Assembly (NCBI RefSeq): GCF_009931435.1
Contig: NZ_CP043414.1
DNA: 64,000 nt
Origin: Escherichia coli
Lineage (GTDB): Bacteria; Pseudomonadota; Gammaproteobacteria; Enterobacterales; Enterobacteriaceae
Reading direction: 5' to 3' (one strand)
Part shown: piece after piece, positions 1-64,000 of the stretch
How the letters are laid out: each line of letters opens with the position of its first letter
Numbering within the stretch: the first letter of the stretch is position 1
The notes under the pieces: generated by a model
Database searches by the model: none
The model's input: only the letters and a program-made list of their open reading frames with translations
What the model was told of the DNA's origin: nothing
Position numbers and translations under genes: made by a program

Positions 1-1
1 G

Positions 2-388
2 CGTTTCAGCCTGGTAGAAGTGACCCAAAGCCCGTCTCTGCTGTTGCAAGGGATGGTGGGTTCGCAGATGCCGATTGCTGTCTCTCACGGCGAAGGGCGC
101 GTGGAAGTGCGCGATGCGGCGCATCTGGCGGCACTGGAAAGCAAAGGGCTGGTGGCACTGCGCTATGTCGATAACTTTGGTAAAGTCACCGAAACCTACC
201 CGGCTAACCCGAACGGTTCTCCGAATGGTATTACGGCGGTCACGACTGAAAGTGGTCGAGTCACCATTATGATGCCGCACCCGGAACGTGTTTTCCGTAC
301 TGTCAGTAACTCCTGGTATCCGGAAAACTGGGGCGAGGATGGCCCATGGATGCGTATTTTCCGCAATGCGCGTAAGCAGTTGGGGTAA
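2..388 (+). CDS. purL: Phosphoribosylformylglycinamidine synthase, C-terminal fragment (5' end outside window)
   Basis: Open frame from window edge to stop at 388; the C-terminal sequence is recognised as PurL, and K-12 synteny (purL next to glmY-glrK) supports it. Confidence 0.85.
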
Positions 389-397
389 GTCGTAAAA

Positions 398-452
398 CTA
401 TTGGTTTTGCTGCCCGGATGTGGCATTCACGCCGCATCCGGCATTAAACGCC
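398..452. repeat. REP-like extragenic palindrome
   Basis: Imperfect inverted repeat cccggatgtggc ... gccgcatccggc resembling the REP consensus GCCGGATGCGGCGT. Confidence 0.45.
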
Positions 453-465
453 GACCACTATCATA

Positions 466-491
466 AGCTCCCAGCTCCGGGAGCTTTTTTT
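466..491 (+). terminator. Rho-independent terminator downstream of purL
   Basis: GC stem agctccc / gggagct with a short loop, followed by a run of seven T. Confidence 0.6.
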
Positions 492-492
492 G

Positions 493-722
493 TGTCTGTA
501 AATCACGACAATGGGTGGTTTACCGTGTCGCTTTTTGGCGACATTTAATTGATTGATTTTATTTGGATCTAATAAATTTATCTTAAGGTGTCTCTTTTTA
601 GCGACACAATGGCTGATTTACAGCCAAATAGCGAAGAAGTCATAAATCCATCAAAACAACGTATAATCAGTACGTTACCAAACTATTTTATTTATTGGCA
701 CAGTTACTGCATAATAGTCATC
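493..722 (+). promoter_or_regulatory. glmY upstream control region: three TGTC-N10-GACA sites and a sigma54-type promoter
   Basis: TGTC-N10-GACA read at about 493-510, 526-543 and 589-606; TGGCAC-N5-CTGCA at about 696-711 fits the -24/-12 sigma54 consensus, with CATAAT overlapping as a possible sigma70 -10. Confidence 0.7.
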
Positions 723-906
723 AGTGGCTCATTCACCGACTTATGTCAGCCCCTTCGGGACGTGCTACATAAAATTCGAATGACGCACAACAAGGTGCCT
801 GCCGTCCAACTTCTGATATCAGCTTAGCTATATCAACCCTCGGGCGAAACGTCGAGTTAGGCACCGCCTTATTCCATAACAAAGCCGGGTCATTCCCGGC
901 TTTGTT
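723..906 (+). ncRNA. glmY: GlmY small RNA
   Basis: Sequence starting AGTGGCTCATTCACCGACTTATGTCAGCCCCTTCGGGACG matches the recalled GlmY 5' end; it ends in a hairpin (agccggg tcatt cccggct) plus T-run at about 884-907, immediately upstream of glrK. Confidence 0.75.
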
Positions 907-964
907 GTATCTGAACTTCCCCTCGGTTAGCATCAGGCTATTCGCGTCTGACGAGAGTAACACC

Positions 965-2392
965 TTGAAACGCTGGCCCGTTTTTCCCCGCTCATTACGA
1001 CAACTGGTAATGCTGGCATTTTTGCTGATTCTGCTACCCCTGTTGGTGCTGGCATGGCAAGCCTGGCAAAGCCTGAATGCGCTTAGCGATCAGGCGGCGC
1101 TGGTTAACCGTACTACGCTTATTGATGCCCGGCGCAGTGAAGCGATGACCAACGCGGCGCTGGAGATGGAGCGTAGCTACCGTCAGTATTGCGTGCTGGA
1201 TGACCCAACCCTGGCGAAGGTTTATCAAAGCCAGCGCAAGCGTTATAGCGAAATGCTCGATGCCCACGCAGGCGTACTGCCGGACGATAAACTTTACCAG
1301 GCATTGCGTCAGGACTTGAACAATCTGGCTCAACTTCAGTGTAACAACAGCGGTCCCGATGCTGCCGCCGCCGCGCGTCTGGAAGCCTTTGCCAGCGCCA
1401 ATACCGAAATGGTACAGGCCACGCGCACAGTGGTGTTCTCTCGTGGGCAGCAGCTTCAGCGTGAAATCGCCGAACGTGGGCAATATTTTGGTTGGCAATC
1501 GCTGGTGTTATTTCTGGTAAGTCTGGTGATGGTACTGCTCTTCACGCGGATGATTATCGGCCCGGTAAAAAATATTGAACGGATGATCAACCGTCTGGGG
1601 GAAGGGCGTTCTCTGGGCAATAGCGTTTCGTTCAGTGGCCCGAGTGAGTTACGCTCGGTTGGGCAACGTATTCTTTGGTTAAGTGAGCGCCTGTCATGGC
1701 TGGAATCCCAGCGCCATCAATTCTTAAGACATTTATCTCATGAATTAAAAACCCCGCTGGCGAGTATGCGCGAGGGCACTGAATTACTGGCTGACCAGGT
1801 TGTCGGGCCGCTTACGCCCGAGCAAAAAGAGGTGGTGAGCATCCTTGATAGCAGCAGCCGCAATTTGCAAAAACTGATCGAACAACTGCTTGATTACAAC
1901 CGTAAACAGGCGGACGGCGCGGTGGAACTGGAGAGTGTAGAGTTGGCACCGCTGGTGGAAATGGTGGTTTCTGCTCATAGCCTGCCCGCACGGGCTAAAA
2001 TGATGCATACCGACGTCGATCTCAAAGCAACTGCTTGCCTGGCGGAGCCAATGCTGCTGATGAGCGTACTGGATAATCTTTACTCCAATGCGGTGCACTA
2101 CGGGGCTGAATCCGGTAACATTTGCCTTCGCAGCAGTTTACATGGCGCGCGGGTTTATATTGATGTCATCAATACAGGCACACCCATTCCGCAAGAGGAA
2201 CGCGCCATGATCTTCGAACCCTTTTTTCAGGGAAGCCACCAGCGAAAAGGGGCGGTGAAGGGCAGCGGTCTGGGATTAAGCATTGCCAGGGATTGTATTC
2301 GCCGTATGCAGGGGGAACTGTATCTGGTCGACGAGAGCGGGCAAGAGGTTTGCTTCCGCATTGAATTACCGTCGTCGAAAAACACGAAATAA
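965..2392 (+). CDS. glrK: Sensor histidine kinase GlrK (QseE)
   Basis: ORF track 902..2392; the internal TTG start at 965 gives 475 aa beginning KRWPVFPRSL as in K-12 GlrK. Contains the HELKTPL histidine-kinase H-box. Confidence 0.85.
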   Translation: MKRWPVFPRSLRQLVMLAFLLILLPLLVLAWQAWQSLNALSDQAALVNRTTLIDARRSEAMTNAALEMERSYRQYCVLDDPTLAKVYQSQRKRYSEMLDAHAGVLPDDKLYQALRQDLNNLAQLQCNNSGPDAAAAARLEAFASANTEMVQATRTVVFSRGQQLQREIAERGQYFGWQSLVLFLVSLVMVLLFTRMIIGPVKNIERMINRLGEGRSLGNSVSFSGPSELRSVGQRILWLSERLSWLESQRHQFLRHLSHELKTPLASMREGTELLADQVVGPLTPEQKEVVSILDSSSRNLQKLIEQLLDYNRKQADGAVELESVELAPLVEMVVSAHSLPARAKMMHTDVDLKATACLAEPMLLMSVLDNLYSNAVHYGAESGNICLRSSLHGARVYIDVINTGTPIPQEERAMIFEPFFQGSHQRKGAVKGSGLGLSIARDCIRRMQGELYLVDESGQEVCFRIELPSSKNTK

Positions 2393-2556
2393 TGTTAAGA
2401 GCCTATCCCATCAGGCTATTTTATTTGCCAGTTTGGCCTCGTGCAGTGCTCGAAATCCTTACGTACTACGTGTACGCTCCGGTTTCTCCGCGCTGTCCAT
2501 GTCCAAACTGCCTGCAACAATTACGCCCACTGGGATAGGTTTTAAGTCTGGTGAAT

Positions 2557-3270
2557 ATGCGACACATTTTTCAACGATTATTGCCCCGACGGCTATGGCT
2601 GGCAGGGCTGCCATGTCTGGCATTGCTGGGTTGCGTGCAGAGTCACAATAAGCCAGCTATTGATGCGCCAGCAGAAGAAAAAATTCCGGTTTATCAACTG
2701 GCTGACTATCTTTCTACTGAATGCAGCGACATCTGGGCACTGCAAGGTAAGTCAACCGAAACCAATCCGCTTTACTGGCTGCGGGCGATGGATTGTGCTG
2801 AACGTTTAATGCCTGCGCAGTCGCGTCAGCAAGCCCGCCAATATGACGACGGCAGCTGGCAAAATATCTTCAAACAAGGGATTTTGCTCGCTGACGCCAA
2901 AATTACGCCTTATGAGCGCCGCCAGCTGGTCGCGCGCATTGATGCGTTAAGTACCGAGATCCCGGCACAGGTTCGCCCACTGTATCAACTCTGGCGCGAA
3001 GGTCAGGCGCTGCAACTGCAACTGGCGGAAGAGCGCCAACGCTACAGCAAACTCCAGCAGTCCAGCGACAGCGAACTGGATACTTTACGCCAGCAACATC
3101 ACGTTCTACAGCAGCAACTGGAACTCACTACCCGCAAGCTGGAAAACCTGACCGATATTGAACGCCAGCTCTCGACTCGCAAACCGGCTGGCAATTTCTC
3201 GCCGGATACGCCGCACGAGAGTGAAAAGCCCGCGCCATCTACCCATGAGGTCACTCCTGATGAGCCATAA
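2557..3270 (+). CDS. qseG: Outer-membrane lipoprotein QseG (YfhG)
   Basis: 237 aa from the ATG at 2557; N-terminal signal with LLGC lipobox and a coiled-coil-like Q-rich C-terminus; located between glrK and glrR. Confidence 0.8.
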   Translation: MRHIFQRLLPRRLWLAGLPCLALLGCVQSHNKPAIDAPAEEKIPVYQLADYLSTECSDIWALQGKSTETNPLYWLRAMDCAERLMPAQSRQQARQYDDGSWQNIFKQGILLADAKITPYERRQLVARIDALSTEIPAQVRPLYQLWREGQALQLQLAEERQRYSKLQQSSDSELDTLRQQHHVLQQQLELTTRKLENLTDIERQLSTRKPAGNFSPDTPHESEKPAPSTHEVTPDEP

Positions 3271-4594
3271 ACCTGCGCATTTATTACTGGTCGATGACGA
3301 TCCAGGATTGCTGAAACTGCTTGGTCTGCGTCTGACCAGCGAAGGTTATAGCGTGGTTACGGCGGAAAGTGGAGCTGAAGGATTGCGGATACTGAATCGT
3401 GAAAAAGTAGATTTAGTCATCAGCGACCTGCGGATGGATGAAATGGATGGTATGCAACTGTTTGCTGAAATCCAGAAAGTGCAGCCAGGTATGCCAGTAA
3501 TCATCCTCACCGCGCATGGCTCCATTCCCGATGCGGTTGCCGCGACACAGCAGGGCGTGTTCAGTTTCCTCACCAAGCCCGTCGATAAAGACGCGCTGTA
3601 TCAGGCAATTGATGATGCGCTGGAACAATCCGCGCCAACCACCGACGAACGCTGGCGCGAGGCGATTGTCACCCGCAGCCCGCTGATGCTGCGTTTGCTG
3701 GAACAGGCGAGGCTGGTGGCGCAGTCAGATGTTAGCGTTTTGATTAACGGTCAGAGCGGTACCGGGAAAGAGATTTTTGCCCAGGCGATCCACAACGCCA
3801 GCCCGCGCAACAGCAAGCCGTTTATTGCTATTAACTGTGGCGCATTGCCCGAGCAATTACTGGAGTCCGAGCTGTTTGGTCATGCGCGCGGTGCGTTTAC
3901 TGGCGCTGTCAGCAATCGCGAAGGTTTATTCCAGGCGGCGGAAGGCGGTACGCTGTTTCTCGATGAGATTGGCGACATGCCCGCACCGTTGCAGGTCAAA
4001 CTGCTACGCGTGTTGCAGGAGCGCAAAGTGCGCCCGCTGGGCAGCAACCGCGATATTGATATCGACGTGCGGATTATTTCCGCCACTCACCGTGACCTGC
4101 CAAAGGCGATGGCGCGCGGGGAATTCCGTGAAGATCTCTACTATCGCCTCAACGTTGTCAGTCTGAAAATTCCGGCATTGGCGGAGCGCACAGAAGACAT
4201 TCCGCTACTGGCAAACCACTTATTGCGCCAGGCGGCAGAGCGACATAAACCGTTTGTCCGCGCATTCTCCACCGATGCAATGAAACGCCTGATGACCGCG
4301 AGCTGGCCGGGCAACGTGCGCCAGTTGGTCAACGTGATTGAACAGTGCGTGGCGCTAACATCATCTCCGGTGATTAGTGATGCGTTAGTCGAGCAGGCGC
4401 TGGAGGGCGAAAATACGGCTCTGCCAACCTTTGTTGAGGCGCGTAATCAGTTTGAACTCAACTACTTGCGTAAGCTGCTGCAAATCACCAAAGGTAATGT
4501 CACCCACGCGGCGAGAATGGCGGGGCGCAACCGGACAGAATTTTATAAACTGCTTTCCCGACACGAGCTGGATGCAAACGATTTCAAGGAATGA
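3260..4594 (+). CDS. glrR: Sigma54-dependent response regulator GlrR (QseF)
   Basis: 444 aa from [14 protein letters not shown]; receiver domain, AAA+ sigma54-activator domain (GAFTGA motif) and C-terminal HTH; GAGG RBS upstream; start overlaps the qseG 3' end. Confidence 0.9.
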
Positions 4595-4618
4595 ATTGGC
4601 GTTATGTGTTACGTTTAG

Positions 4619-4993
<375 letters not shown>

Positions 4994-5003
4994 ACCGCGT
5001 CAG

Positions 5004-5031
5004 GGTTGCCGGATGTCTCCATCCGGCAACC
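5004..5031. terminator. Hairpin between convergent glnB and hmp (possible bidirectional terminator)
   Basis: 11-bp stem ggttgccggat / atccggcaacc with a 6-nt loop in the 43-bp gap between the two stops; no strong T-run on either side. Confidence 0.4.
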
Positions 5032-5036
5032 TCAAA

Positions 5037-6227
5037 TCACAGCACTTTATGCGGGCCAAAGCATTCGTAATGAATGTTTTCCTGTTTCACACCCAGGTCC
5101 ACTAACTGTTTCGCGGCAAACTGCATGAAGCCAACCGGGCCGCAGAGATAGAACTGCATTGTCGGATCGCTGAACGCACCTTCCAGTTTGCTCAAATCCA
5201 TCAGACCTTCACTATCAAACTGACCTTTAGCGCGATCGGCTTCGCTCGGCTGACGATACCAGGTGTGCGCGGTAAAGCGTGGCAGTGCTTGCCCCAGTTC
5301 CTTAACTTCATCGGCAAAGGCATGAACATCGCCATTTTCTGCCGCATGGAACCAGTTTACCTGAGCGCTATGACCTGCTTTTGCCAGCGTGTCGAGCATT
5401 GCCAGCATTGGTGTTTGACCGACACCGGCAGAGATTAACGTCACCGGCGTGTCATCTGCGATAGCCATAAAGAAATCACCTGCCGGAGCGACCAGTTTCA
5501 CGACATCGCCAACGTTGGCGTGATTGTGTAACCAGTTTGATACCTGCCCACCCTCTTCGCGTTTCACTGCAATACGATAGCCTTTGCCATCCGGTTTGCG
5601 CGTCAAAGAGTACTGACGAATTTCCTGATGTGGGAAACCTTCCGGTTTCAGCCAGACGCCGAGATATTGCCCTGGACGGTATTCCGCCACTGCGCCGCCG
5701 TCCACCGGCTCAAGTTCGAAACTGGTGATAAGCGTGCTGCGCGGTGTTTTAGCTACAATGCGGAAATCGCGAGTACCTTCCCAGCCACCGGCTTTGCTGG
5801 CGTTTTCGTTATAGATTTCCGCCTCGCGATTAATAAATACATTAGCCAGTACGCCATAGGCTTTACCCCACGCGTCCAGTACTTCCTGGCCCGGGCTGAA
5901 CATTTCGTCCAGCGTCGCCAACAGGTGTTCACCGACGATATTGTATTGTTCCGGTTTGATCTGGAAGCTGGTGTGTTTCTGAGCGATTTTTTCTACCGCT
6001 GGTAACAGCGCAGGCAGGTTTTCAATATTGCTGGCGTAGGCGGCAATAGCGTTAAACAGGGCTTCACGTTGATCGCCATTACGCTGGTTACTCATGTTAA
6101 AAATTTCTTTGAGTTCTGGGTTATGAGTAAACATACGGTCGTAGAAATGGGCGGTTAACTTTGGCCCTGTTTCCACCAGTAAAGGGATGGTGGCTTTTAC
6201 TGTAGCGATGGTTTGAGCGTCAAGCAT
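5037..6227 (-). CDS. hmp: Flavohemoglobin (nitric oxide dioxygenase)
   Basis: 396 aa from [15 protein letters not shown]; globin domain plus FAD/NAD-binding reductase domain; the ORF track extends 7 codons further upstream. Confidence 0.95.
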
Positions 6228-6233
6228 ATGGTC

Positions 6234-6290
6234 TTCCTTTTTTTGCATCTTAATTGATGTATCTCAAATGCATCTTATAAAAAATAGCCC
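6234..6290 (-). promoter_or_regulatory. hmp promoter with NsrR-type operator
   Basis: Minus strand reads AAGATGCATTTGAGATACATCAATTAAGATGCAAAAAAAGGAAGACCAT-ATG, with an inverted repeat AAGATGCAT / ATACATC and a further AAGATGC half-site. Confidence 0.6.
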
Positions 6291-6554
6291 TGCAATGTAA
6301 ATGGTTCTTTGGTGTTTTTCATGAAGAATGTGATGAAGTGAAAAATTTGCATCACAAACCTGAAAAGAAATCCGTTTACGGTTGCAAGCTCTTTATTCTC
6401 CAAAGCCTTGCGCAGACTGAAGGTAATCGTTTGCGTAAATTCCTTTGTCAAGACCTGTTATCGCACAATGATTCGGTTATACTGTTCGCCGTTGTCCAAC
6501 AGGACCGCCTATAAAGGCCGAAAATTTTATTGTTAGCTGAGTCAGGAGATGCGG

Positions 6555-7808
6555 ATGTTAAAGCGTGAAATGAACATTGCCGATTATGATGCCGAACTGT
6601 GGCAGGCTATGGAGCAGGAAAAAGTACGTCAGGAAGAGCACATCGAACTGATCGCCTCCGAAAACTACACTAGCCCGCGCGTAATGCAGGCGCAGGGTTC
6701 TCAGCTGACCAACAAATATGCTGAAGGTTATCCGGGCAAACGCTACTACGGCGGTTGCGAGTATGTTGATATCGTTGAACAACTGGCGATCGATCGCGCG
6801 AAAGAACTGTTCGGCGCTGACTACGCTAACGTCCAGCCGCACTCCGGCTCCCAGGCGAACTTTGCGGTCTACACCGCGCTGCTGGAACCCGGCGACACCG
6901 TTCTGGGTATGAACCTGGCGCATGGCGGTCACCTGACTCACGGTTCTCCGGTTAACTTCTCCGGTAAACTGTACAACATCGTTCCTTACGGTATCGATGC
7001 TACCGGTCATATCGACTACGCCGATCTGGAAAAACAAGCCAAAGAACACAAGCCGAAAATGATCATCGGTGGCTTCTCTGCATATTCCGGCGTGGTTGAC
7101 TGGGCGAAAATGCGTGAAATCGCTGACAGCATCGGTGCTTACCTGTTCGTTGATATGGCGCACGTTGCGGGACTGGTCGCTGCTGGCGTCTACCCGAACC
7201 CGGTTCCTCATGCTCACGTAGTGACTACCACCACTCACAAAACCCTGGCGGGTCCGCGCGGCGGCCTGATCCTGGCGAAAGGCGGTAGCGAAGAACTGTA
7301 CAAAAAACTGAACTCTGCCGTTTTCCCTGGTGGTCAGGGCGGCCCGTTGATGCACGTAATCGCTGGTAAAGCGGTTGCTCTGAAAGAAGCGATGGAGCCT
7401 GAGTTCAAAACTTACCAACAGCAGGTCGCGAAAAACGCTAAAGCGATGGTAGAAGTATTCCTGGAGCGCGGTTACAAAGTGGTTTCCGGCGGTACTGATA
7501 ACCACCTGTTCCTGGTTGATCTGGTTGATAAAAACCTGACCGGTAAAGAAGCTGACGCCGCTCTGGGCCGTGCTAACATCACCGTCAACAAAAACAGCGT
7601 ACCGAACGATCCGAAGAGCCCGTTTGTAACCTCCGGTATTCGCGTGGGTACTCCGGCGATTACACGTCGTGGCTTTAAAGAAGCCGAAGCGAAAGAACTG
7701 GCTGGCTGGATGTGTGACGTGCTGGACAGCATCAATGATGAAGCCGTTATCGAGCGCATCAAAGGTAAAGTTCTCGACATCTGCGCACGTTATCCGGTTT
7801 ACGCATAA
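6555..7808 (+). CDS. glyA: Serine hydroxymethyltransferase
   Basis: 417 aa from [22 protein letters not shown]; PLP-binding region [14 protein letters not shown] present. Confidence 0.95.
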
Positions 7809-7845
7809 GCGAAACGGTGATTTGCTGACAATGTGCTCGTTGTTC

Positions 7846-7948
7846 ATGCCGAATGCGGCGTGAACGCCTTATCCGGCCTACAAATTATTGCAAATTCAAG
7901 ATATTGCAATCTCCGTGTAGACCTGATAAGCGTAGCGCATCAGGTAAT
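7846..7948. repeat. BIME: two REP elements in inverted orientation
   Basis: gccgaatgcggcgtgaacgccttatccggcctac followed by the inverted copy gtagacctgataagcgtagcgcatcaggta. Confidence 0.7.
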
Positions 7949-8005
7949 TTTTCGTTTGTGATCATCAAGGCTTCCTTAGGGAAGCCTTGTTACGTTATCG
8001 CGTCA

Positions 8006-9199
8006 TCAAATCTGTCGTAACTGCGCCTCAACATACAAATAGCCAATCCCCAGCACCTGCTGTGCGCGGCTTAATTGCCCAAAGCCAATTTGCGTCGCTT
8101 TCACGCTCGGTCCTTCGTCACGGTCGAACGGGTTAAATCCTGTCTGGCGAATAATGGAATTAAGCCAGTTCTCACCAAAGGCGCAGCTGCGACCATACAG
8201 CCAAATCTGATTAATATTGAGGATATTGAGGAAGTTATACAGACTCAAACCAATGGCGTTGGCACTGCGGTCAACCCAGCTGGTGATCCACGGTTCTCCA
8301 CTCTGCCAGGCAGCGATTAACTGCGCGGTAGTCAGTTTTTCAGGATCAAGCTGAGTATTAACCGGTTGTGATTTTAGCCATACCCGCGCCTGTTTTTTTA
8401 ATGCGCTTAACGAGGCGACGGTTTCCAGGCAGCCATAACGTCCACAGTCGCAGGCGACGCCATCCGGATTAACGATGGTGTGACCAATCTGTCCGCTACC
8501 ATACAAACTGCCGCGATAAATTTGCTCGTTAATCACGAACGACGAGCCAATACCGTAATCAACGTTGATCACGCAGAAATCCCGTCCTTGCGAATTATTT
8601 TGCCATTTCTCCGCCAGCGCCAGCATCACGCAGTCATTATCGACCATCACCCGAATGCCCAGCTTCTCTTCCAGCAGATACTTCACCTCAACCGGTGTTG
8701 TCCACGGCGCTTGCGGCATGGTTTGCGACACGCCAGTCACTGGATCAACCTGACCGTGGATAGCCAGCGCCAGGTTGATGGTACGGTCTGACCACAGTTT
8801 ACGATGGCGATGCCAGCATTTTTCGATTTCGGACAACAGAGCCTGCGGTGTCGGTGCATCAATCTGAAAATACTCAAATTCGCCTTTCGGACTTAAACAG
8901 GCATTAGCGACCTGACACTCAATGCTGGTGGGCGTTACGTTCAGGCACAGCGTCCAGTCACCTTCCGGCGCGATCAGCCATGTACCGCTACTGTGCCCGC
9001 GCGTCTGGCTTTCATCGTCGATATTCACCACCCGCTTTTCGCTTTCCAGTTCCTGCAAAATATTACTGACTGCCGGAATTGAAATTTGCGCCAGCCGGGC
9101 CAGCGTTGATTTATTGGCGCGCTTTTGCCGGTACAGCAGTTCCAGAATCACGCATTTGTTATGGTGGCGGATCTGTTGATTGTTAATGCAGGCTCTCAT
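8006..9199 (-). CDS. yphH: ROK-family transcriptional regulator (NagC/Mlc-like)
   Basis: About 397 aa; N-terminal HTH-like segment (STLARLAQISIPAVSNILQEL) plus ROK sugar-kinase-like fold with a CxCGxxGC zinc motif; divergent from yphG. Confidence 0.8.
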   Translation of the reverse strand: MRACINNQQIRHHNKCVILELLYRQKRANKSTLARLAQISIPAVSNILQELESEKRVVNIDDESQTRGHSSGTWLIAPEGDWTLCLNVTPTSIECQVANACLSPKGEFEYFQIDAPTPQALLSEIEKCWHRHRKLWSDRTINLALAIHGQVDPVTGVSQTMPQAPWTTPVEVKYLLEEKLGIRVMVDNDCVMLALAEKWQNNSQGRDFCVINVDYGIGSSFVINEQIYRGSLYGSGQIGHTIVNPDGVACDCGRYGCLETVASLSALKKQARVWLKSQPVNTQLDPEKLTTAQLIAAWQSGEPWITSWVDRSANAIGLSLYNFLNILNINQIWLYGRSCAFGENWLNSIIRQTGFNPFDRDEGPSVKATQIGFGQLSRAQQVLGIGYLYVEAQLRQI

Positions 9200-9316
9200 A
9201 TTCACTAAACCTTGTTTAGTTAATTGCGTGATTATTCCGCGAAAACATTGCCAGATTGTTCAATACACTGCCACAAATCTTTTAATTCAGTATGTCTTGT
9301 TAATATTGAGGGCACC

Positions 9317-12300
9317 ATGACTCCAGTAAAAGTGTGGCAAGAGCGCGTTGAGATCCCGACTTATGAAACAGGTCCGCAGGATATACACCCTATGTTCCTG
9401 GAAAATCGCGTTTATCAGGGATCGTCCGGTGCGGTTTATCCCTACGGCGTGACCGATACGCTGAGCGAGCAGAAAGTCCTGAAATCCTGGCAAGCGGTGT
9501 GGCTGGCAAACGACTATATCAAAGTGATGATCCTGCCGGAGTTGGGCGGTCGGGTGCATCGCGCTTGGGATAAAGTGAAACAGCGCGATTTTGTCTATCA
9601 CAATGAGGTGATTAAACCGGCGCTGGTAGGGCTATTGGGGCCGTGGATTTCGGGCGGGATTGAGTTTAACTGGCCACAACACCATCGCCCGACTACCTTT
9701 ATGCCCGTTGATTTCACCATCGAAGCCCATGAAGACGGCGCACAAACTGTGTGGGTTGGCGAAACGGAGCCGATGCACGGTTTACAGGTGATGACCGGTT
9801 TCACACTACGCCCTGACCGGGCGGCGCTGGAGATTGCCAGCCGCGTCTATAACGGCAATGCCACGCCGCGTCATTTCTTGTGGTGGGCCAACCCGGCAGT
9901 GAAAGGTGGCGAAGGGCATCAGAGCGTTTTCCCGCCGGATGTAACGGCGGTGTTTGATCACGGCAAACGGGCTGTTTCAGCTTTCCCTATCGCTACCGGC
10001 ACTTACTACAAAGTGGACTACTCCGCCGGAGTGGATATTTCTCGCTATAAAAATGTGCCAGTGCCGACTTCGTATATGGCCGAAAAATCGCAGTACGATT
10101 TTGTTGGCGCATGGTGTCACGATGAAGATGGCGGTTTGCTACACGTTGCCAACCACCACATCGCGCCAGGTAAAAAACAGTGGAGCTGGGGACACAGTGA
10201 ATTCGGCCAGGCGTGGGATAAGAGCCTGACCGACAATAACGGCCCGTATATCGAACTGATGACGGGTATTTTTGCCGATAACCAGCCCGATTTTACCTGG
10301 CTTGATGCTTACGAAGAGAAGCGTTTCGAGCAGTATTTCCTGCCTTATCATTCTCTGGGCATGGTGCAAAACGCCTCCCGCGATGCGGTGATTAAACTCC
10401 AGCGTAGTGAGCGGGGGATTGAGTGGGGGCTGTATGCCATCTCCCCGTTGAACGGATACCGGCTGGCGATCCGCGAAATCGGCAGATGCAACGCGTTACT
10501 CGACGATGCCGTGGCTCTGACACCAGCGAACGCCATTCAGGGCGTGTTGCATGGTATCAATCCTGACAGACTAACCATTGAACTCTCCGATACTGACGGC
10601 AATATCGTACTGAGTTATCAGGAACATCAGCCACAAGAGTTGCCGTTGCCGGACGTCGCCAAAGCGCCACTGGCAGCACAAGACATTACTAGTACAGATG
10701 AAGCCTGGTTTATCGGTCAGCATCTGGAGCAATATCATCATGCCAGCCGTTCACCGTTCGATTACTACCTGCGCGGTGTGGCGCTGGATCAGCTGGATTA
10801 TCGCTGTAACCTGGCGTTGGCAATGCTGGAATATAACCGCGCCGATTACCCACAAGCGGTGTCGTATGCCACTCAGGCGCTGAAACGCGCACATGTGCTG
10901 AACAAAAACCCGCAGTGCGGACAGGCGAGTTTGATTCGCGCCAGTGCTTACGAACGTCAGGGGCAATATCAACAAGCCGAAGAGGATTTCTGGCGTGCGG
11001 TCTGGAGCGGAAACAGTAAAGCCGGTGGCTATTATGGTCTGGCACGGCTGGCGGCGCGTAATGGTCACTTCGACGCGGGTCTGGATTTTTGCCAACAAAG
11101 TCTTCGCGCCTGCCCAACCAATCAGGAAGTGCTTTGCCTGCATAACCTGCTGCTGGTGTTAAGTGGTCGTCAGGACAACGCGCGTTTACAGCGAGAGAAG
11201 TTGCTGCGCGATTATCCGCTGAACGCCACCTTTTGGTGGCTGAACTGGTTCGATGGTTGTAGCGAATCTGCCCTCGTACAGTGGCGAGGTCTGTGTCAGG
11301 GACGCGACGTTAACGCCCTGATGACCGCCGGGCAACTGATTAACTGGGGCATGCCCGCTCTGGCGGCAGAGATGCTGAACGCACTGGACTGTCAGCGCAC
11401 GCTACCGCTTTACCTGCAAGCCAGTTTGCTGCCAAAAGCTGAACGCGGAGAACTGGTCGCAAAAGCTATTGATGTCTTCCCGCAGTTTGTCCGTTTCCCT
11501 AATACGCTGGAAGAAGTGGCGGCGCTGGAGAGTATCGAAGAGTGCTGGTTTGCCCGGCATTTACTGGCCTGTTTCTACTACAACAAGCGCAGCTACGGCA
11601 AAGCAATTGCCTTATGGCAACGTTGCGTTGAGATGTCGCCGGAGTTTGCCGACGGCTGGCGTGGGCTGGCAATCCATGCATGGAATAAGCAGCATGATTA
11701 TGAACTGGCCGCGCGTTATCTTGATAGTGCTTATCAGCTTGCGCCGCAGGATGCTCGTCTGCTTTTTGAACGGGATTTGCTGGATAAGCTAACCGGAGCC
11801 GCACCGGAGAAACGACTGGCTCGTCTGGAAAATAATCTGGAAATTGCTCTGAAACGCGACGACATGACCGCAGAACTGCTCAATTTGTGGCATCTCACTG
11901 GTCAGGCAGACAAAGCGGCGGACATTCTCGCCAAGCGCAAATTCCACCCGTGGGAAGGTGGGGAAGGGAAGGTCACCAGCCAGTTTATCCTCAACCAGTT
12001 ATTACGCGCCTGGCAGCATCTTGATGCCAGAGAGCCGCAGCAGGCCAGCGAACTGCTTCATGCCGCGTTGCATTATCCGGAGAATTTAAGCGAAGGCCGT
12101 TTACCGGGGCAAACTGACAACGACATCTGGTTCTGGCAGGCGATATGCGCCAAGGCGCAGGGCGATGAAACTGAAGCGACGCGTTGTTTACGTCTGGCGG
12201 CGACCGGCGATCGCACCATTAACATCCACAGTTATTACAACGATCAGCCGGTTGATTATCTCTTCTGGCAAGGGATGGCGCTGCGATTACTGGGCGAACA

Positions 12301-12598
12301 ACAAACCGCACAGCAACTGTTTAGTGAAATGAAACAGTGGGCACAAGAGATGGCAAAAACCAGTATCGAAGCGGATTTCTTTGCCGTCTCGCAACCTGAC
12401 TTGTTATCGCTGTATGGCGATTTACAACAGCAACATAAAGAAAAATGTCTGATGGTGGCGATGCTGGCGGCTGCGGGATTAGGCGAGATTGCGCAATACG
12501 AATCTGCTCGCGCTGAATTGACGGCGATTAATCCAGCCTGGCCGAAAGCGGCATTATTCACCACCGTGATGCCTTTTATTTTTAGCTACGTTCACTAA
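9317..12598 (+). CDS. yphG: Large conserved protein of unknown function with C-terminal TPR-like repeats
   Basis: 1093 aa from the ATG at 9317 (GAGGG RBS); the ORF track extends the frame to 9224; K-12 synteny. Confidence 0.75.
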   Translation: MTPVKVWQERVEIPTYETGPQDIHPMFLENRVYQGSSGAVYPYGVTDTLSEQKVLKSWQAVWLANDYIKVMILPELGGRVHRAWDKVKQRDFVYHNEVIKPALVGLLGPWISGGIEFNWPQHHRPTTFMPVDFTIEAHEDGAQTVWVGETEPMHGLQVMTGFTLRPDRAALEIASRVYNGNATPRHFLWWANPAVKGGEGHQSVFPPDVTAVFDHGKRAVSAFPIATGTYYKVDYSAGVDISRYKNVPVPTSYMAEKSQYDFVGAWCHDEDGGLLHVANHHIAPGKKQWSWGHSEFGQAWDKSLTDNNGPYIELMTGIFADNQPDFTWLDAYEEKRFEQYFLPYHSLGMVQNASRDAVIKLQRSERGIEWGLYAISPLNGYRLAIREIGRCNALLDDAVALTPANAIQGVLHGINPDRLTIELSDTDGNIVLSYQEHQPQELPLPDVAKAPLAAQDITSTDEAWFIGQHLEQYHHASRSPFDYYLRGVALDQLDYRCNLALAMLEYNRADYPQAVSYATQALKRAHVLNKNPQCGQASLIRASAYERQGQYQQAEEDFWRAVWSGNSKAGGYYGLARLAARNGHFDAGLDFCQQSLRACPTNQEVLCLHNLLLVLSGRQDNARLQREKLLRDYPLNATFWWLNWFDGCSESALVQWRGLCQGRDVNALMTAGQLINWGMPALAAEMLNALDCQRTLPLYLQASLLPKAERGELVAKAIDVFPQFVRFPNTLEEVAALESIEECWFARHLLACFYYNKRSYGKAIALWQRCVEMSPEFADGWRGLAIHAWNKQHDYELAARYLDSAYQLAPQDARLLFERDLLDKLTGAAPEKRLARLENNLEIALKRDDMTAELLNLWHLTGQADKAADILAKRKFHPWEGGEGKVTSQFILNQLLRAWQHLDAREPQQASELLHAALHYPENLSEGRLPGQTDNDIWFWQAICAKAQGDETEATRCLRLAATGDRTINIHSYYNDQPVDYLFWQGMALRLLGEQQTAQQLFSEMKQWAQEMAKTSIEADFFAVSQPDLLSLYGDLQQQHKEKCLMVAMLAAAGLGEIAQYESARAELTAINPAWPKAALFTTVMPFIFSYVH

Positions 12599-12694
12599 AC
12601 ACTATTAACTGTAATATTTGAGCGGCACGCGCTGCCGCTCACGCTCAAATAATTAAAATAAGCCGTTGTAAATAAAAACCCTACAGGAGGCACT

Positions 12695-13678
12695 ATGCCT
12701 AAAAAAATGAGAACAACCCGTAATCTATTATTAATGGCTACGCTATTAGGTAGCACACTATTTGCCAACGCTGCGGAAAAAGAAATGACCATTGGTGCAA
12801 TATACCTTGATACCCAGGGATATTACGCCGGAGTGCGCCAGGGCGTTCAGGATGCGGCAAAAGATTCTTCAGTACAGGTACAGTTAATTGAAACTAACGC
12901 CCAGGGCGATATTTCGAAAGAAAGTACCTTTGTTGATACCCTCGTGGCGCGTAATGTCGATGCCATTATTTTGTCGGCAGTGTCCGAAAATGGCAGTAGC
13001 CGCACCGTTCGCCGCGCCAGTGAGGCGGGTATTCCGGTGATTTGCTACAACACCTGTATTAATCAAAAGGGTGTCGATAAATATGTCTCGGCATATCTGG
13101 TTGGCGATCCGCTGGAATTTGGTAAAAAACTGGGTAACGCTGCCGCAGATTATTTTATTGCCAACAAAATTGACCAGCCGAAAATTGCTGTCATCAATTG
13201 CGAAGCCTTTGAAGTTTGTGTGCAACGACGTAAAGGGTTTGAAGAAGTATTAAAAGCCCGCGTTCCCGGCGCGAAAATTGTCGCTAATCAGGAAGGGACT
13301 GTTTTAGATAAAGCGATTTCTGTTGGTGAAAAACTGATTATCTCCACGCCAGATCTCAACGCCATTATGGGGGAATCGGGTGGAGCGACACTCGGCGCGG
13401 TAAAAGCGGTACGTAATCAAAATCAGGCTGGAAAAATTGCCGTTTTCGGTTCAGATATGACCACTGAAATTGCTCAGGAACTGGAAAATAACCAGGTGCT
13501 GAAAGCGGTAGTGGATATTTCCGGTAAGAAAATGGGCAATGCTGTTTTCGCGCAAACATTGAAGGTTATCAATAAACAAGCCGACGGTGAAAAAGTGATT
13601 CAGGTACCAATCGATCTCTATACCAAAACGGAAGACGGTAAACAGTGGCTGGCAACGCACGTTGATGGTCTGCCCTAA
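12695..13678 (+). CDS. yphF: ABC sugar transporter, periplasmic binding protein
   Basis: 327 aa with signal peptide; AGGAGG RBS upstream; LacI/ribose-binding-protein-like fold inferred from the sequence. Confidence 0.85.
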   Translation: MPKKMRTTRNLLLMATLLGSTLFANAAEKEMTIGAIYLDTQGYYAGVRQGVQDAAKDSSVQVQLIETNAQGDISKESTFVDTLVARNVDAIILSAVSENGSSRTVRRASEAGIPVICYNTCINQKGVDKYVSAYLVGDPLEFGKKLGNAAADYFIANKIDQPKIAVINCEAFEVCVQRRKGFEEVLKARVPGAKIVANQEGTVLDKAISVGEKLIISTPDLNAIMGESGGATLGAVKAVRNQNQAGKIAVFGSDMTTEIAQELENNQVLKAVVDISGKKMGNAVFAQTLKVINKQADGEKVIQVPIDLYTKTEDGKQWLATHVDGLP

Positions 13679-13700
13679 TCGCTGATTCGCAGAGGTCCCT

Positions 13701-15212
13701 ATGTTCACGGCAACAGAGGCAGTTCCGGTAGCAAAAGTGGTGGCAGGAAATAAGCGTTACCCCGGCGTCGTTGCGCTGGATAACGTTAACTTTACGCTCA
13801 ATAAAGGCGAAGTTCGCGCGCTGTTAGGCAAAAACGGTGCGGGAAAATCGACCCTCATTCGAATGCTTACCGGTAGCGAACGTCCGGATAGCGGTGATAT
13901 CTGGATTGGCGAGACGCGACTGGAAGGCGACGAAGCTACGCTGACTCGCCGTGCCGCTGAACTGGGGGTACGCGCGGTTTATCAGGAATTAAGTCTGGTG
14001 GAGGGGCTGACGGTGGCGGAAAATCTCTGCCTCGGTCAGTGGCCCCGCCGCAACGGCATGATTGATTACCTGCAAATGGCGCAGGATGCCCAACGTTGCT
14101 TACAGGCGCTGGGCGTCGATGTTAGCCCTGAACAACTTGTTTCGACACTAAGCCCGGCGCAAAAGCAACTGGTGGAAATTGCGCGGGTGATGAAAGGCGA
14201 GCCGCGCGTGGTCATTCTTGATGAACCTACCAGTTCGCTTGCCAGTACGGAAGTTGAACTGGTGATCAGCGCCGTGAAAAAGATGTCGGCACTGGGCGTG
14301 GCGGTGATTTATGTCAGCCACCGAATGGAAGAAATCCGCCGCATTGCCTCCTGTGCCACCGTCATGCGCGATGGTCAGGTGGCGGGCGATGTGATGCTCG
14401 AAAACACCTCAACCCGTCATATTGTGTCGCTGATGCTCGGGCGCGATCACGTTGATCTTGCACCGGTTGTAGCTCAGGAGATTGCGGACCAGACCGTACT
14501 GGAAGTTCGCGCGTTACGCCACAGACCAAAACTTACGGAGATCAGTTTTTCCCTGCGTCGTGGCGAAGTGCTCGGCATTGCTGGCCTGCTGGGGGCAGGG
14601 CGCAGTGAATTGCTGAAGGCGATTGTTGGACTGGAGACGTATGAACAGGGCGAAATTGTTATCAACGGCGAGAAAATCACGCGCCCCGATTACGGCGACA
14701 TGCTGAAACGCGGCATTGGCTATACGCCAGAAAACCGCAAAGAAGCGGGGATCATTCCCTGGCTGGGCGTTGACGAAAATACGGTACTGACCAATCGGCA
14801 AAAAATCAGCGCCAACGGTGTGCTGCAATGGTCCACCATCCGCCGCCTGACCGAAGAGGTGATGCAGCGGATGACGGTCAAGGCCGCCAGTAGCGAAACG
14901 CCCATCGGCACGCTTTCTGGCGGCAATCAGCAAAAAGTGGTGATCGGTCGTTGGGTCTATGCCGCCAGCCAGATTTTATTGCTCGACGAGCCAACGCGCG
15001 GCGTCGATATCGAAGCCAAACAGCAGATTTACCGTATTGTCCGCGAGCTGGCTGCCGAAGGGAAAAGCGTGGTGTTTATCTCCAGTGAAGTGGAGGAGTT
15101 GCCGCTGGTGTGCGACCGCATCCTGTTATTACAGCACGGTACGTTCTCGCAGGAGTTTCACTCGCCGGTCAATGTGGATGAGCTGATGTCCGCCATTCTG
15201 TCTGTGCACTGA
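13701..15212 (+). CDS. yphE: ABC sugar transporter ATPase (tandem ATP-binding cassettes)
   Basis: 503 aa; Walker A GKNGAGKST, signature LSGGNQQK, Walker B ILLLDEPT. Confidence 0.9.
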   Translation: MFTATEAVPVAKVVAGNKRYPGVVALDNVNFTLNKGEVRALLGKNGAGKSTLIRMLTGSERPDSGDIWIGETRLEGDEATLTRRAAELGVRAVYQELSLVEGLTVAENLCLGQWPRRNGMIDYLQMAQDAQRCLQALGVDVSPEQLVSTLSPAQKQLVEIARVMKGEPRVVILDEPTSSLASTEVELVISAVKKMSALGVAVIYVSHRMEEIRRIASCATVMRDGQVAGDVMLENTSTRHIVSLMLGRDHVDLAPVVAQEIADQTVLEVRALRHRPKLTEISFSLRRGEVLGIAGLLGAGRSELLKAIVGLETYEQGEIVINGEKITRPDYGDMLKRGIGYTPENRKEAGIIPWLGVDENTVLTNRQKISANGVLQWSTIRRLTEEVMQRMTVKAASSETPIGTLSGGNQQKVVIGRWVYAASQILLLDEPTRGVDIEAKQQIYRIVRELAAEGKSVVFISSEVEELPLVCDRILLLQHGTFSQEFHSPVNVDELMSAILSVH

Positions 15213-15236
15213 TGAATTTTACCGAGGAACCTGAAG

Positions 15237-16235
15237 ATGTCTGCTTCGTCATTACCATTGCCGCAGGGCAAGAGCGTCTCGCTCAAACAATTTGTCAGTC
15301 GCCATATTAATGAGATCGGTTTGCTGGTGGTAATCGCCATTCTTTATCTGGTCTTCTCCCTGAATGCGCCTGGCTTTATCTCATTGAATAACCAAATGAA
15401 CGTGCTGCGCGATGCTGCCACCATCGGGATCGCCGCCTGGGCGATGACGCTGATTATTATCTCCGGTGAAATTGATGTCAGCGTTGGACCGATGGTGGCT
15501 TTTGTCTCGGTGTGCCTGGCATTTTTGCTGCAATTTGACGTTCCGCTGGCGATTGCTTGTCTGCTGGTGTTGCTGTTAGGCGCGCTGATGGGGACGCTGG
15601 CCGGCGTGCTGCGCGGCGTGTTTAACGTGCCCAGTTTCGTTGCCACGCTGGGGCTGTGGAGCGCCCTGCGCGGAATGGGGCTGTTTATGACTAACGCCCT
15701 GCCAGTGCCGATTGACGAAAACGAGGTACTGGACTGGCTGGGGGGACAATTTCTCGGTGTGCCAGTATCCGCGCTGATCATGATGGTGTTGTTTGCGCTG
15801 TTTGTGTTCATCAGCCGCAAAACCGCCTTCGGGCGCTCGGTTTTTGCTGTTGGCGGTAATGCGACGGCAGCGCAGTTGTGCGGTATCAACGTTCGTCGGG
15901 TGCGCATTCTTATTTTTACCCTTTCGGGATTATTAGCGGCGGTGACCGGCATTTTGCTGGCAGCTCGCCTCGGTTCTGGTAACGCAGGTGCGGCAAACGG
16001 TCTGGAGTTTGACGTCATCGCTGCGGTCGTGGTCGGCGGTACGGCACTTTCCGGCGGTCGCGGTTCCTTGTTCGGTACGTTGCTTGGTGTGCTGGTGATT
16101 ACGCTAATCGGTAACGGTCTGGTGTTGCTCGGGATTAACTCTTTTTTCCAGCAGGTGGTGCGCGGCGTCATCATCGTGGTGGCGGTTCTGGCGAATATCT
16201 TGCTGACCCAGCGAAGCAGTAAAGCGAAACGCTAA
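15237..16235 (+). CDS. yphD: ABC sugar transporter permease
   Basis: 332 aa, strongly hydrophobic multi-pass protein of the ribose/xylose permease type. Confidence 0.9.
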   Translation: MSASSLPLPQGKSVSLKQFVSRHINEIGLLVVIAILYLVFSLNAPGFISLNNQMNVLRDAATIGIAAWAMTLIIISGEIDVSVGPMVAFVSVCLAFLLQFDVPLAIACLLVLLLGALMGTLAGVLRGVFNVPSFVATLGLWSALRGMGLFMTNALPVPIDENEVLDWLGGQFLGVPVSALIMMVLFALFVFISRKTAFGRSVFAVGGNATAAQLCGINVRRVRILIFTLSGLLAAVTGILLAARLGSGNAGAANGLEFDVIAAVVVGGTALSGGRGSLFGTLLGVLVITLIGNGLVLLGINSFFQQVVRGVIIVVAVLANILLTQRSSKAKR

Positions 16236-16300
16236 ACCTTAACGCCCCTGGCGCGGGTGCGGCAGGGATGAAAATTAATCGTATTGTTAATGAGGGAATT

Positions 16301-17362
16301 ATGAAAACGATGCTGGCAGCTTATTTACCAGGAAATTCGACCGTCGATCTGCGGGAAGTTGCGGTGCCGACACCGGGGATTAACCAGGTACTGATTAAAA
16401 TGAAATCCTCCGGGATTTGCGGAAGCGATGTCCACTATATCTATCATCAACACCGCGCCACAGCGGCGGCTCCCGATAAACCGTTATACCAGGGATTTAT
16501 CAACGGTCATGAACCGTGCGGGCAAATTGTGGCGATGGGGCAAGGTTGTCGCCATTTTAAAGAGGGCGACCGCGTGCTGGTGTATCACATTTCTGGCTGT
16601 GGTTTTTGCCCGAACTGCCGTCGCGGTTTTCCTATCTCTTGTACTGGCGAAGGAAAAGCTGCTTACGGCTGGCAGCGTGACGGCGGTCATGCTGAATATC
16701 TGCTGGCGGAAGAAAAAGATCTGATCCTCCTGCCGGATGCGTTGAGCTACGAAGATGGTGCGTTTATCAGTTGTGGCGTTGGCACAGCGTATGAAGGGAT
16801 TTTGCGTGGCGAAGTTTCCGGCAGTGATAACGTGCTGGTGGTCGGTCTGGGGCCGGTCGGCATGATGGCGATGATGCTGGCGAAAGGTCGCGGTGCAAAA
16901 AGGATCATCGGCGTTGATATGCTGCCGGAACGTCTGGCGATGGCGAAACAGTTAGGGGTGATGGATCATGGTTATTTAGCAACCACTGAAGGTCTGCCGC
17001 AGATTATCGCCGAACTTACCCACGGCGGCGCGGATGTTGCGCTCGATTGTTCCGGTAATGCCGCAGGTCGCTTACTGGCTTTGCAATCCACCGCTGACTG
17101 GGGACGCGTGGTTTACATCGGAGAAACCGGAAAAGTCGAGTTCGAGGTTAGCGCCGACCTGATGCACCATCAACGGCGGATTATTGGCTCCTGGGTGACC
17201 AGTTTGTTCCATATGGAAAAATGTGCCCATGATTTGACTGACTGGAAACTGTGGCCGCGTAACGCCATTACCCACCGCTTCACGCTGGAACAGGCAGGTG
17301 ATGCCTATGCGCTGATGGCGAGCGGCAAATGCGGGAAAGTTGTGATTAACTTCCCGGATTAA
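16301..17362 (+). CDS. yphC: Zn-dependent alcohol/polyol dehydrogenase
   Basis: 353 aa from the ATG at 16301 (GAGGGA RBS); GHEPCG zinc motif and GxGxxG Rossmann motif (VVGLGPVG). Confidence 0.85.
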   Translation: MKTMLAAYLPGNSTVDLREVAVPTPGINQVLIKMKSSGICGSDVHYIYHQHRATAAAPDKPLYQGFINGHEPCGQIVAMGQGCRHFKEGDRVLVYHISGCGFCPNCRRGFPISCTGEGKAAYGWQRDGGHAEYLLAEEKDLILLPDALSYEDGAFISCGVGTAYEGILRGEVSGSDNVLVVGLGPVGMMAMMLAKGRGAKRIIGVDMLPERLAMAKQLGVMDHGYLATTEGLPQIIAELTHGGADVALDCSGNAAGRLLALQSTADWGRVVYIGETGKVEFEVSADLMHHQRRIIGSWVTSLFHMEKCAHDLTDWKLWPRNAITHRFTLEQAGDAYALMASGKCGKVVINFPD

Positions 17363-17373
17363 GGAGTCAGCGG

Positions 17374-18246
17374 ATGACCATCTATACCTTATCTCACGGG
17401 CCGCTAAAGCTGGACGTTTCTGACCGGGGCGGCGTCATCGAAGGCTTCTGGCGTGACGTGACGCCGCTCTTACGTCTCGGTAAAAAAAGCGGTGTGGCAA
17501 CCGATGCCTCTTGTTTTCCGCTGGTGCCGTTTGCAAACCGGGTGAGCGGCAACCATTTTGTCTGGCAGGGGCGTGAGTATCAACTGCAACCGAATATTGA
17601 ATGGGATGCGCACTATCTGCACGGCGACGGCTGGCTGGGCGAGTGGCAATGTGTCTCGCGCAGCGATGATAGCTTGTGTCTGGTGTATGAACATCGCAGC
17701 GGTGTTTATCACTATCGGGTAAGTCAGGCGTTTCATTTAACGGCAGATACGCTGACGGTGACGCTCTCTGTCACCAACCAAGGGACAGAGACGCTGCCAT
17801 TTGGTACCGGCTGGCATCCTTATTTTCCGTTGTCACCACAAACGCGGATTCAGGCGCAGGCGAGCGGTTACTGGCTGGAGCGGGAGCAGTGGCTGGCGGG
17901 GGAGTTTTGCAAGCAGCTACCGCAGCAGCTGGATTTCAACCAGCTCGCGCCGTTGCCGCGCCAGTGGGTAAACAATGGCTTTGCCGGATGGAATGGTCAG
18001 GCCCGCATCGAGCAGCCGCAGGAGGGTTATGCCATCATCATGGAAACGACGCCGCCGGCACCGTGTTATTTCATCTTTGTTTCCGATCCGGCGTTTGATA
18101 AAGGATATGCGTTTGATTTCTTCTGTCTGGAACCGATGAGTCATGCGCCGGATGACCATCATCGCCCGGAAGGAGGTGACCTCATTGCGCTTGCGCCGGG
18201 GGAATCAACAACGTCAGAGATGTCGTTGCGGGTTGCGTTACTGTAA
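17374..18246 (+). CDS. yphB: Aldose 1-epimerase (mutarotase) family protein
   Basis: 290 aa; K-12 synteny and family recognition. Confidence 0.8.
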   Translation: MTIYTLSHGPLKLDVSDRGGVIEGFWRDVTPLLRLGKKSGVATDASCFPLVPFANRVSGNHFVWQGREYQLQPNIEWDAHYLHGDGWLGEWQCVSRSDDSLCLVYEHRSGVYHYRVSQAFHLTADTLTVTLSVTNQGTETLPFGTGWHPYFPLSPQTRIQAQASGYWLEREQWLAGEFCKQLPQQLDFNQLAPLPRQWVNNGFAGWNGQARIEQPQEGYAIIMETTPPAPCYFIFVSDPAFDKGYAFDFFCLEPMSHAPDDHHRPEGGDLIALAPGESTTSEMSLRVALL

Positions 18247-18254
18247 TTTATAAA

Positions 18255-18291
18255 ATGCCGGATAAGGCGTTCACGCCGCATCCGGCATCTT
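18255..18291. repeat. REP element
   Basis: atgccggataaggcgttcacgccgcatccggcat fits the REP consensus. Confidence 0.6.
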
Positions 18292-18293
18292 TC

Positions 18294-18716
18294 CTAACGC
18301 CGATCGAGAGAAATTGCCCCCGGCCCGGTAATTGCCAACAGCAGGAATGCGCCAGCGATACTGACATTCTTCCAGAAATTAATCATATTTGGCCCAACCG
18401 CATCGCCGGTCATATCCCAGTAATGGTGACCAATCACCGCCGTACCCAGCGTGTAGAAAATAAACAGCACCGCCAGCGGACGGGTGAAAAAGCCAAGCAC
18501 GATTAAAATCGCGGCGGGCACTTCCATAACTACCGCAATAATCGCTGCCAGCATCGGCATTGGCGCGCCCAGCGAGGCCATATATTGGACCGTACCGTCA
18601 AAGCCCATCATTTTGGGAAAACCAAAAATAATGAAAATTAAGACCACGGCGATACGGGCAATTAATAACAAAACGGGGCGTGCAACACCAAAATCAAAAT
18701 AACGTAGTGAGTTCAT
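18294..18716 (-). CDS. yphA: DoxX-family inner membrane protein
   Basis: 140 aa from [10 protein letters not shown] (AAGGGA RBS); hydrophobic; the ORF track extends 15 codons further upstream. Confidence 0.8.
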
Positions 18717-18812
18717 AACCAATCCCTTTGCAAGATAATGTGATTTAAACGTAATACACACTCTGGCACCTCGCCACGCCCCAGGAGTTGAGATATTCGC
18801 TAATTATCCTGG

Positions 18813-20024
<1,212 letters not shown>

Positions 20025-20837
20025 TTAAAGATCCAGCCCAGCCGCTACGTGGCGAATGCCGCGAATCGCTAAACCCGCATCAGCGTTGATCATCACACCG
20101 CTTAATGCGCGATTATTGCGCCGCGATGCCAACATCACATACGGACCCGTAAAATCCGCCGGTTGCGGGAAAAATTGCAGCGGTAATATGGCGGCAATTT
20201 TCTCCGGCGTCAGAGACTGCATTATCGAGGTTTCACTTTGCCCGAGCGCCTGTGGGCCGCGCAGGTCGCTGGCCATACCACACGGGCCGACGCCATTCAC
20301 CCGCACTTTCGGTGCCAGTTCATAAGCCAGTTGGCGAATAAGTCCGGTTGCGGCATGTTTACTGGCGGTGTACAGCGGGCCACCGCCGCCGGGATACCAG
20401 GCGGCATTTGACAGTGTGAAAATCATGCTGCCTTCACTGGCGATTAACGCCGGAGCGCTGGCTTTTGCGCCCAGCAGGTAACCGAGTACGTTGACGTTAA
20501 ACAGCTCGTGGAAGCCGGTTTCGAGCGTCTCTGCGGGAGTATTAACCAGTGAGGCATTGTGATCCCAGATGCCCGCATTGCCGATAAAACAATCCAGCTT
20601 GCCGGAACGAGTCAGGATCTGATCGATCGCGCGTTGATAATCGGCATAACAGGTCACGTTGCCTTCCACCGCCAGAATATGTTCACCAAATCGCTGACGC
20701 AGACTGGCGACTTTCGCCGCCGACAGTTCCAGCGTGGCAACCTGCGCGCCTTCTTCGATAAATCGCTCGACCAGCGCCAGGCCTAATCCCGATCCGCCGC
20801 CGGTAATAAAGATGGACTCGTTATGCAGATCGCTCAT
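20025..20837 (-). CDS. hcaB: cis-dihydrodiol dehydrogenase (short-chain dehydrogenase/reductase)
   Basis: 270 aa; TGGGSGLG Rossmann motif and YxxxK catalytic motif. Confidence 0.9.
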
Positions 20838-21153
20838 GGCTGCGCCTCCGGTAAGTCGATGAAGATGTCACCACCTTCAACGTGTACTGGATAAGTGGTT
20901 AGCGGATCGGTGGCGGGCAGGCATAATGCTTTCCCCGTTTTCAGGCAAAAACTGGCGGCGTGCAGCGGGCACTCCACCGTGGCGTCATCTTCCAGATACC
21001 CTTCTGACATCGACGCATTACCATGGCTGCAACGATCGTTAATGGCATAAAACTCGCCGCCCACGTTGAACAAGGCGATGACGGGCGAGGTATCTATCCG
21101 GAGAGCCTCACCCTCCGGCACATCCGCAACGGGACACGCATAAATTCGATTCA

Positions 21154-21154
<1 letters not shown>
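20834..21154 (-). CDS. hcaC: Rieske-type ferredoxin subunit of 3-phenylpropionate dioxygenase
   Basis: 106 aa; CSH ... CPLH Rieske motifs; 4-bp overlap with hcaB. Confidence 0.9.
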
Positions 21155-23066
<1,912 letters not shown>

Positions 23067-23165
23067 CTATTTTTGTGCCATAAGGATGTTGCTGGTTGGT
23101 TGCTGATATGTGAAATAGTTAATTTCTACCAACTGAGACGTTTTTTCGATAACAAGGGGAAGGTG

Positions 23166-24056
23166 ATGGAACTACGGCATTTACGCTATTTCGTCGCAGT
23201 GGCGCAGGCACTGAACTTTACCCGTGCGGCGGAAAAACTGCATACCTCACAGCCTTCGTTAAGCAGCCAGATCCGCGATCTCGAAAACTGTGTTGGTGTT
23301 CCGCTACTGGTACGTGATAAACGTAAAGTCGCGTTGACGGCGGCGGGAGAATGTTTTCTCCAGGACGCGCAGGCAATCCTGGAACAAGCGGAAAATGCCA
23401 AACAACGGGCGCGGAAAATTGTTCAGGAAGATAAGCATTTAATCATCGGTTTTGTGCCATCGGCGGAAGTGAATTTACTGCCAAAAGTATTGCCCATGTT
23501 CCGACTGAAACAGCCAGAAACTTTGATCGAATTGGTGAGTTTAATTACCACGGAACAGGAAGAAAAAATTCGCCGTGGTGAACTGGATGTCGGCTTAATG
23601 CGTCATCCTGTCTATAGCCCGGAGATTGATTATCTGGAACTTTTTGACGAACCATTAGTGGTGGTGTTGCCGGTTGATCATCCTTTAGCACAAGAAAAAG
23701 AGATCACCGCCGCGCAGCTGGATGGCGTGAATTTCGTTAGTACCGATCCGGCGTATTCCGGTTCGCTTGCGCCGATCGTTAAGGAGTGGTTTGCGCAAGA
23801 AAACAGCCAGCCGAATATCGTCCAGGTGGCAACCAATATTCTGGTAACGATGAATTTGGTGGGGATGGGGCTTGGCGTAACTTTGATACCCGGTTATATG
23901 AATAATTTTAATACCGGGCAGGTGGTATTTCGGCCAATTGCCGGAAATGTGCCTTCCATTGCCCTACTAATGGCGTGGAAGAAAGGCGAAATGAAACCGG
24001 CATTACGCGATTTCATCGCCATTGTGCAGGAACGTTTGGCAAGCGTAACGGCATAA
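23166..24056 (+). CDS. hcaR: LysR-family transcriptional activator of the hca operon
   Basis: 296 aa from MELRHLRYFVAVAQ (typical LysR N-terminal HTH); divergent from hcaE; the ORF track extends the frame to 23073. Confidence 0.85.
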   Translation: MELRHLRYFVAVAQALNFTRAAEKLHTSQPSLSSQIRDLENCVGVPLLVRDKRKVALTAAGECFLQDAQAILEQAENAKQRARKIVQEDKHLIIGFVPSAEVNLLPKVLPMFRLKQPETLIELVSLITTEQEEKIRRGELDVGLMRHPVYSPEIDYLELFDEPLVVVLPVDHPLAQEKEITAAQLDGVNFVSTDPAYSGSLAPIVKEWFAQENSQPNIVQVATNILVTMNLVGMGLGVTLIPGYMNNFNTGQVVFRPIAGNVPSIALLMAWKKGEMKPALRDFIAIVQERLASVTA

Positions 24057-24217
24057 ATACGCAATAATTTTGCAAGGTGCGTTGTGGGGCGCAGCTTTTT
24101 TAGTGCTTGCGAACAGGCGTTACAGACATCGGGAAGCAGGCTCGAATATTCTTATTTTTTCAACTTGCACCAACATTCGATTAACCCCAGACTAACGCCT
24201 CCTGACGGGAGGGACTC

Positions 24218-25357
24218 ATGGTTTTGCAATCCACGCGCTGGTTGGCGCTCGGTTATTTCACATACTTTTTTAGTTACGGCATTTTTCTACCTTTCTGGAG
24301 CGTCTGGCTTAAGGGGATTGGCTTAACGCCAGAAACTATCGGCCTGTTATTGGGGGCTGGTCTGGTTGCCCGTTTTCTCGGGAGTTTGCTCATCGCGCCA
24401 CGCGTTAGCGATCCTTCCCGCCTGATTTCCGCCTTGCGCGTACTGGCACTGTTGACACTTCTCTTTGCTGTCGCCTTCTGGGCGGGGGCGCATGTAGCGT
24501 GGTTGATGGTGGTGATGATTGGCTTTAACCTCTTTTTCTCACCGCTGGTACCGTTGACCGATGCACTGGCGAATACATGGCAAAAACAGTTCCCGCTTGA
24601 TTACGGCAAAGTGCGACTGTGGGGCTCGGTGGCGTTTGTCATTGGCTCGGCGCTGACAGGCAAACTGGTCAGTATGTTGGATTATCGGGTGATCCTCGCG
24701 CTGTTGACGTTGGGCGTGGCGTCCATGCTGCTCGGATTTCTCATTCGTCCAACGATTCAGCCACAAGGGGCTAGCCGTCAGCAGGAGAGCACGGGAGGGC
24801 CAGCCTGGCTGACACTGGTCCGCCAGAACTGGCGCTTTCTGGCCTGCGTTTGTTTATTACAGGGAGCGCATGCAGCCTATTACGGTTTTAGCGCTATTTA
24901 CTGGCAGGCAGCTGGGTATTCTGCTTCAGCGGTGGGCTATTTGTGGTCGCTGGGCGTGGTGGCAGAAGTCATTATTTTTGCGCTGAGTAATAAACTTTTC
25001 CGCCGTTGTAGTGCACGCGATATGCTGCTGATCTCGGCGATTAGCGGCGTAATGCGCTGGGGAATTATGGGAGCAACGACGGCGTTGTCGTGGTTGATAG
25101 TAGTGCAAATTCTGCATTGCGGCACCTTCACGGTCTGCCACCTGGCGGCCATGCGTTATATTGCCGCCCGCCAGGGTAGCGAAGTCATTCGTTTGCAGGC
25201 GGTTTACTCTGCCGTTGCAATGGGCGGTAGTATCGCCATCATGACCGTCTTCGCCGGTTTCCTGTATCAATATCTGGGCCACGGCGTGTTCTGGGTGATG
25301 GCGCTGGTGGCGCTTCCGGCAATGTTCTTGCGCCCGAAAGTTGTTCCCTCATGCTGA
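24218..25357 (+). CDS. hcaT: MFS transporter (probable 3-phenylpropionate uptake)
   Basis: 379 aa, multi-pass hydrophobic protein; K-12 synteny. Confidence 0.85.
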   Translation: MVLQSTRWLALGYFTYFFSYGIFLPFWSVWLKGIGLTPETIGLLLGAGLVARFLGSLLIAPRVSDPSRLISALRVLALLTLLFAVAFWAGAHVAWLMVVMIGFNLFFSPLVPLTDALANTWQKQFPLDYGKVRLWGSVAFVIGSALTGKLVSMLDYRVILALLTLGVASMLLGFLIRPTIQPQGASRQQESTGGPAWLTLVRQNWRFLACVCLLQGAHAAYYGFSAIYWQAAGYSASAVGYLWSLGVVAEVIIFALSNKLFRRCSARDMLLISAISGVMRWGIMGATTALSWLIVVQILHCGTFTVCHLAAMRYIAARQGSEVIRLQAVYSAVAMGGSIAIMTVFAGFLYQYLGHGVFWVMALVALPAMFLRPKVVPSC

Positions 25358-26629
25358 TTCGAGCATTTTGCGGATCTGATCCTGTTGGTGTGTTGTCAGC
25401 GTCAGATCTGTGTAGATCAGCGGTGGTGAAAAGAGCGGTAACGGCGTGGTGTAAGGCGCAATAATCAGTGCCGCGCCGCGTGGAGCACCTCTCTGCAAAA
25501 ATGCTTTTACCGACATATGCTTAATGTTGAGCGGCAGTAACGTTAGTTCACGTAACTGCTGCTCAATCTGCGCTTCACGCTCGCTATCATTCCCGGTCAG
25601 TAGAATAATCTGTTTTTCATGCAGGTCGTTTTCCTGCATTAGCCAGGCACCGAAAATCACCGCGACCAGACCGCTTTCCTCATCAGAAAGATGGACGCTG
25701 TATTCACTTTCAAATCCGGTCAGCGCCGCGCGGGTGGTGCGCACCAGGCGTGGGTACAGTCTGGAGAACTCTTCTGGCAGGGTGTTATCAATACCGATGG
25801 CAAACAAACTGCGATTTAACGCCTGGGCGAGGTGAGTATAAAGCTGATCGCATAACCCCTGTTCATCATAAAAACGAACATTTCCCAGCTCACGAAAATG
25901 GTTTACCAGATGTTTGATAGACTGACGCAATTGTCTATCCCGCTGATGCGCATCCCGAATTGGATCGGGAACTCGCAACATGGAAAAAAGTAATGCCATA
26001 AATAGTGGCTCATCAGGCGGTACAGGCTGAAGCGCCCGACGCTGCCAGTGGCGTCCAATTTCCTGCGCTACCTGAAATTCCAGGCAGGATTCTGCCCAGC
26101 GACGTTGGAGCGGATTAAACTGAGGCGTAATGCCAGCGTGGTGTTGCAGCAAGCAATATTGCAGATACAGACACAGGAAATGAATATCGCGCGATTCAAA
26201 GCGTTTTTGTAGCCGTCGAGAGCAGAGATTCACTAACGCTTGTAGATTGGTATCGTCGTAAAAGTTACGCGAAATTCCGCGCCGCTTTAGTTCACTCTTC
26301 AGAGCAGGTGTGAATTGGCTGGTAATAAATGACGGACACAGACGGAAACCACGTCGTAGCCAATGAAATAAACACAAACGTTGGTTAAGCACTGTGCCTT
26401 CAACCCGATAGCTACCGTCATAACCAGTAGTCAGTGTGAGTTGATGATAGCGCAGGATCTCCCGTCCTGTTTCGCTGATATCAAGACTGGCAATATCATC
26501 ATCCACACCATTAAGCTTGCTGAAGGTTGCCGTGGTGGCGGTCAACCCCGGCTGAAAGAGTGTCAGCAAGATCTGGCAGCGGCGCTGGGGAGCCGAAAGG
26601 ACAGATGGTGAAGCAAGCGTAGGCATCAT
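25349..26629 (-). CDS. csiE: Stationary-phase inducible protein CsiE
   Basis: 426 aa from MMPTLASPSVLSAPQRRCQ; 3' end overlaps the hcaT 3' end by 9 bp (convergent). Confidence 0.85.
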   Translation of the reverse strand: MMPTLASPSVLSAPQRRCQILLTLFQPGLTATTATFSKLNGVDDDIASLDISETGREILRYHQLTLTTGYDGSYRVEGTVLNQRLCLFHWLRRGFRLCPSFITSQFTPALKSELKRRGISRNFYDDTNLQALVNLCSRRLQKRFESRDIHFLCLYLQYCLLQHHAGITPQFNPLQRRWAESCLEFQVAQEIGRHWQRRALQPVPPDEPLFMALLFSMLRVPDPIRDAHQRDRQLRQSIKHLVNHFRELGNVRFYDEQGLCDQLYTHLAQALNRSLFAIGIDNTLPEEFSRLYPRLVRTTRAALTGFESEYSVHLSDEESGLVAVIFGAWLMQENDLHEKQIILLTGNDSEREAQIEQQLRELTLLPLNIKHMSVKAFLQRGAPRGAALIIAPYTTPLPLFSPPLIYTDLTLTTHQQDQIRKMLESA

Positions 26630-26819
26630 CTGTAGATCTCCCATAAGCATAATTGATAAGAATAGCTAAAGTTTGCTCAGGGAAATGGCGAAGGGAATGC
26701 TAATCATCAGAAATGTTGGCAAGCGTCACAGAATTTTTCTCATCTTAAACTGTTCTGACCAGTGGATTAGCTCGTCTAAAGGTGGATTTGTGAATGATTA
26801 TCGCGCTAGCGATCATGGG

Positions 26820-27674
26820 TTAGTTCTGCGGATTCAACGCGCTAAGGATAAAATCCACTATTTGTTCGCGATAAACATCACCGTGACGATCGGAAAAAGC
26901 ATCAATGTGTTCGCCGTCAGGGATTAAGATTAAACGTTTTGGCTCTTTTGCCAGATCATACAACTTTTGGCTGTGCTGCCATGGGATAACGTGATCGGCC
27001 TTACCGTGAATGAGTAAAACTGGGATCGGGCTGACGCTGGCGATGTAATTTTCGCCGCTGTAACTCTCATCAAGTAAGTAGCCACTGCCGGGGATCATCT
27101 GGTTGGCAATGGTTGCATAAGAGGCAAATGTGGAGTCGAGGATCACTGCACGTATGCCCTCACGATCCCCCTGACCAACGACATCAAGAATATTCGCCCC
27201 GCCAATACTCTGCCCGAACAGCACCAGTCGTTGTTGGTTTACATCACTGCGATGGCGCACCACATTGATGGCACTTAGCGTATCGTCCAGCAATCCGGCC
27301 TGAGACGGTGTGCCTTTTGATTTACCAAACCCGCGATAATCAAACATAAAAACGTTGAAATTACGCTCGGGTAACCAACTGACCAGCGGCCAGTGGGCGG
27401 ACATATTTCCGGCATTGCCGTGAGCATGAATGATGGTTGCGATGGCGTTGTCAGCGGGGCCTGTCGAAGAAGGGATAAACCAGCCTTGCAGACGAGTACC
27501 GTCCTTAGCTGTAAATTCGACGGATTCCGCCGACCAGGGGTCGGGACCGTAAATTTTGTCGTCGGGATAATAGAAGAAGTTGATGGCAACGCGCGGCACT
27601 AAATAAACGCAGAAGACAACAACAAAGAGAATAAACAGAATTTTGAGAACGCGTGTGTTCACTGGCAGTGCCAT
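26820..27674 (-). CDS. yfhR: Alpha/beta hydrolase (S9 peptidase-like)
   Basis: 284 aa from MALPVNTRV with AGGAAAGG RBS; GQSIGG nucleophile-elbow motif; an alternative start at 27701 would add 9 aa. Confidence 0.8.
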   Translation of the reverse strand: MALPVNTRVLKILFILFVVVFCVYLVPRVAINFFYYPDDKIYGPDPWSAESVEFTAKDGTRLQGWFIPSSTGPADNAIATIIHAHGNAGNMSAHWPLVSWLPERNFNVFMFDYRGFGKSKGTPSQAGLLDDTLSAINVVRHRSDVNQQRLVLFGQSIGGANILDVVGQGDREGIRAVILDSTFASYATIANQMIPGSGYLLDESYSGENYIASVSPIPVLLIHGKADHVIPWQHSQKLYDLAKEPKRLILIPDGEHIDAFSDRHGDVYREQIVDFILSALNPQN

Positions 27675-27818
27675 AACCTTTCCTTGCGACTTCTTTATCA
27701 TCCATTAATCGGGGAAAGATGGTGGGAGAGTGACGAAAGAAAGTAAAGCAGAGCGGAAGCATTTCGGAATAGCGCCTGAAAGGCGAGGGCGGGTGAGAGA
27801 AATCACCCGCCAGAGAAA

Positions 27819-28622
27819 TTAACGCTTCAGGGCGTCGCTTAACTCGTCACGCATGTTCGCCAGCATGGCTTTAACAACGCGCGGGTTACCGGCAACGATG
27901 TTACCGGTCAGCATGTAGTTATGACCACCGGTGAAGTCGCTGACGATACCGCCCGCTTCACGAACCAGCAGCTCACCTGCGGCGAAATCCCACGGACGCA
28001 GACCGATTTCAAAGAAACCGTCAACACGACCTGCGGCAACGTAAGCCAGATCCAGCGCCGCAGAACCAGTACGACGGAAGTCTGCACATTCGTTGAACAG
28101 TTTGCCGACGATGTTGATGTAAGTGGTAGCGTACTGTTTTGCTTTGAACGGGAAGCCGGTCGCCAGAATAGTACCGTCGAGATCGCGAGCGGTGCTGCCG
28201 CGCAGACGGTAGCCGTTCAGCTGTGCGCCCTGACCGCGAGTCGCGGTGAACAGTTCGTTACGCATAGGATCATAAACCACAGCAACTTCAGTGCGGCCTT
28301 TGATACGAACGGCAATAGATACCGCGAAGTGCGGCAGGCGTTTGATAAAGTTGGTAGTGCCATCCAGTGGATCGATAACCCATTGAACATCCTGATCGGT
28401 ACCTTCAAGTTCACCGCTTTCTTCGGTGATGATGGTGTGCTGTGGGTAAGATTTACGAATCGTGTCGATAATCACCGCTTCGGCAGCTTTATCTACGTTG
28501 GTCACGAAATCGTTACTGCCTTTCTGGCTCGCTTCTACAGCGTCCGGGGTTTCATAGTTTTTGGCAATTAAATTACCCGCCTTGCGCGCTGCGCGCACGG
28601 CGATGTTCAGCATCGGATGCAT
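27819..28622 (-). CDS. suhB: Inositol monophosphatase family protein SuhB
   Basis: 267 aa; IMPase motifs DPLDGT and WDFAAG. Confidence 0.95.
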   Translation of the reverse strand: MHPMLNIAVRAARKAGNLIAKNYETPDAVEASQKGSNDFVTNVDKAAEAVIIDTIRKSYPQHTIITEESGELEGTDQDVQWVIDPLDGTTNFIKRLPHFAVSIAVRIKGRTEVAVVYDPMRNELFTATRGQGAQLNGYRLRGSTARDLDGTILATGFPFKAKQYATTYINIVGKLFNECADFRRTGSAALDLAYVAAGRVDGFFEIGLRPWDFAAGELLVREAGGIVSDFTGGHNYMLTGNIVAGNPRVVKAMLANMRDELSDALKR

Positions 28623-28740
28623 CGGTCTCTCTCACTGGATGTTAAAGAACGGGAAAACGGCGCAGAGTATAGCAGCGAGATCGGCATCTGTCTTCGTTTT
28701 ATGATAAGATGCGTGAATAATCTTTAGATGAAGAAAGACA

Positions 28741-29478
28741 ATGCTGCAAAATATTCGAATTGTGCTGGTGGAGACGTCACACACCGGTAATATGGGTTCT
28801 GTTGCCCGTGCCATGAAAACAATGGGCTTAACCAATCTGTGGCTGGTTAATCCACTAGTGAAACCTGACTCCCAGGCGATTGCTCTGGCAGCAGGGGCCA
28901 GCGATGTGATTGGTAATGCTCACATTGTCGATACACTCGACGAAGCGTTAGCCGGTTGTAGCCTGGTGGTTGGCACCAGTGCACGCTCGCGCACGCTGCC
29001 GTGGCCGATGCTCGACCCGCGCGAATGCGGTTTGAAAAGCGTCGCTGAAGCGGCAAATACGCCGGTGGCACTGGTTTTTGGTCGTGAGCGTGTCGGCTTG
29101 ACCAATGAAGAGTTGCAAAAGTGCCATTATCATGTCGCCATTGCCGCTAACCCGGAATACAGTTCGCTGAACCTGGCGATGGCTGTTCAGGTTATTGCCT
29201 ATGAAGTGCGCATGGCCTGGCTGGCGACTCAGGAGAACAGCGAGCAGGTTGAACATGACGAGACGCCGTATCCGCTGGTCGATGATCTGGAACGTTTTTA
29301 CGGTCATCTTGAACAAACGCTGCTGGCAACCGGTTTTATCCGTGAAAACCATCCGGGGCAGGTGATGAATAAGCTACGTCGTCTGTTTACCCGTGCGCGC
29401 CCGGAAAGCCAGGAGTTGAATATCCTGCGCGGGATTCTGGCTTCTATTGAGCAGCAGAATAAAGGTAATAAGGCCTGA
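28741..29478 (+). CDS. trmJ: tRNA (cytidine/uridine-2'-O)-methyltransferase TrmJ
   Basis: 245 aa SpoU/TrmH-family methyltransferase; K-12 synteny upstream of iscR. Confidence 0.9.
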
Positions 29479-29507
29479 GGGCTAAGCCAGATAAGTGCAC
29501 GGACGGT

Positions 29508-29545
29508 CCCCTCGCCCCTTCGGGGAGAGGGTTAGGGTGAGGGGA
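29508..29545. repeat. GC-rich imperfect palindromic intergenic element
   Basis: tcccctcgcccc ttcg gggagaggg ttagggtgagggg: nested inverted repeats in the trmJ-iscR spacer; family not confidently identified. Confidence 0.3.
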
Positions 29546-29645
29546 ACAGGCCAGCGCTAATGCGAATAATTGCCCTCAACCCGCTCATGGTCTGGAAGGA
29601 CAACAGGTACAAACGCCACGATAAAAAAATGGCACTGAAGGTTAA

Positions 29646-29700
29646 ATACCCGACTAAATCAGTCAAGTAAATAGTTGACCAATTTACTCGGGAATGTCAG
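29646..29700 (+). promoter_or_regulatory. iscR promoter with IscR type-1 autoregulatory sites
   Basis: ATACCCGACTAAATCAGTCAAGTAA and AAATAGTTGACCAATTTACTCGGGAAT fit the IscR type-1 pattern ATASYYGACTRwwwYAGTCRRSTAT. Confidence 0.6.
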
Positions 29701-29778
29701 ACTTGACCCTGCTATGCAATACCCCCACTTTTACAATAAAAAACCCCGGGCAGGGGCGAGTTTGAGGTGAAGTAAGAC

Positions 29779-30267
29779 ATGAGACTGACATCTAAAGGGC
29801 GCTATGCCGTGACCGCAATGCTTGACGTTGCGCTCAACTCTGAAGCGGGCCCGGTACCGTTGGCTGATATTTCCGAACGTCAGGGAATTTCCCTTTCTTA
29901 TCTGGAACAACTGTTTTCCCGTCTGCGTAAAAATGGTCTGGTTTCCAGCGTACGCGGGCCAGGCGGTGGTTATTTGTTAGGCAAAGATGCCAGCAGCATC
30001 GCCGTTGGCGAAGTAATTAGCGCCGTTGATGAATCTGTAGATGCTACCCGTTGTCAGGGTAAAGGCGGCTGCCAGGGGGGCGATAAATGCCTGACCCACG
30101 CGCTGTGGCGTGATTTGAGCGACCGTCTCACCGGTTTTCTCAACAACATTACTTTAGGCGAACTGGTTAATAACCAGGAAGTGCTGGATGTATCTGGTCG
30201 TCAGCATACTCACGACGCGCCACGCACCCGCACACAAGACGCGATCGACGTTAAGTTACGCGCTTAA
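29779..30267 (+). CDS. iscR: Fe-S cluster assembly transcriptional regulator IscR
   Basis: 162 aa Rrf2-family regulator with a C-terminal cysteine cluster. Confidence 0.95.
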
Positions 30268-30277
30268 TTTAACCGTC

Positions 30278-30390
30278 CTGTTTCGTGTTGCATCTGCGTT
30301 GACTGCACATACTCACTCCGGTCACTTACTTATGTAAGCTCCCGGAGATTCGTAAGTTTGTCAACTTGCTGAAACCCGAAACAGTTAGGT
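30278..30390. repeat. ERIC/IRU-like imperfect palindrome in the iscR-iscS spacer
   Basis: Reverse complement reads GAATCTCCGGGAGCTTACATAAGTAAGTGACCGGAGTGAG, close to the ERIC core GTGAATCCCCAGGAGCTTACATAAGTAAGTGACTGGGGTGAGCG; flanked by the inverted repeat ctgtttcg ... cgaaacag. Confidence 0.55.
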
Positions 30391-30507
30391 TAAAGATAAC
30401 AAGATATTAGAATCAGGCCGGGGCGTATCGCGCTCCGTAAACACGGTCGTACATCCAGCCGGTAGCCTGGTTCCTTGCATTGAGTGATGTACGGAGTTTA
30501 TAGAGCA

Positions 30508-31722
30508 ATGAAATTACCGATTTATCTCGACTACTCCGCAACCACGCCGGTGGACCCGCGTGTTGCCGAGAAAATGATGCAGTTTATGACGATGGACGGA
30601 ACCTTTGGTAACCCGGCCTCCCGTTCTCACCGTTTCGGCTGGCAGGCTGAAGAAGCGGTAGATATCGCTCGTAATCAGATTGCCGATCTGGTTGGCGCTG
30701 ATCCGCGTGAAATCGTCTTTACCTCTGGTGCTACCGAATCTGACAACCTGGCGATCAAAGGTGCTGCTAACTTTTATCAGAAAAAAGGCAAGCACATCAT
30801 CACCAGCAAAACCGAACACAAAGCGGTACTGGATACCTGCCGTCAGCTGGAGCGCGAAGGTTTTGAAGTCACTTACCTGGCACCGCAGCGTAACGGTATT
30901 ATCGACCTGAAAGAACTCGAAGCAGCGATGCGTGACGACACCATCCTTGTTTCCATCATGCACGTAAATAACGAAATCGGCGTGGTGCAGGATATCGCGG
31001 CTATCGGTGAAATGTGCCGTGCTCGTGGCATTATCTATCACGTTGATGCAACCCAGAGCGTGGGCAAACTGCCTATCGACCTGAGCCAGTTGAAAGTTGA
31101 CCTGATGTCTTTCTCCGGTCACAAAATCTACGGCCCGAAAGGTATCGGTGCGCTGTATGTGCGTCGTAAACCGCGCGTACGTATCGAAGCACAAATGCAC
31201 GGCGGCGGTCACGAGCGCGGTATGCGTTCCGGTACTCTGCCTGTTCACCAGATCGTCGGGATGGGCGAAGCCTATCGCATCGCAAAAGAAGAGATGGCGA
31301 CCGAGATGGAACGCCTGCGCGGCCTGCGTAACCGTCTGTGGAACGGCATCAAAGATATCGAAGAAGTTTACCTGAACGGTGACCTGGAACACGGTGCGCC
31401 GAACATTCTCAACGTCAGCTTTAACTACGTTGAAGGTGAGTCGCTGATTATGGCGCTGAAAGACCTTGCGGTTTCTTCCGGTTCTGCCTGTACGTCAGCA
31501 AGCCTCGAACCGTCCTACGTGCTGCGCGCGCTGGGGCTGAACGACGAGCTGGCACATAGCTCTATCCGTTTCTCTTTAGGTCGTTTTACTACTGAAGAAG
31601 AGATCGACTACACCATCGAGTTAGTTCGTAAATCCATCGGTCGTCTGCGTGACCTTTCTCCGCTGTGGGAAATGTACAAGCAGGGCGTGGATCTGAACAG
31701 CATCGAATGGGCACATCATTAA
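30508..31722 (+). CDS. iscS: Cysteine desulfurase IscS
   Basis: 404 aa from [16 protein letters not shown]; PLP-lysine region [12 protein letters not shown] and active-site SSGSACTS. Confidence 0.95.
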
Positions 31723-31749
31723 TCGGTATCGGAATCAGGAGAATTTATA

Positions 31750-32136
31750 ATGGCTTACAGCGAAAAAGTTATCGATCATTACGAGAATCCGCGTAACGTG
31801 GGTTCCTTCGACAACAACGACGAGAACGTGGGCAGTGGCATGGTGGGTGCACCGGCCTGTGGCGACGTGATGAAGTTGCAGATTAAAGTCAACGATGAAG
31901 GTATCATTGAAGACGCGCGTTTTAAAACTTACGGCTGCGGTTCCGCTATCGCTTCCAGCTCCCTGGTCACCGAATGGGTGAAAGGGAAGTCTCTCGACGA
32001 AGCACAGGCGATCAAAAACACCGATATTGCTGAAGAACTTGAACTGCCGCCGGTGAAAATTCACTGTTCTATTCTGGCAGAAGACGCGATCAAAGCCGCC
32101 ATTGCGGACTATAAAAGCAAACGTGAAGCAAAATAA
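31750..32136 (+). CDS. iscU: Fe-S cluster scaffold IscU
   Basis: 128 aa; conserved Cys residues and the LPPVK motif. Confidence 0.95.
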   Translation: MAYSEKVIDHYENPRNVGSFDNNDENVGSGMVGAPACGDVMKLQIKVNDEGIIEDARFKTYGCGSAIASSSLVTEWVKGKSLDEAQAIKNTDIAEELELPPVKIHCSILAEDAIKAAIADYKSKREAK

Positions 32137-32152
32137 GAGTTGAGGTTTGGTT

Positions 32153-32476
32153 ATGTCGATTACACTGAGCGACAGTGCAGCAGCGCGAGTAAATACCTTT
32201 CTGGCTAACCGCGGCAAAGGGTTTGGCCTGCGTCTGGGTGTGAGAACCTCCGGATGTTCAGGTATGGCTTATGTACTGGAATTTGTTGACGAACCGACGC
32301 CGGAAGACATCGTGTTTGAAGACAAAGGCGTGAAAGTCGTGGTCGATGGCAAAAGCCTGCAATTTCTGGACGGTACGCAACTGGATTTCGTAAAAGAAGG
32401 CCTGAACGAAGGGTTTAAATTTACCAACCCGAACGTCAAAGATGAGTGTGGTTGCGGCGAAAGCTTCCACGTTTGA
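32153..32476 (+). CDS. iscA: Fe-S cluster insertion protein IscA
   Basis: 107 aa from [13 protein letters not shown]; C-terminal CGCGESF motif. Confidence 0.95.
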
Positions 32477-32571
32477 TGCGCATACCGATAACCCCACCGT
32501 GGTCAGCTGCGCGTGGGGTTTGTTTTACCTGATTCGTCGTTATTGCGGCGGATCGCAGCCCTGAGAATGTT

Positions 32572-33087
32572 ATGGATTACTTCACCCTCTTTGGCTTGCC
32601 TGCCCGTTATCAACTCGATACCCAGGCACTGAGCCTGCGTTTTCAGGATCTACAACGTCAGTATCATCCTGATAAATTCGCCAGCGGAAGCCAGGCGGAA
32701 CAACTCGCCGCCGTACAGCAATCTGCAACCATTAACCAGGCCTGGCAAACGCTGCGTCATCCGTTAATGCGCGCGGAATATTTACTTTCTTTGCACGGTT
32801 TTGATCTCGCCAGCGAGCAGCATACTGTGCGCGACACCGCGTTCCTGATGGAACAGCTGGAGCTTCGCGAAGAACTGGACGAGATCGAACAGGCGAAAGA
32901 TGAAGCACGGCTGGAAAGCTTTATCAAACGTGTGAAAAAGATGTTTGATACCCGCCATCAGTTGATGGTTGAACAGTTAGACAACGAGACGTGGGACGCG
33001 GCGGCGGATACCGTGCGTAAGCTGCGTTTTCTCGATAAACTGCGAAGCAGTGCCGAACAACTCGAAGAAAAACTGCTCGATTTTTAA
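32572..33087 (+). CDS. hscB: Co-chaperone HscB (J-domain protein)
   Basis: 171 aa; HPD motif in QRQYHPDKF. Confidence 0.9.
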
Positions 33088-33103
33088 TTTCTGGAAGCTA
33101 AAC

Positions 33104-34954
33104 ATGGCCTTATTACAAATTAGTGAACCTGGTTTGAGTGCTGCGCCGCATCAGCGTCGTCTGGCGGCCGGTATTGACCTGGGCACAACCAACTCGCTGG
33201 TGGCGACAGTACGCAGCGGTCAGGCCGAAACGTTAGCCGACCATGAAGGCCGTCACCTGCTGCCCTCTGTTGTTCACTATCAACAGCAGGGGCATTCGGT
33301 GGGTTATGACGCGCGCACTAACGCAGCGCTTGACACCGCCAACACCATTAGTTCTGTTAAACGCCTGATGGGGCGCTCGCTGGCTGATATCCAGCAACGC
33401 TACCCGCATTTGCCTTATCAATTCCAGGCCAGCGAAAACGGCTTGCCGATGATTGAAACAGCAGCGGGATTGCTGAATCCGGTGCGCGTTTCTGCGGACA
33501 TCCTCAAAGCACTGGCGGCGCGGGCAACTGAAGCCCTGGCAGGCGACTTGGATGGTGTCGTTATCACCGTTCCGGCGTACTTTGACGATGCCCAGCGTCA
33601 GGGCACCAAAGACGCGGCGCGTTTGGCTGGGCTGCATGTTCTGCGCTTGCTTAACGAACCGACCGCTGCGGCTATCGCCTACGGACTGGACTCCGGTCAG
33701 GAAGGCGTGATCGCTGTTTATGACCTCGGTGGCGGGACGTTTGATATTTCCATTCTTCGCTTAAGTCGCGGCGTGTTCGAAGTGCTGGCGACCGGCGGTG
33801 ATTCCGCGCTCGGCGGCGATGACTTTGACCATCTGTTAGCAGATTACATTCGCGAACAGGCGGGCATTCCTGACCGTAGCGATAACCGCGTTCAGCGTGA
33901 ACTGCTGGATGCCGCCATTGCGGCCAAAATCGCGCTGAGCGATGCGGACTCTGTGACCGTGAATGTTGCGGGCTGGCAGGGTGAAATCAGCCGTGAACAA
34001 TTCAATGAACTGATCGCGCCATTGGTAAAACGAACCTTACTGGCTTGTCGTCGTGCGCTGAAAGACGCGGGCGTTGAGGCTGACGACGTACTGGAAGTGG
34101 TGATGGTTGGTGGTTCTACCCGCGTGCCGCTGGTGCGTGAACGGGTGGGTGAATTTTTCGGTCGTCCACCGCTGACTTCCATCGACCCGGATAAAGTCGT
34201 CGCTATTGGCGCGGCGATTCAGGCGGATATTCTGGTGGGTAATAAGCCGGACAGCGAAATGCTGTTGCTTGATGTGATCCCGCTGTCGCTGGGCCTGGAA
34301 ACCATGGGCGGCCTGGTGGAGAAAGTGATCCCGCGTAACACCACAATTCCGGTGGCGCGCGCCCAGGATTTCACCACCTTTAAAGATGGTCAGACGGCGA
34401 TGTCTATCCATGTAATGCAGGGTGAGCGTGAGCTGGTGCAGGACTGCCGCTCGCTGGCGCGTTTTGCGCTGCGTGGTATTCCGGCGCTACCGGCTGGCGG
34501 CGCGCATATTCGCGTAACGTTTCAGGTCGATGCTGATGGTCTTTTGAGCGTGACGGCGATGGAGAAATCCACCGGCGTTGAGGCGTCTATTCAGGTTAAA
34601 CCGTCTTATGGTCTGACCGACAGTGAAATCGCTTCGATGATCAAAGACTCAATGAGCTATGCCGAGCAGGACGTAAAAGCCCGTATGCTGGCTGAACAAA
34701 AAGTAGAAGCAGCGCGTGTACTGGAAAGTTTGCACGGCGCGCTGGCTGCTGATGCCGCGCTGTTAAGCGCCGCAGAACGTCAGGTCATTGACGATGCTGC
34801 CGCTCACCTGAGTGAAGTGGCGCAGGGCGATGATGTTGACGCCATCGAACAAGCGATTAAAAACGTAGACAAACAAACCCAGGATTTCGCCGCTCGCCGC
34901 ATGGACCAGTCGGTTCGTCGTGCGCTGAAGGGCCATTCCGTGGACGAGGTTTAA
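33104..34954 (+). CDS. hscA: Hsp70-type chaperone HscA
   Basis: 616 aa from [10 protein letters not shown]; Hsp70 signatures IDLGTTNS and DLGGGTFD. Confidence 0.95.
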
Positions 34955-34955
34955 T

Positions 34956-35291
34956 ATGCCAAAGATTGTTATTTTACCTCATCAGGATCTCTGTCCTGAT
35001 GGCGCTGTTCTGGAAGCGAATAGCGGTGAAACCATTCTCGACGTTGCGCTGCGTAACGGCATCGAGATTGAACACGCCTGTGAAAAATCCTGTGCTTGCA
35101 CCACCTGCCACTGCATCGTTCGTGAAGGTTTTGATTCGCTGCCGGAAAGCTCAGAGCAGGAAGACGACATGCTGGACAAAGCCTGGGGGCTGGAGCCGGA
35201 AAGCCGTTTAAGCTGCCAGGCGCGCGTTACCGACGAAGATTTAGTGGTCGAAATTCCGCGTTACACTATCAACCATGCGCGTGAGCATTAA
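34956..35291 (+). CDS. fdx: [2Fe-2S] ferredoxin of the isc operon
   Basis: 111 aa; four-Cys cluster (CxxxxxC xxC ... C). Confidence 0.95.
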
Positions 35292-35302
35292 CAGAGGTTA
35301 GT

Positions 35303-35503
35303 ATGGGACTTAAGTGGACCGATAGCCGCGAAATTGGCGAAGCACTGTACGATGCATATCCCGATCTTGATCCGAAAACGGTTCGATTCACTGATATGCA
35401 TCAGTGGATTTGCGATCTGGAAGATTTCGACGACGACCCGCAGGCGTCCAACGAGAAAATCCTCGAAGCGATTTTATTAGTCTGGCTGGACGAAGCCGAG
35501 TGA
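35303..35503 (+). CDS. iscX: Fe-S assembly protein IscX (YfhJ)
   Basis: 66 aa acidic protein immediately after fdx. Confidence 0.9.
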
Positions 35504-35680
35504 TTTCCGCGTCATGCTTCACGCCGCAGATGCGTTGGCTGCGCTCGTTCACCCCAGTCACATAGTTATCTATGTTCCTGAGGCTTCACTCACTTGCCGC
35601 CTTCCTGCAACGCGAATCATTTAGCGGAAAAATCCTGGGGCTGCCAACTGGTGGCCCTTTTACAAATAAGGATAACTAAA

Positions 35681-36964
35681 ATGACAGAAGCGATGAAGAT
35701 TACCCTCTCGACCCAACCTGCCGACGCGCGCTGGGGAGAAAAAGCAACTTACAGCATTAATAATGACGGCATTACCCTGCATTTGAACGGGGCAGACGAT
35801 CTGGGGCTGATCCAGCGTGCGGCGCGCAAGATTGATGGTCTGGGCATCAAGCATGTTCAGTTAAGCGGTGAAGGCTGGGATGCGGATCGTTGCTGGGCAT
35901 TCTGGCAAGGTTACAAAGCCCCGAAAGGCACGCGTAAAGTGGAGTGGCCGGATCTGGACGATGCCCAGCGTCAGGAACTGGATAACCGCCTGATGATCAT
36001 CGACTGGGTGCGTGACACCATCAACGCACCAGCAGAAGAACTGGGGCCATCGCAACTGGCACAGCGTGCTGTTGATCTGATCAGCAACGTCGCAGGCGAT
36101 CGTGTGACTTACCGGATCACCAAAGGTGAAGATCTGCGCGATCAAGATTATATGGGGCTGCACACTGTCGGGCGTGGTTCAGAACGTTCCCCGGTATTGC
36201 TGGCGCTGGATTACAACCCAACTGGCGATAAAGAAGCGCCGGTGTACGCGTGCCTGGTAGGTAAAGGCATCACCTTTGATTCCGGCGGCTACAGCATCAA
36301 ACAGACCGCGTTTATGGACTCAATGAAGTCTGACATGGGCGGTGCGGCAACGGTTACCGGGGCGCTGGCATTTGCCATTACGCGCGGTCTGAACAAGCGT
36401 GTGAAGCTGTTCCTCTGCTGTGCGGATAACCTGATTAGCGGCAACGCGTTCAAACTGGGCGATATCATTACCTATCGCAACGGTAAAAAAGTCGAAGTCA
36501 TGAACACCGATGCGGAAGGGCGTCTGGTTCTGGCAGATGGCCTGATTGACGCCAGTGCGCAGAAACCGGAACTGATTATCGATGCCGCGACACTCACCGG
36601 GGCGGCGAAAACCGCGCTGGGTAATGATTATCACGCATTGTTCAGTTTTGACGATGCGCTTGCCGGTCGCTTGCTGGCGAGTGCTACACAAGAGAACGAA
36701 CCGTTCTGGCGTCTGCCGCTGGCTGAATTCCACCGCAGCCAGCTGCCATCTAACTTTGCGGAACTGAACAATACCGGAAGCGCGGCGTATCCGGCGGGTG
36801 CAAGTACGGCGGCGGGCTTCCTGTCGCACTTTGTTGAGAACTATAAACAAGGTTGGCTGCATATCGACTGTTCGGCGACTTACCGTAAAGCACCAGTTGA
36901 ACAGTGGTCTGCGGGTGCGACCGGGCTGGGTGTGCGCACGATTGCTAATCTGTTAACGGCGTAA
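35681..36964 (+). CDS. pepB: Peptidase B (M17 leucyl aminopeptidase family)
   Basis: 427 aa from [10 protein letters not shown] (AAGGA RBS); M17 signature NTDAEGRL. Confidence 0.9.
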
Positions 36965-36970
36965 ACTAAT

Positions 36971-37075
<105 letters not shown>

Positions 37076-37106
37076 TGCCCCGAACGTTGAATGAATTGTG
37101 GTTCTT

Positions 37107-37883
37107 ATGTCCGAAACAAAAAACGAACTTGAAGACCTGCTGGAAAAAGCAGCAACCGAACCGGCGCACCGCCCGGCCTTTTTCCGTACTCTACTGGAAT
37201 CCACTGTCTGGGTACCAGGTACGGCGGCGCAGGGCGAGGCAGTGGCTGAAGATAGCGCGCTTGATTTACAGCACTGGGAAAAAGAAGATGGCACCAGCGT
37301 TATTCCTTTTTTTACCTCGTTAGAAGCACTTCAACAGGCGGTTGAAGACGAACAGGCATTTGTCGTAATGCCCGTTCGCACATTGTTTGAGATGACCCTT
37401 GGCGAAACGCTCTTCCTTAATGCCAAACTGCCAACCGGTAAAGAATTTATGCCGCGTGAAATCAGTTTGCTGATTGGTGAAGAAGGGAATCCGCTGAGCA
37501 GTCAGGAAGTACTGGAAGGCGGTGAATCGCTGATATTATCGGAGGTCGCAGAGCCGCCAGCACAAATGATTGATTCACTTACCACCTTATTTAAAACCAT
37601 TAAGCCGGTGAAGCGTGCTTTTATTTGTTCAATTAAAGAGAACGAAGAGGCACAGCCTAATTTACTTATTGGCATTGAAGCTGATGGCGATATCGAAGAA
37701 ATTATTCAGGCGGCGGGAAGTGTAGCGACCGATACATTACCTGGTGATGAACCAATCGATATTTGCCAGGTGAAAAAAGGGGAAAAAGGAATTAGCCACT
37801 TTATTACCGAACATATTGCGCCATTCTATGAACGTCGCTGGGGTGGATTCCTGCGTGATTTTAAACAAAATCGGATAATTTAA
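37107..37883 (+). CDS. sseB: Serine sensitivity enhancing protein SseB
   Basis: 258 aa from MSETKNELEDLLEKAA; K-12 synteny. Confidence 0.8.
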   Translation: MSETKNELEDLLEKAATEPAHRPAFFRTLLESTVWVPGTAAQGEAVAEDSALDLQHWEKEDGTSVIPFFTSLEALQQAVEDEQAFVVMPVRTLFEMTLGETLFLNAKLPTGKEFMPREISLLIGEEGNPLSSQEVLEGGESLILSEVAEPPAQMIDSLTTLFKTIKPVKRAFICSIKENEEAQPNLLIGIEADGDIEEIIQAAGSVATDTLPGDEPIDICQVKKGEKGISHFITEHIAPFYERRWGGFLRDFKQNRII

Positions 37884-37889
37884 AATATG

Positions 37890-38372
37890 CCGCCCAAAGG
37901 GCGGCATTCGGGCTTACTTGCTGTTCTGAAGGTTGTTAACCATCAGTAAATTGTTGCCGGAGGGACTCCGGTTATTATTTACCTCGGTTAACAGCGCACC
38001 AGAAACAATAAGTACGATACAGAAGTACCGTATCTTCATTGTGCGGTCCATGCGAAGACCGCATCACGACAGCACCACTGGCGATATTGCCGCGATAGCA
38101 AGCGCTGTGGGGTGCCTGCATTTACGGTCATGGAACATCCTTTCCTAAAGCCAGCGCCCGTTTGCGAGACGGCGAAAAGGGCCGTCACGAATAATACTCT
38201 CATATTTGAATAATTACTCTATTTATTATCTTGACTTGGCCAGGCATAAAAGAGAGTATTTCAACACTGTGGGGTGCCTGCGTTGCTCCGGCAACACAAG
38301 TCAACCTGCTGGAAAGGCCGCGAACCAGACCAGCAATAAAAAACCGCCAAATTCGGCGGTTTTTTATTGCCT
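37890..38372. ncRNA. ryfA: sseB-sseA intergenic region corresponding to the K-12 ryfA sRNA locus (strand and boundaries not resolved)
   Basis: About 490 bp non-coding gap in the K-12 ryfA position; hairpins near both ends (about 37887-37915 and 38340-38372) and the motif ctgtggggtgcctgc present twice (about 38104 and 38268). Confidence 0.35.
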
Positions 38373-38381
38373 GTAAAAAGC

Positions 38382-39227
38382 TTATTTCAATGGCTCAACC
38401 GGTAAATCTGCCCGTGCGCCCCATTCACTCCATGCGCCGTCGTACAGTTTCACGTTTGGCACATCCAGCGTCGCGAGTGCCAACAAAACCACGGCTGCCG
38501 TTACACCAGAACCGCAGCTGACGATAATTGGTTTGTCGTAGCTGACACCGCGACCAAAAAATATCGCATCCAGTTCATCGGTCGTTTTTAGTTCGCCTTC
38601 ACGGACCAGTTCCGTCCACGGAACGTTCAATGCACCGGGAATATGTCCGCGACGTAAACCTGGGCGAGGTTCATCAACTTCTGCGTTAAAACGTGTAGCC
38701 GGGCGGGCATCAATAATTTGCGCCGTATTTTCATGGCTTGCCAATAATACATCGGTTACTTTCACCACGGCTTCAGGATTAAACGCGGCGTTAAACTCTC
38801 CTTCCGGCAGCTCTACTGCGCCTTCTTCTAATAGCAGATCATCACGCTGCCAGCCTGCAAGTCCACCACCCAGAATCGACACTTTCTCTACACCAAAGGT
38901 GCGCAGCATCCACCATGCGCGTGGGGCTGAGAAAAGATTACCTTCGTCATAGACAATCAGGTGCTTATCCTGGTTAACGCCTAACTCACGCATCGCCACG
39001 GCGAACGTTTCCGGGCGCGGCAGCATGTGCGGAAGCGGGGAAGTGTGATCAGAAAGCGCTTCGATATCGAAAAACACTGCGCCGGGAATATGTCCATTCA
39101 GATACTCCTGGGCAACGTTACGATCTTCCTGTCCAGGCGGTGCCATGCGGGCATCGATAATCTGAATTTCCGGGTCATCAATATGTTCGGCGAGCCAGTC
39201 GGCTCCTACAAACCATGTCGTGGACAT
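38382..39227 (-). CDS. sseA: 3-mercaptopyruvate sulfurtransferase
   Basis: 281 aa from MSTTWFVGADWL; tandem rhodanese domains with active-site CGSGVTA. Confidence 0.9.
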   Translation of the reverse strand: MSTTWFVGADWLAEHIDDPEIQIIDARMAPPGQEDRNVAQEYLNGHIPGAVFFDIEALSDHTSPLPHMLPRPETFAVAMRELGVNQDKHLIVYDEGNLFSAPRAWWMLRTFGVEKVSILGGGLAGWQRDDLLLEEGAVELPEGEFNAAFNPEAVVKVTDVLLASHENTAQIIDARPATRFNAEVDEPRPGLRRGHIPGALNVPWTELVREGELKTTDELDAIFFGRGVSYDKPIIVSCGSGVTAAVVLLALATLDVPNVKLYDGAWSEWGARADLPVEPLK

Positions 39228-39432
39228 AGGCATCTCCATTTTTGCCGGGTTAGGCTAAATTGTCGGATGTTTAGTGAAAAGCGACAAGCAAAAGAGGCTG
39301 ATTTGGCTGTCTGAGCCACAATTCTCACTAAAATTCGGATTCCATGGGCGCGATACTGAATTACATAACGTAAATTCTCACGCATAATAATTATTCGACG
39401 TTGCTAACGGGCCATTGTGGCAGGGATGAAAA

Positions 39433-42400
39433 ATGAAAAAGTTACGCGTAGCCGCCTGCATGCTAATGCTGGCGCTGGCAGGGTGCGACAACGACAACAA
39501 CGATAACGCGCCAACAGCGGTGAAAAAAGATGCACCTTCTGAAGTTACTAAAGCGGCATCTTCAGAAAACGCGAGTTCAGCAAAACTCTCTGCACCGGAG
39601 CGACAAAAACTGGCACAACAGAGTGCCGGTAAGGCGCTGACATTGCTGGATCTCTCTGAAGTCCAACTCGATGGCGCAGCCACGCTGGTGCTGACCTTCT
39701 CTATCCCTCTCGACCCGGATCAGGATTTCTCGCGCGTTATTCACGTCGTTGATAAAAAAAGCGGCAAAGTGGATGGGGCCTGGGAGCTGTCAGATAATCT
39801 TAAAGAGCTGCGTTTACGCCACCTCGAGCCGAAACGTGATTTGATCGTTACTATTGGCAAGGAGGTCAAGGCACTCAACAACGCAACCTTCAGTAAAGAT
39901 TACGAAAAAACTATAACTACCCGCGATATCCAGCCCAGCGTCGGTTTTGCCAGCCGTGGTTCGCTGCTGCCTGGAAAAGTCATTGAAGGGCTGCCGGTAA
40001 TGGCGCTCAATGTTAACAATGTCGATGTTAACTTCTTCCGTGTTAAGCCAGAATCTCTGCCAGCATTTATTAGCCAATGGGAATACCGAAATTCGCTGGC
40101 GAACTGGCAGTCAGACAAACTGCTGCAAATGGCGGATCTGGTTTATACCGGACGTTTTGATCTCAATCCTGCGCGTAACACCCGTGAAAAATTATTGCTG
40201 CCGCTGGGTGATATCAAACCGCTTCAGCAGGCGGGTGTGTATCTGGCTGTGATGAATCAGGCTGGACGTTACGATTACAGTAATCCCGCGACGCTGTTTA
40301 CATTAAGTGATATCGGCGTATCGGCCCACCGTTATCACAATCGTCTGGATATCTTTACCCAAAGCCTGGAAAACGGCGCGGCCCAGCAAGGAGTTGAAGT
40401 CTCATTATTAAATGAGAAAGGGCAGACTCTGACTCAGGCAACCAGTGATGCCCAGGGGCATGTGCAGCTGGAAAATGATAAAAACGCGGCATTACTGTTG
40501 GCGCGTAAAGACGGTCAGACAACGCTACTCGATTTAAAACTTCCGGCGCTGGACTTAGCAGAATTTAACATTGCTGGCGCGCCAGGCTATAACAAACAGT
40601 TTTTCATGTTTGGCCCGCGCGATCTTTATCGCCCGGGTGAAACAGTCATCCTTAATGGTTTATTGCGTGATGCAGACGGTAAAGCGTTGCCCGATCAACC
40701 CATCAAGCTGGACGTAATTAAACCCGACGGGCAGGTACTCAGGAGCGTCGTTAGTCAGCCGGAGAATGGCCTCTATCACTTTACGTGGCCACTCGATAGT
40801 AATGCGGCCACCGGCATGTGGCATATCCGAGCCAATACGGGCGATAACCAGTATCGGATGTGGGATTTCCACGTCGAAGATTTTATGCCAGAGCGTATGG
40901 CGCTGAATCTGACCGGTGAGAAAACCCCGCTAACGCCGAAAGATGAAGTGAAATTCTCCGTGGTGGGTTACTACCTGTACGGGGCGCCTGCTAATGGTAA
41001 TACTTTGCAAGGGCAACTTTTCCTGCGCCCACTGCGTGAAGCTGTGTCAGCCTTACCTGGTTTCGAATTCGGCGATATAGCTGCTGAAAACCTTTCGCGC
41101 ACGCTGGATGAAGTTCAGTTGACGCTGGATGATAAAGGGCGCGGCGAAGTTTCTACAGAAAGCCAGTGGAAGGAAACGCATTCCCCATTACAGGTTATTT
41201 TCCAGGGCAGTTTGCTGGAGTCTGGCGGTCGCCCGGTGACGCGCCGTGCTGAGCAGGCTATCTGGCCTGCCGATGCATTGCCGGGGATCCGTCCGCAATT
41301 CGCCTCGAAATCGGTTTACGATTATCGCACTGACAGTACGGTAAAACAGCCCATTGTTGATGAAGGCAGTAACGCCGCTTTCGACATCGTTTATAGCGAT
41401 GCACAGGGCGTCAAAAAAGCTGTGTCTGGCTTACAAGTGCGCCTGATTCGCGAACGCCGCGATTACTACTGGAACTGGTCAGAAGATGAAGGCTGGCAGT
41501 CACAGTTTGATCAAAAAGATCTGATCGAAAATGAACAAACACTGGATCTTCAGGCTGATGAAACCGGTAAAGTCAGTTTCCCGGTAGAGTGGGGCGCTTA
41601 TCGTCTGGAAGTCAAAGCGCCGAATGAAGCGGTCAGTAGTGTGCGTTTCTGGGCTGGCTATAGCTGGCAGGACAATAGCGACGGTAGCGGTGCTGTGCGA
41701 CCAGACCGTGTCACGCTGAAACTGGATAAAGCCAGTTATCGCCCTGGTGATACCATTAAGTTGCACATTGCCGCACCAACGGCGGGTAAAGGCTATGCGA
41801 TGGTCGAGTCCAGTGAAGGGCCGCTGTGGTGGCAGGAGATTGATGTTCCGGCACAAGGGCTGGATCTGACGATTCCGGTCGATAAAACCTGGAATCGTCA
41901 TGATCTTTATTTAAGTACGCTGGTGGTACGTCCTGGCGATAAATCTCGCTCCGCGACGCCAAAACGCGCAGTTGGCGTGTTGCATTTGCCGCTTGGCGAT
42001 GAAAACCGTCGTCTCGATCTGGCGCTGGAAACTCCAGCGAAAATACGCCCCAATCAGCCATTAACCGTGAAAATTAAAGCCAGCAATAAAAATGGTGAGA
42101 TGCCAAAACAGGTGAATGTGCTGGTGTCTGCGGTTGATAGCGGTGTGTTGAATATTACTGATTATGTCACGCCAGATCCGTGGCAGGCATTCTTTGGTCA
42201 GAAACGCTATGGCGCAGATATTTACGATATTTACGGTCAGGTCATTGAAGGTCAGGGGCGTCTGGCAGCTCTGCGTTTTGGTGGCGATGGTGATGAACTG
42301 AAACGCGGTGGTAAACCGCCAGTAAATCACGTCAATATTGTTGCGCAACAGGCGCTACCGGTAACACTCAACGAACAGGGCGAAGGCACGGTTACATTGC

Positions 42401-44400
42401 CGATTGGTGATTTTAACGGTGAATTGCGCGTCATGGCACAAGCATGGACGGCAGATGATTTCGGTAGCAACGAAAGCAAAGTGGTTGTTGCCGCACCGGT
42501 GATAGCAGAACTGAATATGCCGCGCTTTATGGCCAGCGGTGACACCTCACGTCTGACGCTGGATATCACTAATCTTACCGATAAACCGCAAAAACTGAAC
42601 GTTGCTCTGACCGCCAGTGGCTTGCTTGAACTGGTTAGCGATTCACCCGCAGCCGTTGAATTAGCGCCGGGCGTGCGAACCACGCTGTTTATCCCGGTGC
42701 GAGCATTGCCGGGTTATGGTGATGGTGAAATTCAGGCCACTATTAGCGGGTTAGCGTTACCGGGCGAAACCGCTGCCGATCAGCATAAGCAGTGGAAAAT
42801 GGGTGTCCGTCCGGCATTTCCGGCACAAACCGTCAATTACGGTACGGCGTTGCAGCCTGGTGAGACATGGGCGATTCCAGCTGATGGATTGCAAAACTTC
42901 TCGCCTGTTACGCTGGAAGGGCAATTGTTGTTGAGCGGCAAACCACCGTTGAATATTGCACGTTATATCAAAGAGTTAAAAGCGTATCCGTACGGTTGTC
43001 TGGAGCAAACCGCCAGCGGCCTGTTCCCGTCACTTTACACCAACGCAGCCCAACTGCAGGCGTTGGGAATCAAAGGCGACAGTGATGAGAAGCGCCGTAC
43101 GGCAGTCGATATCGGCATTTCTCGTTTACTGCAAATGCAACGTGATAACGGTGGCTTTGCGCTGTGGGATAAAAACGGTGATGAAGAGTACTGGCTGACG
43201 GCTTACGTGATGGATTTTCTGGTCCGCGCAGGTGAGCAGGGTTACAGCGTGCCGACAGAAGCCATTAACCGGGGGAATGAGCGTCTACTGCGCTATTTAC
43301 AAGATCCGGGCATGATGTCGATTCCGTATGCGGATAATCTCAAAGCCAGTAAATTCGCCGTACAGTCTTACGCTGCGCTGGTGCTGGCCCGTCAGCAAAA
43401 GGCACCGCTGGGTGCGCTGCGTGAAATCTGGGAGCATCGTGCCGATGCTGCGTCTGGATTACCGCTGCTGCAACTTGGCGTTGCGCTGAAAACCATGGGC
43501 GATGCAACGCGTGGTGAAGAAGCGATTGTGCTGGCGCTGAAAACGCCGCGCAATAGTGATGAGCGGATATGGCTGGGTGATTACGGAAGTCCACTGCGCG
43601 ACAACGCATTGATGCTCTCCTTGCTGGAAGAGAACAAATTGCTACCCGATGAGCAGTACCCTCTGCTGAACACACTTTCGCAGCAGGCGTTCGGTGAACG
43701 CTGGTTATCAACTCAGGAAAGTAACGCGCTGTTCCTGGCTGCCCGTACGATTCAGGATTTACCGGGCAAATGGCAGGCGCAAACGTCTTTCTCTGCTGAG
43801 CTGCTGACAGGTGAGAAAGCGCAAACCAGCAATCTGAATAGCGATCAACTTGCCACCTTACAGGTGACCAACAGTGGCGATCAGCCGTTATGGCTGCGTG
43901 TGGATGCCAGCGGATATCCGCAATCCGCCCCTTTACCGGCGAGCAATGTGCTGCAAATCGAGCGCCATATTCTTGGCACTGACGGTAAGAGCAAATCGCT
44001 GGATTCGTTACGTAGCGGCGATCTGGTACTGGTCTGGTTGCAGGTCAAAGCCAGTAACAGCGTGCCGGATGCTTTGGTCGTTGATTTACTGCCTGCTGGC
44101 CTGGAACTGGAAAACCAGAACCTGGCTAACGGCAGCGCCAGCCTGGAGCAAAGTGGTAGCGAAGTGCAAAACCTACTCAGTCAAATGCAACAAGCGAACA
44201 TTAAGCATATTGAGTTTCGTGACGATCGCTTTGTGGCGGCGGTTGCCGTTGATGAATATCAACCAGTCACGCTGGTGTATCTGGCGCGGGCGGTAACGCC
44301 GGGAACATACAATGTTCCGCAACCAATGGTGGAATCGATGTATGTTCCCCACTGGCGGGCGACTGGCGCGGCTGAAGATCTGTTGATTGTCAGACCGTAA
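39433..44400 (+). CDS. yfhM: Alpha-2-macroglobulin family lipoprotein
   Basis: 1655 aa; lipoprotein signal LALAGC; thioester motif CLEQ within YGCLEQTASG. Confidence 0.9.
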   Translation: MKKLRVAACMLMLALAGCDNDNNDNAPTAVKKDAPSEVTKAASSENASSAKLSAPERQKLAQQSAGKALTLLDLSEVQLDGAATLVLTFSIPLDPDQDFSRVIHVVDKKSGKVDGAWELSDNLKELRLRHLEPKRDLIVTIGKEVKALNNATFSKDYEKTITTRDIQPSVGFASRGSLLPGKVIEGLPVMALNVNNVDVNFFRVKPESLPAFISQWEYRNSLANWQSDKLLQMADLVYTGRFDLNPARNTREKLLLPLGDIKPLQQAGVYLAVMNQAGRYDYSNPATLFTLSDIGVSAHRYHNRLDIFTQSLENGAAQQGVEVSLLNEKGQTLTQATSDAQGHVQLENDKNAALLLARKDGQTTLLDLKLPALDLAEFNIAGAPGYNKQFFMFGPRDLYRPGETVILNGLLRDADGKALPDQPIKLDVIKPDGQVLRSVVSQPENGLYHFTWPLDSNAATGMWHIRANTGDNQYRMWDFHVEDFMPERMALNLTGEKTPLTPKDEVKFSVVGYYLYGAPANGNTLQGQLFLRPLREAVSALPGFEFGDIAAENLSRTLDEVQLTLDDKGRGEVSTESQWKETHSPLQVIFQGSLLESGGRPVTRRAEQAIWPADALPGIRPQFASKSVYDYRTDSTVKQPIVDEGSNAAFDIVYSDAQGVKKAVSGLQVRLIRERRDYYWNWSEDEGWQSQFDQKDLIENEQTLDLQADETGKVSFPVEWGAYRLEVKAPNEAVSSVRFWAGYSWQDNSDGSGAVRPDRVTLKLDKASYRPGDTIKLHIAAPTAGKGYAMVESSEGPLWWQEIDVPAQGLDLTIPVDKTWNRHDLYLSTLVVRPGDKSRSATPKRAVGVLHLPLGDENRRLDLALETPAKIRPNQPLTVKIKASNKNGEMPKQVNVLVSAVDSGVLNITDYVTPDPWQAFFGQKRYGADIYDIYGQVIEGQGRLAALRFGGDGDELKRGGKPPVNHVNIVAQQALPVTLNEQGEGTVTLPIGDFNGELRVMAQAWTADDFGSNESKVVVAAPVIAELNMPRFMASGDTSRLTLDITNLTDKPQKLNVALTASGLLELVSDSPAAVELAPGVRTTLFIPVRALPGYGDGEIQATISGLALPGETAADQHKQWKMGVRPAFPAQTVNYGTALQPGETWAIPADGLQNFSPVTLEGQLLLSGKPPLNIARYIKELKAYPYGCLEQTASGLFPSLYTNAAQLQALGIKGDSDEKRRTAVDIGISRLLQMQRDNGGFALWDKNGDEEYWLTAYVMDFLVRAGEQGYSVPTEAINRGNERLLRYLQDPGMMSIPYADNLKASKFAVQSYAALVLARQQKAPLGALREIWEHRADAASGLPLLQLGVALKTMGDATRGEEAIVLALKTPRNSDERIWLGDYGSPLRDNALMLSLLEENKLLPDEQYPLLNTLSQQAFGERWLSTQESNALFLAARTIQDLPGKWQAQTSFSAELLTGEKAQTSNLNSDQLATLQVTNSGDQPLWLRVDASGYPQSAPLPASNVLQIERHILGTDGKSKSLDSLRSGDLVLVWLQVKASNSVPDALVVDLLPAGLELENQNLANGSASLEQSGSEVQNLLSQMQQANIKHIEFRDDRFVAAVAVDEYQPVTLVYLARAVTPGTYNVPQPMVESMYVPHWRATGAAEDLLIVRP

Positions 44401-46713
44401 ATGCCTCGCCTGTTAACCAAACGCGGCTGCTGGATAGCGCTGGCAGCTGCGCCTTTTCTCCTTTTTTTTGCCGCGTGGGGAGCAGATAAACTCTGGCCCC
44501 TGCCATTGCATGAAGTCAATCCCGCACGCGTAGTCGTGGCGCAGGATGGTACGCCACTCTGGCGTTTCGCCGATGCTGAGGGCATCTGGCGCTATCCGGT
44601 AACCATCGAAGATGTCTCTCCGCGTTACCTTGAAGCACTGATCAATTATGAAGATCGCTGGTTCTGGAAGCATCCGGGGGTGAATCCATTCTCGGTGGCG
44701 CGCGCAGCATGGCAAGATCTCACTTCGGGACGGGTTATTTCCGGCGGCAGCACACTCACCATGCAGGTTGCTCGTCTGCTTGATCCTCACCCCAAAACTT
44801 TTGGCGGCAAAATTCGCCAGCTCTGGCGCGCGTTTCAACTGGAATGGCACTTGTCTAAACGTGACATTCTGACCTTGTATCTTAATCGCGCTCCGTTTGG
44901 TGGTACGTTGCAGGGGATCGGTGCGGCAAGTTGGGCATATCTCGGAAAATCGCCTGCGAATTTAAGCTATTCCGAGGCGGCAATGCTGGCGGTGTTACCA
45001 CAAGCGCCCAGCCGACTGCGTCCGGATCGCTGGCCGGAACGTGCCGAGGCCGCACGTAATAAAGTGCTCAATCGGATGGCTGCGCAAGGTGTGTGGTCCC
45101 GTGAGCAGGTAAAAGAATCTAGTGAAGAGCCCATCTGGTTGGCACCCAGACAAATGCCGCAACTGGCACCGCTGTTTTCGCGCATGATGCTCGGTAAAAG
45201 CAAAAGCGACAAAATCGTTACTACGCTGGATGCTGGTTTACAGCGTCGTCTGGAAGAACTGGCGCAAAACTGGAAAGGACGATTGCCACCGCGCAGTTCG
45301 TTGGCAATGATCGTTGTTGATCATACTGATATGAGTGTGCGCGGCTGGATAGGATCGGTTGATCTTAATGATGATTCCCGCTTTGGGCATGTCGATATGG
45401 TCAATGCGATCCGATCGCCGGGATCGGTACTCAAACCGTTTGTTTATGGTCTGGCGCTGGATGAAGGCTTGATCCACCCTGCATCGCTGTTGCAAGACGT
45501 TCCCCGGCGCACTGGTGATTATCGACCAGGCAACTTTGACAGCGGTTTTCATGGCCCGATCAGCATGAGTGAGGCGCTGGTGCGCTCGCTGAATTTACCT
45601 GCTGTGCAGGTGCTGGAAGCCTATGGACCGAAACGGTTTGCGGCAAAGTTACGCAATGTTGGATTGCCGTTATATTTGCCCAACGGTGCTGCACCGAATC
45701 TTTCGCTCATTCTCGGCGGCGCAGGTGCAAAACTGGAGGATATGGCTGCAGCGTATACCGCATTTGCTCGCCACGGTAAGGCGGGTAAGTTGCGCTTACA
45801 GCCGGGGGACCCATTACTTGAGCGACCGTTAATGTCGCCGGGGGCCGCGTGGATTATCCGCCGTATTATGGCAGATGAAGCGCAGCCGCTTCCGGATGGC
45901 GCTTTGCCACGCGTCGTACCACTGGCGTGGAAAACAGGAACCAGTTATGGCTATCGCGATGCATGGGCTATTGGCGTTAACGCTCGTTACGTAATTGGGA
46001 TCTGGACTGGCAGACCGGACGGTACGCCCGTTGTCGGTCAGTTTGGCTTTGCCAGCGCCGTACCGCTGTTGAATCAGGTCAATAATATCTTACTGTCGCG
46101 CAGTGCGAATCTGCCGGAAGACCCGCGTCCTGATTCTGTAAGCCGTGGCGTTATCTGCTGGCCTGGTGGGCAATCATTGCCAGAAGGCGATAGCAATTGC
46201 CGCCGTCGTCTTGCCACCTGGCTGCTCGAAGATAGCCAGCCACCAACATTACTTTTACCGGAGCAAGAAGGAATAAGTGGGATTCGTTTCCCCATCTGGC
46301 TTGATGAGCAAGGCAAACGTGTTGCCGCTGATTGTCCTCAGGCTCGACAAGAAATGATTAATGTCTGGCCATTACCACTTGAACCCTGGCTACCTGCTGC
46401 TGAACGACGAGCAGCGCGCTTACCTGGGGCATCAACAAATTGCCCGCCGTATGGTCGTGATGCTCAGGTACCTTTACAGTTGATTGGTGTGCGTGATGGC
46501 GTAATTATCAAACGTCTGCCAGGAGCTACTGATGCGTCATTACCAGTACAATTAAGCGGAGGAACAGGCGAACGCTGGTGGTTTCTTAATGGTGAACCGT
46601 TAGCTGAACGCGGGCGTAACGTGACTCTGCATTTGACAGAGAAAGGCGATTATCAATTGCTGGTAATGGACGAAATGGGGCAGGTGGCGACAGTGAGATT
46701 TGTCATGCAGTAG
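44401..46713 (+). CDS. pbpC: Penicillin-binding protein 1C (bifunctional transglycosylase/transpeptidase)
   Basis: 770 aa; ATG immediately follows the yfhM stop; transpeptidase motifs SxxK (SVLK) and KTGT. Confidence 0.9.
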   Translation: MPRLLTKRGCWIALAAAPFLLFFAAWGADKLWPLPLHEVNPARVVVAQDGTPLWRFADAEGIWRYPVTIEDVSPRYLEALINYEDRWFWKHPGVNPFSVARAAWQDLTSGRVISGGSTLTMQVARLLDPHPKTFGGKIRQLWRAFQLEWHLSKRDILTLYLNRAPFGGTLQGIGAASWAYLGKSPANLSYSEAAMLAVLPQAPSRLRPDRWPERAEAARNKVLNRMAAQGVWSREQVKESSEEPIWLAPRQMPQLAPLFSRMMLGKSKSDKIVTTLDAGLQRRLEELAQNWKGRLPPRSSLAMIVVDHTDMSVRGWIGSVDLNDDSRFGHVDMVNAIRSPGSVLKPFVYGLALDEGLIHPASLLQDVPRRTGDYRPGNFDSGFHGPISMSEALVRSLNLPAVQVLEAYGPKRFAAKLRNVGLPLYLPNGAAPNLSLILGGAGAKLEDMAAAYTAFARHGKAGKLRLQPGDPLLERPLMSPGAAWIIRRIMADEAQPLPDGALPRVVPLAWKTGTSYGYRDAWAIGVNARYVIGIWTGRPDGTPVVGQFGFASAVPLLNQVNNILLSRSANLPEDPRPDSVSRGVICWPGGQSLPEGDSNCRRRLATWLLEDSQPPTLLLPEQEGISGIRFPIWLDEQGKRVAADCPQARQEMINVWPLPLEPWLPAAERRAARLPGASTNCPPYGRDAQVPLQLIGVRDGVIIKRLPGATDASLPVQLSGGTGERWWFLNGEPLAERGRNVTLHLTEKGDYQLLVMDEMGQVATVRFVMQ

Positions 46714-46861
46714 TCTGTTTTGCTCATATTTGTTGCTTAAACTCGTTTTATTTTAAAAAAATGTTACCTTCATCAATAGTCAACGGCCCTGTTGCTCATT
46801 ATAATCCGCGCCATCTCGTACGCTGGTACAGACAACAACAGAATAATTTACAGAGGTAAAA

Positions 46862-47293
46862 ATGGCTATTGAACGTACTTTTTCCATCATCAAACCGAAC
46901 GCGGTAGCAAAAAACGTCATTGGCAATATCTTTGCGCGCTTTGAAGCTGCAGGGTTCAAAATTGTCGGCACCAAAATGCTGCACCTGACCGTTGAACAGG
47001 CTCGTGGCTTTTATGCTGAACACGATGGAAAACCGTTCTTTGATGGTCTGGTTGAATTCATGACCTCTGGCCCGATCGTGGTTTCCGTGCTGGAGGGTGA
47101 AAACGCCGTTCAGCGTCACCGCGATCTGCTGGGCGCGACCAATCCGGCAAACGCACTGGCCGGTACTCTGCGTGCTGATTACGCTGACAGCCTGACCGAA
47201 AATGGTACCCACGGTTCTGATTCCGTCGAATCTGCCGCTCGCGAAATCGCTTATTTCTTCGGCGAAGGCGAAGTGTGCCCGCGCACCCGTTAA
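46862..47293 (+). CDS. ndk: Nucleoside diphosphate kinase
   Basis: 143 aa; active-site region NGTHGSDS. Confidence 0.95.
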
Positions 47294-47442
47294 TAATTTC
47301 GTAAATGCCGCGTGCAAACGTGGCATCCATGCGCCAGAATTTGTACAATGCAGCGCCCCCGGACGAGCAGCCGCTCACCGGGGCGTTTCTTTTTTCAACC
47401 CTCCAGGGGCCATAACGTGTAATAACGAGGCCGGAATAGCAT

Positions 47443-48597
47443 ATGTCTGAACAATTAGTCACACCTGAAAACGTCACCACGAAAGATGGAAAAATCAACC
47501 TGCTGGATCTCAACCGTCAGCAGATGCGGGAGTTTTTTAAAGATTTAGGTGAAAAACCCTTCCGCGCCGATCAGGTGATGAAGTGGATGTATCACTATTG
47601 CTGCGACAACTTTGATGAGATGACCGACATCAACAAAGTGTTGCGCGGTAAACTAAAAGAGGTGGCGGAAATCCGCGCACCGGAAGTGGTTGAAGAACAG
47701 CGTTCATCTGACGGCACCATTAAATGGGCGATTGCCGTTGGCGATCAGCGCGTCGAAACGGTGTATATCCCGGAAGACGACCGTGCCACGCTTTGCGTTT
47801 CCTCGCAGGTGGGGTGTGCGCTGGAGTGTAAATTCTGTTCCACCGCCCAGCAGGGCTTTAACCGCAATCTGCGGGTGTCGGAAATTATCGGCCAGGTGTG
47901 GCGTGCAGCGAAAATCGTTGGCGCAGCAAAAGTCACCGGTCAGCGCCCAATCACTAACGTAGTGATGATGGGTATGGGCGAGCCGCTGCTCAACCTGAAC
48001 AACGTCGTTCCGGCGATGGAAATCATGCTCGATGATTTCGGTTTTGGTCTGTCTAAACGTCGCGTTACGCTCTCTACATCAGGCGTTGTTCCGGCGCTGG
48101 ATAAACTGGGCGATATGATCGACGTAGCGCTGGCAATTTCCCTGCATGCGCCGAACGACGAAATTCGTGACGAAATTGTGCCGATCAACAAAAAGTACAA
48201 TATCGAAACGTTCCTTGCTGCGGTGCGCCGCTATCTGGAGAAATCTAACGCCAATCAGGGCCGAGTCACTATTGAATACGTGATGCTTGATCACGTTAAC
48301 GACGGCACTGAACACGCGCACCAACTGGCGGAGCTGCTGAAAGATACGCCGTGTAAGATCAACCTGATCCCGTGGAACCCGTTCCCTGGCGCGCCGTATG
48401 GACGCAGCTCAAACAGTCGTATCGACCGTTTCTCTAAAGTGCTGATGAGCTACGGTTTCACCACTATTGTGCGTAAAACTCGTGGTGATGATATCGATGC
48501 TGCCTGTGGTCAGTTGGCGGGCGATGTTATCGACCGTACGAAACGTACCCTGCGTAAACGAATGCAGGGTGAGGCCATCGACATTAAAGCGGTCTGA
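47443..48597 (+). CDS. rlmN: 23S rRNA/tRNA m2A methyltransferase RlmN (radical SAM)
   Basis: 384 aa; radical-SAM Cys motif CALECKFC. Confidence 0.95.
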
Positions 48598-48602
48598 TAG
48601 CC

Positions 48603-48645
48603 ATTACGCCACGGTTACTTTATGTACCGTGGCGTAATCTTTTAT
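48603..48645 (+). terminator. Hairpin terminator downstream of rlmN
   Basis: 12-bp stem attacgccacgg / ccgtggcgtaat followed by a T-rich tail. Confidence 0.55.
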
Positions 48646-48881
48646 GAATGAAGTATTAAGTTGCAATTGTCTGGTCAATATTAACGGTGCGTTTTTGCTG
48701 ACTTTAAGGCAGTATGTAACGATGCAACAGTAAGTTAGCCTTAGTGAATGTGGGCTTTGTCACGAGCACACAGACGGTCTTATACTGTATGATAACGGTT
48801 AACTTAACGGATGTTTCGCGGTGTGGGTGAGCATGATGGTTCACCGGCATCTCAATTCTCATTTAAACGTACCTGCAGCGA

Positions 48882-49895
48882 ATGAATACTGAAGCCACGC
48901 ACGACCAAAATGAAGCACTTACTACCGGCGCTCGCCTGCGTAATGCTCGCGAACAACTAGGACTTAGTCAGCAGGCCGTTGCTGAGCGACTTTGCCTGAA
49001 GGTTTCCACGGTACGCGACATTGAAGAAGATAAGGCACCTGCCGATCTTGCTTCAACATTCCTGCGCGGATATATCCGCTCTTATGCGCGTCTGGTACAT
49101 ATTCCAGAAGAAGAACTGCTACCGGGGCTGGAAAAACAGGCTCCACTACGAGCTGCAAAAGTTGCGCCGATGCAGAGTTTTTCCCTCGGTAAACGCCGCA
49201 AAAAACGTGACGGCTGGCTGATGACCTTCACCTGGCTGGTGTTGTTTGTGGTTATTGGCCTGAGCGGTGCCTGGTGGTGGCAAGACCACAAAGCTCAGCA
49301 GGAAGAGATCACTACTATGGCCGATCAATCTTCTGCGGAACTGAGCAGTAATAACGAACAGGGGCAGAGTGTTCCGTTAGATACGTCGACAACCACAGAC
49401 CCGACTACGACGTCCACGCCGCCAGCGTCTGTGGATACTACCGCAACTAACACGCAAACACCTGCCATAACTTCGCCAGCACCAGCTGTTGATTCACAAC
49501 AGAATGCAGTTGTTTCACCTTCGCAGGCAAATGTTGATACCGCTGCGACCCCGGCACCAACGGCAACAACAACGCCAGATGGTGCTGCGCCGTTGCCAAC
49601 CGATCAGGCTGGCGTGACCACGCCGGCGGCTGACCCGAATGCGTTGGTGATGAACTTTACTGCCGATTGCTGGCTGGAAGTCACTGACGCTACCGGTAAA
49701 AAACTGTTTAGCGGTATGCAGCGTAAAGACGGTAATTTGAACTTAACCGGCCAGGCTCCGTACAAACTGAAAATTGGTGCGCCAGCCGCAGTACAGATCC
49801 AGTATCAAGGGAAACCTGTCGATCTGAGTCGTTTTATCAGAACTAACCAGGTTGCGCGTCTGACCCTAAATGCCGAACAATCACCGGCGCAGTAA
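48882..49895 (+). CDS. rodZ: Cytoskeleton protein RodZ
   Basis: 337 aa; N-terminal HTH, a single TM segment and a Thr/Pro-rich periplasmic linker. Confidence 0.9.
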
Positions 49896-49921
49896 CAGAC
49901 GGGTAACGCGGGAGATTTTTC

Positions 49922-51040
49922 ATGCATAACCAGGCTCCAATTCAACGTAGAAAATCAACACGTATTTACGTTGGGAATGTGCCGATTGGCGATGGTGCCC
50001 CCATCGCCGTACAGTCCATGACCAATACGCGTACGACAGACGTCGAAGCTACGGTCAATCAAATTAAGGCGCTGGAACGTGTTGGCGCTGATATCGTCCG
50101 TGTCTCCGTACCGACGATGGACGCGGCAGAAGCGTTCAAGCTCATCAAACAACAGGTTAACGTGCCGCTGGTGGCTGACATCCACTTCGACTATCGCATT
50201 GCGCTGAAAGTAGCGGAATACGGCGTCGATTGTCTGCGTATTAACCCTGGCAATATCGGCAATGAAGAACGCATCCGCATGGTGGTTGACTGTGCGCGCG
50301 ATAAAAACATTCCGATCCGTATTGGCGTTAACGCTGGATCGCTGGAAAAAGATCTGCAAGAAAAGTATGGCGAACCGACGCCGCAGGCGTTGCTGGAATC
50401 TGCCATGCGTCATGTTGATCATCTCGATCGCCTGAACTTCGATCAGTTCAAAGTCAGCGTGAAAGCGTCTGACGTCTTCCTCGCTGTTGAGTCTTATCGT
50501 TTGCTGGCAAAACAGATCGATCAACCGCTGCATCTTGGGATCACCGAAGCGGGTGGCGCACGTAGTGGGGCAGTAAAATCTGCCATTGGTTTAGGCCTGC
50601 TGCTGTCTGAAGGCATCGGCGACACGCTGCGCGTATCGCTGGCGGCCGATCCGGTCGAAGAGATCAAAGTCGGTTTCGATATTTTGAAATCGCTGCGTAT
50701 CCGTTCGCGCGGGATCAACTTCATCGCCTGCCCGACCTGTTCGCGTCAGGAGTTTGACGTTATCGGTACGGTTAACGCCCTGGAGCAACGCCTGGAAGAT
50801 ATCATCACCCCGATGGACGTTTCGATTATCGGCTGCGTGGTGAATGGACCAGGTGAGGCGCTGGTTTCTACACTCGGCGTCACCGGCGGCAACAAGAAAA
50901 GCGGCCTCTATGAAGATGGCGTGCGCAAAGACCGTCTGGACAACAACGATATGATCGACCAGCTGGAAGCGCGCATTCGTGCGAAAGCCAGCCAACTGGA
51001 TGAAGCGCGTCGAATTGACGTTCAGCAGGTTGAAAAATAA
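49922..51040 (+). CDS. ispG: 4-hydroxy-3-methylbut-2-en-1-yl diphosphate synthase
   Basis: 372 aa; C-terminal [4Fe-4S] Cys motif CPTCSR ... GCVVNGPGE. Confidence 0.95.
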
Positions 51041-51150
51041 TAACGTGATGGGAAGCGCCTCGCTTCCCGTGTATGATTGAACCCGCATGGCTCCCGAAAT
51101 ATTGAGGGGCGCGTTGAGGGTTCATTTTTATATTCAGAAAGAGAATAAAC

Positions 51151-52440
51151 GTGTCGAAGAAAATTCAGTCTGTACGCGGTATGAATGATTATTTGCCAGT
51201 GGAAACCGCTGTATGGCAACGCGTTGAGCGCATAATTAAAAGCGTTGTTGAGTCTTACGGATACAGTGAGATTCGCACACCTATTCTTGAGCAAACGCCA
51301 CTGTTTAAGCGCGCTATCGGTGAAGTTACCGATGTTGTTGAAAAGGAGATGTACACCTTCAACGATCGTGAGCGTGATGCAAAAGAGGTTGTCTCGTTAA
51401 CTCTTCGCCCTGAAGGTACAGCAGGATGTGTACGCGCCGGTATAGAGCATGGCCTTCTGTACAATCAGGAACAGCGTTTGTGGTATATGGGGCCGATGTT
51501 CCGTCACGAACGCCCGCAAAAAGGTCGTTATCGACAGTTCCACCAAATCGGTCTCGAAGTTTTTGGCCTACAGGGTCCAGATATCGACGCCGAACTCATT
51601 ATGCTTACTGCTCGTTGGTGGCGTGAACTGGGTATCTCTGAACACGTAACTCTTGAGCTGAACTCTATCGGTTCGCTGGAAGCACGCGCCAATTATCGCG
51701 ATGCGCTGGTTGCATTCCTTGAGCAGCATAAAGAAAAGCTGGACGAAGACTGCAAACGCCGCATGTACACTAACCCGCTGCGCGTGCTGGATTCCAAAAA
51801 TCCGGAAGTGCAGGCCCTTCTCAACGACGCCCCAGCATTAGGTGACTATCTTGACGAGGAATCTCGTGAGCACTTTGCTGGTCTGTGCAAACTGCTGGAG
51901 AGCGCGGGTATCGCTTACACCGTAAACCAGCGTCTGGTGCGTGGTCTGGATTACTATAACCGTACTGTTTTTGAGTGGGTGACTAACAGCCTCGGTTCCC
52001 AGGGCACCGTGTGCGCAGGCGGTCGTTATGACGGTCTGGTGGAACAACTGGGTGGTCGTGCAACACCGGCAGTCGGTTTCGCGATGGGCCTCGAACGTCT
52101 TGTATTGTTAGTTCAGGCCGTTAATCCGGAATTTAAAGCCGATCCTGTTGTCGATATATATCTGGTGGCTTCAGGTGCTGACACACAATCTGCGGCTATG
52201 GCATTAGCAGAGCGTCTGCGTGATGAATTACCGGGCGTGAAACTGATGACCAACCACGGCGGCGGCAACTTTAAGAAGCAGTTTGCCCGTGCTGATAAAT
52301 GGGGCGCCCGCGTTGCTGTGGTGCTGGGTGAGTCTGAAGTGGCTAACGGCACAGCAGTAGTGAAGGATTTGCGCTCTGGTGAGCAAACGGCAGTTGCGCA
52401 GGATAGCGTAGCCGCGCATTTGCGCACGTTACTGGGTTAA
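51151..52440 (+). CDS. hisS: Histidine--tRNA ligase (N-terminal ~150 codons divergent from the K-12 allele)
   Basis: 429 aa from a GTG start; class II aaRS motifs present; the C-terminal ~280 aa match K-12 HisRS as recalled, while the N-terminal region differs and is 5 aa longer. Confidence 0.9.
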
Positions 52441-52457
52441 GGAAGGAGAAGGACAGC

Positions 52458-53078
52458 GTGGAAATTTACGAGAACGAAAACGACCAGGTTGAAGCGGTTA
52501 AACGCTTTTTTGCTGAAAATGGCAAAGCACTGGCTGTTGGGGTGATTTTGGGCGTTGGCGCATTGATTGGCTGGCGCTACTGGAACAGCCATCAGGTTGA
52601 TTCTACACGCTCCGCTTCTCTTGCCTATCAAAATGCGGTTACCGCAGTGAGCGAAGGCAAACCGGATAGCATCCCGGCGGCGGAAAAATTTGCTGCTGAA
52701 AATAAAAATACCTATGGTGCGCTGGCTTCTTTGGAACTTGCGCAGCAATTTGTTGACAAAAATGAACTAGAGAAAGCTGCCACCCAGTTACAACAGGGAT
52801 TGGCAGACACGAGCGATGAAAATCTCAAAGCCGTGATAAATCTGCGTCTTGCCCGCGTTCAGGTACAGCTCAAGCAGGCTGATGCCGCGCTGAAAACCCT
52901 CGATACCATCAAAGGTGAAGGGTGGGCTGCCATTGTTGCCGACCTGCGTGGCGAAGCATTGCTGAGCAAAGGTGATAAGCAAGGTGCGCGTAGTGCATGG
53001 GAAGCTGGCGTGAAAAGCGATGTTACCCCGGCACTGAGCGAAATGATGCAGATGAAAATTAATAATTTGTCCATCTGA
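52458..53078 (+). CDS. yfgM: Membrane-anchored TPR-like protein YfgM
   Basis: 206 aa; N-terminal TM anchor; K-12 synteny between hisS and bamB. Confidence 0.85.
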   Translation: MEIYENENDQVEAVKRFFAENGKALAVGVILGVGALIGWRYWNSHQVDSTRSASLAYQNAVTAVSEGKPDSIPAAEKFAAENKNTYGALASLELAQQFVDKNELEKAATQLQQGLADTSDENLKAVINLRLARVQVQLKQADAALKTLDTIKGEGWAAIVADLRGEALLSKGDKQGARSAWEAGVKSDVTPALSEMMQMKINNLSI

Positions 53079-53088
53079 GAGGGACCCG

Positions 53089-54267
53089 ATGCAATTGCGT
53101 AAATTACTGCTGCCAGGACTGCTTTCCGTTACCCTTTTAAGCGGCTGTTCGCTGTTTAACAGCGAAGAAGATGTGGTAAAGATGTCCCCATTGCCGACCG
53201 TTGAAAACCAGTTTACGCCGACCACGGCGTGGAGCACTTCCGTGGGTAGCGGCATTGGCAACTTCTATTCCAATCTTCATCCGGCACTGGCGGACAACGT
53301 TGTCTATGCAGCAGACCGCGCTGGTTTAGTAAAAGCGCTGAATGCGGATGATGGCAAAGAAATCTGGTCTGTCAGTCTGGCCGAGAAAGATGGCTGGTTC
53401 TCTAAAGAGCCTGCATTACTTTCTGGCGGCGTGACCGTGTCTGGCGGACATGTCTACATTGGTAGCGAAAAGGCGCAGGTTTACGCGCTGAATACCAGTG
53501 ATGGTACTGTGGCATGGCAGACTAAAGTCGCGGGTGAAGCGCTTTCTCGCCCGGTGGTCAGCGACGGTCTGGTGTTAATCCACACCAGTAATGGTCAGTT
53601 GCAAGCCCTGAACGAAGCTGACGGCGCTGTCAAATGGACAGTTAACCTCGATATGCCTTCACTCTCTTTGCGTGGCGAGTCTGCGCCAGCAACGGCTTTT
53701 GGTGCGGCCGTCGTGGGTGGCGATAATGGTCGCGTCAGCGCAGTGCTAATGGAACAGGGCCAGATGATTTGGCAGCAGCGTATTTCCCAGGCGACCGGTT
53801 CTACCGAAATTGACCGCCTGAGCGATGTTGACACGACTCCCGTCATTGTTAACGGCGTTGTTTTCGCGCTGGCCTATAATGGTAACCTGACGGCGCTTGA
53901 TCTGCGCAGCGGTCAGATTATGTGGAAGCGCGAACTGGGTTCGGTGAATGATTTCATCGTCGACGGCAACCGCATCTATCTGGTCGATCAAAATGACCGG
54001 GTGATGGCGTTGACCATTGATGGCGGCGTTACGCTGTGGACACAAAGCGATCTGCTGCATCGCCTGTTGACTTCTCCGGTGCTGTATAATGGCAACCTGG
54101 TGGTAGGTGACAGTGAAGGTTATCTGCACTGGATCAACGTCGAAGATGGTCGTTTCGTTGCCCAGCAAAAAGTTGATAGCTCCGGTTTCCAGACTGAACC
54201 GGTTGCCGCTGACGGCAAACTGCTGATCCAGGCAAAAGACGGGACTGTGTACTCTATTACACGTTAA
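53089..54267 (+). CDS. bamB: Outer membrane protein assembly lipoprotein BamB
   Basis: 392 aa; lipobox LLSGC; PQQ-like beta-propeller repeats. Confidence 0.9.
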   Translation: MQLRKLLLPGLLSVTLLSGCSLFNSEEDVVKMSPLPTVENQFTPTTAWSTSVGSGIGNFYSNLHPALADNVVYAADRAGLVKALNADDGKEIWSVSLAEKDGWFSKEPALLSGGVTVSGGHVYIGSEKAQVYALNTSDGTVAWQTKVAGEALSRPVVSDGLVLIHTSNGQLQALNEADGAVKWTVNLDMPSLSLRGESAPATAFGAAVVGGDNGRVSAVLMEQGQMIWQQRISQATGSTEIDRLSDVDTTPVIVNGVVFALAYNGNLTALDLRSGQIMWKRELGSVNDFIVDGNRIYLVDQNDRVMALTIDGGVTLWTQSDLLHRLLTSPVLYNGNLVVGDSEGYLHWINVEDGRFVAQQKVDSSGFQTEPVAADGKLLIQAKDGTVYSITR

Positions 54268-54384
54268 TCGTCTCTGTCGTTCACTTTGAAAACGGCTCCT
54301 GGACAGGGGCCGTTTTCCTGTTTTTAACAACGACACGAATATAGCGTGCGTTGTCTGATGATTTATAAAAATGAGGCTTTAAAC

Positions 54385-55857
54385 ATGGTACCTGTGGTCG
54401 CGCTTGTCGGGCGCCCTAACGTAGGAAAATCCACGTTATTTAACCGTCTAACTCGCACCCGAGATGCGCTGGTTGCGGATTTCCCGGGTCTGACTCGTGA
54501 CCGTAAGTACGGTCGTGCGGAAATTGAAGGCCGCGAGTTTATCTGTATTGATACCGGCGGGATTGACGGAACAGAAGACGGTGTAGAAACCCGCATGGCG
54601 GAACAGTCGCTGCTGGCGATTGAAGAAGCGGACGTCGTACTGTTTATGGTGGATGCGCGCGCGGGCCTGATGCCTGCGGATGAAGCGATTGCTAAACATC
54701 TGCGCTCCCGCGAAAAACCGACCTTCCTGGTGGCAAACAAAACCGATGGTCTGGATCCGGATCAGGCCGTTGTTGATTTCTATTCGCTCGGTTTAGGTGA
54801 AATCTATCCTATCGCCGCGTCTCACGGTCGTGGCGTATTAAGTCTGCTGGAGCACGTGCTGTTGCCGTGGATGGAAGATATCGCACCACAAGAAGAAGTG
54901 GATGAAGACGCTGAATACTGGGCGCAATTTGAAGCAGAAGAAAACGGCGAAGAAGAAGAGGAAGATGACTTTGACCCGCAAAGTCTGCCAATCAAACTGG
55001 CGATAGTGGGTCGTCCTAACGTCGGTAAGTCGACACTCACTAACCGTATCCTTGGCGAAGAACGCGTCGTGGTTTACGACATGCCGGGCACTACGCGTGA
55101 CAGTATCTACATTCCAATGGAACGCGATGGGCGTGAGTATGTACTCATTGACACTGCGGGCGTACGTAAACGCGGCAAAATCACCGATGCGGTAGAGAAA
55201 TTCTCCGTAATCAAAACATTGCAGGCGATTGAAGATGCCAACGTGGTGATGTTGGTGATTGATGCTCGCGAGGGTATTTCCGATCAGGATCTCTCCTTAC
55301 TGGGCTTTATTCTCAATAGTGGGCGCTCACTTGTGATTGTAGTGAACAAGTGGGACGGCCTGAGCCAGGAAGTGAAAGAGCAAGTAAAAGAGACGCTGGA
55401 CTTCCGTCTGGGCTTTATCGACTTCGCCCGTGTGCATTTTATCTCTGCATTACACGGCAGCGGCGTTGGTAACCTGTTTGAGTCAGTACGTGAAGCGTAT
55501 GACAGCTCCACCCGTCGCGTGGGTACGTCAATGCTGACGCGTATCATGACCATGGCGGTTGAAGATCACCAGCCGCCGCTGGTTCGCGGGCGTCGTGTGA
55601 AGCTGAAATATGCCCACGCCGGGGGTTATAACCCGCCAATTGTGGTGATTCATGGCAACCAGGTGAAAGACCTGCCTGATTCCTATAAGCGTTATCTGAT
55701 GAACTACTTCCGCAAGTCTCTGGACGTGATGGGTACGCCGATTCGTATTCAGTTCAAAGAAGGGGAAAACCCATATGCGAACAAGCGTAACACCCTGACG
55801 CCGACCCAGATGCGCAAGCGTAAGCGTTTGATGAAGCATATTAAGAAAAGTAAGTAA
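54385..55857 (+). CDS. der: Ribosome-associated GTPase Der (EngA)
   Basis: 490 aa from [16 protein letters not shown]; two G domains (GRPNVGKST twice) separated by an acidic linker; the ORF track extends the frame to 54346. Confidence 0.95.
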
Positions 55858-55919
55858 TCACTTATCTGGTTTCCCTTTCCAAACGGAGAGGGAAACTGAA
55901 CAACAGGCGAGGAGTATTT

Positions 55920-56135
55920 ATGGAACTCAACTGCCCAACCTGCCATAACCCTCTCGAACGCAACGGTGAAACTGCCCACTGTGCAACTTGTGCCAAAGAT
56001 TTCACCATTCAGGCGCTTTGTCCTGACTGCCATCAGCCATTACAGGTGTTAAAAGCTTGTGGTGCAGTAGATTATTTCTGCCAGCATGGGCACGGTTTAA
56101 TATCCAAAAAGCGCGTTGAATTTATTGTTGCTTAA
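55920..56135 (+). CDS. yfgJ: Small Cys-rich zinc-ribbon-like protein
   Basis: 71 aa with CPTC ... CATC ... CPDC ... CQHGH motifs; K-12 synteny after der. Confidence 0.8.
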   Translation: MELNCPTCHNPLERNGETAHCATCAKDFTIQALCPDCHQPLQVLKACGAVDYFCQHGHGLISKKRVEFIVA

Positions 56136-56326
56136 TATTATTTAAATATATGGTGTAATCATTTGTATTCATAATATAAATGATTGCATCCTATTTTATT
56201 TGTTGAAACGCAAATGTAAGTGAGCGAAATCACTGTGTTATAAATTTAAGATTATATTTAGTTTTCCTGGCGTGCCTTTCTGAATAATCTGGAATAGAAT
56301 ATTAGAGCTAATTTTAAGCATTATTA
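56136..56326. other. AT-rich core/accessory junction and probable sinH promoter region
   Basis: About 190 bp markedly AT-rich compared with flanking coding DNA; lies where K-12 has the short yfgJ-xseA spacer. Confidence 0.5.
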
Positions 56327-58519
56327 ATGTCACAGGGGATGTGCATGCTGCGATGGAAACGCTGTATTATGCTAACATTTATCTCTGGAGCTGCTTTTGC
56401 GGCTCCAGAGATAAATGTTGAGCATAAAGAATCGTTACCTGATTTAGGTAGTCAGGCCGCACAACAGGAAGAGCAAACTAACAAGGGTAAATCGCTAAAA
56501 GAGCGTGGTGCCGATTACGTCATTAACTCTGCCACGCAAGGGTTTGAAAACCTCACACCCGAGGCGCTGGAGTCCCAGGCCAGAAGCTATCTGCAAAGTC
56601 AAATTACCTCTACGACACAATCTTATATTGAGGATACACTCTCCCCCTACGGTAAGGTCCGAACGAATCTTTCTCTTGGTCAGGGCGGCGATCTGGATGG
56701 CAGTTCCATCGACTATTTTGTTCCCTGGTATGATAATCAAACTACTGTTTATTTCAGCCAATTTTCTGCACAACGAAAAGAAGATCGTACGATCGGGAAT
56801 ATTGGGCTTGGTGTAAGACATAATTTTGATAGATGGTTATTGGGTGGAAATATATTTTATGATTATGATTTTACCCGTGGGCATCGCCGTTTAGGTTTAG
56901 GTGCCGAAGCCTGGACTGATTATTTAAAATTCTCTGGCAACTATTATCATCCGCTTTCTGACTGGAAAGACTCCGAAGATTTCGATTTTTATGAGGAGCG
57001 TCCTGCGCGCGGTTGGGATATTCGCGCCGAAGCCTGGCTACCTGCTTACCCGCAGCTTGGCGGTAAAATCGTTTTCGAACAGTATTACGGTGATGAAGTC
57101 GCGCTTTTTGGCACCGATAATCTGGAGAAAGATCCCTTCGCCGTCACGCTGGGTGTGAAATACCAGCCCGTACCGCTCATTGCCGTAGGAACGGATTTCA
57201 AAGCCGGCACTGGCGATAATACCGATCTTTCTGTTAACGCAACGCTGAACTACCAGTTTGGCGTCTCGCTCAAAGACCAGCTTGATCCTGACAAAGTAAG
57301 CGCGGCTCACTCGCTCATGGGCAGCCGTCACGACTTTGTTGAACGTAACAACTTTATTGTTCTGGAATACAAAGAGAAAGATCCCCTCGATGTCACTTTG
57401 TGGCTGAAAGCTGATGCGACGAATGAACATCCCGAGTGCGTGATTAAAGATACGCCAGAAGCAGCCATCGGGCTGGAAAAATGTAAGTGGACCATTAACG
57501 CGCTCATTAATCATCATTACAAAATCGTTGCTGCCTCCTGGCAGGCGAAAAACAATGCTGCACGTACGCTGGTGATGCCGGTTATCAAAGAAAATACGCT
57601 TACCGAAGGGAACAACAATCACTGGAATCTGGTGCTGCCTGCCTGGCAGTACAGCTCTGATAAAGCCGACCAGGAAAAACTCAATACCTGGCGGGTACGC
57701 CTGGCGCTGGAAGATGAAAAAGGCAATCGGCAGAACTCCGGCGTGGTGGAAATTACCGTTCAGCAGGACCGTAAAATTGAGCTCATTGTTAACAACATCG
57801 CCAATGTACCGGATGAGAACAATCACAGCCACGAAGCCAGCGCGCAAGCGGATGGTGTAGATGGTGTCGTCATGGATCTCGACGTTACCGATAGCTTTGG
57901 CGACAACACTGACCGTAACGGTAATGTCTTGCCGCAGGATAATCTCAGCCCGCAGCTGTTTGATGCCAACGATAAAAAAGTGACGCTGACGAATAAACCC
58001 TGCACCACCGAAGTGCCGTGCGTTTTTATCGTCAAACAAGATAAAGAAAAGGGGACCGTTACGCTCTCCAGTACGTTGCCCGGCACTTTCCGCTGGAAGG
58101 CGAAAGCCGCCCCTTATGATGACAGTAACTATGTTGACGTAACGTTCCTGGGTTCTGACATCGGCGGGCTGAATGCTTTTATCTACCGCGTTGGTGCAGC
58201 TAAGCCCGTCAATCTTATCGGCAACAAAGAACCGTTGCCTCTCAATAGCCGCTATCGCTTTGTGCTGTGGCGCGACGCTAACAAAGACGGCGTGTTCCAG
58301 CTTTCTGAGAAGCTCACTGACGATGAGATGAAACAGTATGACTATCAGTGGGAATTCACGGGGCATAGCGTAAATGGCAATACCGGTGCGCAAACCAATA
58401 CCACGAACGTCGATATAGAGATCCCGGCAACCAACAAGGAAGCGGCAGCAAAGTTTAGTGCCCAGGTAACCGATGGCGTGCAGGGATACGGTTTGCAGGT
58501 CAATTACAGCAAGAAATAG
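56327..58519 (+). CDS. sinH: Intimin/invasin-family outer membrane protein (inverse autotransporter)
   Basis: 730 aa; signal peptide ending AFA; beta-barrel-like segment with aromatic-rich strands (GWDIRAEAWLPAYPQLGGKIVFEQYYGDE); in-frame alternative starts at 56339 and 56345. Confidence 0.7.
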   Translation: MSQGMCMLRWKRCIMLTFISGAAFAAPEINVEHKESLPDLGSQAAQQEEQTNKGKSLKERGADYVINSATQGFENLTPEALESQARSYLQSQITSTTQSYIEDTLSPYGKVRTNLSLGQGGDLDGSSIDYFVPWYDNQTTVYFSQFSAQRKEDRTIGNIGLGVRHNFDRWLLGGNIFYDYDFTRGHRRLGLGAEAWTDYLKFSGNYYHPLSDWKDSEDFDFYEERPARGWDIRAEAWLPAYPQLGGKIVFEQYYGDEVALFGTDNLEKDPFAVTLGVKYQPVPLIAVGTDFKAGTGDNTDLSVNATLNYQFGVSLKDQLDPDKVSAAHSLMGSRHDFVERNNFIVLEYKEKDPLDVTLWLKADATNEHPECVIKDTPEAAIGLEKCKWTINALINHHYKIVAASWQAKNNAARTLVMPVIKENTLTEGNNNHWNLVLPAWQYSSDKADQEKLNTWRVRLALEDEKGNRQNSGVVEITVQQDRKIELIVNNIANVPDENNHSHEASAQADGVDGVVMDLDVTDSFGDNTDRNGNVLPQDNLSPQLFDANDKKVTLTNKPCTTEVPCVFIVKQDKEKGTVTLSSTLPGTFRWKAKAAPYDDSNYVDVTFLGSDIGGLNAFIYRVGAAKPVNLIGNKEPLPLNSRYRFVLWRDANKDGVFQLSEKLTDDEMKQYDYQWEFTGHSVNGNTGAQTNTTNVDIEIPATNKEAAAKFSAQVTDGVQGYGLQVNYSKK

Positions 58520-58574
58520 GGTCGGCGCCATGGCTGATCGGGCCACCGCTGAATATTAATCAAGGAGAGTGTTT

Positions 58575-59567
58575 ATGAAACCTGATATGAAACGTGGCCT
58601 GACAAAAGTCGCGCTCGCGTTGATGCTGGCTGGATACTGTGCCGTACCAGCCGCTATGGCGGAAGATGCCGCCTGGGTCGCCAGTGGAGCGACCGCTGAA
58701 TTCGAAGGGACTATACCCTGGCTCTATCGCGAAGGGGGGAATGCCACGATTAACTCGGAAGATGCGGATCACATTAAAGTGACGTCTGATGGTAAAGGGA
58801 CCCGCCCTGCAGGTAGCGAGACGGATAAACGCCTTTACTCAGGGGATACCATCACGCTGGGATGGGATATCGGCGATACCGAAGGGGATGTTGATGATGG
58901 TCCCGCAGGCATTGATGCGAAAACGACGGCCACTATCAAATGGTACAGCTACAGCAATAATGCGGGTGGCGATAAAACGGAGCTGACCGCAGCGGCAGGC
59001 AAGACGAGTTATAAACTCACTGATGACGATCGTGGGCGTTATATCGGTGTTGAAATCCAGCCCATCACCCAGACCGGTAATCCCTTCGAGGGAACGTCGC
59101 TGACTCTGCTGGATATTTCAACGGCCAGCGGTGGCGGCAGCGATACGGACAATGTCGATCCCGGCCCGGTTGTGAACCAGAATCTGAAAGTTGCCATCTT
59201 CGAGAAAGGCACCACTACCAACCTTATCGGTGGTAACACGGCCATTGCGCTTAATAAAACGTATGTGGCCAAACTGTACTCGGATGAAAACCAGAACGAT
59301 AAATACGACGCAGGTACGGATATGGACGTTACCGCTAACTATGACTTTGCATGGGTCTTTAACGGTAACAGTAAACAACTTGCTGCGGCGGGCGGTATTG
59401 CTAATGCCAGCTTCGATAACAATGACATTGTTATCCCGCAAACTAACGAAGAAGCAAGAACCAGCCTTAATGGTAGTGACCGTAATGGTAAGAGTGGTCT
59501 TGCGATCCCGGCAAACGGCGACGGCGTTCAGGGCTATACGCTGTCTATCATTTACAAACACCACTAA
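58575..59567 (+). CDS. sinI: Secreted protein of unknown function, SinI/SivI-like
   Basis: About 330 aa from the ATG at 58575 (AAGGAG RBS); signal peptide ending AMA; position between sinH and ratA. Confidence 0.65.
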   Translation: MKPDMKRGLTKVALALMLAGYCAVPAAMAEDAAWVASGATAEFEGTIPWLYREGGNATINSEDADHIKVTSDGKGTRPAGSETDKRLYSGDTITLGWDIGDTEGDVDDGPAGIDAKTTATIKWYSYSNNAGGDKTELTAAAGKTSYKLTDDDRGRYIGVEIQPITQTGNPFEGTSLTLLDISTASGGGSDTDNVDPGPVVNQNLKVAIFEKGTTTNLIGGNTAIALNKTYVAKLYSDENQNDKYDAGTDMDVTANYDFAWVFNGNSKQLAAAGGIANASFDNNDIVIPQTNEEARTSLNGSDRNGKSGLAIPANGDGVQGYTLSIIYKHH

Positions 59568-59574
59568 TGCGCAC

Positions 59575-59613
59575 AACAGCATTCCCATATGGGAATGCTG
59601 TTTTCCGCCTGTT
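59575..59613 (+). terminator. Hairpin terminator downstream of sinI
   Basis: 12-bp stem aacagcattccc / gggaatgctgtt with loop atat, followed by a T-rich tail. Confidence 0.6.
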
Positions 59614-59676
59614 TTGCTTAGCGACGCGTTAAGCAAAACAGGTTGATGTTTTGTTTATCATGCTGGAGTTTTCTAC

Positions 59677-62600
59677 ATGTCGGTATGTCTGAAACCAGGG
59701 AAAATCATTATGCTTCTGGGCATGTTGGCAGCTTTTATGCTGTCTGACTTTGCACGGGCAGGGGCGGAATGGCAGACATATCCTGATTCTACAGGCGAGT
59801 TTAACGGAACCGTTCCTTTTGCCGACAGCGCCAGCGTACCCGTCTATCAGGGCAGTGTTCAGCTTAATCCTGCTGAATCTCATGATGTCGGGTTTTCTGC
59901 TAAACCGAATGAATTTAGTGTTGACGATGACGCTGCTAACCTGATTGTTGCTAATCCTCAGGACAATGAAGGCGACCAGTTTTCCACACCACCTGCGCTG
60001 CGCTGGGAAAATCAAACACCCCCTACCGTCAGCCTGGTGTGGGCCGATGCCGCCACGCCCGATGTGCCCCTTAACCCACAACCCATTGCTAACCGTAGCT
60101 TTTGCGCTCAGGGGCTCGCCGGACGCTCGCTGGTGGCCTGGCCGCAGATTGATGCGCAGCAAACCCTCCCACTGCTCTACCTGCTGACCTCGACCGGGTA
60201 TCCCTATGCGGGGACGGTGGCGCTGGTGGACCAGAAAGTGACCCTGAACATCGCGCCCGCGCAGGGCGATTTAATCTCGGTGAGCGCCAGCGGTTATAAC
60301 GAAACGATCGCGGCGGCAAAAACCACCGTTGGCGACACCATCACGCTCACCGTCACCACTAAAGATTGTCAGGGCAACGTCGCGGGTAATATTCCGTTTA
60401 TTATCAAACGTAAAGATGCTGAAAATCGCCAGGGGGCAGTGAATAATAGTGCGCCAGTGGTACTGGATAGCACCGAGTTAACGACGACGGCTACCGAATA
60501 CCATGGCACCTCTGATTCCAACGGCACGGCCACCATCACGGTGAGCCAACCGAACGGCCCTGGTGTCAAAACGCCACTGGTGGTCAGCATTTCCGGCATT
60601 GCGCAAACCAGCGAAACCGCAGTGATTTTTACCGTACTCACCAGCCCGGACGTGGCGCAGGCTACGATGTGGGGCCATATGGCGGAGACGGTAGAAGCCC
60701 ACGGTTACACCTTCAGTCGACCAAAGCTGGCGGCAGAAGTCAGCAATGAAAGCGCCACGGTTGTCGATCATAACGAAACCTGGTCCACCTTCACCTGGAG
60801 CGGCGCAGATAGCCACTGCACCGTGCTGCCCGGCATGCGCCACTTCGGCGCGCTGGCGACCGTTATCCCCACGTCGGTGCAGACAGCCCTTGGCTGGCCG
60901 ATGCAGGGGGATTATTACTGGTCATCGCTGGCGGGCACCACCGGGCAGCACCATGCGGCGGATGTCTCTAACCGTAGTGAAACGCAAAAGCCGGATAGCA
61001 CCCCGTTTCTTGTGAGCTGCGTGGATAAACCCGCGCCTGATGTCGAACCGAAAATCGTCCTTACGCCCGAAAACTATGATGATACGGCACAGGCGATGAA
61101 ATCGCAGGTGGGCGAAGACGCCACGATGCGTCTGACGATCACCGACAATAAAAATAACGATCAACCACTGGCGTATTACTACTTCTCGCTGCATCTGGAT
61201 GACGGCGTTAACCGCAAAAATCAAACCGATTCCGCCTGGGAAGCCCATCCGGTGCAGATTACTGGTGGTTCGAATTTACAACAGGTTGATGCTCACACCT
61301 ATGAAGGCATGACCGATGTCAACGGTCAGGCTTCGCTAACCCTGAGTCAGCCCGACGGCGCAGGCGTGAAAACCCATATCACGGCGAAAATGCGCAGCAA
61401 TTTTACGGCTACAGATGCCAAAGACGTGATTTTTACTGTGATCACCAGCCCGGACAGCGACAAGGCGCGGATGTGGGGCCATATGCGCGGCATTGTTGTA
61501 TCTGGCAGTCTGTTCAAACGCCCAGTGCTGGCGGATGAAACTGAGCATGAACTGGGATCGGTGCGGGAAAATGACGAAGACTGGGCGCTGTTCGATCAAG
61601 ACACCAGTATGCAGGCTGAATGCGGCGTCGGCCATACGCCACGTCAGAGTGGGCTGGAAAGCCTGTTTTCAGCCCATCCCGGTAACGCGATTGGCACTGA
61701 GTATGGCTGGCCCACCGCCCAACAGAGCTACTTAAGCGCGGTGGAGCAAGCCACGCATTCATCGGTGAATCTGGGGAACGGAAACGTCGACAGCTACTCC
61801 GGCTTTAAGCAGAATTACCTCTCCTGTTCGGGCAATGAGATGGTAGCGAAGGTTGAAGTCAGCACCGATCACGATATCACCCCTGGCAGCAAAGCGCAGG
61901 CCAAAGTAGGTGACACCATCGTGATGACCGTGCGTACGATTAACGCGCTCAATAATACCCCGGTACCCTTTACTGCATTCACCATTACCAAAGGCATGGG
62001 GTATAACCGAGCGGGGCTGGTGAGCGGGTTTGATGACCCGAGCAGCGGCGCAATCTCGATGAATGGCACGCAATACGGCACATCACAGCCGTCGATGGTC
62101 TACACAGGTACGACAGATGCACAAGGCGTGGCAACGGTCGAAATAGAGCAACCCCAGGGGGTGGGGTTAAGAACCGTGCTGAGCATTACGCCGGTCAATT
62201 CCCATCTACCAAATGCCATTAATTACAATGTTATTTTTACCACCCCAACCAGCCCGGATGTTAGTGGGGCGCAGATGTGGGGCCATATGGATGAAACGAT
62301 TACCGTTGATTCATTAACCTTTACCCGGCCTAAGCTGGCAGCAGAAATCGCCAGTCCGGATGGCACACTAACGGAAAAAAACGAAGTCTGGGCGCGCGTT
62401 AGCCAGGCCAGTACGGCCATTACCAGTAAAGGCGGTTGCGGAACCAATATGCTGCCGCGCCGCTCCCAGCTCAGTGCGCTTTATGACGCTAATAACGGTA
62501 ATGCGGTGCAAGCCACACACGGCTGGCCGACGCAGCGTCAGCCCTACTGGAGCAGTTCCCCCGCGGATTTAACGCCGCACAATTACACCATTGCCCTGGA

Positions 62601-64000
62601 TAACGGCGCACAGGCCATCGGCGGCGATACGCCGGTTTACGTCAGTTGCCTGACGACGGCGAACAAACCTGCCAGCAGCATTACGCTGGATGTGGTTGAT
62701 AACGCACAGTGGGCTGCCGGAAATAACGCGGCGAAGCTGAAAAAAGGCGAAACGCTACGGGTTAAGGTAACGGTAAAAGATGCGCAGGGTAATCCGCTCA
62801 CGGATATGCCATTTAAACTGAGTCGCGGAGACGGTTATACCCGCACGGGCGAAAAACATATTGCCGGTAGTGGCGATGCGCTGGTGGCACCGGTGGTGAT
62901 TAACAGTGGGCTGGCGGATGAAACGACGTTGAACGACACCGCGGGATTTTATACTGCCATGACCGGTAGCGACGGCAGCAAAATCCTCAATATTACCCGC
63001 CCGGATACTCACGGCACCAAAACGGCGCTGACGGCGACGTTGTATTCCGATCCAACAAAAAAAGACAGCCTGGATACAATCTTTACTGTGGTCACCAGCC
63101 CGGATAGTAGCAAAGCGAAAATGTGGGGGCATATGCCGGAAACGGTGACGGCTGCGGACGGTACGGTATTTAAACGCCCGCTGTTGTTGAAGGAACTGGC
63201 CTATCAGACTGGGCGAACATCGACGTCTGAAGACAATGAAAACTGGGCGTTGTTTAACATTAATTATGCGAGTTCTTCCACGACGTATAGTGGCTGTGGA
63301 ACCAACTATATTCCGACTCAAGCCGGTCTGACGTCACTGTTTGCTAATAATGCGGGCAACACCATGAAAACCGTGCAGGGCTGGCCGGTGGCAACACGCT
63401 ATTTGTCCAACACGTCCGACAACGGCAGCATGGAGCAGCGTAACTACAAGGCGGTAGATCTCAGCAATGGCACGAGTGCGGCAGTGTCATCAACGGCGCT
63501 GCAACTGCTGACCTGCCAGACCACGCCGGTAACCACGGTGGGCCAAATTCTGCTGGAAGCGGCAGATCCGGCGACGCTGGATACCACCTATAACGTGGTA
63601 AAAGCGAAAAAAGGCGAAGAATCCGTGGTGCGCGTCACCACCAAAGATACGCAAGGCAACCTGGTGGGCAATACGGCATTTATCCTGACGCGTGCCAACA
63701 GCGTGAGTCGGGCTAACGCATCAGCAACCGCGAGCGTGGGCGCGCTGACGGTGACGGATGCTTGGGGAAATACGCGAAATAATTTCCAGTCGACGAGTGA
63801 AACGATTTACGGCGTGACTGGTGCAGACGGGTCAACGACATTTACCCTGAAACAGGATAACAGTACCGGGTTAAGAACCGATCTCACGGCAAAACTGGAT
63901 ACGTCCAGCAGCGTCAAGGCGACGCTACCGGTGGTCTTTACTGTCGTGACCAGCCCGGATTCGCCAAAAGCGAATTTTTGGGGACATATGGCCGAAACGG
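59677..64000 (+). CDS. ratA: Giant modular secreted/surface protein, RatA/RatB-like (5' partial; continues past window end)
   Basis: Single open frame with no stop from about 59677 to 64000 (at least 1441 codons), not in the ORF track because it has no in-window stop; signal peptide; repeated modules with the motif [VI][VI]FT..TSPD......WGHM. Confidence 0.75.
60500..64000 (+). repeat. Tandem protein-coding modules within ratA (period about 804-855 nt)
   Basis: Anchor motif starts at about 60622, 61426, 62230, 63076 and 63931, giving 268, 268, 282 and 285 aa spacing; flanking residues diverge, so the duplication is old. Confidence 0.65.

Follow-up and report, generated by a model that had tools for sequence, protein, structure and literature searches.

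Gene pairs that join an alpha-2-macroglobulin (A2M) to the peptidoglycan synthase PBP1C have been described in Escherichia coli K-12 (yfhM-pbpC, b2520-b2519) and in Salmonella enterica (SaA2M, PDB 4U48, with pbpC). A defence-and-repair pairing of the two proteins was proposed by Budd et al. 2004, in the passages quoted in PMC4498604, PMC3328433 and PMC3735191; the pairing itself has been known since then, and the functional partnership of ECAM, the yfhM product, with PBP1C still stands in the literature as a proposal. The preliminary description of the locus studied here, which referred to a previously proposed periplasmic defence and repair module, restates that published proposal. Type II A2M operons (E. 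coli yfaS, Pseudomonas aeruginosa magABCDEF) share the periplasmic, multi-MG-domain alpha-macroglobulin fold (PMC3735191). However, neither the lipobox Cys nor the CxEQ thioester motif is present in P. aeruginosa MagD, CxEQ is missing from many type II proteins, and their operon partners are genes other than pbpC. Human A2M and complement C3 have the MG-domain ring, bait region, CxEQ-bearing TED and conformational trapping in common with ECAM, which differs from them in being monomeric, lipid-anchored and periplasmic and in having two extra N-terminal MG domains.

We analysed a 64,000-nucleotide stretch of an E. coli genome (contig NZ_CP043414.1, assembly GCF_009931435.1), referred to here as the window, and find that it holds the canonical E. 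coli yfhM-pbpC pair with both genes intact (Table 1). The identities are backed by Pfam, by the RefSeq annotation and by near-identity of YfhM to solved ECAM structures; its PDB matches are 4RTD, 4ZIQ, 5A42 and 4U48. YfhM comprises bMG1, bMG2, bMG3, MG2, bMG5, bMG6, A2M_BRD, A2M, TED, CUB and bMG10 domains and carries all type I features. As first described, it is a 1655-residue A2M with a lipoprotein signal (lipobox Cys18) and an intact CLEQ motif; CLEQ is present in every Enterobacterales orthologue with a callable lipobox start, and Xanthomonadales have CAEQ. ECAM is a type I bacterial A2M in which a bait region and a CLEQ thioester make a covalent trap for attacking endopeptidases. PbpC contains Transgly (residues 60–226), Transpeptidase (332–520) and BiPBP_C (687–767) domains with the motifs EDRWFWKHPG at 84, SVLK at 342, SLN at 396 and KTG at 511, and is a class A peptidoglycan glycosyltransferase/transpeptidase, anchored in the membrane and ending in the C-terminal domain specific to PBP1C.

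Table 1. Features of the yfhM-pbpC locus, in window coordinates.
Feature	Position	Strand	Evidence
Weak sigma-70-like promoter candidate upstream of yfhM, ATTACA-17-CATAAT	39360..39388	+	Consensus scan, 9/12 matches
Shine-Dalgarno-like GGCAGGGAT of yfhM	39419..39427	+	Anti-SD duplex −6.0 kcal/mol, 6–14 nt before ATG
yfhM CDS (alpha-2-macroglobulin ECAM, 1655 aa plus TAA)	39433..44400	+	ORF, ATG start, Pfam, alignment
Lipoprotein signal peptide, lipobox LAGC	39433..39486	+	Translation; Cys18 codon 39484–39486
GACAAC GACAAC, 6-nt tandem duplication adding Asp-Asn to the D/N-rich tether	39487..39498	+	K-12 alignment
Bait-region domain (YfhM aa 761–907)	41713..42153	+	Pfam PF07703, E = 6.8e-16
Thioester motif CLEQ (YfhM aa 1189–1192)	42997..43008	+	Motif search
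Junction TAA/ATG, yfhM stop adjoining pbpC start, without upstream SD	44398..44403	+	
pbpC CDS (PBP1C, 770 aa plus TAA)	44401..46713	+	ORF, ATG start, Pfam, motifs
Sense-strand RNA stem-loop, pbpC codons 8–17	44422..44451	+	Scan, folding, alignments, matched controls
U-rich tail CCUUUUCUCCUUUUUUUU, codons PFLLFF of the membrane anchor	44452..44469	+	
Rare, deeply divergent pbpC 3′ segment (linker plus BiPBP_C domain)	45751..46713	+	Genome survey, dS

The locus matches K-12 in the order and orientation of the genes and in their neighbours, sseA on the upstream and ndk on the downstream side, and also in domain content, CLEQ, lipobox, junction and junction hairpin. It differs in sequence: nucleotide identity is about 92.5% over the pair versus 97–99% in the flanks. 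Global alignment of YfhM to its K-12 counterpart gave 97.9% amino-acid identity (1620/1655 identical columns; 33 substitutions and a DN insertion), with no frameshift or premature stop and a single two-residue indel. PbpC is 94.4% identical, and 27 of its 43 substitutions fall within the last 200 residues. SaA2M is more distant (about 82% amino-acid identity), but is likewise a type I A2M with lipobox, Asp+2 and CLEQ, and the Salmonella pair has the same 0-nt TAA/ATG junction and a homologous stem-loop.

The suspected small indel, which makes YfhM 1655 residues long compared to 1653 in K-12, was located to an in-frame GACAAC duplication right after the lipobox Cys. It occupies codons 19–22, giving C-DN-DN-NDN in place of C-DN-NDN, and its exact 41-mer occurs in two of 5426 complete E. 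coli genomes. The signal peptide reads MKKLRVAACMLMLALAG, with cleavage before Cys18. The lipobox is kept among Enterobacteriaceae YfhM orthologues, always with Asp at +2, and the length of the D/N tract following the Cys differs from genus to genus. The duplication lies in a low-complexity tether and leaves the Asp+2 inner-membrane sorting signal unaltered, and ECAM is an inner-membrane-anchored periplasmic lipoprotein.

The stop codon of yfhM is immediately followed by the pbpC start, as had been claimed (...AGA CCG TAA/ATG CCT CGC). Since the junction is identical in K-12, is the sole 0-nt same-strand junction among 42 annotated features in 50 kb of the region, and recurs in 26 of 51 Enterobacterales species loci, the abutment is not due to chance. 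The remaining loci have spacers of 1 nt (6 loci), 3 nt (6) or 6–27 nt (13). In 76 of 80 pbpC loci from species-representative genomes, the next gene upstream, in the same orientation, encodes an A2M; no A2M gene lies upstream in three distant pbpC loci.

The promoter candidate upstream of yfhM is a lead only, because the number of promoter-like sites that a consensus scan returned for the region equals the shuffle expectation. No such site was found on the + strand in the last 600 nt of yfhM. Nor does pbpC have a Shine-Dalgarno (SD) sequence: within the final 30 nt of yfhM, anti-SD pairing reaches −1.0 kcal/mol at best, versus −6.0 kcal/mol for yfhM itself, and the value is about zero in all species with a 0- or 1-nt junction. 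Because no promoter-like site serves pbpC itself, its transcription would depend on read-through from the promoter of yfhM, and most of its translation would come from ribosomes that finish yfhM and reinitiate at the adjacent AUG. Translational coupling is plausible because the lack of an SD fits termination-reinitiation, and the sequence thereby lends support to the co-transcription and possible coupling suggested in the preliminary description. A terminator at the junction would have spoken against co-transcription. We did find a terminator-like stem-loop 21 nt inside pbpC, but with its weak U-tail, without a Term-seq 3′ end and without a promoter-like site for pbpC it does not refute co-transcription. 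The complete K-12 Term-seq tables of Adams et al. 2021 list no 3′ end in yfhM or pbpC, and both gene names are absent from the SMRT-Cappable-seq supplements. Low expression could account for missing 3′ ends in such data.

The stem-loop, which seems undescribed, has 12 bp, four of them G-U pairs that make it specific to the sense strand, a 6-nt loop and a folding energy of about −20 kcal/mol. Within this genome alone it is ordinary. Its fold z-score against dinucleotide shuffles is +0.71, each strand has an equally stable hairpin roughly every 1.7 kb, and pbpC ranks fifth of 40 genes by 5′ hairpin strength. Most of its stability is imposed by the amino-acid sequence, with synonymous recodings still folding at about −17 kcal/mol (z = −1.3, p = 0.12 in the window; z = −1.0 in K-12). 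The tail has T at 13 of 18 bases (p = 0.054 versus synonymous recoding) and is weak, scoring 1.41 here and 0.72 in K-12.

Comparison across genera gave a different picture. RNAalifold recovers the stem-loop, with compensatory changes at all eight predicted pairs. Over 53 sequences, 85.9% of cells are paired versus 72.5% in shuffles (0/500) and 29–61% with the partners slid, and covariation is 0.459 versus 0.239. In a gap-free subset of 31 sequences the values are 91.3% versus 81.4% paired and 0.37 versus 0.18 for covariation (0/500 shuffles), with compensatory changes at 8 of 13 pairs and a count of further pair types that was reached by none of 500 shuffles. One pair of this subset reads UA16/GC6/CG5/UG1, and the Ala codons of the 3′ arm vary at their third positions in step with the first positions of the Arg, Gly and Cys codons in the 5′ arm. 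The Salmonella stem differs by a 4-nt loop and by C-G replacing U-A at one covarying pair. A codon-phase (+3) slide of the partners leaves 61–64% pairing. Nevertheless, the stem-loop is an outlier against 20 matched control hairpins from the same genes and genomes: at 59.5% sequence identity and with 30 double changes, 91% of its cells are still paired, whereas controls of similar identity keep 50–52% of pairs. It is also more stable than its synonymous recodings in 50 of 53 species (mean z = −1.92). In Xanthomonadales, where the genes are separated, a spacer hairpin lies just past the A2M stop in 15 of 25 loci (top 6.6% of local background) and the pbpC 5′ coding region has no excess structure. 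From these alignments we infer selection on the stem-loop as a sense RNA. The U-tract, by contrast, is not selected beyond amino-acid composition (mean excess 0.5 T per 18 nt). U-richness is not kept across genera: the C. freundii complex, Kluyvera and Raoultella lack the tract, and 28 of the 53 sequences have tail scores under 1.5. Pantoea, Mangrovibacter and the Citrobacter sp. 18056 clade show the textbook A-tract/stem/U-tract form.

Intercistronic stem-loops set unequal expression within operons, such as the malE-malF REP hairpin and the hairpins of the Rhodobacter puf operon. By analogy, the stem-loop may be a stable hairpin just 3′ of an upstream cistron needed in excess, differing in that this putative yfhM 3′ hairpin falls within the opening 17 codons of pbpC because yfhM and pbpC abut. 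Since the U-tract is not conserved and no Term-seq 3′ end maps there, the stem-loop is probably an attenuator or 3′ stabiliser, and it may limit PBP1C output; its conservation suggests that expression of yfhM and pbpC departs from a simple 1:1 ratio. We therefore favour, with a little over even confidence, a coupled yfhM-pbpC pair with a selected junction hairpin that serves the yfhM cistron as its 3′ hairpin. With a ribosome halted at the yfhM stop, the stem-loop would be free to fold and to act as a partial terminator and/or exonuclease barrier, so that ECAM, a stoichiometric, suicide-type trap, would be produced in larger amounts than PBP1C, the catalytic synthase. Any ribosome that does reinitiate on pbpC would unfold the hairpin, permitting expression of the full-length product. 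The pbpC row of a large absolute proteome table contains zeros only, which gives weak support to very low PBP1C levels.

The hairpin could instead be functionless in a plain coupled operon whose expression is set solely by the yfhM promoter and reinitiation efficiency. It would then be a by-product of GC-rich self-complementary codons (Arg/Gly/Cys/Trp then Leu/Ala/Ala/Ala) that specify the cytoplasmic tail of PBP1C and the first part of its membrane anchor. The stability of the recodings, the window z of only −1.3, the pairing left by the +3 slide, the commonness of hairpins of such strength, a U-tract that follows amino-acid composition and the lack of a mapped 3′ end at the hairpin in the K-12 Term-seq tables are all in line with this. 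However, the compensatory changes include synonymous third positions and span amino-acid replacements, pairing far exceeds that of equally divergent matched coding hairpins, nearly all species are more stable than their own recodings, and in taxa with a non-coding spacer the hairpin lies there instead, all of which makes such a by-product unlikely.

We also consider it doubtful that translation, and not the transcript 3′ end, is the target of the hairpin, which would then tune pbpC reinitiation. The hairpin lies about 6 nt past the leading edge of a ribosome with its P site on the SD-less AUG, and could be a backstop against post-termination ribosomes sliding past the start, or pace early elongation. 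The absence of an SD in all species with a 0- or 1-nt junction and stem starts between +20 and +22 of pbpC (Escherichia, Citrobacter, Salmonella, Pantoea and Buttiauxella) would suit such a role, as would a stem that is conserved when the U-tract required for termination is not, and the lack of a mapped K-12 3′ end. The distance grows to +27 to +40 in the Cedecea-like group and Mangrovibacter, though, and the Xanthomonadales hairpin, in the spacer upstream of the pbpC start, cannot be a downstream backstop; we know of no established bacterial precedent for such a mechanism. Least probable, and in our judgement very unlikely, is an independent pbpC with a promoter inside yfhM, the abutment reflecting genome compaction and the hairpin terminating a monocistronic yfhM. 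A genomic SELEX peak for RpoE holoenzyme within K-12 yfhM (PMC5493296) would fit this. So would the terminator-like site flagged by the scan and the three pbpC loci without an upstream A2M gene. That peak, however, presumably lies near the 5′ end of yfhM, about 4.5 kb from pbpC in K-12 coordinates, the last 600 nt of yfhM offer no promoter-like site on the + strand, an SD-less start abutting a stop is a poor site for independent initiation, and the tail score in E. coli is low.

Over its last ~1 kb, pbpC carries a rare and deeply divergent allele. Across 5424 genomes this stretch is at least 97% identical in 18, falls in the 80–90% band in 5405 and in the 60–80% band in one; the best of the other 5406 reaches 83.4%. 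dS is 0.8–1.6 in this segment versus 0.08–0.15 in the flanking genes, and the divergence boundary is sharp at the pbpC stop.

The open reading frames of yfhM and pbpC lie where the preliminary description placed them, and the TAA of the one is followed without a gap by the ATG of the other (GTC AGA CCG TAA, then ATG CCT CGC). The claims of a thioester motif and a lipoprotein signal in the alpha-2-macroglobulin (A2M) hold as well: YfhM begins with MKKLRVAACMLMLALAG followed by CDNDNNDN..., a predicted lipoprotein signal with lipobox LAGC, Cys18 and Asp at +2, and its CLEQ falls on the Cys1187 position of K-12 once a shift of two residues is counted. An alternative lipobox, VAAC with Cys9, found as a loose pattern match, was rejected since it is too close to the N-terminus and conservation points to LAGC with Cys18. 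Over aa 61-1639, eleven Pfam domains pass their curated cut-offs (bMG1, bMG2, bMG3, MG2, bMG5, bMG6, the bait region, A2M, the thioester domain TED, CUB and bMG10), and the solved structures of ECAM (4RTD, 4ZIQ, 5A42) and Salmonella SaA2M (4U48) can be aligned with the protein over its full length. By its lipobox, domain set, CxEQ motif and adjacency to pbpC, YfhM is a type I bacterial A2M of the ECAM/SaA2M family, and its 97.9% identity to characterised ECAM suggests protease-triggered thioester activation and covalent trapping.

PBP1C has, by eye, a basic N-terminal tail (KR) and then a hydrophobic stretch, WIALAAAPFLLFFAAW. These precede a GT51 glycosyltransferase domain (PF00912, E = 1.4e-51, with EDRWFWKHPG at aa 84 and GGSTLTMQ at aa 115), a transpeptidase domain (PF00905, with SVLK at 342, SLN at 396 and KTG at 511) and a C-terminal BiPBP_C domain (PF06832, aa 687-767, E = 8.3e-17). 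A PDB comparison returned no solved structure of PBP1C itself, the nearest solved relatives being PBP1A and PBP1B. The gene neighbourhood is usual for E. coli, with hca, csiE, suhB, isc, pepB, sseB, timP and sseA upstream and ndk, rlmN, rodZ, ispG, hisS, yfgM, bamB and der downstream of pbpC. Of 5426 complete E. coli genomes, 5425 contain the yfhM-pbpC locus; the window DNA differs by 2 mismatches in 13,661 nt from E. coli 2020CK-00188, in which the RefSeq annotation names yfhM, pbpC and ndk.

Coordinates of features in the window
Feature	Position	Strand	Remarks
timP-sseA intergenic region	~38040-38380		
yfhM ORF	39433-44400	+	ATG start, 1655 aa (ORF list)
CLEQ thioester motif	42997-43008		YfhM aa 1189-1192 (motif search)
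pbpC ORF	44401-46713	+	ATG start, 770 aa (ORF list)
Junction stem-loop	44422-44451	+	pbpC codons 8-17, 21 nt past yfhM stop
Rare divergent pbpC 3' segment	45751-46713	+	Boundary exactly at pbpC stop
Hairpin, 5' end of sinH	56345-56445		Detected on both strands
Hairpin near sinI-family/adhesin gene boundary	59565-59650		Detected on both strands

According to the literature, type I bacterial A2M genes usually adjoin pbpC, A2M and PBP1C are both anchored in the inner membrane, and PBP1C is still without a clear role under laboratory conditions. Budd et al. (2004) proposed a division of labour in which A2M captures proteases breaching the outer membrane and PBP1C mends the wall. The reading of the locus as a defence and repair module, made in the preliminary description and supported by our analysis, is thus not new, this pairing being the published one. 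The pair and its proposed role are already known, at textbook level for the field, and one more E. coli strain with an intact pair adds nothing new by itself. What we add is the nature and rarity of a two-residue indel, evidence that pbpC has no ribosome-binding site of its own, and a stem-loop just inside pbpC, conserved and seemingly not described before, that probably tunes the ratio at which the two genes are expressed.

K-12 yfhM, with 1653 codons, likewise adjoins pbpC directly. Global alignment with K-12 YfhM (1620 of 1655 columns identical) contains a single indel, with neither a frameshift nor a premature stop in yfhM, and bears out the suspicion that the protein is some 2 aa longer than in K-12: Asp-Asn is inserted straight after the lipobox Cys by tandem duplication of GACAAC. 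Using a 41-mer probe for which a megablast seed is possible only in genomes carrying the duplication, we found it in 2 of 5426 genomes, which marks it as a slip at strain level within a low-complexity tract. Among genera, the D/N tract that follows the Cys varies in length (DNNDN, DNNNDK, DNSDN, DDKNDDK), and Asp at +2 is invariant in the A2M orthologues of Enterobacteriaceae. Under the rules of lipoprotein sorting, Asp at +2 is an inner-membrane retention signal. The insertion leaves both the +2 Asp and the +3 Asn unchanged, and ECAM is located in the inner membrane (PMC4498604).

Scanning one genome per species with the window's PBP1C gave 80 pbpC loci, none of them from Klebsiella, Enterobacter, Serratia or Yersinia. 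In 76 of these loci pbpC is immediately preceded, on its own strand, by an A2M gene; one of the other four loci is cut by a contig end and three have no A2M gene in the flank. These three loci (L062, L067 and L068, from two Methylococcaceae and one Lysobacteraceae) have none within 2.8-5.5 kb upstream of pbpC, so PBP1C is not strictly tied to an A2M gene. Among the 51 Enterobacterales loci the spacer is 0 nt in 26 (Escherichia, most Citrobacter, Salmonella, Raoultella), 1 nt in six (Kluyvera and relatives), 3 nt in six (Pantoea, Mangrovibacter) and 6-27 nt in 13 (Buttiauxella, the Cedecea group, Franconibacter and others), and is thus 0-3 nt in 38. It ranges from 0 to several hundred nt in Xanthomonadales, with about 2.3 kb in two loci. 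Adjacency is near-universal, and exact abutment is a trait of the Escherichia-Citrobacter-Salmonella group.

Some of these loci show peculiarities of their own. Two, labelled Chryseobacterium sp. 18061 (L016) and Bacillus subtilis SK7B5 (L075), are gammaproteobacterial yfhM-pbpC loci; the former resembles that of Citrobacter sp. 18056 (L015), both being 77% identical to the window's PBP1C with very similar junctions, and the latter resembles Stenotrophomonas and Pseudoxanthomonas loci. Both assemblies are probably contaminated or mislabelled. In three Xanthomonadales A2M proteins (L060, L065, L071) Lys rather than Asp stands at +2 after the lipobox Cys, which by E. coli sorting rules suggests a different membrane, and CAEQ replaces CLEQ. 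The two Pantoea A2M ORFs examined (L042, L053) gave no match to the lipobox pattern and their N-termini resemble ordinary signal peptides; these proteins may be soluble in the periplasm.

Sequences around the two start codons differ in their Shine-Dalgarno (SD) potential. That of yfhM is preceded by a moderate SD (GGCAGGGAU, -6.0 kcal/mol), and for pbpC the best anti-SD duplex in the 30 nt before the ATG reaches -1.0 kcal/mol, a value that is close to 0 in all 31 loci of related species with 0- or 1-nt junctions. Two marks of a coupled pair are hence present, a stop-start spacing of 0 nt and a downstream start without its own ribosome-binding site. Before the codons for the basic tail and hydrophobic anchor, the window's pbpC ORF offers no early in-frame start other than the abutting ATG, and a scan of the + strand found no promoter-like site in the last part of yfhM. 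We infer that pbpC would rely on upstream transcription and on ribosomes terminating at the yfhM TAA. In the table of Mori 2021, pbpC values are all zero. Genomic SELEX places a peak of the RpoE (sigma-24) holoenzyme inside yfhM, at K-12 coordinate 2649866, between pbpC and sseA (PMC5493296), a site that hints at envelope-stress control of the locus.

The preliminary description named an intervening terminator as a finding that would speak against co-transcription, and our scan did flag a terminator-like site just inside pbpC, with 12 pairs, a 6-nt loop and then CCTTTTCTCCTTTTTTTT. The 12-bp stem includes 8 G-C pairs and, at about -20 kcal/mol, is of the kind found in intrinsic terminators; the tail CCUUUUCUCCUUUUU scores 1.41 on a d'Aubenton-Carafa-type scale (K-12 0.72), too low for a U-tract. 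This score is below 1.5 in 28 of 53 species, and U-richness after the stem does not exceed the expectation from the Phe/Leu/Ile codons of the anchor (mean excess 0.5 T in 18 nt). The U-rich tail is absent in the C. freundii complex, Kluyvera and Raoultella, and the canonical A-tract/stem/U-tract form is confined to Pantoea, Mangrovibacter and the Citrobacter sp. 18056 clade. As the U-tract is neither conserved nor selected, we reject a canonical intrinsic terminator as the conserved function. The complete K-12 Term-seq tables (PMC7815308) contain no 3' end in yfhM or pbpC, where low expression could hide one, the TERMITe supplements (PMC12207403) have no entry for either gene, and the SMRT-Cappable-seq supplements (PMC6131387) name neither. 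A terminator-like stem-loop is therefore present, but with its weak tail and no listed 3' end it does not refute co-transcription.

Taken as a single sequence, the hairpin does not stand out. Folding of the region is no better than that of dinucleotide shuffles (z = +0.71), the window holds about one hairpin of equal stability per 1.7 kb of each strand, and pbpC ranks fifth of 40 local genes in 5' hairpin strength. Single-sequence significance was accordingly rejected, and the claim of a conserved element draws on comparative tests only. The strongest local hairpins of the window lie elsewhere: sinH, encoding an intimin-like inverse autotransporter, has a -34.8 kcal/mol hairpin within its first 99 nt, and another lies near the boundary of a sinI-family gene and a large adhesin gene.

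Despite sequence change, all species with a 0- or 1-nt junction fold a 12-14-bp stem at the equivalent site. RNAalifold recovered the stem from 53 Enterobacterales junctions, with compensatory changes in 8 of 8 predicted pairs. Over the full 12-pair stem, 85.9% of cells in these junctions are paired compared to 72.5% in shuffles (0/500) and 29-61% with slid partners, and covariation is 0.459 compared to 0.239 in shuffles and at most 0.246 with slid partners. The gap-free subset (n = 31) gives 91.3% of cells paired against 81.4% in shuffles, and covariation of 0.37 against 0.18 (0/500); a stricter measure, counting further pair types, was likewise attained by 0 of 500 shuffles. Double changes occur here in 8 of 13 pairs, and one stem pair reads UA in 16 sequences, GC in 6, CG in 5 and UG in 1. 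We also used as matched controls all 20 hairpins of -17 kcal/mol or lower in the window's yfhM and pbpC, codon-aligned to 22 non-Escherichia orthologues. The junction hairpin keeps 91.3% of its pairs at 59.5% identity, with 30 double-change cells spread over 8 of 12 pairs; two controls of like identity keep 50-52%, and the controls that keep 80-86% of their pairs are 79-84% identical with 0-8 double changes. Four G-U pairs, which would be C-A mismatches on the other strand, point to a structure of the sense-strand RNA. An Rfam search of 39000-47500 at E <= 1 gave no match. Compensatory pairing of this kind, beyond phylogeny and codon phase, is that of a predicted conserved structured RNA element.

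What such an element does can be approached from its surroundings. That it is a by-product of coding is the less likely explanation: the stem joins first positions in codons 8-10 (Arg, Gly, Cys) to third positions in codons 17-15 (Ala), and since synonymous sites thereby track amino-acid-changing sites, protein-level selection cannot explain the pairing. When the junctions were recoded synonymously with each locus's own codon usage, the native version had the higher stability in 50 of 53 species (mean z -1.92); z was -4 to -6 for Buttiauxella and the Cedecea group and only -1.3 for the window. A live rival is that the hairpin acts on translation, as a backstop for reinitiation without an SD. 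In Xanthomonadales, whose two genes are separated, a hairpin within the top 6.6% of local background occupies the first ~100 nt past the A2M stop at 15 of 25 loci, and the pbpC 5' coding region shows no consistent excess structure; the exceptions include two 0-nt-junction loci in which the hairpin is again inside pbpC. What unites these cases is a stable stem-loop immediately 3' to the A2M stop, which leads us to favour the junction hairpin as a putative 3' hairpin of the yfhM cistron.

As a 3' hairpin of yfhM it could act as a partial terminator and/or exonuclease barrier, so that ECAM, a trap that works only once, would outnumber the catalytic PBP1C; a ribosome that reinitiates could melt the stem. 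A more detailed version, to which we give only tentative credence, has the stem-loop of codons 8-17 as an undescribed intra-operon attenuator absorbed from the spacer. It would fold in the stretch left free of ribosomes past the yfhM stop, ending or stabilising most transcripts, and be melted solely by ribosomes reinitiating at the abutting SD-less AUG, so that translational reinitiation and read-through of the transcript would together control PBP1C synthesis. The 0-nt fusion in Enterobacteriaceae would then have moved the element from the spacer, where it still is in Xanthomonadales, into coding sequence, and it would since have constrained synonymous sites and amino acids of the PBP1C N-terminus. 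If true, a conserved RNA element throttling PBP1C downstream of ECAM would offer a handle on when the cell makes this barely detectable protein of no clear phenotype, and the hairpin would be a clean case of RNA structure constraining the N-terminal sequence of a protein.

The pbpC allele of the window is itself unusual. While sseA, ndk and rlmN are 97-99% identical to K-12, identity declines along yfhM from ~96% to ~92% (a gradient from ~40000), drops to 79-85% over the final ~1 kb of pbpC and returns to 98.8% directly past the pbpC stop. The divergent 3' segment is at least 97% identical in 18 of 5424 E. coli genomes; 5405 others fall in the 80-90% band and one in the 60-80% band, the best of these 5406 reaching 83.4%, with no intermediates. 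No donor emerged among the Escherichia species representatives, of which the closest in 46101-46713 reaches 82%, and the most divergent portion is the BiPBP_C domain. In pbpC codons 501-770 dS is 0.8-1.6 compared to 0.08-0.15 in the flanks, synonymous divergence at an inter-genus level for the C-terminal domain, and dN/dS is ~0.05-0.1. Judged by these values, the segment is an old allele imported by recombination; they also led us to reject positive selection on the PBP1C C-terminus. A cryptic Escherichia clade, suggested by the pair being only 92.5% identical to other E. coli, was rejected: the flanks match K-12 at 97-99% identity, and only yfhM-pbpC diverges, most of all at the pbpC 3' end. 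A rare allele with its boundary at the stop codon makes the locus a recombination mosaic, which matters for typing or selection scans that use either gene.

Upstream, the timP-sseA intergenic region (1600-2130 in locus L002) is ~320 nt longer in K-12 than in the window. The difference stems from a unit containing a 37-nt inverted repeat, which is tandemly duplicated in K-12 (82% identity over ~195 nt) and present once in the window strain.

Follow-up and report, generated by a model that had tools for sequence, protein, structure and literature searches.

Mosaic housekeeping genes are an established feature of Escherichia coli, in which studies of the 1990s traced segments of gnd, trp and phoA to homologous recombination. 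Comparable chimeras include the mosaic pbp2x and pbp2b genes of Streptococcus pneumoniae and the penA genes of Neisseria, which are selected by β-lactams and for which the phenotype is known. Aminoacyl-tRNA synthetases are also subject to transfer, including copies that provide resistance or self-immunity, as in the example of mupirocin-resistant IleRS. For homologous recombination, a divergence of 27–35% lies close to the most that is usually considered tolerable. The locus described here lies in a 64,000-nucleotide stretch of E. coli DNA (contig NZ_CP043414.1 of assembly GCF_009931435.1; hereafter, the window). Its hisS gene is a true intragenic mosaic, imported by homologous recombination, in which the first third of an essential gene is foreign and the remainder is native.

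The chimeric gene and the limits of the foreign tract

The window hisS (51151–52440, on the + strand, as are all features given below) is an open reading frame with a GTG start that encodes a chimeric histidine–tRNA ligase (HisRS, a class IIa synthetase) of 429 amino acids. The solved E. coli HisRS (1KMM; 424 amino acids) aligns over the full length (E = 1.7e-271), residues 1–429 of the window protein being paired with residues 1–424 of the 1KMM/1KMN chains. Relative to this K-12 enzyme, the protein contains 22 substitutions and one five-residue insertion, all of which fall within residues 2–159, and residues 160–429 are those of K-12 HisRS exactly. The insertion, AKEVV (residues 77–81), sits between FNDRERD and SLTLRPEG. 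It is encoded by 15 bp, placed at 51379–51393 by the 1KMM protein alignment, a placement that is ambiguous by a few bases, the gap in the DNA alignment falling at about 51382–51396. A first-pass annotation, made by comparison with the K-12 protein, had described just such a combination of many substitutions and a five-residue insertion near the N terminus. The 52-residue N terminus and 20-residue internal segment that it predicted are present in the open reading frame as quoted, and the N terminus and 15-residue segment that it gave for K-12 agree with 1KMM. Its description of the remainder as K-12-like holds for the protein but not for the DNA of the neighboring core genes, which is approximately 3–4% removed from K-12. 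The gene order ispG-hisS-yfgM-bamB-der is conserved around the window hisS.

The limits of the tract were drawn against Z0117EC0005 (locus L086), a genome of the same lineage as the window that carries an ordinary allele. Between 51154 and 51627, 121 of the 474 columns differ from this clade-mate (the 15-bp insertion counted), as opposed to 0 of the 721 columns in the flanks at 51021–51153 (133 bp) and 51628–52215 (588 bp), a clustering with a Fisher p of 7e-54. The sliding-window comparison that the annotation had proposed was made with the K-12-derived strain HB101, in 100-nt windows. Rather than a uniform identity of at least 97%, it gave 65–73% across 51138–51437, flanked by windows of 93–100% identity in ispG and the intergenic region on one side (50438–51137) and in yfgM and the remainder of hisS on the other (51638–52537). 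The core of the tract reaches 27–35% nucleotide divergence, and 5,372 of the 5,425 matching complete E. coli genomes are approximately 77.5% identical across 51100–51650.

The mosaic was originally placed at 51041–51650, an interval that does contain the divergent tract (51154–51627) but whose first part is native. The ispG-hisS intergenic region, with its leader and ribosome-binding site (51041–51150), shows no difference from Z0117EC0005 over 51021–51153, and differs from K-12 at 51100, 51109 and 51110 only. Position 51110 is thus the last polymorphism upstream of the tract, and 51154, in codon 2, is the first donor-specific base. The 5′ crossover interval between them (51111–51153; 43 bp including the GTG start) does not vary between the window, ST457-type, GF4-3 and K-12 alleles. 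Downstream, the unambiguous import encodes an insertion-type (“type-B”) N-terminal module from codon 2 to approximately codon 143 (51154–51579), and is unlike every native allele examined (Z0117EC0005, 2017-02-2CC and K-12). It is taken to end near 51579 because a 3′ patch of eight sites (51591–51627), which includes A159E and differs from both Z0117EC0005 and K-12, has the same states in 2017-02-2CC, a clade I strain whose hisS is otherwise native and encodes 424 amino acids. The presence of this patch in a strain without the module blurs the 3′ boundary. The patch is either the remnant of a longer import, which would later have been overwritten on its 5′ side in 2017-02-2CC, or a separate polymorphic patch. 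The 3′ two-thirds of hisS (51628–52440) is native, with one difference from Z0117EC0005, at 52216.

Foreign origin and the relatives of the N-terminal module

Codon changes in the tract comprise 61 that are synonymous only and 22 that are nonsynonymous. The GC content at third codon positions (GC3) is 0.437 in the tract, compared to 0.608 in the corresponding region of the clade-mate and 0.524 in the remainder of hisS, which bears out the earlier impression of an AT-richer codon choice in the divergent stretch. Read from the sequence, a synonymous excess joined to a shift in composition marks an orthologue that diverged long ago and was kept under purifying selection. The central proposal of the first-pass annotation, a short recombinational replacement in an essential gene, is upheld by these two features, by the sharp breakpoints and by the incongruent phylogenies of the N- and C-terminal parts described below.

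Divergence that arose in place, through rapid evolution, hypermutation or conversion by a resident paralogue, would call for no foreign DNA and would fit with the lack of a close donor in the searches reported below. It is nonetheless extremely improbable, as it would have to produce 61 synonymous-only codon changes and a fall in GC3 from 0.61 to 0.44, place 25% divergence directly beside flanks with no differences, and arrive at the five-residue insertion and diagnostic residues that other genera also have. Furthermore, none of 5,425 complete E. coli genomes shows a second hisS-like place, even when the sensitivity of blastn is set to “distant”; there is therefore no template for gene conversion, and an origin from a paralogue is ruled out. 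An artefact of assembly or contamination is less credible still. Two independently sequenced complete genomes have the identical sequence, a shorter form of the tract occurs in 51 more genomes from many laboratories and hosts, and the exact proteins are found on 105 contigs (long form) and at least 1,000 contigs (short form); the reading frame is uninterrupted, with native DNA on either side. Carriage on a plasmid or phage was likewise rejected. Searches by tblastn with the 165-amino-acid module found no insertion-type copy in 72,556 plasmid records or in 50,697 phage records, and every hisS matched there is of the ordinary, 160-residue type, mostly within mislabelled chromosomes or prophage-flank DNA. 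The single copy and the native ispG and yfgM neighbors also rule out a mobile or second-copy synthetase of the resistance type.

Candidate sources were sought by scanning a single genome of each bacterial species with a peptide pattern. Among the matches listed, three genomes have an insertion-type HisRS N terminus (164–165 aligned residues), with amino acid identities to the module of 92% for Superficieibacter electus, 90% for Budvicia aquatica and 88% for Budvicia diplopodorum, and the other genera among these matches lack the insertion and score no higher than 84%. The HisRS proteins of S. electus (WP_103677706.1) and of the two Budvicia species resemble that of the window in their length of 429 amino acids, in the insertion and in the diagnostic residues S7, V8, E34 and L46, the module as a whole being 88–92% identical. 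Their C-terminal parts, however, track the taxonomy of each carrier, with identities to E. coli of 0.90 (S. electus) and 0.76 (Budvicia). At the DNA level, identity to the tract is 81% for S. electus, 77% for B. aquatica and 79% for B. diplopodorum, and at third codon positions it is 46–51% (50% for S. electus). None of the three is the donor, because their DNA is only 76–81% identical and synonymous sites are saturated.

Wider searches gave a similar picture. The 165-amino-acid module, used as a protein query, returned almost exclusively fragments, and the E. coli alleles were its closest matches, the next-best match being a Budvicia-like chimeric open reading frame (89%). A metagenome scan for a degenerate 10-residue signature yielded one Budvicia aquatica-like contig and no donor. 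With full-length Budvicia HisRS as the query, further 429-amino-acid proteins were retrieved from the Superficieibacter group, Limnobaculum and one Serratia-like genome, none of which exceeds 92% identity to the module of the window. Across the per-species genomes, proteins and metagenomes, no near-identical donor was found, the best DNA identity among the matches listed being that of S. electus. The annotation had named a related enterobacterium as the donor; this agrees with the insertion shared by relatives in other genera, but a best DNA match of 81% is not a close one. The protein collection includes a very broad cluster that holds both E. coli and Superficieibacter HisRS and can hide relatives. 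The donor would accordingly be placed either in an unsampled member of the Enterobacterales or in one that lies beyond the matches listed or is masked within that cluster. A Superficieibacter-like donor, meaning a member of the Enterobacteriaceae with the module, would give homology on both sides; Superficieibacter ispG is E. coli-like (98% amino acid identity), and its ispG-hisS leader differs from that of E. coli in the crossover interval by a single mismatch and an indel of 1 nt.

A new observation from these alignments is that the same N-terminal module stands on Budvicia/Limnobaculum, Superficieibacter, Serratia-like and E. coli backgrounds. Superficieibacter, Budvicia and GCA_000307305.1 share the five-residue insertion, which all other Enterobacterales examined lack. 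Identities were compared separately for the N-terminal module (aligned columns 1–135) and the C-terminal part (columns 166 to the end). Superficieibacter and Budvicia are 0.92 identical in the module and 0.74 in the C-terminal part, and for Superficieibacter and E. coli K-12 the values are 0.78 and 0.90, respectively. Budvicia and Pragia, which belong to the same family, are 0.75 identical in the module and 0.87 in the C-terminal part. Neighbor-joining trees reflect the same incongruence: the module groups the insertion-type carriers in 96 of 100 bootstrap replicates and recovers neither Escherichia (0/100) nor the Budviciaceae (0/100), whereas the C-terminal part recovers Escherichia (100/100) and the Budviciaceae (87/100) and never the insertion-type group (0/100). 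The HisRS C-terminal part and flanking genes of GCA_000307305.1 are closest to Serratia and other Yersiniaceae, and its module is closest to that of Budvicia (91%). The ordinary (“type-A”) and type-B modules are separated by 11 columns, all at positions 7–81, and differ at 19–25% of amino acids, compared to 8–15% for type-A modules of different families. Third-position identity between carriers is 0.45–0.60, equivalent to synonymous saturation. The 5′ third of hisS has thus passed between families on more than one occasion. The synonymous saturation between carriers makes these exchanges old, and only the import into E. coli is demonstrably recent relative to the species. Together, these comparisons show HisRS to be exchangeable in parts, and raise the question of a selectable property.

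Distribution within E. coli

Only 18 complete genomes match the 10 kb upstream in the window at 99% identity or more, and the other 5,400 or so are approximately 94% identical. One of these 18, 2013C-4282, is a cryptic clade I strain (PMC10100065), and the host is for this reason probably a member of that divergent E. coli lineage. Mosaic alleles occur in 53 of 5,426 complete E. coli genomes (about 1%) and have two tract lengths. The long tract is confined to two of the 18 lineage genomes, 2020CK-00188 (100% identity) and R32_14_1F, in which the identical gene is annotated as hisS in RefSeq; the remaining genomes of the lineage score 79.6–80.7% against the tract. As to the spread of the allele, which the annotation had left to be checked, it is not confined to the window strain, and only these two of the 18 genomes of its own lineage carry it.

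The short form is found in 51 mainstream E. coli genomes. It has the same 5′ junction, is 98–100% identical to the window allele over 51138–51437, and gives way to typical E. coli sequence at approximately 51555. An identical 7-kb upstream flank unites 42 of the 51 genomes into one clone, which includes MRY15-117, MRY15-131 and CREC-544, known strains of ST457 and phylogroup F (PMC5430464, PMC9860340). Eight others share a flank (99.3% identical), and the remaining one, GF4-3, is different again. LR-28, whose flank is closely related to that of the ST457 strains, does not carry the mosaic. The long- and short-form proteins differ by a single residue and are both already in RefSeq as histidine–tRNA ligase (WP_032184882.1 and WP_000037894.1, respectively). 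At the DNA level, the two forms differ at 11 of the 402 positions of the shared tract, with seven of the 11 in the last 115 nt. Since the tract and its 15-bp insertion mark all 42 genomes of the ST457-containing clone and a few other lineages, they may serve as a lineage marker. For the same carrier strains, hisS will mislead phylogenies built from a single gene or a small set of core genes.

Function, history and comparison with known mosaics

Despite its divergence in sequence, the exchanged part retains all residues that do not vary among 24 Enterobacterales HisRS proteins. These include R86, P87, E88 and T90 of the LRPEG strand, together with R118, E120, R121, R126, Y127, R128, Q129, F130 and Q132 of motif 2. 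A structure prediction from the 24-sequence alignment gave pLDDT values below 50 for residues 39–135, and is uninformative for this region. From the alignment and general knowledge of class II synthetases, the insertion would be expected to lengthen the loop or hairpin that precedes the LRPEG strand. The chimeric HisRS likely works normally, because it is the product of the sole hisS, an essential gene, in 53 complete genomes and is fixed in a successful clone. The replacement itself is assumed to be selectively near-neutral.

The best reading of the locus, and one that we hold with considerable confidence, is that a foreign hisS patch was brought in by homologous recombination, was functionally tolerated, and then persisted and spread. 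Donor hisS DNA would have taken the place of the native sequence between codon 2 and approximately codon 143–159 (51154 to 51579 or 51627), with crossovers placed where the DNA is most conserved: on the 5′ side within the leader and start-codon stretch (51111–51153), and on the 3′ side in conserved DNA downstream of motif 2. The foreign N-terminal third thereby supplies motif 1, motif 2 and the loop ahead of the LRPEG strand that the insertion would lengthen. The rest of the catalytic core, the insertion domain and the anticodon-binding domain are native, as is the regulatory region. The module may move as a unit since its co-varying residues (7–81) would pack together, and the resulting allele would then have persisted and moved between E. 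coli lineages.

This history may have involved one import, followed by spread and trimming, or two imports from related donors, and the differences at 11 of 402 positions do not separate the two. That the long and short forms are independent imports from two related donors is a real but lesser possibility. It would account for the clustering of their differences toward the 3′ end, for the private states of the ST457 form at 51492, 51504, 51555 and 51595, which are neither K-12-like nor window-like, and for the failure of the clade I flank polymorphisms at 51100, 51109 and 51110 to accompany the ST457 allele. The shared 5′ junction would in any case have been forced, the 43-bp leader stretch being the only conserved DNA available. 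Conversely, the first 290 nt or so of the two forms are 98–100% identical, their proteins are one residue apart and both are equidistant from every sampled carrier, and a common 5′ junction interval with an identical insertion is most simply explained by one event.

A different question is whether the module has been adaptive, altering a HisRS surface hit by an inhibitor, toxin or phage factor, or tuning activity. We consider this unlikely, and regard with similar doubt the extension that selection explains both its repeated capture by unrelated Enterobacterales and its fixation in the 42-genome clone that contains ST457. The module does occur on four unrelated backgrounds, with the C-terminal part following taxonomy each time, and in all 42 genomes with identical flanks. 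The confinement of the 11 diagnostic columns to residues 7–81 and the 19–25% difference between types, against 8–15% within type A, also suggest a burst of change. However, third-position identities of 0.45–0.60 between carriers make the events between families ancient, with no recent sweep; carriers are few, at approximately 1% among E. coli genomes and two of the 18 in the host lineage; no mobile element or second copy is linked; and the dN/dS pattern indicates purifying selection. Clonal descent alone predicts fixation in one clone, and we know of no natural antagonist or inhibitor directed at HisRS that acts on enterobacteria. It is equally doubtful that the module represents an exchangeable functional cassette captured independently by the Budviciaceae, Superficieibacter, a Serratia-like lineage and E. 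coli. Were it so, fixation in the ST457-containing clone would reflect selection rather than hitch-hiking.

A literature search, incomplete in its coverage, found no description of a hisS mosaic or of intragenic recombination in this gene. The locus offers a clean case in which DNA of 27–35% divergence was imported into an essential gene of translation to give what is likely a working chimera. As in the gnd, trp and phoA mosaics, the foreign patch is short, sharp and intragenic, and lies in a core gene with native flanks and no mobile element; it is likewise found in a minority of strains and is common to unrelated lineages. The hisS mosaic differs from these in its far more distant donor, imports within the species being divergent by a few percent, and in the presence of an in-frame 15-bp insertion in an essential aminoacyl-tRNA synthetase gene. 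It also resembles pbp2x, pbp2b and penA, where blocks that are approximately 20% divergent and derived from other species also produce a chimeric enzyme from an essential gene, and where the end points of the blocks also vary among strains. Unlike those genes, the hisS tract is dominated by purifying selection, with its 61 synonymous and 22 nonsynonymous changes. As with transferred synthetases, distant bacteria have exchanged a translation enzyme that would still work with the tRNA of its host. Those synthetases are transferred as whole genes, often as an extra copy on a plasmid or beside a biosynthetic cluster, whereas the hisS mosaic involves the N-terminal third only, in place and in single copy, with none on plasmids or phages. 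The event is in kind a textbook intragenic mosaic, unusual only in the distance of its donor and in the partial replacement of a synthetase.

Host lineage

The genome that carries the window is that of a divergent E. coli. Across window positions 41000-57500, just 18 of 5,425 complete genomes match the flanks at 99% identity or more, with the remainder at approximately 94%. Among these 18 near-identical genomes is 2013C-4282, which has been published as belonging to cryptic clade I. The complete genome 2020CK-00188, which also carries the mosaic hisS, has been described as possibly misclassified because a 20-gene tree placed it with E. fergusonii (PMC10631056). Within the neighbourhood of window 41000-57500, clade I genomes share 99.3-99.5% identity with 2020CK-00188.

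Boundaries of the hisS import and the adjoining intergenic region

The 3' end of the import can be compared with the native, 424-aa hisS of the clade I strain 2017-02-2CC (positions 1552-2826 of its extracted locus), which provides the counterpart of window 51570-51627. The eight window states at 51591-51627, A159E among them, are all present in this native gene, and 2017-02-2CC has states of its own at 51570 and 51576. The shared states at 51591-51627 are either a remnant of the import in 2017-02-2CC or a separate small patch. Upstream of hisS, a GC-rich inverted repeat, GGGAAGCGCCTCGCTTCCC, is situated directly 3' of ispG in the ispG-hisS intergenic region (window 51060-51085). In alignment, this repeat is kept in Superficieibacter, Citrobacter and Pluralibacter, along with compensating changes in the loop, and it probably represents either the terminator of ispG or a REP-like hairpin.

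Variation at der and rodZ

The der gene (window 54738-55837) is also divergent, with K-12, ST457 and GF4-3, the latter two being carriers of the shorter mosaic hisS form, sharing only 87-94% identity with the window over its 3' two-thirds, compared with 96-100% for the neighbouring genes. The window der is matched at 99% identity or above in only 2 genomes, and at 95-99% in 18. Its most notable part, 55500-55750, holds 17 clustered differences between the window and the clade-mate Z0117EC0005, and this cluster has the appearance of a second recombination patch, smaller than the one in hisS, atop a der that is divergent throughout the clade. Separately, the Pro/Thr/Ala-rich linker of rodZ (window 49341-49637) is 73-85% identical between the ST457-type strain 2016C-3878 and other strains, and the coding sequences differ in length by 3 bp (1011 versus 1014 nt). 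The linker is a low-complexity, locally hypervariable segment.

The insertion-type module on other backgrounds

An ENA contig encodes a 238-aa gene call (P0004) in which approximately 50 unrelated N-terminal residues (MEEKNEICWRCQKPY...) are joined to a Budvicia-like HisRS N-terminus; probably, either the start was mis-called or the short contig is chimeric. A fourth background carrying the insertion-type N-module, the HisRS N-terminal third with its 5-residue insertion, is GCA_000307305.1 (DF158882.1; hisS at 3001-4290 of the extracted locus). Here, ispG, yfgM, bamB and the C-terminal part of HisRS are nearest to Serratia and other Yersiniaceae, and the N-module is 91% identical to that of Budvicia. 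The hisS of Superficieibacter electus (locus positions 3001-4290) is Budvicia-like over its first ~270-450 nt (79-82% identity to Budvicia versus 63-71% to K-12), and Enterobacteriaceae-like over the remainder (76-91% to K-12 versus 56-79% to Budvicia). The gene native to this organism is itself a mosaic, built on the same plan as the window's hisS.

Follow-up and report, generated by a model that had tools for sequence, protein, structure and literature searches.

A sinH-sinI-ratA-like adhesin locus (ila locus) at the yfgJ/xseA site of a divergent Escherichia coli

In Salmonella, the CS54 island has the gene order xseA-shdA-ratB-ratA-sinI-sinH (Kingsley et al. 2003, as relayed by other papers), and the locus tags STM2512-2517 are consecutive (PMC3591323). 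The E. coli counterpart has been described as the ila locus (PMC12928451), in which sinH and sinI are co-transcribed (PMC12525524). The gene iatB, a synonym of sinH, undergoes LeuO-dependent activation; IatB is displayed on the cell surface, mediates biofilm formation and is present in 37 of 39 B2 strains, and in strain SMS-3-5 the native protein was undetected by Western blot despite a roughly 15-fold LeuO-raised transcript (PMC6714894). SinH is associated with ExPEC and is a protective vaccine antigen (PMC9937491); three Ig-like domains (PMC9937491) and surface display (PMC6714894) have been reported for its orthologues. In a second Salmonella system, ZirT-ZirS-ZirU, an inverse-autotransporter-like translocator with a barrel precedes secreted partners that lack one and have a passenger-like domain in common with it; this system has been proposed as the analogue of SinH, SinI and the Rat proteins (PMC4943183, PMC6714894), with SinH as translocator and its neighbours as substrates (PMC4943183).

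The window analysed here is a stretch of 64,000 nucleotides of E. coli contig NZ_CP043414.1, and its positions 56136-64000 belong to the sinH-sinI-ratA-like adhesin locus known in E. coli as ila, which lies at the yfgJ/xseA site. The locus is thus already known, both from publication and from public annotation of the exact sequence under the same gene names, and is ordinary as a discovery. As a preliminary description of this DNA had proposed, gene order up to yfgJ is that of K-12: positions 1063-56136 are colinear at 94-95.5% identity, the first 1062 bases lying outside the K-12 stretch that was fetched. The blastn match to MG1655, expected to end at yfgJ, has its last base at 56136, one base past the yfgJ stop codon, with none across 56136-64000; in a near-identical RefSeq genome (L001), which differs from the window at 3 positions over the overlapping 28.5 kb, alignment to MG1655 resumes only within xseA, 11.7 kb downstream. 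The 'short spacer' attributed to K-12 between yfgJ and xseA proved instead to be an overlap of the two stop codons by 4 bp. In L001 the island measures 11.7 kb and comprises three genes, identically named in the RefSeq PGAP annotation; xseA follows the giant gene after a gap of 55 bp, so that the ratB and shdA homologues sought beyond the window are absent and the rat gene is the sole one.

The left border of the island is yfgJ (55920..56135, + strand), the last K-12-colinear gene, which encodes a 71-aa zinc-ribbon protein according to its open reading frame and the PGAP annotation of L001. Beyond it lies the AT-rich junction that had been noticed earlier, together with the sinH upstream region (56136..56344, + strand); GC content drops to 35-41% across 55800-56400, and an AT-rich terminator-like hairpin (56152-56190) stands immediately 3' of yfgJ. 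A promoter scan returned no convincing sigma-70-like match on the + strand of 56136-56344 (4 sites were observed in the whole scanned region, versus 5.9 expected). No Rfam families were found, and the boundary is, as previously stated, free of integrase, IS and tRNA: the annotation of L001 contains no mobility gene, and a tRNA scan found nothing.

The gene sinH (56345..58519, + strand) encodes an intimin-like inverse autotransporter of 724 aa, identified by PGAP, NCBIfam, Pfam and PDB matches; the longest open reading frame (56327-58519) would give the 730 aa of the preliminary description, and both PGAP and the NCBIfam model place the start at 56345. The protein scores 1474 bits against the NCBIfam SinH equivalog NF033423 (model positions 1-730; curated full-length cut-off, 999 bits). 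Its likeness to intimin and invasin is borne out by a Pfam IAT_beta domain at residues 69-342 (E 2.4e-105) and by phmmer matches to invasin (4E1T, E 8e-74) and intimin (4E1S, E 1.6e-65) over residues 101-343, which correspond to the predicted 12-stranded outer-membrane beta-barrel (56645..57373, + strand). A Sec signal peptide can be read before the barrel as MLRWKRCIMLTFISGAAFA followed by APE. By these sequence criteria SinH is a type Ve (inverse) autotransporter of the intimin/invasin family. Of the two features that a Pfam scan had been expected to reveal, the barrel is present, and no Big or other Ig domain exceeds the threshold in the passenger, residues 343-730. The last passenger domain (58208..58507, + strand) is homologous to the C-terminal domain of SinI (SinH 628-727 versus SinI 217-329; 31% identity, BLASTP E 1e-9), and the NCBIfam cross-hits between the two proteins are reciprocal; this homology was noted before for Salmonella (Kingsley 2003, as cited in PMC4943183).

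The gene sinI (58575..59567, + strand) begins 55 bp past the sinH stop and encodes an autotransporter-associated protein of the SinI family (NCBIfam NF040711; 377 bits, cut-off 165); PGAP selects the start at 58575, giving 330 aa, within a longest frame of 332 aa (58569-59567). The protein had been described as secreted and 330 aa long; the length stands, and the word 'secreted' reflects only its signal peptide. SinI carries no barrel, no significant Pfam domain and no PDB relative recognizable by sequence. An AlphaFold model built on a 14-sequence alignment is of moderate confidence (mean pLDDT 67) and has two beta-rich regions, for which Foldseek returned no PDB match at E <= 0.001 and only generic Ig/FnIII sandwiches. 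Used as a search profile, the SinI alignment gave 144 matches at E <= 0.001; among the 120 listed, those with names are SinI-family or hypothetical proteins of Enterobacteriaceae and Leminorella, and none is a ZirS/ZirU-type relative.

The third gene leaves the window in an open frame that runs from 59677 to the window end, as the earlier reading of a giant modular protein had it. The window holds its 5' part (59677..64000, + strand), the first 1441 of 2694 codons, and the full-length gene occupies 24178-32262 of L001. It is identified by NCBIfam PRK15316, Pfam and PDB 5N40: the protein scores 5410 bits against the RatA-like equivalog PRK15316 (residues 3-2694 on model positions 1-2683; cut-off, 3870 bits over full length) and matches the 'putative invasin' 5N40 at E 2e-30. 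The earlier designation ratA holds at the level of the RatA-like family; scores against the Salmonella RatA model PRK15315 (2015 bits; cut-off, 3700) and RatB model PRK15314 (2238 bits; cut-off, 4079) fall below threshold, and judged by these models the giant protein is an equivalog of neither. A signal peptide and an N-terminal region of about 200 aa are followed by pairs of BIg21 and InvE_AD domains, nine such modules in the full gene, the window ending within the fifth (Pfam). Identity between modules is 24-44%, and Tandem Repeats Finder (TRF) detects no DNA tandem repeats in the gene; the modules are old. Neither SinI nor the RatA-like protein contains a barrel or any other outer-membrane export device recognizable by Pfam.

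The mature N-termini of SinI (EDAAWVASGATAEFEGTIPW; 58662..58721, + strand) and of the RatA-like protein (59761..59820, + strand) have in common a motif of about 25 residues, L-K-x-G-x-W-Q-x5-T-G-x-[IF]-x-G-T-x-P, which is possibly new. It occurs in two flavours that co-vary between SinI and Rat inside one locus; an earlier survey called Rat N-termini 'highly divergent' (PMC4943183). A search for the motif in the partners of distant SinH-like barrels yielded, in Thorsellia and Aeromonas, a loose 'I-x-G-x-x-P' discerned by eye; these candidates were rejected, the SinI motif HMM being negative.

Two conserved hairpins, also possibly new, lie between sinI and the rat gene. Directly 3' of sinI, an intrinsic terminator-like hairpin with a T-run (59575..59606, + strand) is evident from RNA folding (59566-59660, -46.1 kcal/mol, z-score -8.7) and from its conservation in 15 loci with compensatory changes; the second hairpin (59607..59643, + strand) shows covariation in its outer stem and belongs to no Rfam family. 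A terminator at this place fits a sinH-sinI operon.

A mechanism for the locus can be proposed. SinH would enter the periplasm by means of its Sec signal peptide, lodge its N-terminal 12-stranded barrel in the outer membrane and expose its C-terminal passenger, some 380 residues long, at the cell surface, where it would serve as an adhesin. The 2694-aa RatA-like protein and SinI, each with a signal peptide and no barrel, would also be exported to the periplasm, and SinH may then help them to reach or decorate the surface, as ZirT does for ZirS and ZirU; by this analogy, SinH-aided delivery is the most likely route. The biofilm formed with IatB alone, in the absence of the downstream gene (PMC6714894), would fit a locus of three independent genes, in which SinH would act as an adhesin by itself, SinI would be a periplasmic protein or a chaperone, and the RatA-like protein would be either periplasmic or exported to the surface by another route, their clustering reflecting only the shared ancestry of Ig-like domains. 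The conserved terminator between sinI and the rat gene also favours independence, as do the differing phenotypes of Salmonella mutants; a summary table in PMC3680342 attributes no role in virulence to ratA and sivI. We nevertheless regard independence as rather unlikely, since at least five genera keep the three-gene order despite SinI and Rat identities of only about 40% from genus to genus, the two proteins lack a barrel or recognizable outer-membrane export device of their own, they have a position-specific N-terminal motif in common, and ZirT/ZirS/ZirU offer a precedent (PMC4943183). More specific than SinH-aided delivery, and doubtful to a greater degree than independence of the genes, is the conjecture that SinH, SinI and Rat form a dedicated two-partner-like export system in which the N-terminal motif is a docking or export signal recognized by SinH. 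If true, it would provide the first handle on the delivery of barrel-less adhesins by an inverse autotransporter; in any case, the motif gives the old conjecture of export of neighbouring proteins by SinH a definite feature that experiments can address.

Among 5426 complete E. coli genomes, 1682 (~31%) cover at least 80% of positions 55500-64000 and 1749 match 57000-64000; only 1 of 5435 places is on a plasmid. The present allele is rare (57000-64000 at >=95% identity in only 15 of the 5426). The same chromosomal site is occupied in E. whittamii and other Escherichia lineages, Pseudocitrobacter, Citrobacter and Superficieibacter; a short E. albertii contig has yfgJ upstream and shows nothing further on that side. 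In Salmonella the site is the same on the der-yfgJ side: S. enterica contig L026 has the order der-yfgJ-sinH-sinI-ratA-next rat gene. This genus was found by protein search and contig look-up, an exact peptide-word scan of contigs for SinH having missed it. The gene yfgJ is unusually divergent, at 87% nucleotide identity to B2-type E. coli and with K-12 below the 80% coverage filter, and among E. coli both yfgJ and xseA have diverged much further than either bamB or guaB. Complete alleles have also been swapped between genera.

Over most of its length the allele matches its Pseudocitrobacter vendiensis counterpart at 96-100% identity, an observation that is possibly new. Contamination or misassembly was considered and rejected as its source: the 98-kb P. 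vendiensis contig has Pseudocitrobacter-type bamB and der to the left of the island, at 92-94% nucleotide identity to congeners (a comparison that refers to the left side, too little of guaB having been fetched on the right).

The absence of the locus from K-12 with a clean junction, the AT-rich left border and the patchy distribution (~31% of E. coli genomes) could suggest that site-specific recombination recently placed a classical mobile genomic island at the yfgJ/xseA junction. Against such an insertion, the locus shows neither an integrase, an IS or a tRNA nor flanking repeats (no direct or inverted repeats of at least 9 bp at the two island junctions); the same site is used in Salmonella, Citrobacter, Pseudocitrobacter, Superficieibacter and several Escherichia species; and divergence reaches the core flanks der, yfgJ and xseA, as homologous exchange predicts. 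Recent insertion of a mobile island is thus largely refuted, and we consider it very improbable; the 'accessory island' of the preliminary description is apt for absence from K-12 and is not to be taken as a mobile element. The locus looks like an old syntenic one, lost or swapped by flanking recombination: whole alleles would be gained, lost or replaced through homologous recombination in der and yfgJ on one side and xseA and guaB on the other. Recombinational exchange is indicated because the divergence of yfgJ and xseA exceeds that of bamB and guaB, and by the cross-genus swaps. The emphasis differs from that of the review literature, in which the locus is 'horizontally acquired' (PMC12525524). 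Taken as a whole, the explanation that combines the identity of the three genes, SinH as a surface adhesin, probable delivery of SinI and the RatA-like protein, and recombination in the flanks is one in which we place high confidence. On this reading the locus provides a clear-cut case of an 'island' kept and swapped purely by flanking homologous recombination, and the strong divergence of SinH passenger alleles, exchanged even between genera, bears on SinH-based vaccines.

Compared with intimin and invasin, SinH has a homologous beta-barrel and the same topology of N-terminal barrel and C-terminal passenger; it differs from intimin in having no recognizable periplasmic domain such as LysM (Pfam calls nothing before the barrel), and from both in its short passenger without Pfam Big domains or a C-type lectin tip and in being co-encoded with barrel-less partner proteins. 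In InvE, the two-domain module forms the tip of the passenger of an inverse autotransporter. The RatA-like protein corresponds to nine copies of this Yersinia pseudotuberculosis module (BIg21 + InvE_AD; PDB 5N40), with the difference that they form a free-standing protein of 2694 aa without a barrel. Partner secretion was shown for the Zir system, and we infer it for SinI and Rat by analogy.

The match to CS54 claimed by the preliminary description holds for the position adjacent to der and yfgJ and for the sinH-sinI-rat order, with SinH 73% identical; CS54 has ratB and shdA, whereas the locus here lacks both and has a single rat gene, SinI is only 41% identical, and Rat is only 42% identical to RatA, the first 779 residues of the RatA-like protein being 48% identical to the product of the next Salmonella rat gene. 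The E. coli ila locus of ExPEC strains (such as CFT073, UTI89, ST131 and SMS-3-5), the non-K-12 counterpart that had been expected, carries these three genes, identically ordered, at the yfgJ-xseA site. Amino acid identity is 90% for SinH, 68% for SinI and 65% for the RatA-like protein relative to an O4:H5 strain, and 96%, 94% and 86%, respectively, relative to the E. coli genome Ecol_656, which carries the closest common allele. Compared with the common ila locus, the locus described here is a rarer allele, on the backbone of a divergent E. coli host that is 94-95.5% identical to K-12.

The DNA is colinear with K-12 from position 1063 to position 56136 at 94-95.5% identity, which places its host in a fairly divergent branch of E. 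coli. Two indel differences from K-12 flank iscR, a gene that is itself 99% identical to K-12 in surroundings that are 95.5% identical: one lies upstream (approximately 29,475-29,599), and the other is a 128-bp insertion between iscR and iscS (approximately 30,268-30,396) that contains GTCACTTACTTATGTAAGCTCC, which we take to be the core of an ERIC/IRU repeat. K-12 gene order extends, as the preliminary description had it, through der (54346-55857) and yfgJ (55920-56135, + strand), after which an AT-rich junction was correctly recognized (35-41% GC at 55,800-56,400, compared with 46-52% in sinH and 53-61% in the giant RatA-like gene). The three open reading frames beyond it, all on the + strand, are placed as claimed: sinH, encoding 730 amino acids (56327-58519); sinI, encoding 332 amino acids (58569-59567); and a RatA-like gene that starts at 59677 and remains open to the end of the window. 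Because this long frame leaves the window, the + strand ORF list has no entry of any length past 59,650. Reading past the window end relied on E. coli 2020CK-00188, owing to its near-identity to the window: it is a 100% match to 55500-64000 in a megablast search of 5,426 complete E. coli genomes, and differs at 3 positions across an overlap of 28.5 kb. The blastn alignment of MG1655 to this genome stops one base beyond the yfgJ stop codon (window position 56136) and restarts 11.7 kb further on, within xseA, approximately 60 nt in from its 3' end. The short spacer that K-12 was thought to have before xseA does not exist: yfgJ and xseA converge there, with stop codons that overlap by 4 bp. Of the genes expected beyond the window, xseA follows 55 bp past the RatA-like gene, and the island therefore consists of three genes, without ratB and shdA.

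The predicted intimin/invasin-like character of the first protein is borne out by an inverse-autotransporter barrel at residues 69-342 (Pfam IAT_beta, E 2.4e-105), by matches of residues 101-343 to beta-domain structures solved for invasin (4E1T, E 8e-74) and for intimin (4E1S, E 1.6e-65), and by a score of 1474 bits against the NCBI SinH equivalog model (cut-off 999); both the NCBI model and PGAP place the start at 56345, giving 724 amino acids. The second protein, described beforehand as secreted, has a typical signal peptide and belongs to the SinI family (377 bits; cut-off 165). A Pfam search of SinI found no significant domain; its C-terminal ~110 residues share homology with the final passenger domain of SinH (E 1e-9), as PMC4943183 already records for Salmonella. 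The third protein, 2694 amino acids long in 2020CK-00188, passes the 'RatA-like protein' equivalog PRK15316 (5410 bits; cut-off 3870) and falls under the cut-offs for Salmonella RatA (2015 versus 3700 bits) and RatB (2238 versus 4079 bits). It consists of a signal peptide, an N-terminal region of ~200 residues, and nine pairs of Pfam BIg21 and InvE_AD domains, the same module that has been solved in Yersinia InvE (PDB 5N40, E 2e-30). These modules are 24-44% identical to one another, and a search of the gene for tandem repeats at the DNA level found none.

The mature N-termini of SinI (58662-58721, in the form EDAAWVASGATAEFEGTIPW) and the RatA-like protein (59761-59820, +) share a motif of ~25 amino acids, W-x5-7-T-G/A-x-[IF]-x-G-T-x-P, which is common to SinI and Rat in all 14 loci read and is retained in further SinI-family members, including that of Leminorella. 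Profile-profile alignment of the two N-terminal regions with hhalign gives 88% probability (E 3e-6, 79 columns), and an HMM built from 29 SinI columns alone, searched against 1,271 six-frame ORF segments, recovers at E < 1 only Rat N-termini besides SinI (E 2.8e-6 to 0.38). Other forms of the motif are ..LKxGQWQ..TGTIQGTVPW and ..LKGGQWQ..AINGTxP, and two flavours co-vary between SinI and Rat within a locus across five genera. The motif could serve as a common docking or export signal; alternatively, it could be no more than a homologous first domain that gene conversion has homogenised. It is absent from the section on co-encoded substrates of the survey that proposes Rat and SinI as substrates of SinH (PMC4943183).

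Between sinI and the RatA-like gene, a terminator-like hairpin with a T-run (59575-59606) lies directly 3' of sinI and is followed by a second hairpin of 17 bp (59607-59643; core TTTGCTTAGC...GTTAAGCAAA). Folded jointly, they reach -46.1 kcal/mol (z-score -8.7), and both are kept in 15 loci of five genera, 14 of their 25 pairs having changed in a compensatory way; no Rfam family matched them. A strong hairpin with a T-run after sinI fits a sinH-sinI operon, and sinI is reported to be co-transcribed with sinH (PMC12525524).

At least 80% of 55500-64000 is covered in 1,682 of the 5,426 complete E. coli genomes, and 57000-64000 is matched in 1,749. With one genome scanned per species, the order der-yfgJ-sinH-sinI-rat-xseA-guaB recurs in Escherichia whittamii, further Escherichia lineages, three Pseudocitrobacter genomes, Citrobacter sp. 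MGH106 and two Superficieibacter genomes; a short contig of E. albertii carries yfgJ-sinH-sinI-rat before it ends. Short contigs encoding SinH (93-99% identical) also occur in a 'Collinsella sp.' MAG (L009, 2 kb) and a 'Rhizobium wenxiniae' assembly (L017, 426 bp), almost certainly as enterobacterial contamination of these public assemblies. As previously noted, neither integrase nor insertion sequence is annotated in the island, and a tRNA search found none there; an Rfam search found no family, and the two junctions have no direct or inverted repeat of at least 9 bp in common. A self-mobile island is a very unlikely explanation, because the same site is occupied in several genera and divergence reaches into the flanking genes. 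We read the island instead as a probably old locus that is lost, or replaced blockwise, by homologous recombination in its conserved flanks.

Divergent core stretches adjoin the island on both sides: the 3' half of der and yfgJ (54,700-56,135) and xseA (32,318-33,685 in 2020CK-00188). In the 3' half of der, the window strain's identity to K-12 declines to 91-92%, from 98%, and the final ~20 codons of xseA are strongly unlike K-12. Between K-12 and a B2-type strain, nucleotide identity is 89% in xseA, 99% in bamB and 95% in guaB; among K-12, B2-type strains and the window strain it is 87-90% in xseA and 97-99% in bamB, and the two B2-type strains are 96% identical in xseA. This pattern suggests linked recombination or hitch-hiking with island alleles. 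From approximately 56,900, in the middle of sinH, up to where the giant gene ends, most 200-nt windows are 96-100% identical to the type strain of Pseudocitrobacter vendiensis (CPO20170097T), in a comparison followed to 33,700 in 2020CK-00188. A few windows are at 90-95%, xseA is at about 93%, and a mosaic patch (~63,100-64,700) is only 69-80% identical; in the flanks, identity is 78% for bamB and 85% for der. These values point to a recent exchange of the island allele between genera. Since the window allele is nested in a series of graded identity within E. coli (100, 99.9, 98.2, ... 92.7, 89.5%) and identity in other Pseudocitrobacter is 70-84%, transfer was probably from Escherichia to P. 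vendiensis. Escherichia sp. MOD1-EC7003 has a Superficieibacter-like allele (sinH and yfgJ 87-90%, xseA 85%, to L011 and L016) in E. coli-like flanks (bamB 97% identical to K-12 and 77% to Superficieibacter), an apparent second inter-genus swap at the yfgJ-xseA locus. The motif, the P. vendiensis identity and the second swap may be new, and are offered as modest leads, not established findings.

The likeness drawn to the Salmonella CS54 island holds in part. A Salmonella enterica contig (L026) has der-yfgJ-sinH-sinI-ratA and then another rat gene, its SinH, SinI and Rat being 73%, 41% and 42% identical to those of the window; its ratA (13351-19551, SRR10822497) is called as two ORFs of 1182 and 883 amino acids, which suggests a frameshift or pseudogene. 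Unlike the Salmonella locus, in which STM2512-2517 are consecutively xseA, shdA, ratB, ratA, sinI and sinH (PMC3591323), the E. coli island lacks ratB and shdA, and its giant protein is neither RatA nor RatB by score. The sequence itself shows a barrel, signal peptides, a domain common to SinH and SinI, and adhesion modules in the giant protein; published work on orthologues supplies the surface display, the phenotypes in biofilm formation and adhesion, and the control by LeuO. SinI and the RatA-like protein, having neither a barrel nor another export device, would reach the surface via SinH, in line with the proposal in PMC4943183 that SinI and Rat-like proteins are SinH substrates by analogy with ZirT/ZirS/ZirU. 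SinH, as IatB, sits on the cell surface and promotes biofilms; LeuO activates it, and 37 of 39 B2 strains carry it (PMC6714894). It also protects as a vaccine antigen and is associated with ExPEC and with phylogroups B2, D, F and G (PMC9937491), and the three-gene cluster 'ila' is described as CS54-derived and as contributing to urinary tract infection (PMC12928451). Thus, with minor corrections, the observation is confirmed and its interpretation supported, and because the literature already covers the locus, the finding is the correct identification of a known three-gene system.

Follow-up and report, generated by a model that had tools for sequence, protein, structure and literature searches.

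The yfgJ–sinH spacer

The window, that is, the whole 64-kb stretch of DNA analysed, contains on its plus strand the gene yfgJ (55920–56135), which by its open reading frame and annotation encodes a double zinc-ribbon protein of 71 amino acids, followed by an AT-rich spacer (56136–56344, plus strand) and by sinH, also named iatB (56345–58519, plus strand), an intimin-like inverse autotransporter of 724 amino acids as annotated in RefSeq for the identical strain 2020CK-00188. The accessory sinH-sinI-adhesin segment ('ila'/CS54-like; 56136–64000, plus strand), which is absent from K-12, begins with the spacer and continues past the end of the window. Among ExPEC vaccine antigens SinH is a leading one; it is also a factor in colonisation by Salmonella and by uropathogenic E. 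coli, and it is cryptic in culture.

The spacer starts at the base following the yfgJ stop codon (TAA, 56133–56135) and spans 209 bp with 27.8% GC, against 52.3% for the whole window. Its 72.2% A+T overlaps the predicted sinH promoter, and the AT-rich tract already includes the last ~20 nt of yfgJ. No other stretch of the 64 kb is as low in GC: among the 63,792 sliding windows of 209 bp (mean 0.523, sd 0.047) 48 are equally AT-rich, all of them at the spacer locus, and in the 48-kb locus, with its 21 intergenic regions of 50 bp or longer, the spacer again ranks lowest, the next being at 30.6%. An earlier reading, made from the sequence alone (the sequence-only reading), had described an AT-rich tract between yfgJ and sinH at 56136–56345. 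The tract is confirmed as the 64-kb minimum and its coordinates are correct to within one base; both AT-rich strings quoted from it are found, at 56135–56151 and 56172–56188. Its length had been given as ~190 bp and is actually 209, the shorter value fitting only an in-frame ATG at 56327 that is not conserved.

Of the 5426 complete E. coli genomes, 1737 carry the spacer, always as a single chromosomal copy that no annotated feature overlaps, and the allele of the window is rare (at least 99% identity in 15 of the 5426). The finding of an AT-rich spacer is real, largely ordinary and in outline already known: the limits of the island (ila/CS54, xseA..yfgJ) and the silent, LeuO-inducible behaviour of its promoter are published and hold no surprise for specialists.

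A hairpin downstream of yfgJ

A terminator-like hairpin of 18 pairs with a 3-nt loop (56152–56190, plus strand; arms 56152–56169 and 56173–56190) begins 17 nt past the yfgJ stop codon, on the same strand. Its stem is unusually long and AT-rich, with G-C pairs at 3 of the 18 positions, and is worth −17.7 kcal/mol on its own. The minimum free energy of the region 56126–56215 is −23.6 kcal/mol (z = −5.2), and none of 200 shuffled sequences was equally stable. The 3' side of the hairpin abuts a T-rich tail, CTATTTTATTTGT (56191–56203, plus strand), in which T occupies seven of the first ten nucleotides (CTATTTTATT). Hairpins of differing sequence are found at the equivalent site in most orthologous loci (z < −2.3 in 11 of 18), with tails weaker than that of the window, containing 3–6 T in most alleles and no T-run in some.

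The arrangement resembles Rho-independent terminators in its stable hairpin, in the T-run placed directly after it and in the position shortly past a same-strand stop codon, and departs from them in the length and AT-richness of the stem and in the mostly poor T-runs of the orthologues. This hairpin is probably the terminator or the 3'-end hairpin of the der-yfgJ transcript, although termination itself is uncertain because of the three G-C pairs and the weak T-run in most orthologues. In such a role, hairpin and T-run would end or stabilise the der-yfgJ transcript and shield sinH from read-through. The whole tract had been assigned by the sequence-only reading to the probable promoter region of sinH. 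This stands for the part holding the conserved −10, which is the best sigma-70 PWM match, whereas the first ~65 bp are better read as the yfgJ hairpin or terminator.

Conserved predicted promoter elements and start of sinH

A closer look at the alignment of 16 spacers shows that the mean column identity is just 54% and that the invariant columns gather in four places: an element here called Block 1, the −10 hexamer, the Shine-Dalgarno sequence and the start codon. The predicted −10 hexamer is TAGAAT (56295–56300, plus strand; TAnAAT across genera), placed by conservation and by the PWM. In the alignment A4 and T6 never vary and T1 hardly does; the orthologues have TACAAT, TATAAT or TAAAAT there. 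A 17-bp spacer separates it from a weak −35 hexamer, GTGCCT (56272–56277, plus strand), which matches TTGACA at three of six positions and sits within the block best conserved among the E. coli alleles. The pair GTGCCT/TAGAAT is the top plus-strand match to the sigma-70 PWM (score 9.2), and the predicted promoter thereby has both the −10 of the form TAnAAT and the −35 at 16–18 bp expected for sigma-70. Transcription from this promoter, with its good −10 and poor −35, would start near 56307 (56306–56308, plus strand, from the usual distance of 6–8 nt past the −10), leaving a 5' untranslated leader of ~38 nt. The leader would carry the Shine-Dalgarno region CACAGGGGATGTG (56331–56343, plus strand), with GGGGA at 56335–56339, 5 nt ahead of the start codon. 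Most orthologues keep the consensus (C)ACAGGGA, in which G231 and G232 are nearly invariant. The ATG at 56345 is the RefSeq start of sinH, and in every orthologue it lines up with the start codon and a conserved AGGGA Shine-Dalgarno sequence.

Block 1, TTTAAGATTATATTTAG, is an element of 17 bp (56245–56261, plus strand) defined by conserved columns, with the cross-genus consensus TTTAGGAATATATTTAG. It contains two copies of TTTAG 12 bp apart, lies at about −62 to −46 relative to the predicted start and holds six invariant or near-invariant columns of the spacer alignment. In 16 of the 17 yfgJ–sinH spacers it matches the consensus at 14–17 of 17 positions (15 in the window), the remaining one being that of strain SMS-3-5, with 11. 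It is unique within the window at up to three mismatches. Its distance to the −10 is 33–34 nt at 15 of the 17 loci, the exceptions being Superficieibacter 1612_C1 (22 nt) and Escherichia sp. MOD1 (ambiguous, 22 or 42 nt). This conservation suggests that Block 1, held at a constant spacing from the −10, may be a site for an activator or may resemble an UP element in function.

By eye, Block 1 was compared with the motifs of PhoP, CpxR, RcsAB, Lrp, SlyA and Fis and with the UP element; the matches are partial (10–11 of 14 positions for the RcsAB box, 7 of 7 for the core of the distal UP subsite) and do not justify an assignment. A sigma-54 reading of CTGGCGTGCC..., also made by eye, was dropped because the GG-N10-GC spacing is not respected. 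A wider regulon was sought by scanning metagenomes for Block 1 followed by N33–34 and TAnAAT, which gave at least 120 matches. Among the matches listed, ~106 were chance matches in contigs of 12–41% GC, and the 14 contigs of at least 42% GC comprised 12 yfgJ–sinH loci and two of one unrelated locus, so that the scan yields no evidence for other Block 1 targets.

Probable silencing and activation of the sinH promoter

SMS-3-5 is the sole strain with experimental data. Its locus has the same order (yfgJ, a 209-bp spacer, sinH, sinI and the gene for a large adhesin, ending at xseA), and the two spacers can be aligned over their full length, sharing the −10 region and the Shine-Dalgarno sequence. 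Despite their equal length they are only 74% identical, and Block 1, well preserved in the window (15/17), is degenerate in SMS-3-5 (11/17). In that strain the iatB (= sinH) promoter fused to lacZ was silent in LB and M9 at 28–42 °C, and a screen of ~30,000 Tn5 mutants returned 12 up-mutants, of which all 12 were leuO-activating, with no hns insertion reported (Goh et al. 2019, mSphere, PMC6714894). Overexpression of LeuO raised iatB mRNA ~15-fold without detectable protein; the start site, operator and hairpin of iatB were not mapped in that study (PMC6714894). The silenced state that the sequence-only reading had proposed for the sinH promoter agrees with the behaviour of this orthologous promoter, silent in culture and inducible by LeuO.

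We favour an explanation in which the spacer is a long-conserved cis-regulatory region, in four parts, of the sinH-sinI(-adhesin) genes, and we put the probability of the whole explanation, taken jointly, at about 60%. An intrinsically weak promoter lying in 72% A+T DNA would be kept off in culture by H-NS-type nucleoid proteins and would be opened by LeuO, whose action on the orthologous promoter has been published. Both the published silence and the LeuO induction fit H-NS silencing, and H-NS binding follows AT content genome-wide in Salmonella (PMC1550270). Once the promoter, the upstream element and the structured leader are located, sinH could be switched on, its signals tested and the in vivo expression of a vaccine target judged.

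LeuO is best known as an H-NS antagonist, or counter-silencer, and antagonism between LeuO and H-NS has reportedly been described at silent loci (Shimada et al. 2011). Of the other inverse-autotransporter genes, fdeC is reportedly H-NS-regulated (Easton et al. 2014) and yeeJ of E. coli is said to be H-NS-repressed. These systems are like sinH in being adhesin genes of the same family, cryptic in culture and AT-rich upstream, with LeuO as counter-silencer. They differ in that the sinH genes are not AT-rich, and in that no H-NS binding or hns-mutant phenotype was found for sinH in the literature searched. Within it, the text of Lucchini et al. 2006 makes no mention of the sinH locus, and STM2517 appears in a ChIP study only as an intragenic sigma-54 site.

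Of the hallmarks of xenogeneic silencing, the AT-rich tract over the promoter is present here and a foreign composition of the controlled DNA is not: sinH has 48.6% GC, sinI 52.0% and the adhesin gene 55.0%, unlike the classic targets. Any H-NS patch would therefore be confined to ~0.2–0.9 kb. The high-affinity H-NS motif TCGATAAATT (tCGATAAATT) has no match at up to two mismatches in 56136–56344; over the whole window it has 67 matches against 56.6 expected, a count that is not informative. H-NS binding does not require this motif.

The promoter could also be a weak, activator-dependent one without H-NS silencing, off through its poor −35 and activated directly by LeuO or by a factor acting at Block 1, a possibility that we regard as rather unlikely and nevertheless as deserving weight. 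LeuO could indeed be a direct activator here, and the AT-richness would in that case reflect the terminator hairpin, the UP-like sequence and the melting region packed into 209 bp. Such a promoter would agree with a −35 matching at only three of six positions, with the constant spacing between the −10 and a sequence-specific Block 1, typical of activator and UP sites, and with a mutant screen that gave leuO-activating insertions and none reported in hns. The lack of the high-affinity H-NS motif in the spacer and the ordinary composition of the downstream genes point the same way. Against this, 72% A+T over 209 bp far exceeds the A+T content of the other 20 intergenic regions, and H-NS binding follows AT content. 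The reputation of LeuO as an H-NS antagonist and the H-NS regulation reported for the related gene fdeC likewise argue for silencing.

Conservation of the locus and limits of the segment

Homologous spacers of 186–218 bp and 22–31% GC are found at 16 loci in four genera (Escherichia, Citrobacter, Pseudocitrobacter and Superficieibacter), and yfgJ and sinH are also adjacent, by annotation, in Salmonella (PMC10048834). Since the AT-rich spacer and the adjacency are conserved over at least four genera, the spacer is an old regulatory region and not foreign junction DNA. The segment reaches the xseA stop codon and measures 11,681 bp in the identical strain 2020CK-00188, with an ordinary 52.9% GC; its right junction falls beyond the window. 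It has been published as the GR17 xseA..yfgJ or ila cluster (PMC12928451) and is called a horizontally acquired island in the literature (PMC12525524). Salmonella CS54 and the E. coli 'ila'/GR17 form share the chromosomal slot, the gene order and the orientation beside yfgJ (PMC10048834, PMC12928451, PMC12525524), the Salmonella form having ~25 kb and the E. coli form three genes in 11.7 kb.

Presence/absence polymorphism within E. coli is confirmed, with the segment in 1689–1737 of the 5426 complete genomes and a K-12-type yfgJ 5' end in 3667. The AT-rich sequence has no counterpart between yfgJ and xseA of K-12, because the two genes overlap there by 4 bp (TTAA). The spacer is the left edge of this polymorphism, and not an insertion scar, because the whole segment from the yfgJ stop to the xseA stop is missing in K-12-like strains. 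As the left boundary proposed by the sequence-only reading, it holds for the K-12 presence/absence breakpoint, which lies at the yfgJ stop codon, but not for the divergence from K-12, which begins upstream of 56136. Identity to K-12 is ~45–55% over 55850–56010 and 85–88% over 56020–56135, the hyperdivergent block consisting of the der–yfgJ spacer (55858–55919) and the 5' half of yfgJ (55920 to ~56018) and being linked to the presence of sinH. Accordingly, YfgJ is 36% identical to its K-12 counterpart in the N-terminal half and 95% in the C-terminal half. The last ~20 codons of xseA also diverge from K-12. This pattern fits two old haplotypes better than a recent insertion.

It is improbable, and by these comparisons already largely refuted, that the AT-rich stretch is foreign DNA from a horizontally acquired island and marks its integration junction, even though K-12 and roughly two thirds of the complete E. 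coli genomes lack the segment and the term island is the one used in the literature (PMC12525524). In at least four genera yfgJ is followed by this AT-rich spacer with hardly any change in length, the GC content of the island equals that of the chromosome, and the divergence from K-12 extends into the yfgJ 5' half and the end of xseA. The annotated island (sinH, sinI and the adhesin gene only) contains no integrase, tRNA or mobility gene, and plasmids carry none of the 1737 spacer copies. No repeat of 8 bp or more, direct or inverted, is common to both island junctions, in keeping with the absence of an att-like duplication noted earlier. The description of the tract as typical of horizontally acquired promoters fails on the composition of the controlled segment (52.9% GC against 51.5% for the locus) and on the conservation across genera. 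The comparison corrects the usual description of the locus: its behaviour is that of an old module, conserved by vertical descent and lost from many E. coli, rather than that of an AT-rich island of recent acquisition. That the spacer encodes a small RNA or small protein of its own is extremely improbable, as the minus-strand ORFs of 24 and 31 amino acids are conserved in no other allele (frame, length and sequence differ in each of those examined), the several promoter-like matches on the two strands are no more than AT-rich DNA gives by chance (1 found against 1.8 expected), and no Rfam match has E < 0.1 or lies inside the spacer.

A long mRNA hairpin in the signal-peptide codons

Downstream of the start codon, the signal-peptide codons of sinH contain a long hairpin at the mRNA level (56367–56427, plus strand; core arms 56374–56394 and 56399–56419), detected as an inverted repeat (I2) of 21 nt with 95% complementarity. 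The region 56301–56440 folds with −57.4 kcal/mol (z = −7.0). The hairpin persists in all Escherichia alleles through compensatory and wobble changes; one allele has matching 3-nt deletions in both arms. Pairing is found in 76% of cells, against 36–45% in slid controls, and the covariation score is 0.245, against at most 0.123; one of 500 shuffles reaches it. The Rfam scan of 55500–57000 (E ≤ 1) gave four weak chance matches, all on this hairpin and none in the spacer.

This conservation suggests that the hairpin may constitute a second, post-transcriptional layer of control. A full block of translation is contradicted, since cloned iatB (pIatB) produced protein at 144-fold mRNA (PMC6714894). 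Tentatively, and from sequence features, the locus may form a multi-layer module, in which the 17-bp operator-like element would be combined with the 28-bp signal-peptide hairpin, which could be an RNase III site or a modulator of translation or mRNA stability. More speculatively, the module would include CsrA-type GGA sites, proposed at the Shine-Dalgarno hairpin (56331–56343) and at an invariant TGGA at +10 (56354–56357). If this were true, post-transcriptional gating might contribute to the appearance of LeuO-induced iatB mRNA without detectable protein.

Composition and extent of the yfgJ-sinH spacer

The AT-rich stretch between yfgJ and sinH is an ordinary, essentially known regulatory region, and its reading as a conserved regulatory spacer with a silenced promoter is favored at a probability of about 0.6. 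The genes der (ending at 55857), yfgJ (55920–56135), sinH (56345–58519), sinI (3′ of sinH) and an 8-kb adhesin gene, which lies 3′ of sinI and continues past the window end, are all placed on the plus strand by open reading frames and annotation. The start codon of sinH was assigned to the ATG at 56345, which aligns with the start codon and the conserved (C)ACAGGGA Shine-Dalgarno sequence in all orthologues; the in-frame ATG at 56327 was rejected, since only 56345 matches both. Therefore, the spacer comprises 209 bp (56136–56344).

Its GC content is 27.8%, versus 52.3% for the window; among the 21 intergenic regions that reach 50 bp in the 48 kb around it, this is the lowest value (next lowest 30.6%). 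Equally AT-rich 209-bp sliding windows were seen at 48 of 63,792 positions, every one at the yfgJ-sinH locus. These values bear out the strong AT-richness described in the sequence-only reading, and both AT-rich strings that it quoted were found in the window. The window is E. coli chromosomal DNA and shows 3 differences from strain 2020CK-00188 over 28,001 aligned bases.

Breakpoint and haplotypes with respect to K-12

In the K-12 genome compared (MG1655) the convergent genes yfgJ and xseA overlap by 4 bp (TTAA), leaving no yfgJ-xseA spacer in which the AT-rich sequence could lie. The alignment of the window with K-12 diverges one base past the yfgJ stop codon, and this presence/absence breakpoint at 56136/56137 places the left boundary of the accessory segment (the sinH-sinI-adhesin island) at the spacer, as had been proposed. 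The segment missing in K-12 measures 11,681 bp in 2020CK-00188, where it reaches the xseA stop codon, its end lying outside the window. No direct or inverted repeats of at least 8 bp common to both island junctions were found, in agreement with the earlier remark that no attachment-like duplication was apparent.

Divergence from K-12 extends beyond the island. Identity is ~90–95% in der, ~45–55% between the der stop codon (55850) and the middle of yfgJ (~56010), and back up to 85–88% in the 3′ half of yfgJ; at the protein level, YfgJ shares 36% identity with K-12 over its N-terminal zinc ribbon and 95% over its C-terminal half. The sinH+ haplotype (ending ...RLGDGVVISEVSAVTKIRKPRKKT before the stop) and K-12 also differ strongly, with homology retained, in the final ~20 codons of xseA, which lie outside the window (31818–31880 in the compared locus L005). 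Of the 5426 complete E. coli genomes, 3667 have the K-12-type yfgJ 5′ end and 1689–1737 the sinH-type junction, together almost the whole set. Judged from these comparisons, the two types look like two old haplotypes and not one recent insertion.

The hyperdivergent block itself (55858–56018) consists of the der-yfgJ spacer and the yfgJ N-terminal zinc ribbon, with ~50% nucleotide and 36% amino acid identity to K-12; the window's type is common to all sinH-linked Escherichia and the K-12 type (3667 genomes) is the outlier. Between der and yfgJ there is a 12-bp hairpin (55869–55896, arms GTTTCCCTTTCC/GGAGAGGGAAAC), and at the same place K-12 has an apparent inverted repeat of different sequence (GCCATTCCCTCTA...TAGAGGGAATGGC), spotted by eye in the alignment. 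The flanking housekeeping genes hisS-der and xseA-guaA (L005 15742–20137 and 31878–36417) are ~93.5% identical to K-12 by BLAST, and bamB-der has a mean identity of 95% when measured by 60-nt sliding window. A close copy of the window's spacer allele is found in 15–18 of the 5426 complete E. coli genomes, and the source of the window appears to be a divergent Escherichia lineage.

Conservation of the spacer across genera

When species-representative genomes were searched with the SinH N-terminus, loci came up in several Escherichia species, Citrobacter, Pseudocitrobacter and Superficieibacter, 18 of them with yfgJ directly upstream of sinH. The 16 loci with assignable ends of both genes have spacers of 186–218 bp and 22–31% GC, in loci of 43–53% GC, and the Salmonella annotation shows the same gene order, ...sinI-sinH-yfgJ-der (PMC10048834). 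The island has a GC content of 52.9% (sinH 48.6%, sinI 52.0%, adhesin 55.0%), no mobility genes are annotated in it, and no plasmid carries any of the 1737 copies found in complete E. coli genomes. Thus, the AT-richness is a trait conserved in a regulatory spacer and not the footprint of a recent transfer, and the proposal of a horizontally acquired junction is not supported. As to whether the spacer is foreign DNA, the evidence from these sequences says no.

Proteins 93% and 99% identical to the window's SinH are encoded on a 2-kb contig of a 'Collinsella sp.' MAG and a 426-bp contig of a 'Rhizobium wenxiniae' assembly, respectively (entries L006/L025), both almost certainly Escherichia contamination. 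Two natural knock-outs were also seen. Strain Z0117EC0005 (L001 20496–23848) has an identical spacer and an internal deletion fusing sinH to the big adhesin gene, both annotated as pseudogenes; in E06 (L003 3204–4398) the IS5-family element ISKpn26 stands in place of the entire spacer and of the adjoining ends of yfgJ (3′) and sinH (5′).

Promoter and conserved upstream element

In an alignment of 16 spacer sequences (mean column identity 54%) the invariant and near-invariant columns concentrate in two blocks and the Shine-Dalgarno sequence. Block 1 (56245–56261, plus strand; TTTAAGATTATATTTAG, cross-genus consensus TTTAGGAATATATTTAG) is unique in the window; 16 of the 17 spacers match it at 14–17 of its 17 positions. 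The second block, TAGAAT (56295–56300, plus strand), reads TACAAT, TATAAT or TAAAAT in orthologues and lies 33–34 nt from Block 1 in 15 of 17 loci; one of the other two has 22 nt, shorter by one helical turn, and the second can be read as either 22 or 42 nt. In a separate scan with a sigma-70 PWM, GTGCCT-17-TAGAAT came out as the top plus-strand promoter in 56101–56360. From this, transcription is predicted to begin around 56307, with a leader of ~38 nt; the -35 is weak, and Block 1 would span roughly -62 to -46. This coincidence of the conserved -10 block with the best match supports the earlier assignment of the spacer as a promoter region. No small ORF was conserved among the alleles compared, and the spacer gave no Rfam match.

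The Shine-Dalgarno region (56331–56343) could fold into a small hairpin, CACA-GGGGA-TGTG, with the Shine-Dalgarno sequence in its loop. At +10 the TGGA (56354–56357) is invariant in 14 orthologues, although the residue following Trp differs (K/T/I/M, with codons that all begin with A). The GGA motifs at these two places, ~18 nt apart, resemble CsrA binding sites, a speculative likeness. The sequence at 56228–56240 (AATCACTGTGTTA) has one mismatch to the IHF consensus WATCAANNNNTTR and as a candidate IHF site is a weak lead; its AAATCAC is kept among Escherichia alleles only.

Probable silencing of the promoter

The cluster has been published as the ila locus or GR17 'xseA..yfgJ' in ExPEC (PMC12525524, PMC12928451) and as part of CS54 in Salmonella (PMC10048834), and a silent, LeuO-inducible promoter of the locus is also published (PMC6714894); the finding as stated was therefore already known. 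The present analysis contributes the precise breakpoint, the conservation between genera, the probable -10 and -35, the fixed-distance upstream element and the yfgJ hairpin.

In E. coli SMS-3-5, where the sinH orthologue is named iatB, a chromosomal iatB promoter-lacZ fusion was silent, the 12 up-mutants among ~30,000 Tn5 mutants were all insertions driving leuO, LeuO overexpression raised iatB mRNA ~15-fold, and no IatB protein could be detected in LB or M9 at 28–42 °C (PMC6714894). The silence proposed from sequence is documented for the fusion of this orthologue. The SMS-3-5 spacer has 209 bp and is 74% identical to that of the window. Its Block 1 is degenerate (AATAATGATATATTTAT; SMS-3-5 locus L028, 19358–19566, reverse strand), with 11 of 17 matches versus 15 of 17 in the window, and the SMS-3-5 results may underestimate the inducibility of the promoter elsewhere.

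LeuO is best known as an antagonist of H-NS. Because of this, and because H-NS occupancy follows AT content (PMC1550270), the silenced-promoter reading is reasonable; both points weigh against the live rival, a simply weak, activator-dependent promoter. On the side of this rival, the spacer (56136–56344) contains no match, at up to 2 mismatches, to the published high-affinity H-NS motif, no hns insertion was reported in the Tn5 screen (PMC6714894), and the downstream genes sinH, sinI and adhesin are not AT-rich. For these same reasons silencing by H-NS is unproven, and H-NS is a putative silencer at about even odds.

Hairpins in sinH and after yfgJ

A near-perfect 28-bp mRNA hairpin (56367–56427, plus strand; core arms 56374–56394 and 56399–56419) lies 22 nt into sinH, in the signal-peptide codons. 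The 21-nt core arms are 95% complementary, and the region 56301–56440 folds at -57.4 kcal/mol (z = -7.0). The hairpin is kept in all Escherichia alleles (z -3.9 to -9.7), and its ~13-bp core is present also in Citrobacter and Pseudocitrobacter. Double compensatory changes occur, for instance between the window (ACATTTATC/GATAAATGT) and E. albertii (ACGCTTATC/GATAAGCGT), paired third-codon positions covary, many pairs are G-U, which on the antisense strand would become A-C mismatches, and one metagenomic allele carries matching 3-nt deletions in both arms. In a 14-sequence alignment 76% of cells are paired versus 36–45% in slid controls, and the covariation score is 0.245 (reached by 1 of 500 shuffles) versus at most 0.123. 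Goh et al. 2019 (PMC6714894) make no mention of this hairpin, which could act in mRNA stability, as an RNase III site or in translation modulation. An intrinsic terminator was ruled out, as no U-run follows it, and so was an absolute translation block, since the cloned gene made protein (PMC6714894).

Another hairpin, of 18 bp with a 3-nt loop, is placed 17 nt past the yfgJ stop codon (56152–56190, plus strand), is followed by CTATTTTATT and was detected as terminator-like. Its stem by itself gives -17.7 kcal/mol, and none of 200 shuffled sequences was as stable (z = -5.2). Orthologues have hairpins of different sequence at the equivalent position (z < -2.3 in 11 of 18); their T-runs are often poor, and the stem in the window contains only 3 G-C pairs. 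With moderate confidence, this element is the terminator or 3′-end hairpin of the der-yfgJ transcript.

Follow-up and report, generated by a model that had tools for sequence, protein, structure and literature searches.

A ratA-like gene of Escherichia coli and the TSPD...WGHM motif at the start of its repeated adhesion domains

The ratA-like gene and its neighbors

The window (the 64,000-nucleotide stretch of E. coli DNA that was analyzed) ends inside a long open frame that follows sinH and sinI (Table 1). On retranslation, this frame is uninterrupted from 59647 to the window end (in-frame stops, 0; frameshifts, 0), with its first ATG at 59677, and it runs past the window end. Positions 50677..64000 are 100% identical to E. 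coli 2020CK-00188 (locus L001), in which the complete gene encodes 2694 aa organized as nine modules. The locus order, der-sinH-sinI-ratA-xseA, is the same as that around the ExPEC ila ratA.

Table 1. Features of the sinH-sinI-ratA region (positions are those of the window; AF2, structure model of module 3)
Feature	Position	Strand	Basis
sinH, intimin-like inverse autotransporter, 730 aa	56327..58519	+	NCBIfam NF033423 (inverse_SinH), 1474 bits, cut-off 999; RefSeq sinH
sinI, SinI-family autotransporter-associated protein	58569..59567	+	NCBIfam NF040711 (partner_SinI), 377 bits, cut-off 165; RefSeq agrees
Two tandem hairpins, sinI-ratA spacer	59578..59643	+	Terminator scan (second hairpin), RNA fold, allele comparison
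ratA-like gene, 5' part (aa 1-1441 of 2694)	59677..64000	+	Open frame; identity to L001:9001-13324; NCBIfam PRK15316 match
Predicted Sec signal peptide (28 aa, without lipobox)	59677..59760	+	Sequence features: basic n-region, hydrophobic core, A-x-A site
Conserved N-terminal domain, beta-rich, aa 29-215 (~190 aa)	59761..60321	+	No family given
Module 1 Ig-like BIg21	60331..60639	+	Pfam PF05688, E=2.8e-27, aa 219-321
Motif 1 (14 aa, Ig/adhesion-domain junction)	60640..60681	+	String match; InvE_AD model position 1 aligns at aa 324
Module 1 InvE_AD, C-type-lectin-like	60646..61023	+	Pfam PF05689, E=1.1e-28, aa 324-449; PDB 5N40, E=5e-32
Module 2 Ig-like BIg21	61123..61443	+	Pfam, E=3.2e-25, aa 483-589
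Motif 2 (14 aa)	61444..61485	+	String match
Module 2 InvE_AD	61450..61830	+	Pfam, E=8e-30, aa 592-718
Module 3 Ig-like BIg21	61909..62244	+	Pfam, E=5.4e-22, aa 745-856; AF2 model, pLDDT 91.5
Motif 3 (14 aa)	62248..62289	+	String match; AF2 model
Module 3 InvE_AD	62254..62652	+	
Module 4 Ig-like BIg21	62746..63093	+	Pfam, E=6.7e-25, aa 1024-1139
Motif 4 (14 aa)	63094..63135	+	String match
Module 4 InvE_AD	63100..63504 (end approximate)	+	Pfam, E=1.9e-17 (aa 1142-1196; query ended at aa 1200); extent from module alignment
Module 5 Ig-like	63613..63948 (start approximate)	+	Module alignment and module HMM; inside end-to-end PRK15316 alignment
Motif 5 (14 aa)	63949..63990	+	String match; module 5 adhesion domain cut by window end

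The gene had been called RatA-like from its letters, and the full-length form bears this out, scoring 5410 bits (aa 3-2694 against model positions 1-2683) with the NCBIfam model PRK15316 "RatA-like protein," an equivalog that asks for end-to-end alignment and has a curated cut-off of 3870 bits. The window fragment alone reaches 3137 bits, which is below the cut-off because the gene is truncated there. Because the PRK15316 score, the Pfam domains, the RefSeq annotation, and the sinH and sinI neighbors all agree, we identify the frame, by homology and gene position, as the 5' half of a ratA-like gene of E. coli that is third in a sinH-sinI-ratA ("ila," CS54-type) island. We also agree that little is firmly established about what Rat proteins do. 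A match to the gene occurs in 1733 of 5426 complete E. coli genomes. The allele in the window is rare (at least 99% identity in only two of these genomes), and relative to the commonest allele class (strain 317) it has ~65% protein and 74% nucleotide identity, with the same module number and order.

We read sinI as starting at the GTG at 58569, which gives 332 aa (330 aa in the RefSeq call). Of the two hairpins that follow it, the first is terminator-like and the second has a perfectly paired stem of 17 bp; the spacer RNA folds at -52.9 kcal/mol (z=-6.6), and both hairpins are kept in four alleles, among which the second also shows compensatory changes. An Rfam scan of these hairpins returned no family, only chance miRNA-like matches. 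Given two strong hairpins between sinI and ratA, transcription of the latter may not be a simple continuation of that of sinH and sinI.

A targeting domain shared by RatA and SinI was considered but is at most tentative. The NCBIfam SinI model does match RatA aa 13-185 (E=0.0024). However, the similarity of the N-termini by hhalign shrinks from 86% probability with the signal peptides to 5% (P=0.007; reversed control, P=0.42) without them, and pairwise BLASTP was not significant. The only common feature left is a short motif, W-x(7-8)-T-x-E-F-x-G-T-[VI]-P, that follows the signal-peptide cleavage site.

Modules and the recurrent motif

Each module comprises an Ig-like BIg21 domain (PF05688, formerly DUF823) and then an InvE_AD "Adhesion domain" (PF05689, formerly DUF824) with two conserved Cys, which is the pairing that had been recognized as an Ig-like segment followed by a second, Cys-containing one. 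The Pfam scans covered aa 1-1200 and 1495-2694. They gave four BIg21 matches in the first range (E from 1e-22 to 1e-27) and four in the second, as well as nine InvE_AD matches, the best at E=2e-33, of which two were cut short by the ends of the query. For module 5, the Ig domain (aa ~1313-1424) is supported by the module alignment, and the remainder of the adhesion domain is found in the complete gene, in which aa 1495-1564 correspond to InvE_AD model positions 67-135. Prediction of a single module had been suggested, and for module 3 the AF2 model reached a pLDDT of 91.5. The features that define a C-type-lectin-like fold (a pair of helices, two beta-sheets, and a disulfide linking the helix-1 region with the final strand) are present in the InvE_AD domains. 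A structural reference is InvE (PDB 5N40; sequence match E=5e-32), which contains ITSPDSAQASMWGNM.

TSPD-x6-WGHM occurs five times in the window portion of the frame. WGHM begins at residues 332, 600, 868, 1150, and 1435, so that all five strings lie exactly as quoted in the original prediction, at spacings of 268, 268, 282, and 285 residues, and the module size of ~270-285 aa is borne out. From the composition of the frame itself, 0.0007 WGHM and 0.05 TSPD would be expected by chance, compared with five of each seen. The count of "at least five" modules was correct because the identical full-length gene has nine, the window ending inside module 5. In the complete protein, eight modules have WGHM and one (module 7) has WGYM; similarly, TSPD occurs eight times and TSPN once. 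Pairwise identity among the nine modules is only 26-43%, and as judged from their alignment the motif is a conserved island amid diverged repeats, not the product of recent duplication.

The motif is placed immediately downstream of the final Ig strand (..IFTV.), in the fuller form TSPD-x3-A-x2-WGHM, on roughly the first 12 InvE_AD positions, and the PF05689 model itself begins at the P of TSPD. On these alignments, TSPD...WGHM is the signature of the PF05689 family, at the N-terminal start of the adhesion domain. It is shared by 146 family modules from many proteins, a census based on a representative-library search (a homologue search with the module profile gave only proteins of ≤500 aa, mostly fragments). 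In these modules S, P, G, and M are 99%-100% conserved, W is 85% conserved (Y in 14%), and H is 88% conserved. The WGHM string is conserved family-wide, but it is the ordinary InvE_AD start signature and its His is variable. The repeat architecture of RatA is already known; the observation is correct and ordinary, and adds little to existing Pfam, NCBIfam, and PDB annotation.

Scaffold, loops, and alternative readings

The original prediction also proposed that WGHM could mark a binding or catalytic subdomain. The catalytic option fares badly, as the replaceability of the His argues against catalysis: this residue is replaced by Y, N, R, D, or A in 12% of family modules, and is Y in module 7 of the RatA-like protein and N in crystallized InvE (5N40). 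FGE/EgtB enzymes also have a C-type-lectin-like fold. That the His marks a catalytic subdomain, for example in a distant FGE/EgtB relative, is nevertheless very improbable on sequence grounds, given that the sole conserved His is so often lost and that neither Pfam nor NCBIfam gave an FGE-sulfatase/EgtB family match in the protein.

The motif is probably not the binding surface either, as the module varies least there. Among family modules, junction columns have the lowest entropy (1.06 bits) and 0 indels, whereas both entropy (3.19 bits) and indel number peak in the loop region after GWP. The same is seen between E. coli alleles, which are 87%-96% identical at the junction and 50%-78% in the loop region. 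The variation therefore points to the loop region after GWP as more likely to be the binding surface than the motif. It should be noted that Ca-dependent lectin motifs are not a feature of the adhesion domains: EPN and WND occur 0 times in 2694 aa, and the lone QPD (aa 558) belongs to the module 2 Ig domain. With adhesion domains lacking EPN/QPD and WND, carbohydrate binding is not implied.

One could instead suppose that the invariant block as a whole (TSPD..WGHM, RPxLxxE, ExW) forms a binding site common to all modules, either for a host glycan or protein or, as a tether, for the cell's own surface (LPS, SinH/SinI). Charged and aromatic residues of the block (R, E, E, W, H) are near-invariant in modules that are otherwise ~30% identical, and the nearly invariant charges R139, E145, and E158 (module 3) could equally form such a site; moreover, RatA lacks an anchor of its own, and Pfam names the family "Adhesion domain." However, the block adjoins the Ig domain, lying at the N-terminal border of the adhesion domain, and C-type-lectin-like folds usually bind their ligands on the opposite side, through the loop region. 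In addition, the His varies, G, P, W, and M are of the kind expected in a scaffold, and the fast-evolving part is elsewhere, in the loops after GWP. We consider a common site of this kind doubtful.

We prefer to view the motif as a structural junction element, part of a scaffold. Burial of its W, G, H, and M and their contact with the Ig domain are suggested by conservation, residue type, and position in the fold, and in the AF2 model motif 3 is an ordered coil (pLDDT ~97) just ahead of the first beta-hairpin of the adhesion domain. Together with RPxLxxE, ExW, GWP, and the Cys pair, the junction motif would build a rigid scaffold and the interface between the Ig and lectin-like domains. The hypervariable loops between GWP and the last Cys could then present module-specific or allele-specific binding or antigenic surfaces.

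A quite different possibility is that the modules bind nothing specific, RatA being a long, antigenically variable surface coat, spacer, decoy, or periplasmic protein in which repeats give length. Some observations fit: ratA alleles are 66%-87% identical in amino acid sequence compared with 95%-99% for the flanking der and xseA, module number ranges from 5 to 9 between genera, and we know of no ligand for any InvE_AD domain, RatA included. Yet every module keeps an intact lectin-like domain, the Cys pair, and the core motifs, all needless for a mere spacer, and a homologous single module sits at the distal tip of invasin-type adhesins, which is the receptor-binding position. Also contrary to this idea, which we regard as quite unlikely, are the colonization phenotypes reported at second hand, in which ratB is needed for optimal cecal colonization (PMC8011750, citing Kingsley 2003) and ila genes affect urinary-tract infection by UPEC (PMC12928451).

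Export, significance, and comparison with known systems

The signal peptide, suggested by sequence layout, has the same layout in 37 Rat-family N-termini. No beta-barrel domain or anchor was found in the RatA-like protein in Pfam scans of aa 1-1200 and 1495-2694, and it does not qualify as an inverse autotransporter (type Ve); the barrel is encoded separately, in the upstream sinH. RatA has the gene layout of a two-partner substrate (downstream of a barrel gene, with its own predicted signal peptide and no barrel). The order sinH-sinI-ratA is kept in four E. coli alleles, and the order IAT_beta barrel, SinI-like gene (~320-333 aa), multi-module Rat gene is found again in four other lineages and in no fewer than three chromosomal contexts. 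The same BIg21/InvE_AD module caps barrel-containing InvE-type proteins, and natural in-frame fusions of a SinH barrel to Rat modules exist. Rat proteins were put forward, as a hypothesis, as substrates of SinH-type barrels by Heinz et al. 2016 (PMC4943183).

RatA is probably a Sec-exported multivalent adhesin displayed with the help of SinH, with export route and ligand inferred. The Sec pathway would carry it across the inner membrane, and the co-encoded SinH would most likely help it to or across the outer membrane in a two-partner style, by analogy with ZirT/ZirS, after which RatA may work as a long multivalent adhesin or colonization factor. Overall, we assign a probability of about 0.7 to the reading in which this is the ratA-like ila gene, encoding a multivalent adhesin that is exported with the help of SinH and has the motif as a structural junction. 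A more elaborate version, with nine lectin-like heads that each have their own loop-encoded ligand and are threaded by the SinH barrel, the junction aiding sequential folding outside or recognition by SinH/SinI, is speculative and in our opinion unlikely; if true, it would describe a two-partner system derived from type Ve that exports a ~280-kDa multispecific adhesin.

Three points are tidied by this analysis: the motif is the start of a C-type-lectin-like adhesion domain rather than a catalytic site, E. coli RatA has nine heads, and module and allele variation is concentrated in the loop region after GWP. The locus is of practical interest because SinH, encoded next to ratA, is pursued as an ExPEC vaccine antigen, and deletions of genes of the sinH-sinI-ratA (ila) cluster are reported to attenuate strains in a mouse UTI model.

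The closest known system is the E. coli RatA-like protein of the ExPEC ila locus (PRK15316/NF011844), which is the same protein in the same locus position. Salmonella RatA and RatB (CS54 island; PRK15315 and PRK15314, "DUF823/DUF824 repeat adhesin") have the same N-terminal domain, modules, and position after sinH-sinI, but are shorter (1860 and 2435 aa, compared with 2694 aa). Their models score the full form of the window protein at 2015 and 2238 bits, under cut-offs of 3700 and 4079, which makes it a paralogue or a neighbor in orthologue group, not RatA or RatB proper.

Yersinia pseudotuberculosis InvE (PDB 5N40) is the type protein of Pfam InvE_AD, and differs from RatA in having N for the motif His. 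InvE itself is a barrel-carrying inverse autotransporter; the 5N40 chain has a single module, at its C-terminal end, whereas RatA has nine in tandem and no barrel. The pair of Ig and lectin-like domains that caps invasin, intimin, and InvE is thus repeated nine times in RatA. Invasin binds integrin and intimin binds Tir. Invasin D4-D5 and intimin D2-D3 (PDB 1CWV and 1F02) have no detectable sequence similarity to RatA, belong to other Pfam families, and occur as one unit per protein. Finally, ZirT/ZirS/ZirU of Salmonella, in which an inverse-autotransporter barrel secretes Ig-fold proteins encoded with it, follow the same operon logic as sinH-ratA, a barrel gene and then barrel-less Ig-fold proteins with signal peptides, an analogy proposed by Heinz 2016 (PMC4943183) and Goh 2019. 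RatA is ~10 times larger than ZirS, and its secretion via SinH is a proposal.

Reading frame and full length of the ratA-like gene

From window position 59647 to the window end the sequence is a single open frame, with the first ATG at 59677, and translation of the region finds the remaining five frames closed. The TSPD...WGHM strings that had been described at spacings of 268, 268, 282, and 285 residues are all five exact as quoted (WGHM starts at ORF residues 332, 600, 868, 1150, and 1435); the ORF's own composition predicts 0.0007 WGHM, compared with the five observed. The frame is intact, with neither an in-frame stop nor a frameshift, and the repeat observation is confirmed as real and accurately read.

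Using megablast, we found a gene 100% identical to this ORF in E. coli 2020CK-00188, in a record (L001) that corresponds to the window from position 50677 to its end. Identity is 100% over the last 13.3 kb of the window, and 99.8%, with a 29-nt shift, around glyA, so the window must stem from a very close relative or another assembly rather than from exactly this record. The full gene is 8085 nt (2694 aa; RefSeq product name "adhesion domain-containing protein"), immediately downstream of sinH and a SinI-family gene, with der and a zinc-ribbon gene on one side and xseA on the other. Of the nine modules in the protein, eight carry WGHM, whereas module 7 has WGYM (aa 2005-2008); the ninth adhesion domain forms the C-terminal end. 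Pairwise identity among the modules is only 26-43%, so the repeats are old, and the motif stands out in the sequence as a conserved island inside otherwise diverged repeats. The orthologous site of module 7 reads WGHM in three other E. coli alleles, so WGYM here is a natural His-to-Tyr variant. The module 9 adhesion domain is a distinct subtype (TSPN rather than TSPD, four Cys rather than two), with a conserved C-terminus (...GFATCFQ) found as well in the final modules of other members of the Rat family.

Coordinates of the features discussed (L001, 2020CK-00188 record; L005 and L011, other compared loci)
Feature	Record	Position	Remark
Motif 1, TSPD-x6-WGHM	window	60640-60681	
Motif 2, TSPD-x6-WGHM	window	61444-61485	
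Motif 3, TSPD-x6-WGHM	window	62248-62289	
Motif 4, TSPD-x6-WGHM	window	63094-63135	
Motif 5, TSPD-x6-WGHM	window	63949-63990	
Module 7 WGYM	L001	15010-15024	beyond window
Module 9	L001	16336-17082	beyond window
First hairpin, sinI-ratA spacer	window	59578-59601	TTTT directly after
Second hairpin, sinI-ratA spacer	window	59607-59643	17-bp perfect stem
Short motif, RatA	window	59761-59810	aa 29-45
Short motif, SinI	window	58659-58710	aa ~31-47
Island span compared	window	~54385-64000	der, sinH, sinI, ratA
xseA	L001	17141-18508	past window end
glyA	window	6584-7837	~50 kb from island
sinH/ratA deletion, WL297	L005	5755-8681	NZ_CP128613.1
Barrel/Rat fusion region	L011	8001-17983	der-side site

Domain families and the conserved junction

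The RatA-like identity was borne out: the full-length protein scores 5410 bits (cut-off 3870) in an end-to-end alignment to the curated NCBIfam equivalog PRK15316, "RatA-like protein", and falls below the cut-offs of both the Salmonella RatA and RatB NCBIfam models. The proposed pairing of an Ig-like with a second segment also stands, since Pfam splits each module into BIg21 (PF05688, the former DUF823) and, behind it, InvE_AD, "Adhesion domain" (PF05689, the former DUF824). The P of TSPD aligns to InvE_AD model position 1, and thus the motif is approximately the first 12 positions of that domain. Searched against PDB sequences, module 1 matched one entry only, the Yersinia pseudotuberculosis adhesin InvE (5N40, E=5e-32); each module therefore pairs an Ig-like domain with a C-type-lectin-like head. 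The aligned InvE stretch, ITSPDSAQASMWGNMAET, has N where RatA has H, and a crystal structure thus exists for a homologue of the motif. An AF2 model of module 3 shows the motif as an ordered coil (pLDDT ~97) that links the last Ig strand (NVIFT) to the first beta-hairpin of the head. Existing catalogues already contain the protein family, both domain families, and a homologous crystal structure, and TSPD...WGHM is the hallmark of an adhesion domain that was known before.

Nor is the motif special to the RatA-like protein. We searched 1.84 billion representative proteins with a profile built from the nine modules; the family proved small, with only 377 clusters at E<=1e-3. Of these, about a dozen contain multi-module Rat-type proteins, and most others have a single C-terminal module in a long protein (InvE type). 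Named members are from E. coli (nine modules), E. albertii (seven), Citrobacter amalonaticus (seven), Salmonella (five to eight), and Atlantibacter (five). Through 146 full modules, conservation is 96% for F (of ..IFTV.), 95% for T, 99% for S, 100% for P, 95% for D, 99% for A, 85% for W (Y 14%), 100% for G, 88% for H (Y, N, and others), and 99% for M. Downstream, R-P-x-L-x2-E, E-x-W, G-W-P, and the C-terminal Cys are conserved, and the second, N-terminal Cys is invariant in a 56-sequence alignment.

The original prediction held that WGHM could mark a binding or catalytic subdomain. Catalysis is not supported: the His is replaceable, as in module 7 of the same protein and in InvE, no Pfam or NCBIfam enzyme family matches the protein, and the adhesion domain is only half as large as FGE-type enzymes. 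The adhesion domains have none of the motifs (EPN/QPD, WND) that mark Ca-dependent lectins. Within the module, variability is lowest in the junction block (mean column entropy 1.06 bits, zero indels) and highest from GWP to the last Cys (3.19 bits, most insertions). The four E. coli alleles show the same contrast, with 87-96% identity in the junction and 50-78% in the loop region. Ligands of C-type-lectin-like domains usually bind the loops that follow the WIGL-equivalent strand, and the N- and C-termini sit side by side at the far end of the fold. From this layout we infer that the motif, with its G, P, W, and M residues, would be a scaffold and interdomain element, and that the variable loops would form the exposed surface, specificity-determining or antigenic; the presumed burial of the motif is the weakest step of the argument.

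Alleles and the sinI-ratA spacer

A ratA-like gene occurs in 1733 of 5426 complete E. coli genomes, only two of them with at least 99% identity to the window allele and 980 in the 60-80% nucleotide identity band. The suggested comparison of module number, run on four representative alleles (2694, 2691, 2693, and 2683 aa), gave nine modules in unchanged order in all four. Protein identity to the window allele is 86-87% for two alleles and 65% for the third, and modules 5-8 are the most divergent. Between alleles, amino acid identity is 66-87% for ratA and 68-95% for sinI, versus 95-99.6% for der and xseA. At the DNA level, der (~94%) and xseA (88-90%) are unusually dissimilar between strains beside that protein identity, and glyA is ~97.5% identical. 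The pattern points to ancient allele classes that recombine, with the sinI/ratA locus at their centre.

The tandem spacer hairpins (together 59578-59643) fold at -52.9 kcal/mol (z=-6.6) and match no Rfam family; all four alleles retain both, and the most divergent allele shows compensatory changes. The first looks like a sinI terminator, and the pair could be a terminator or attenuator separating ratA expression from sinH and sinI. Immediately past the signal peptide, RatA and SinI have a short motif in common (W-VASGATAEFEGTIP in SinI) that could be a recognition tag for SinH; the mature N-terminal regions give only a marginal profile match (P=0.007), and the RatA segment is disordered in the AF2 model.

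Proposed export and likeness to known adhesins

The genes upstream of ratA are assigned by NCBIfam to SinH (an intimin-like inverse autotransporter) and SinI. The RatA-like N-terminus resembles a signal peptide and has no lipobox, and no beta-barrel or other anchor domain was found anywhere in the 2694 aa. The protein would cross the inner membrane by Sec and reach the surface with the help of SinH in a ZirT/ZirS-like manner, a passage that Heinz et al. 2016 (PMC4943183) put forward as a hypothesis and Goh et al. 2019 (PMC6714894) took up again; there it would probably serve as a long multivalent adhesin. A cassette of IAT_beta barrel (733-740 aa), SinI-like gene (~320-333 aa), and multi-module Rat gene is conserved in the four E. 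coli alleles and in four other lineages, and occupies at least three distinct chromosomal settings.

The same module is also the tip of barrel-containing proteins, and in-frame SinH-barrel/Rat-module fusions occur naturally. At the same der-side site in two metagenome or isolate assemblies (L011 and L012; probably Salmonella, with der 86% identical to E. coli in nucleotides), a 1616-aa ORF places a SinH barrel (aa 1-504, 74% identical) in frame with Rat-type modules, followed with a 4-nt overlap (GTGA) by a 1711-aa ORF of more modules and no signal peptide. The fusion, seen on 16 contigs, is either a natural barrel/Rat fusion or part of a decayed island. In E. coli WL297, a deletion fuses sinH to mid-ratA at the module 3 adhesion domain, which turns SinH into an 816-aa hybrid and leaves of ratA only a short stretch, annotated as a pseudogene; sinI and most of ratA are lost.

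Deletion of ila genes (sinH, sinI, ratA) is reported to attenuate strains in a mouse UTI model (PMC12928451), sinI is reported to be co-transcribed with sinH (PMC12525524), and optimal caecal colonisation reportedly needs ratB (PMC8011750, citing Kingsley 2003). In its pairing of an Ig-like with a C-type-lectin-like domain, the RatA-like module resembles the tip with which invasin and intimin bind their receptors.
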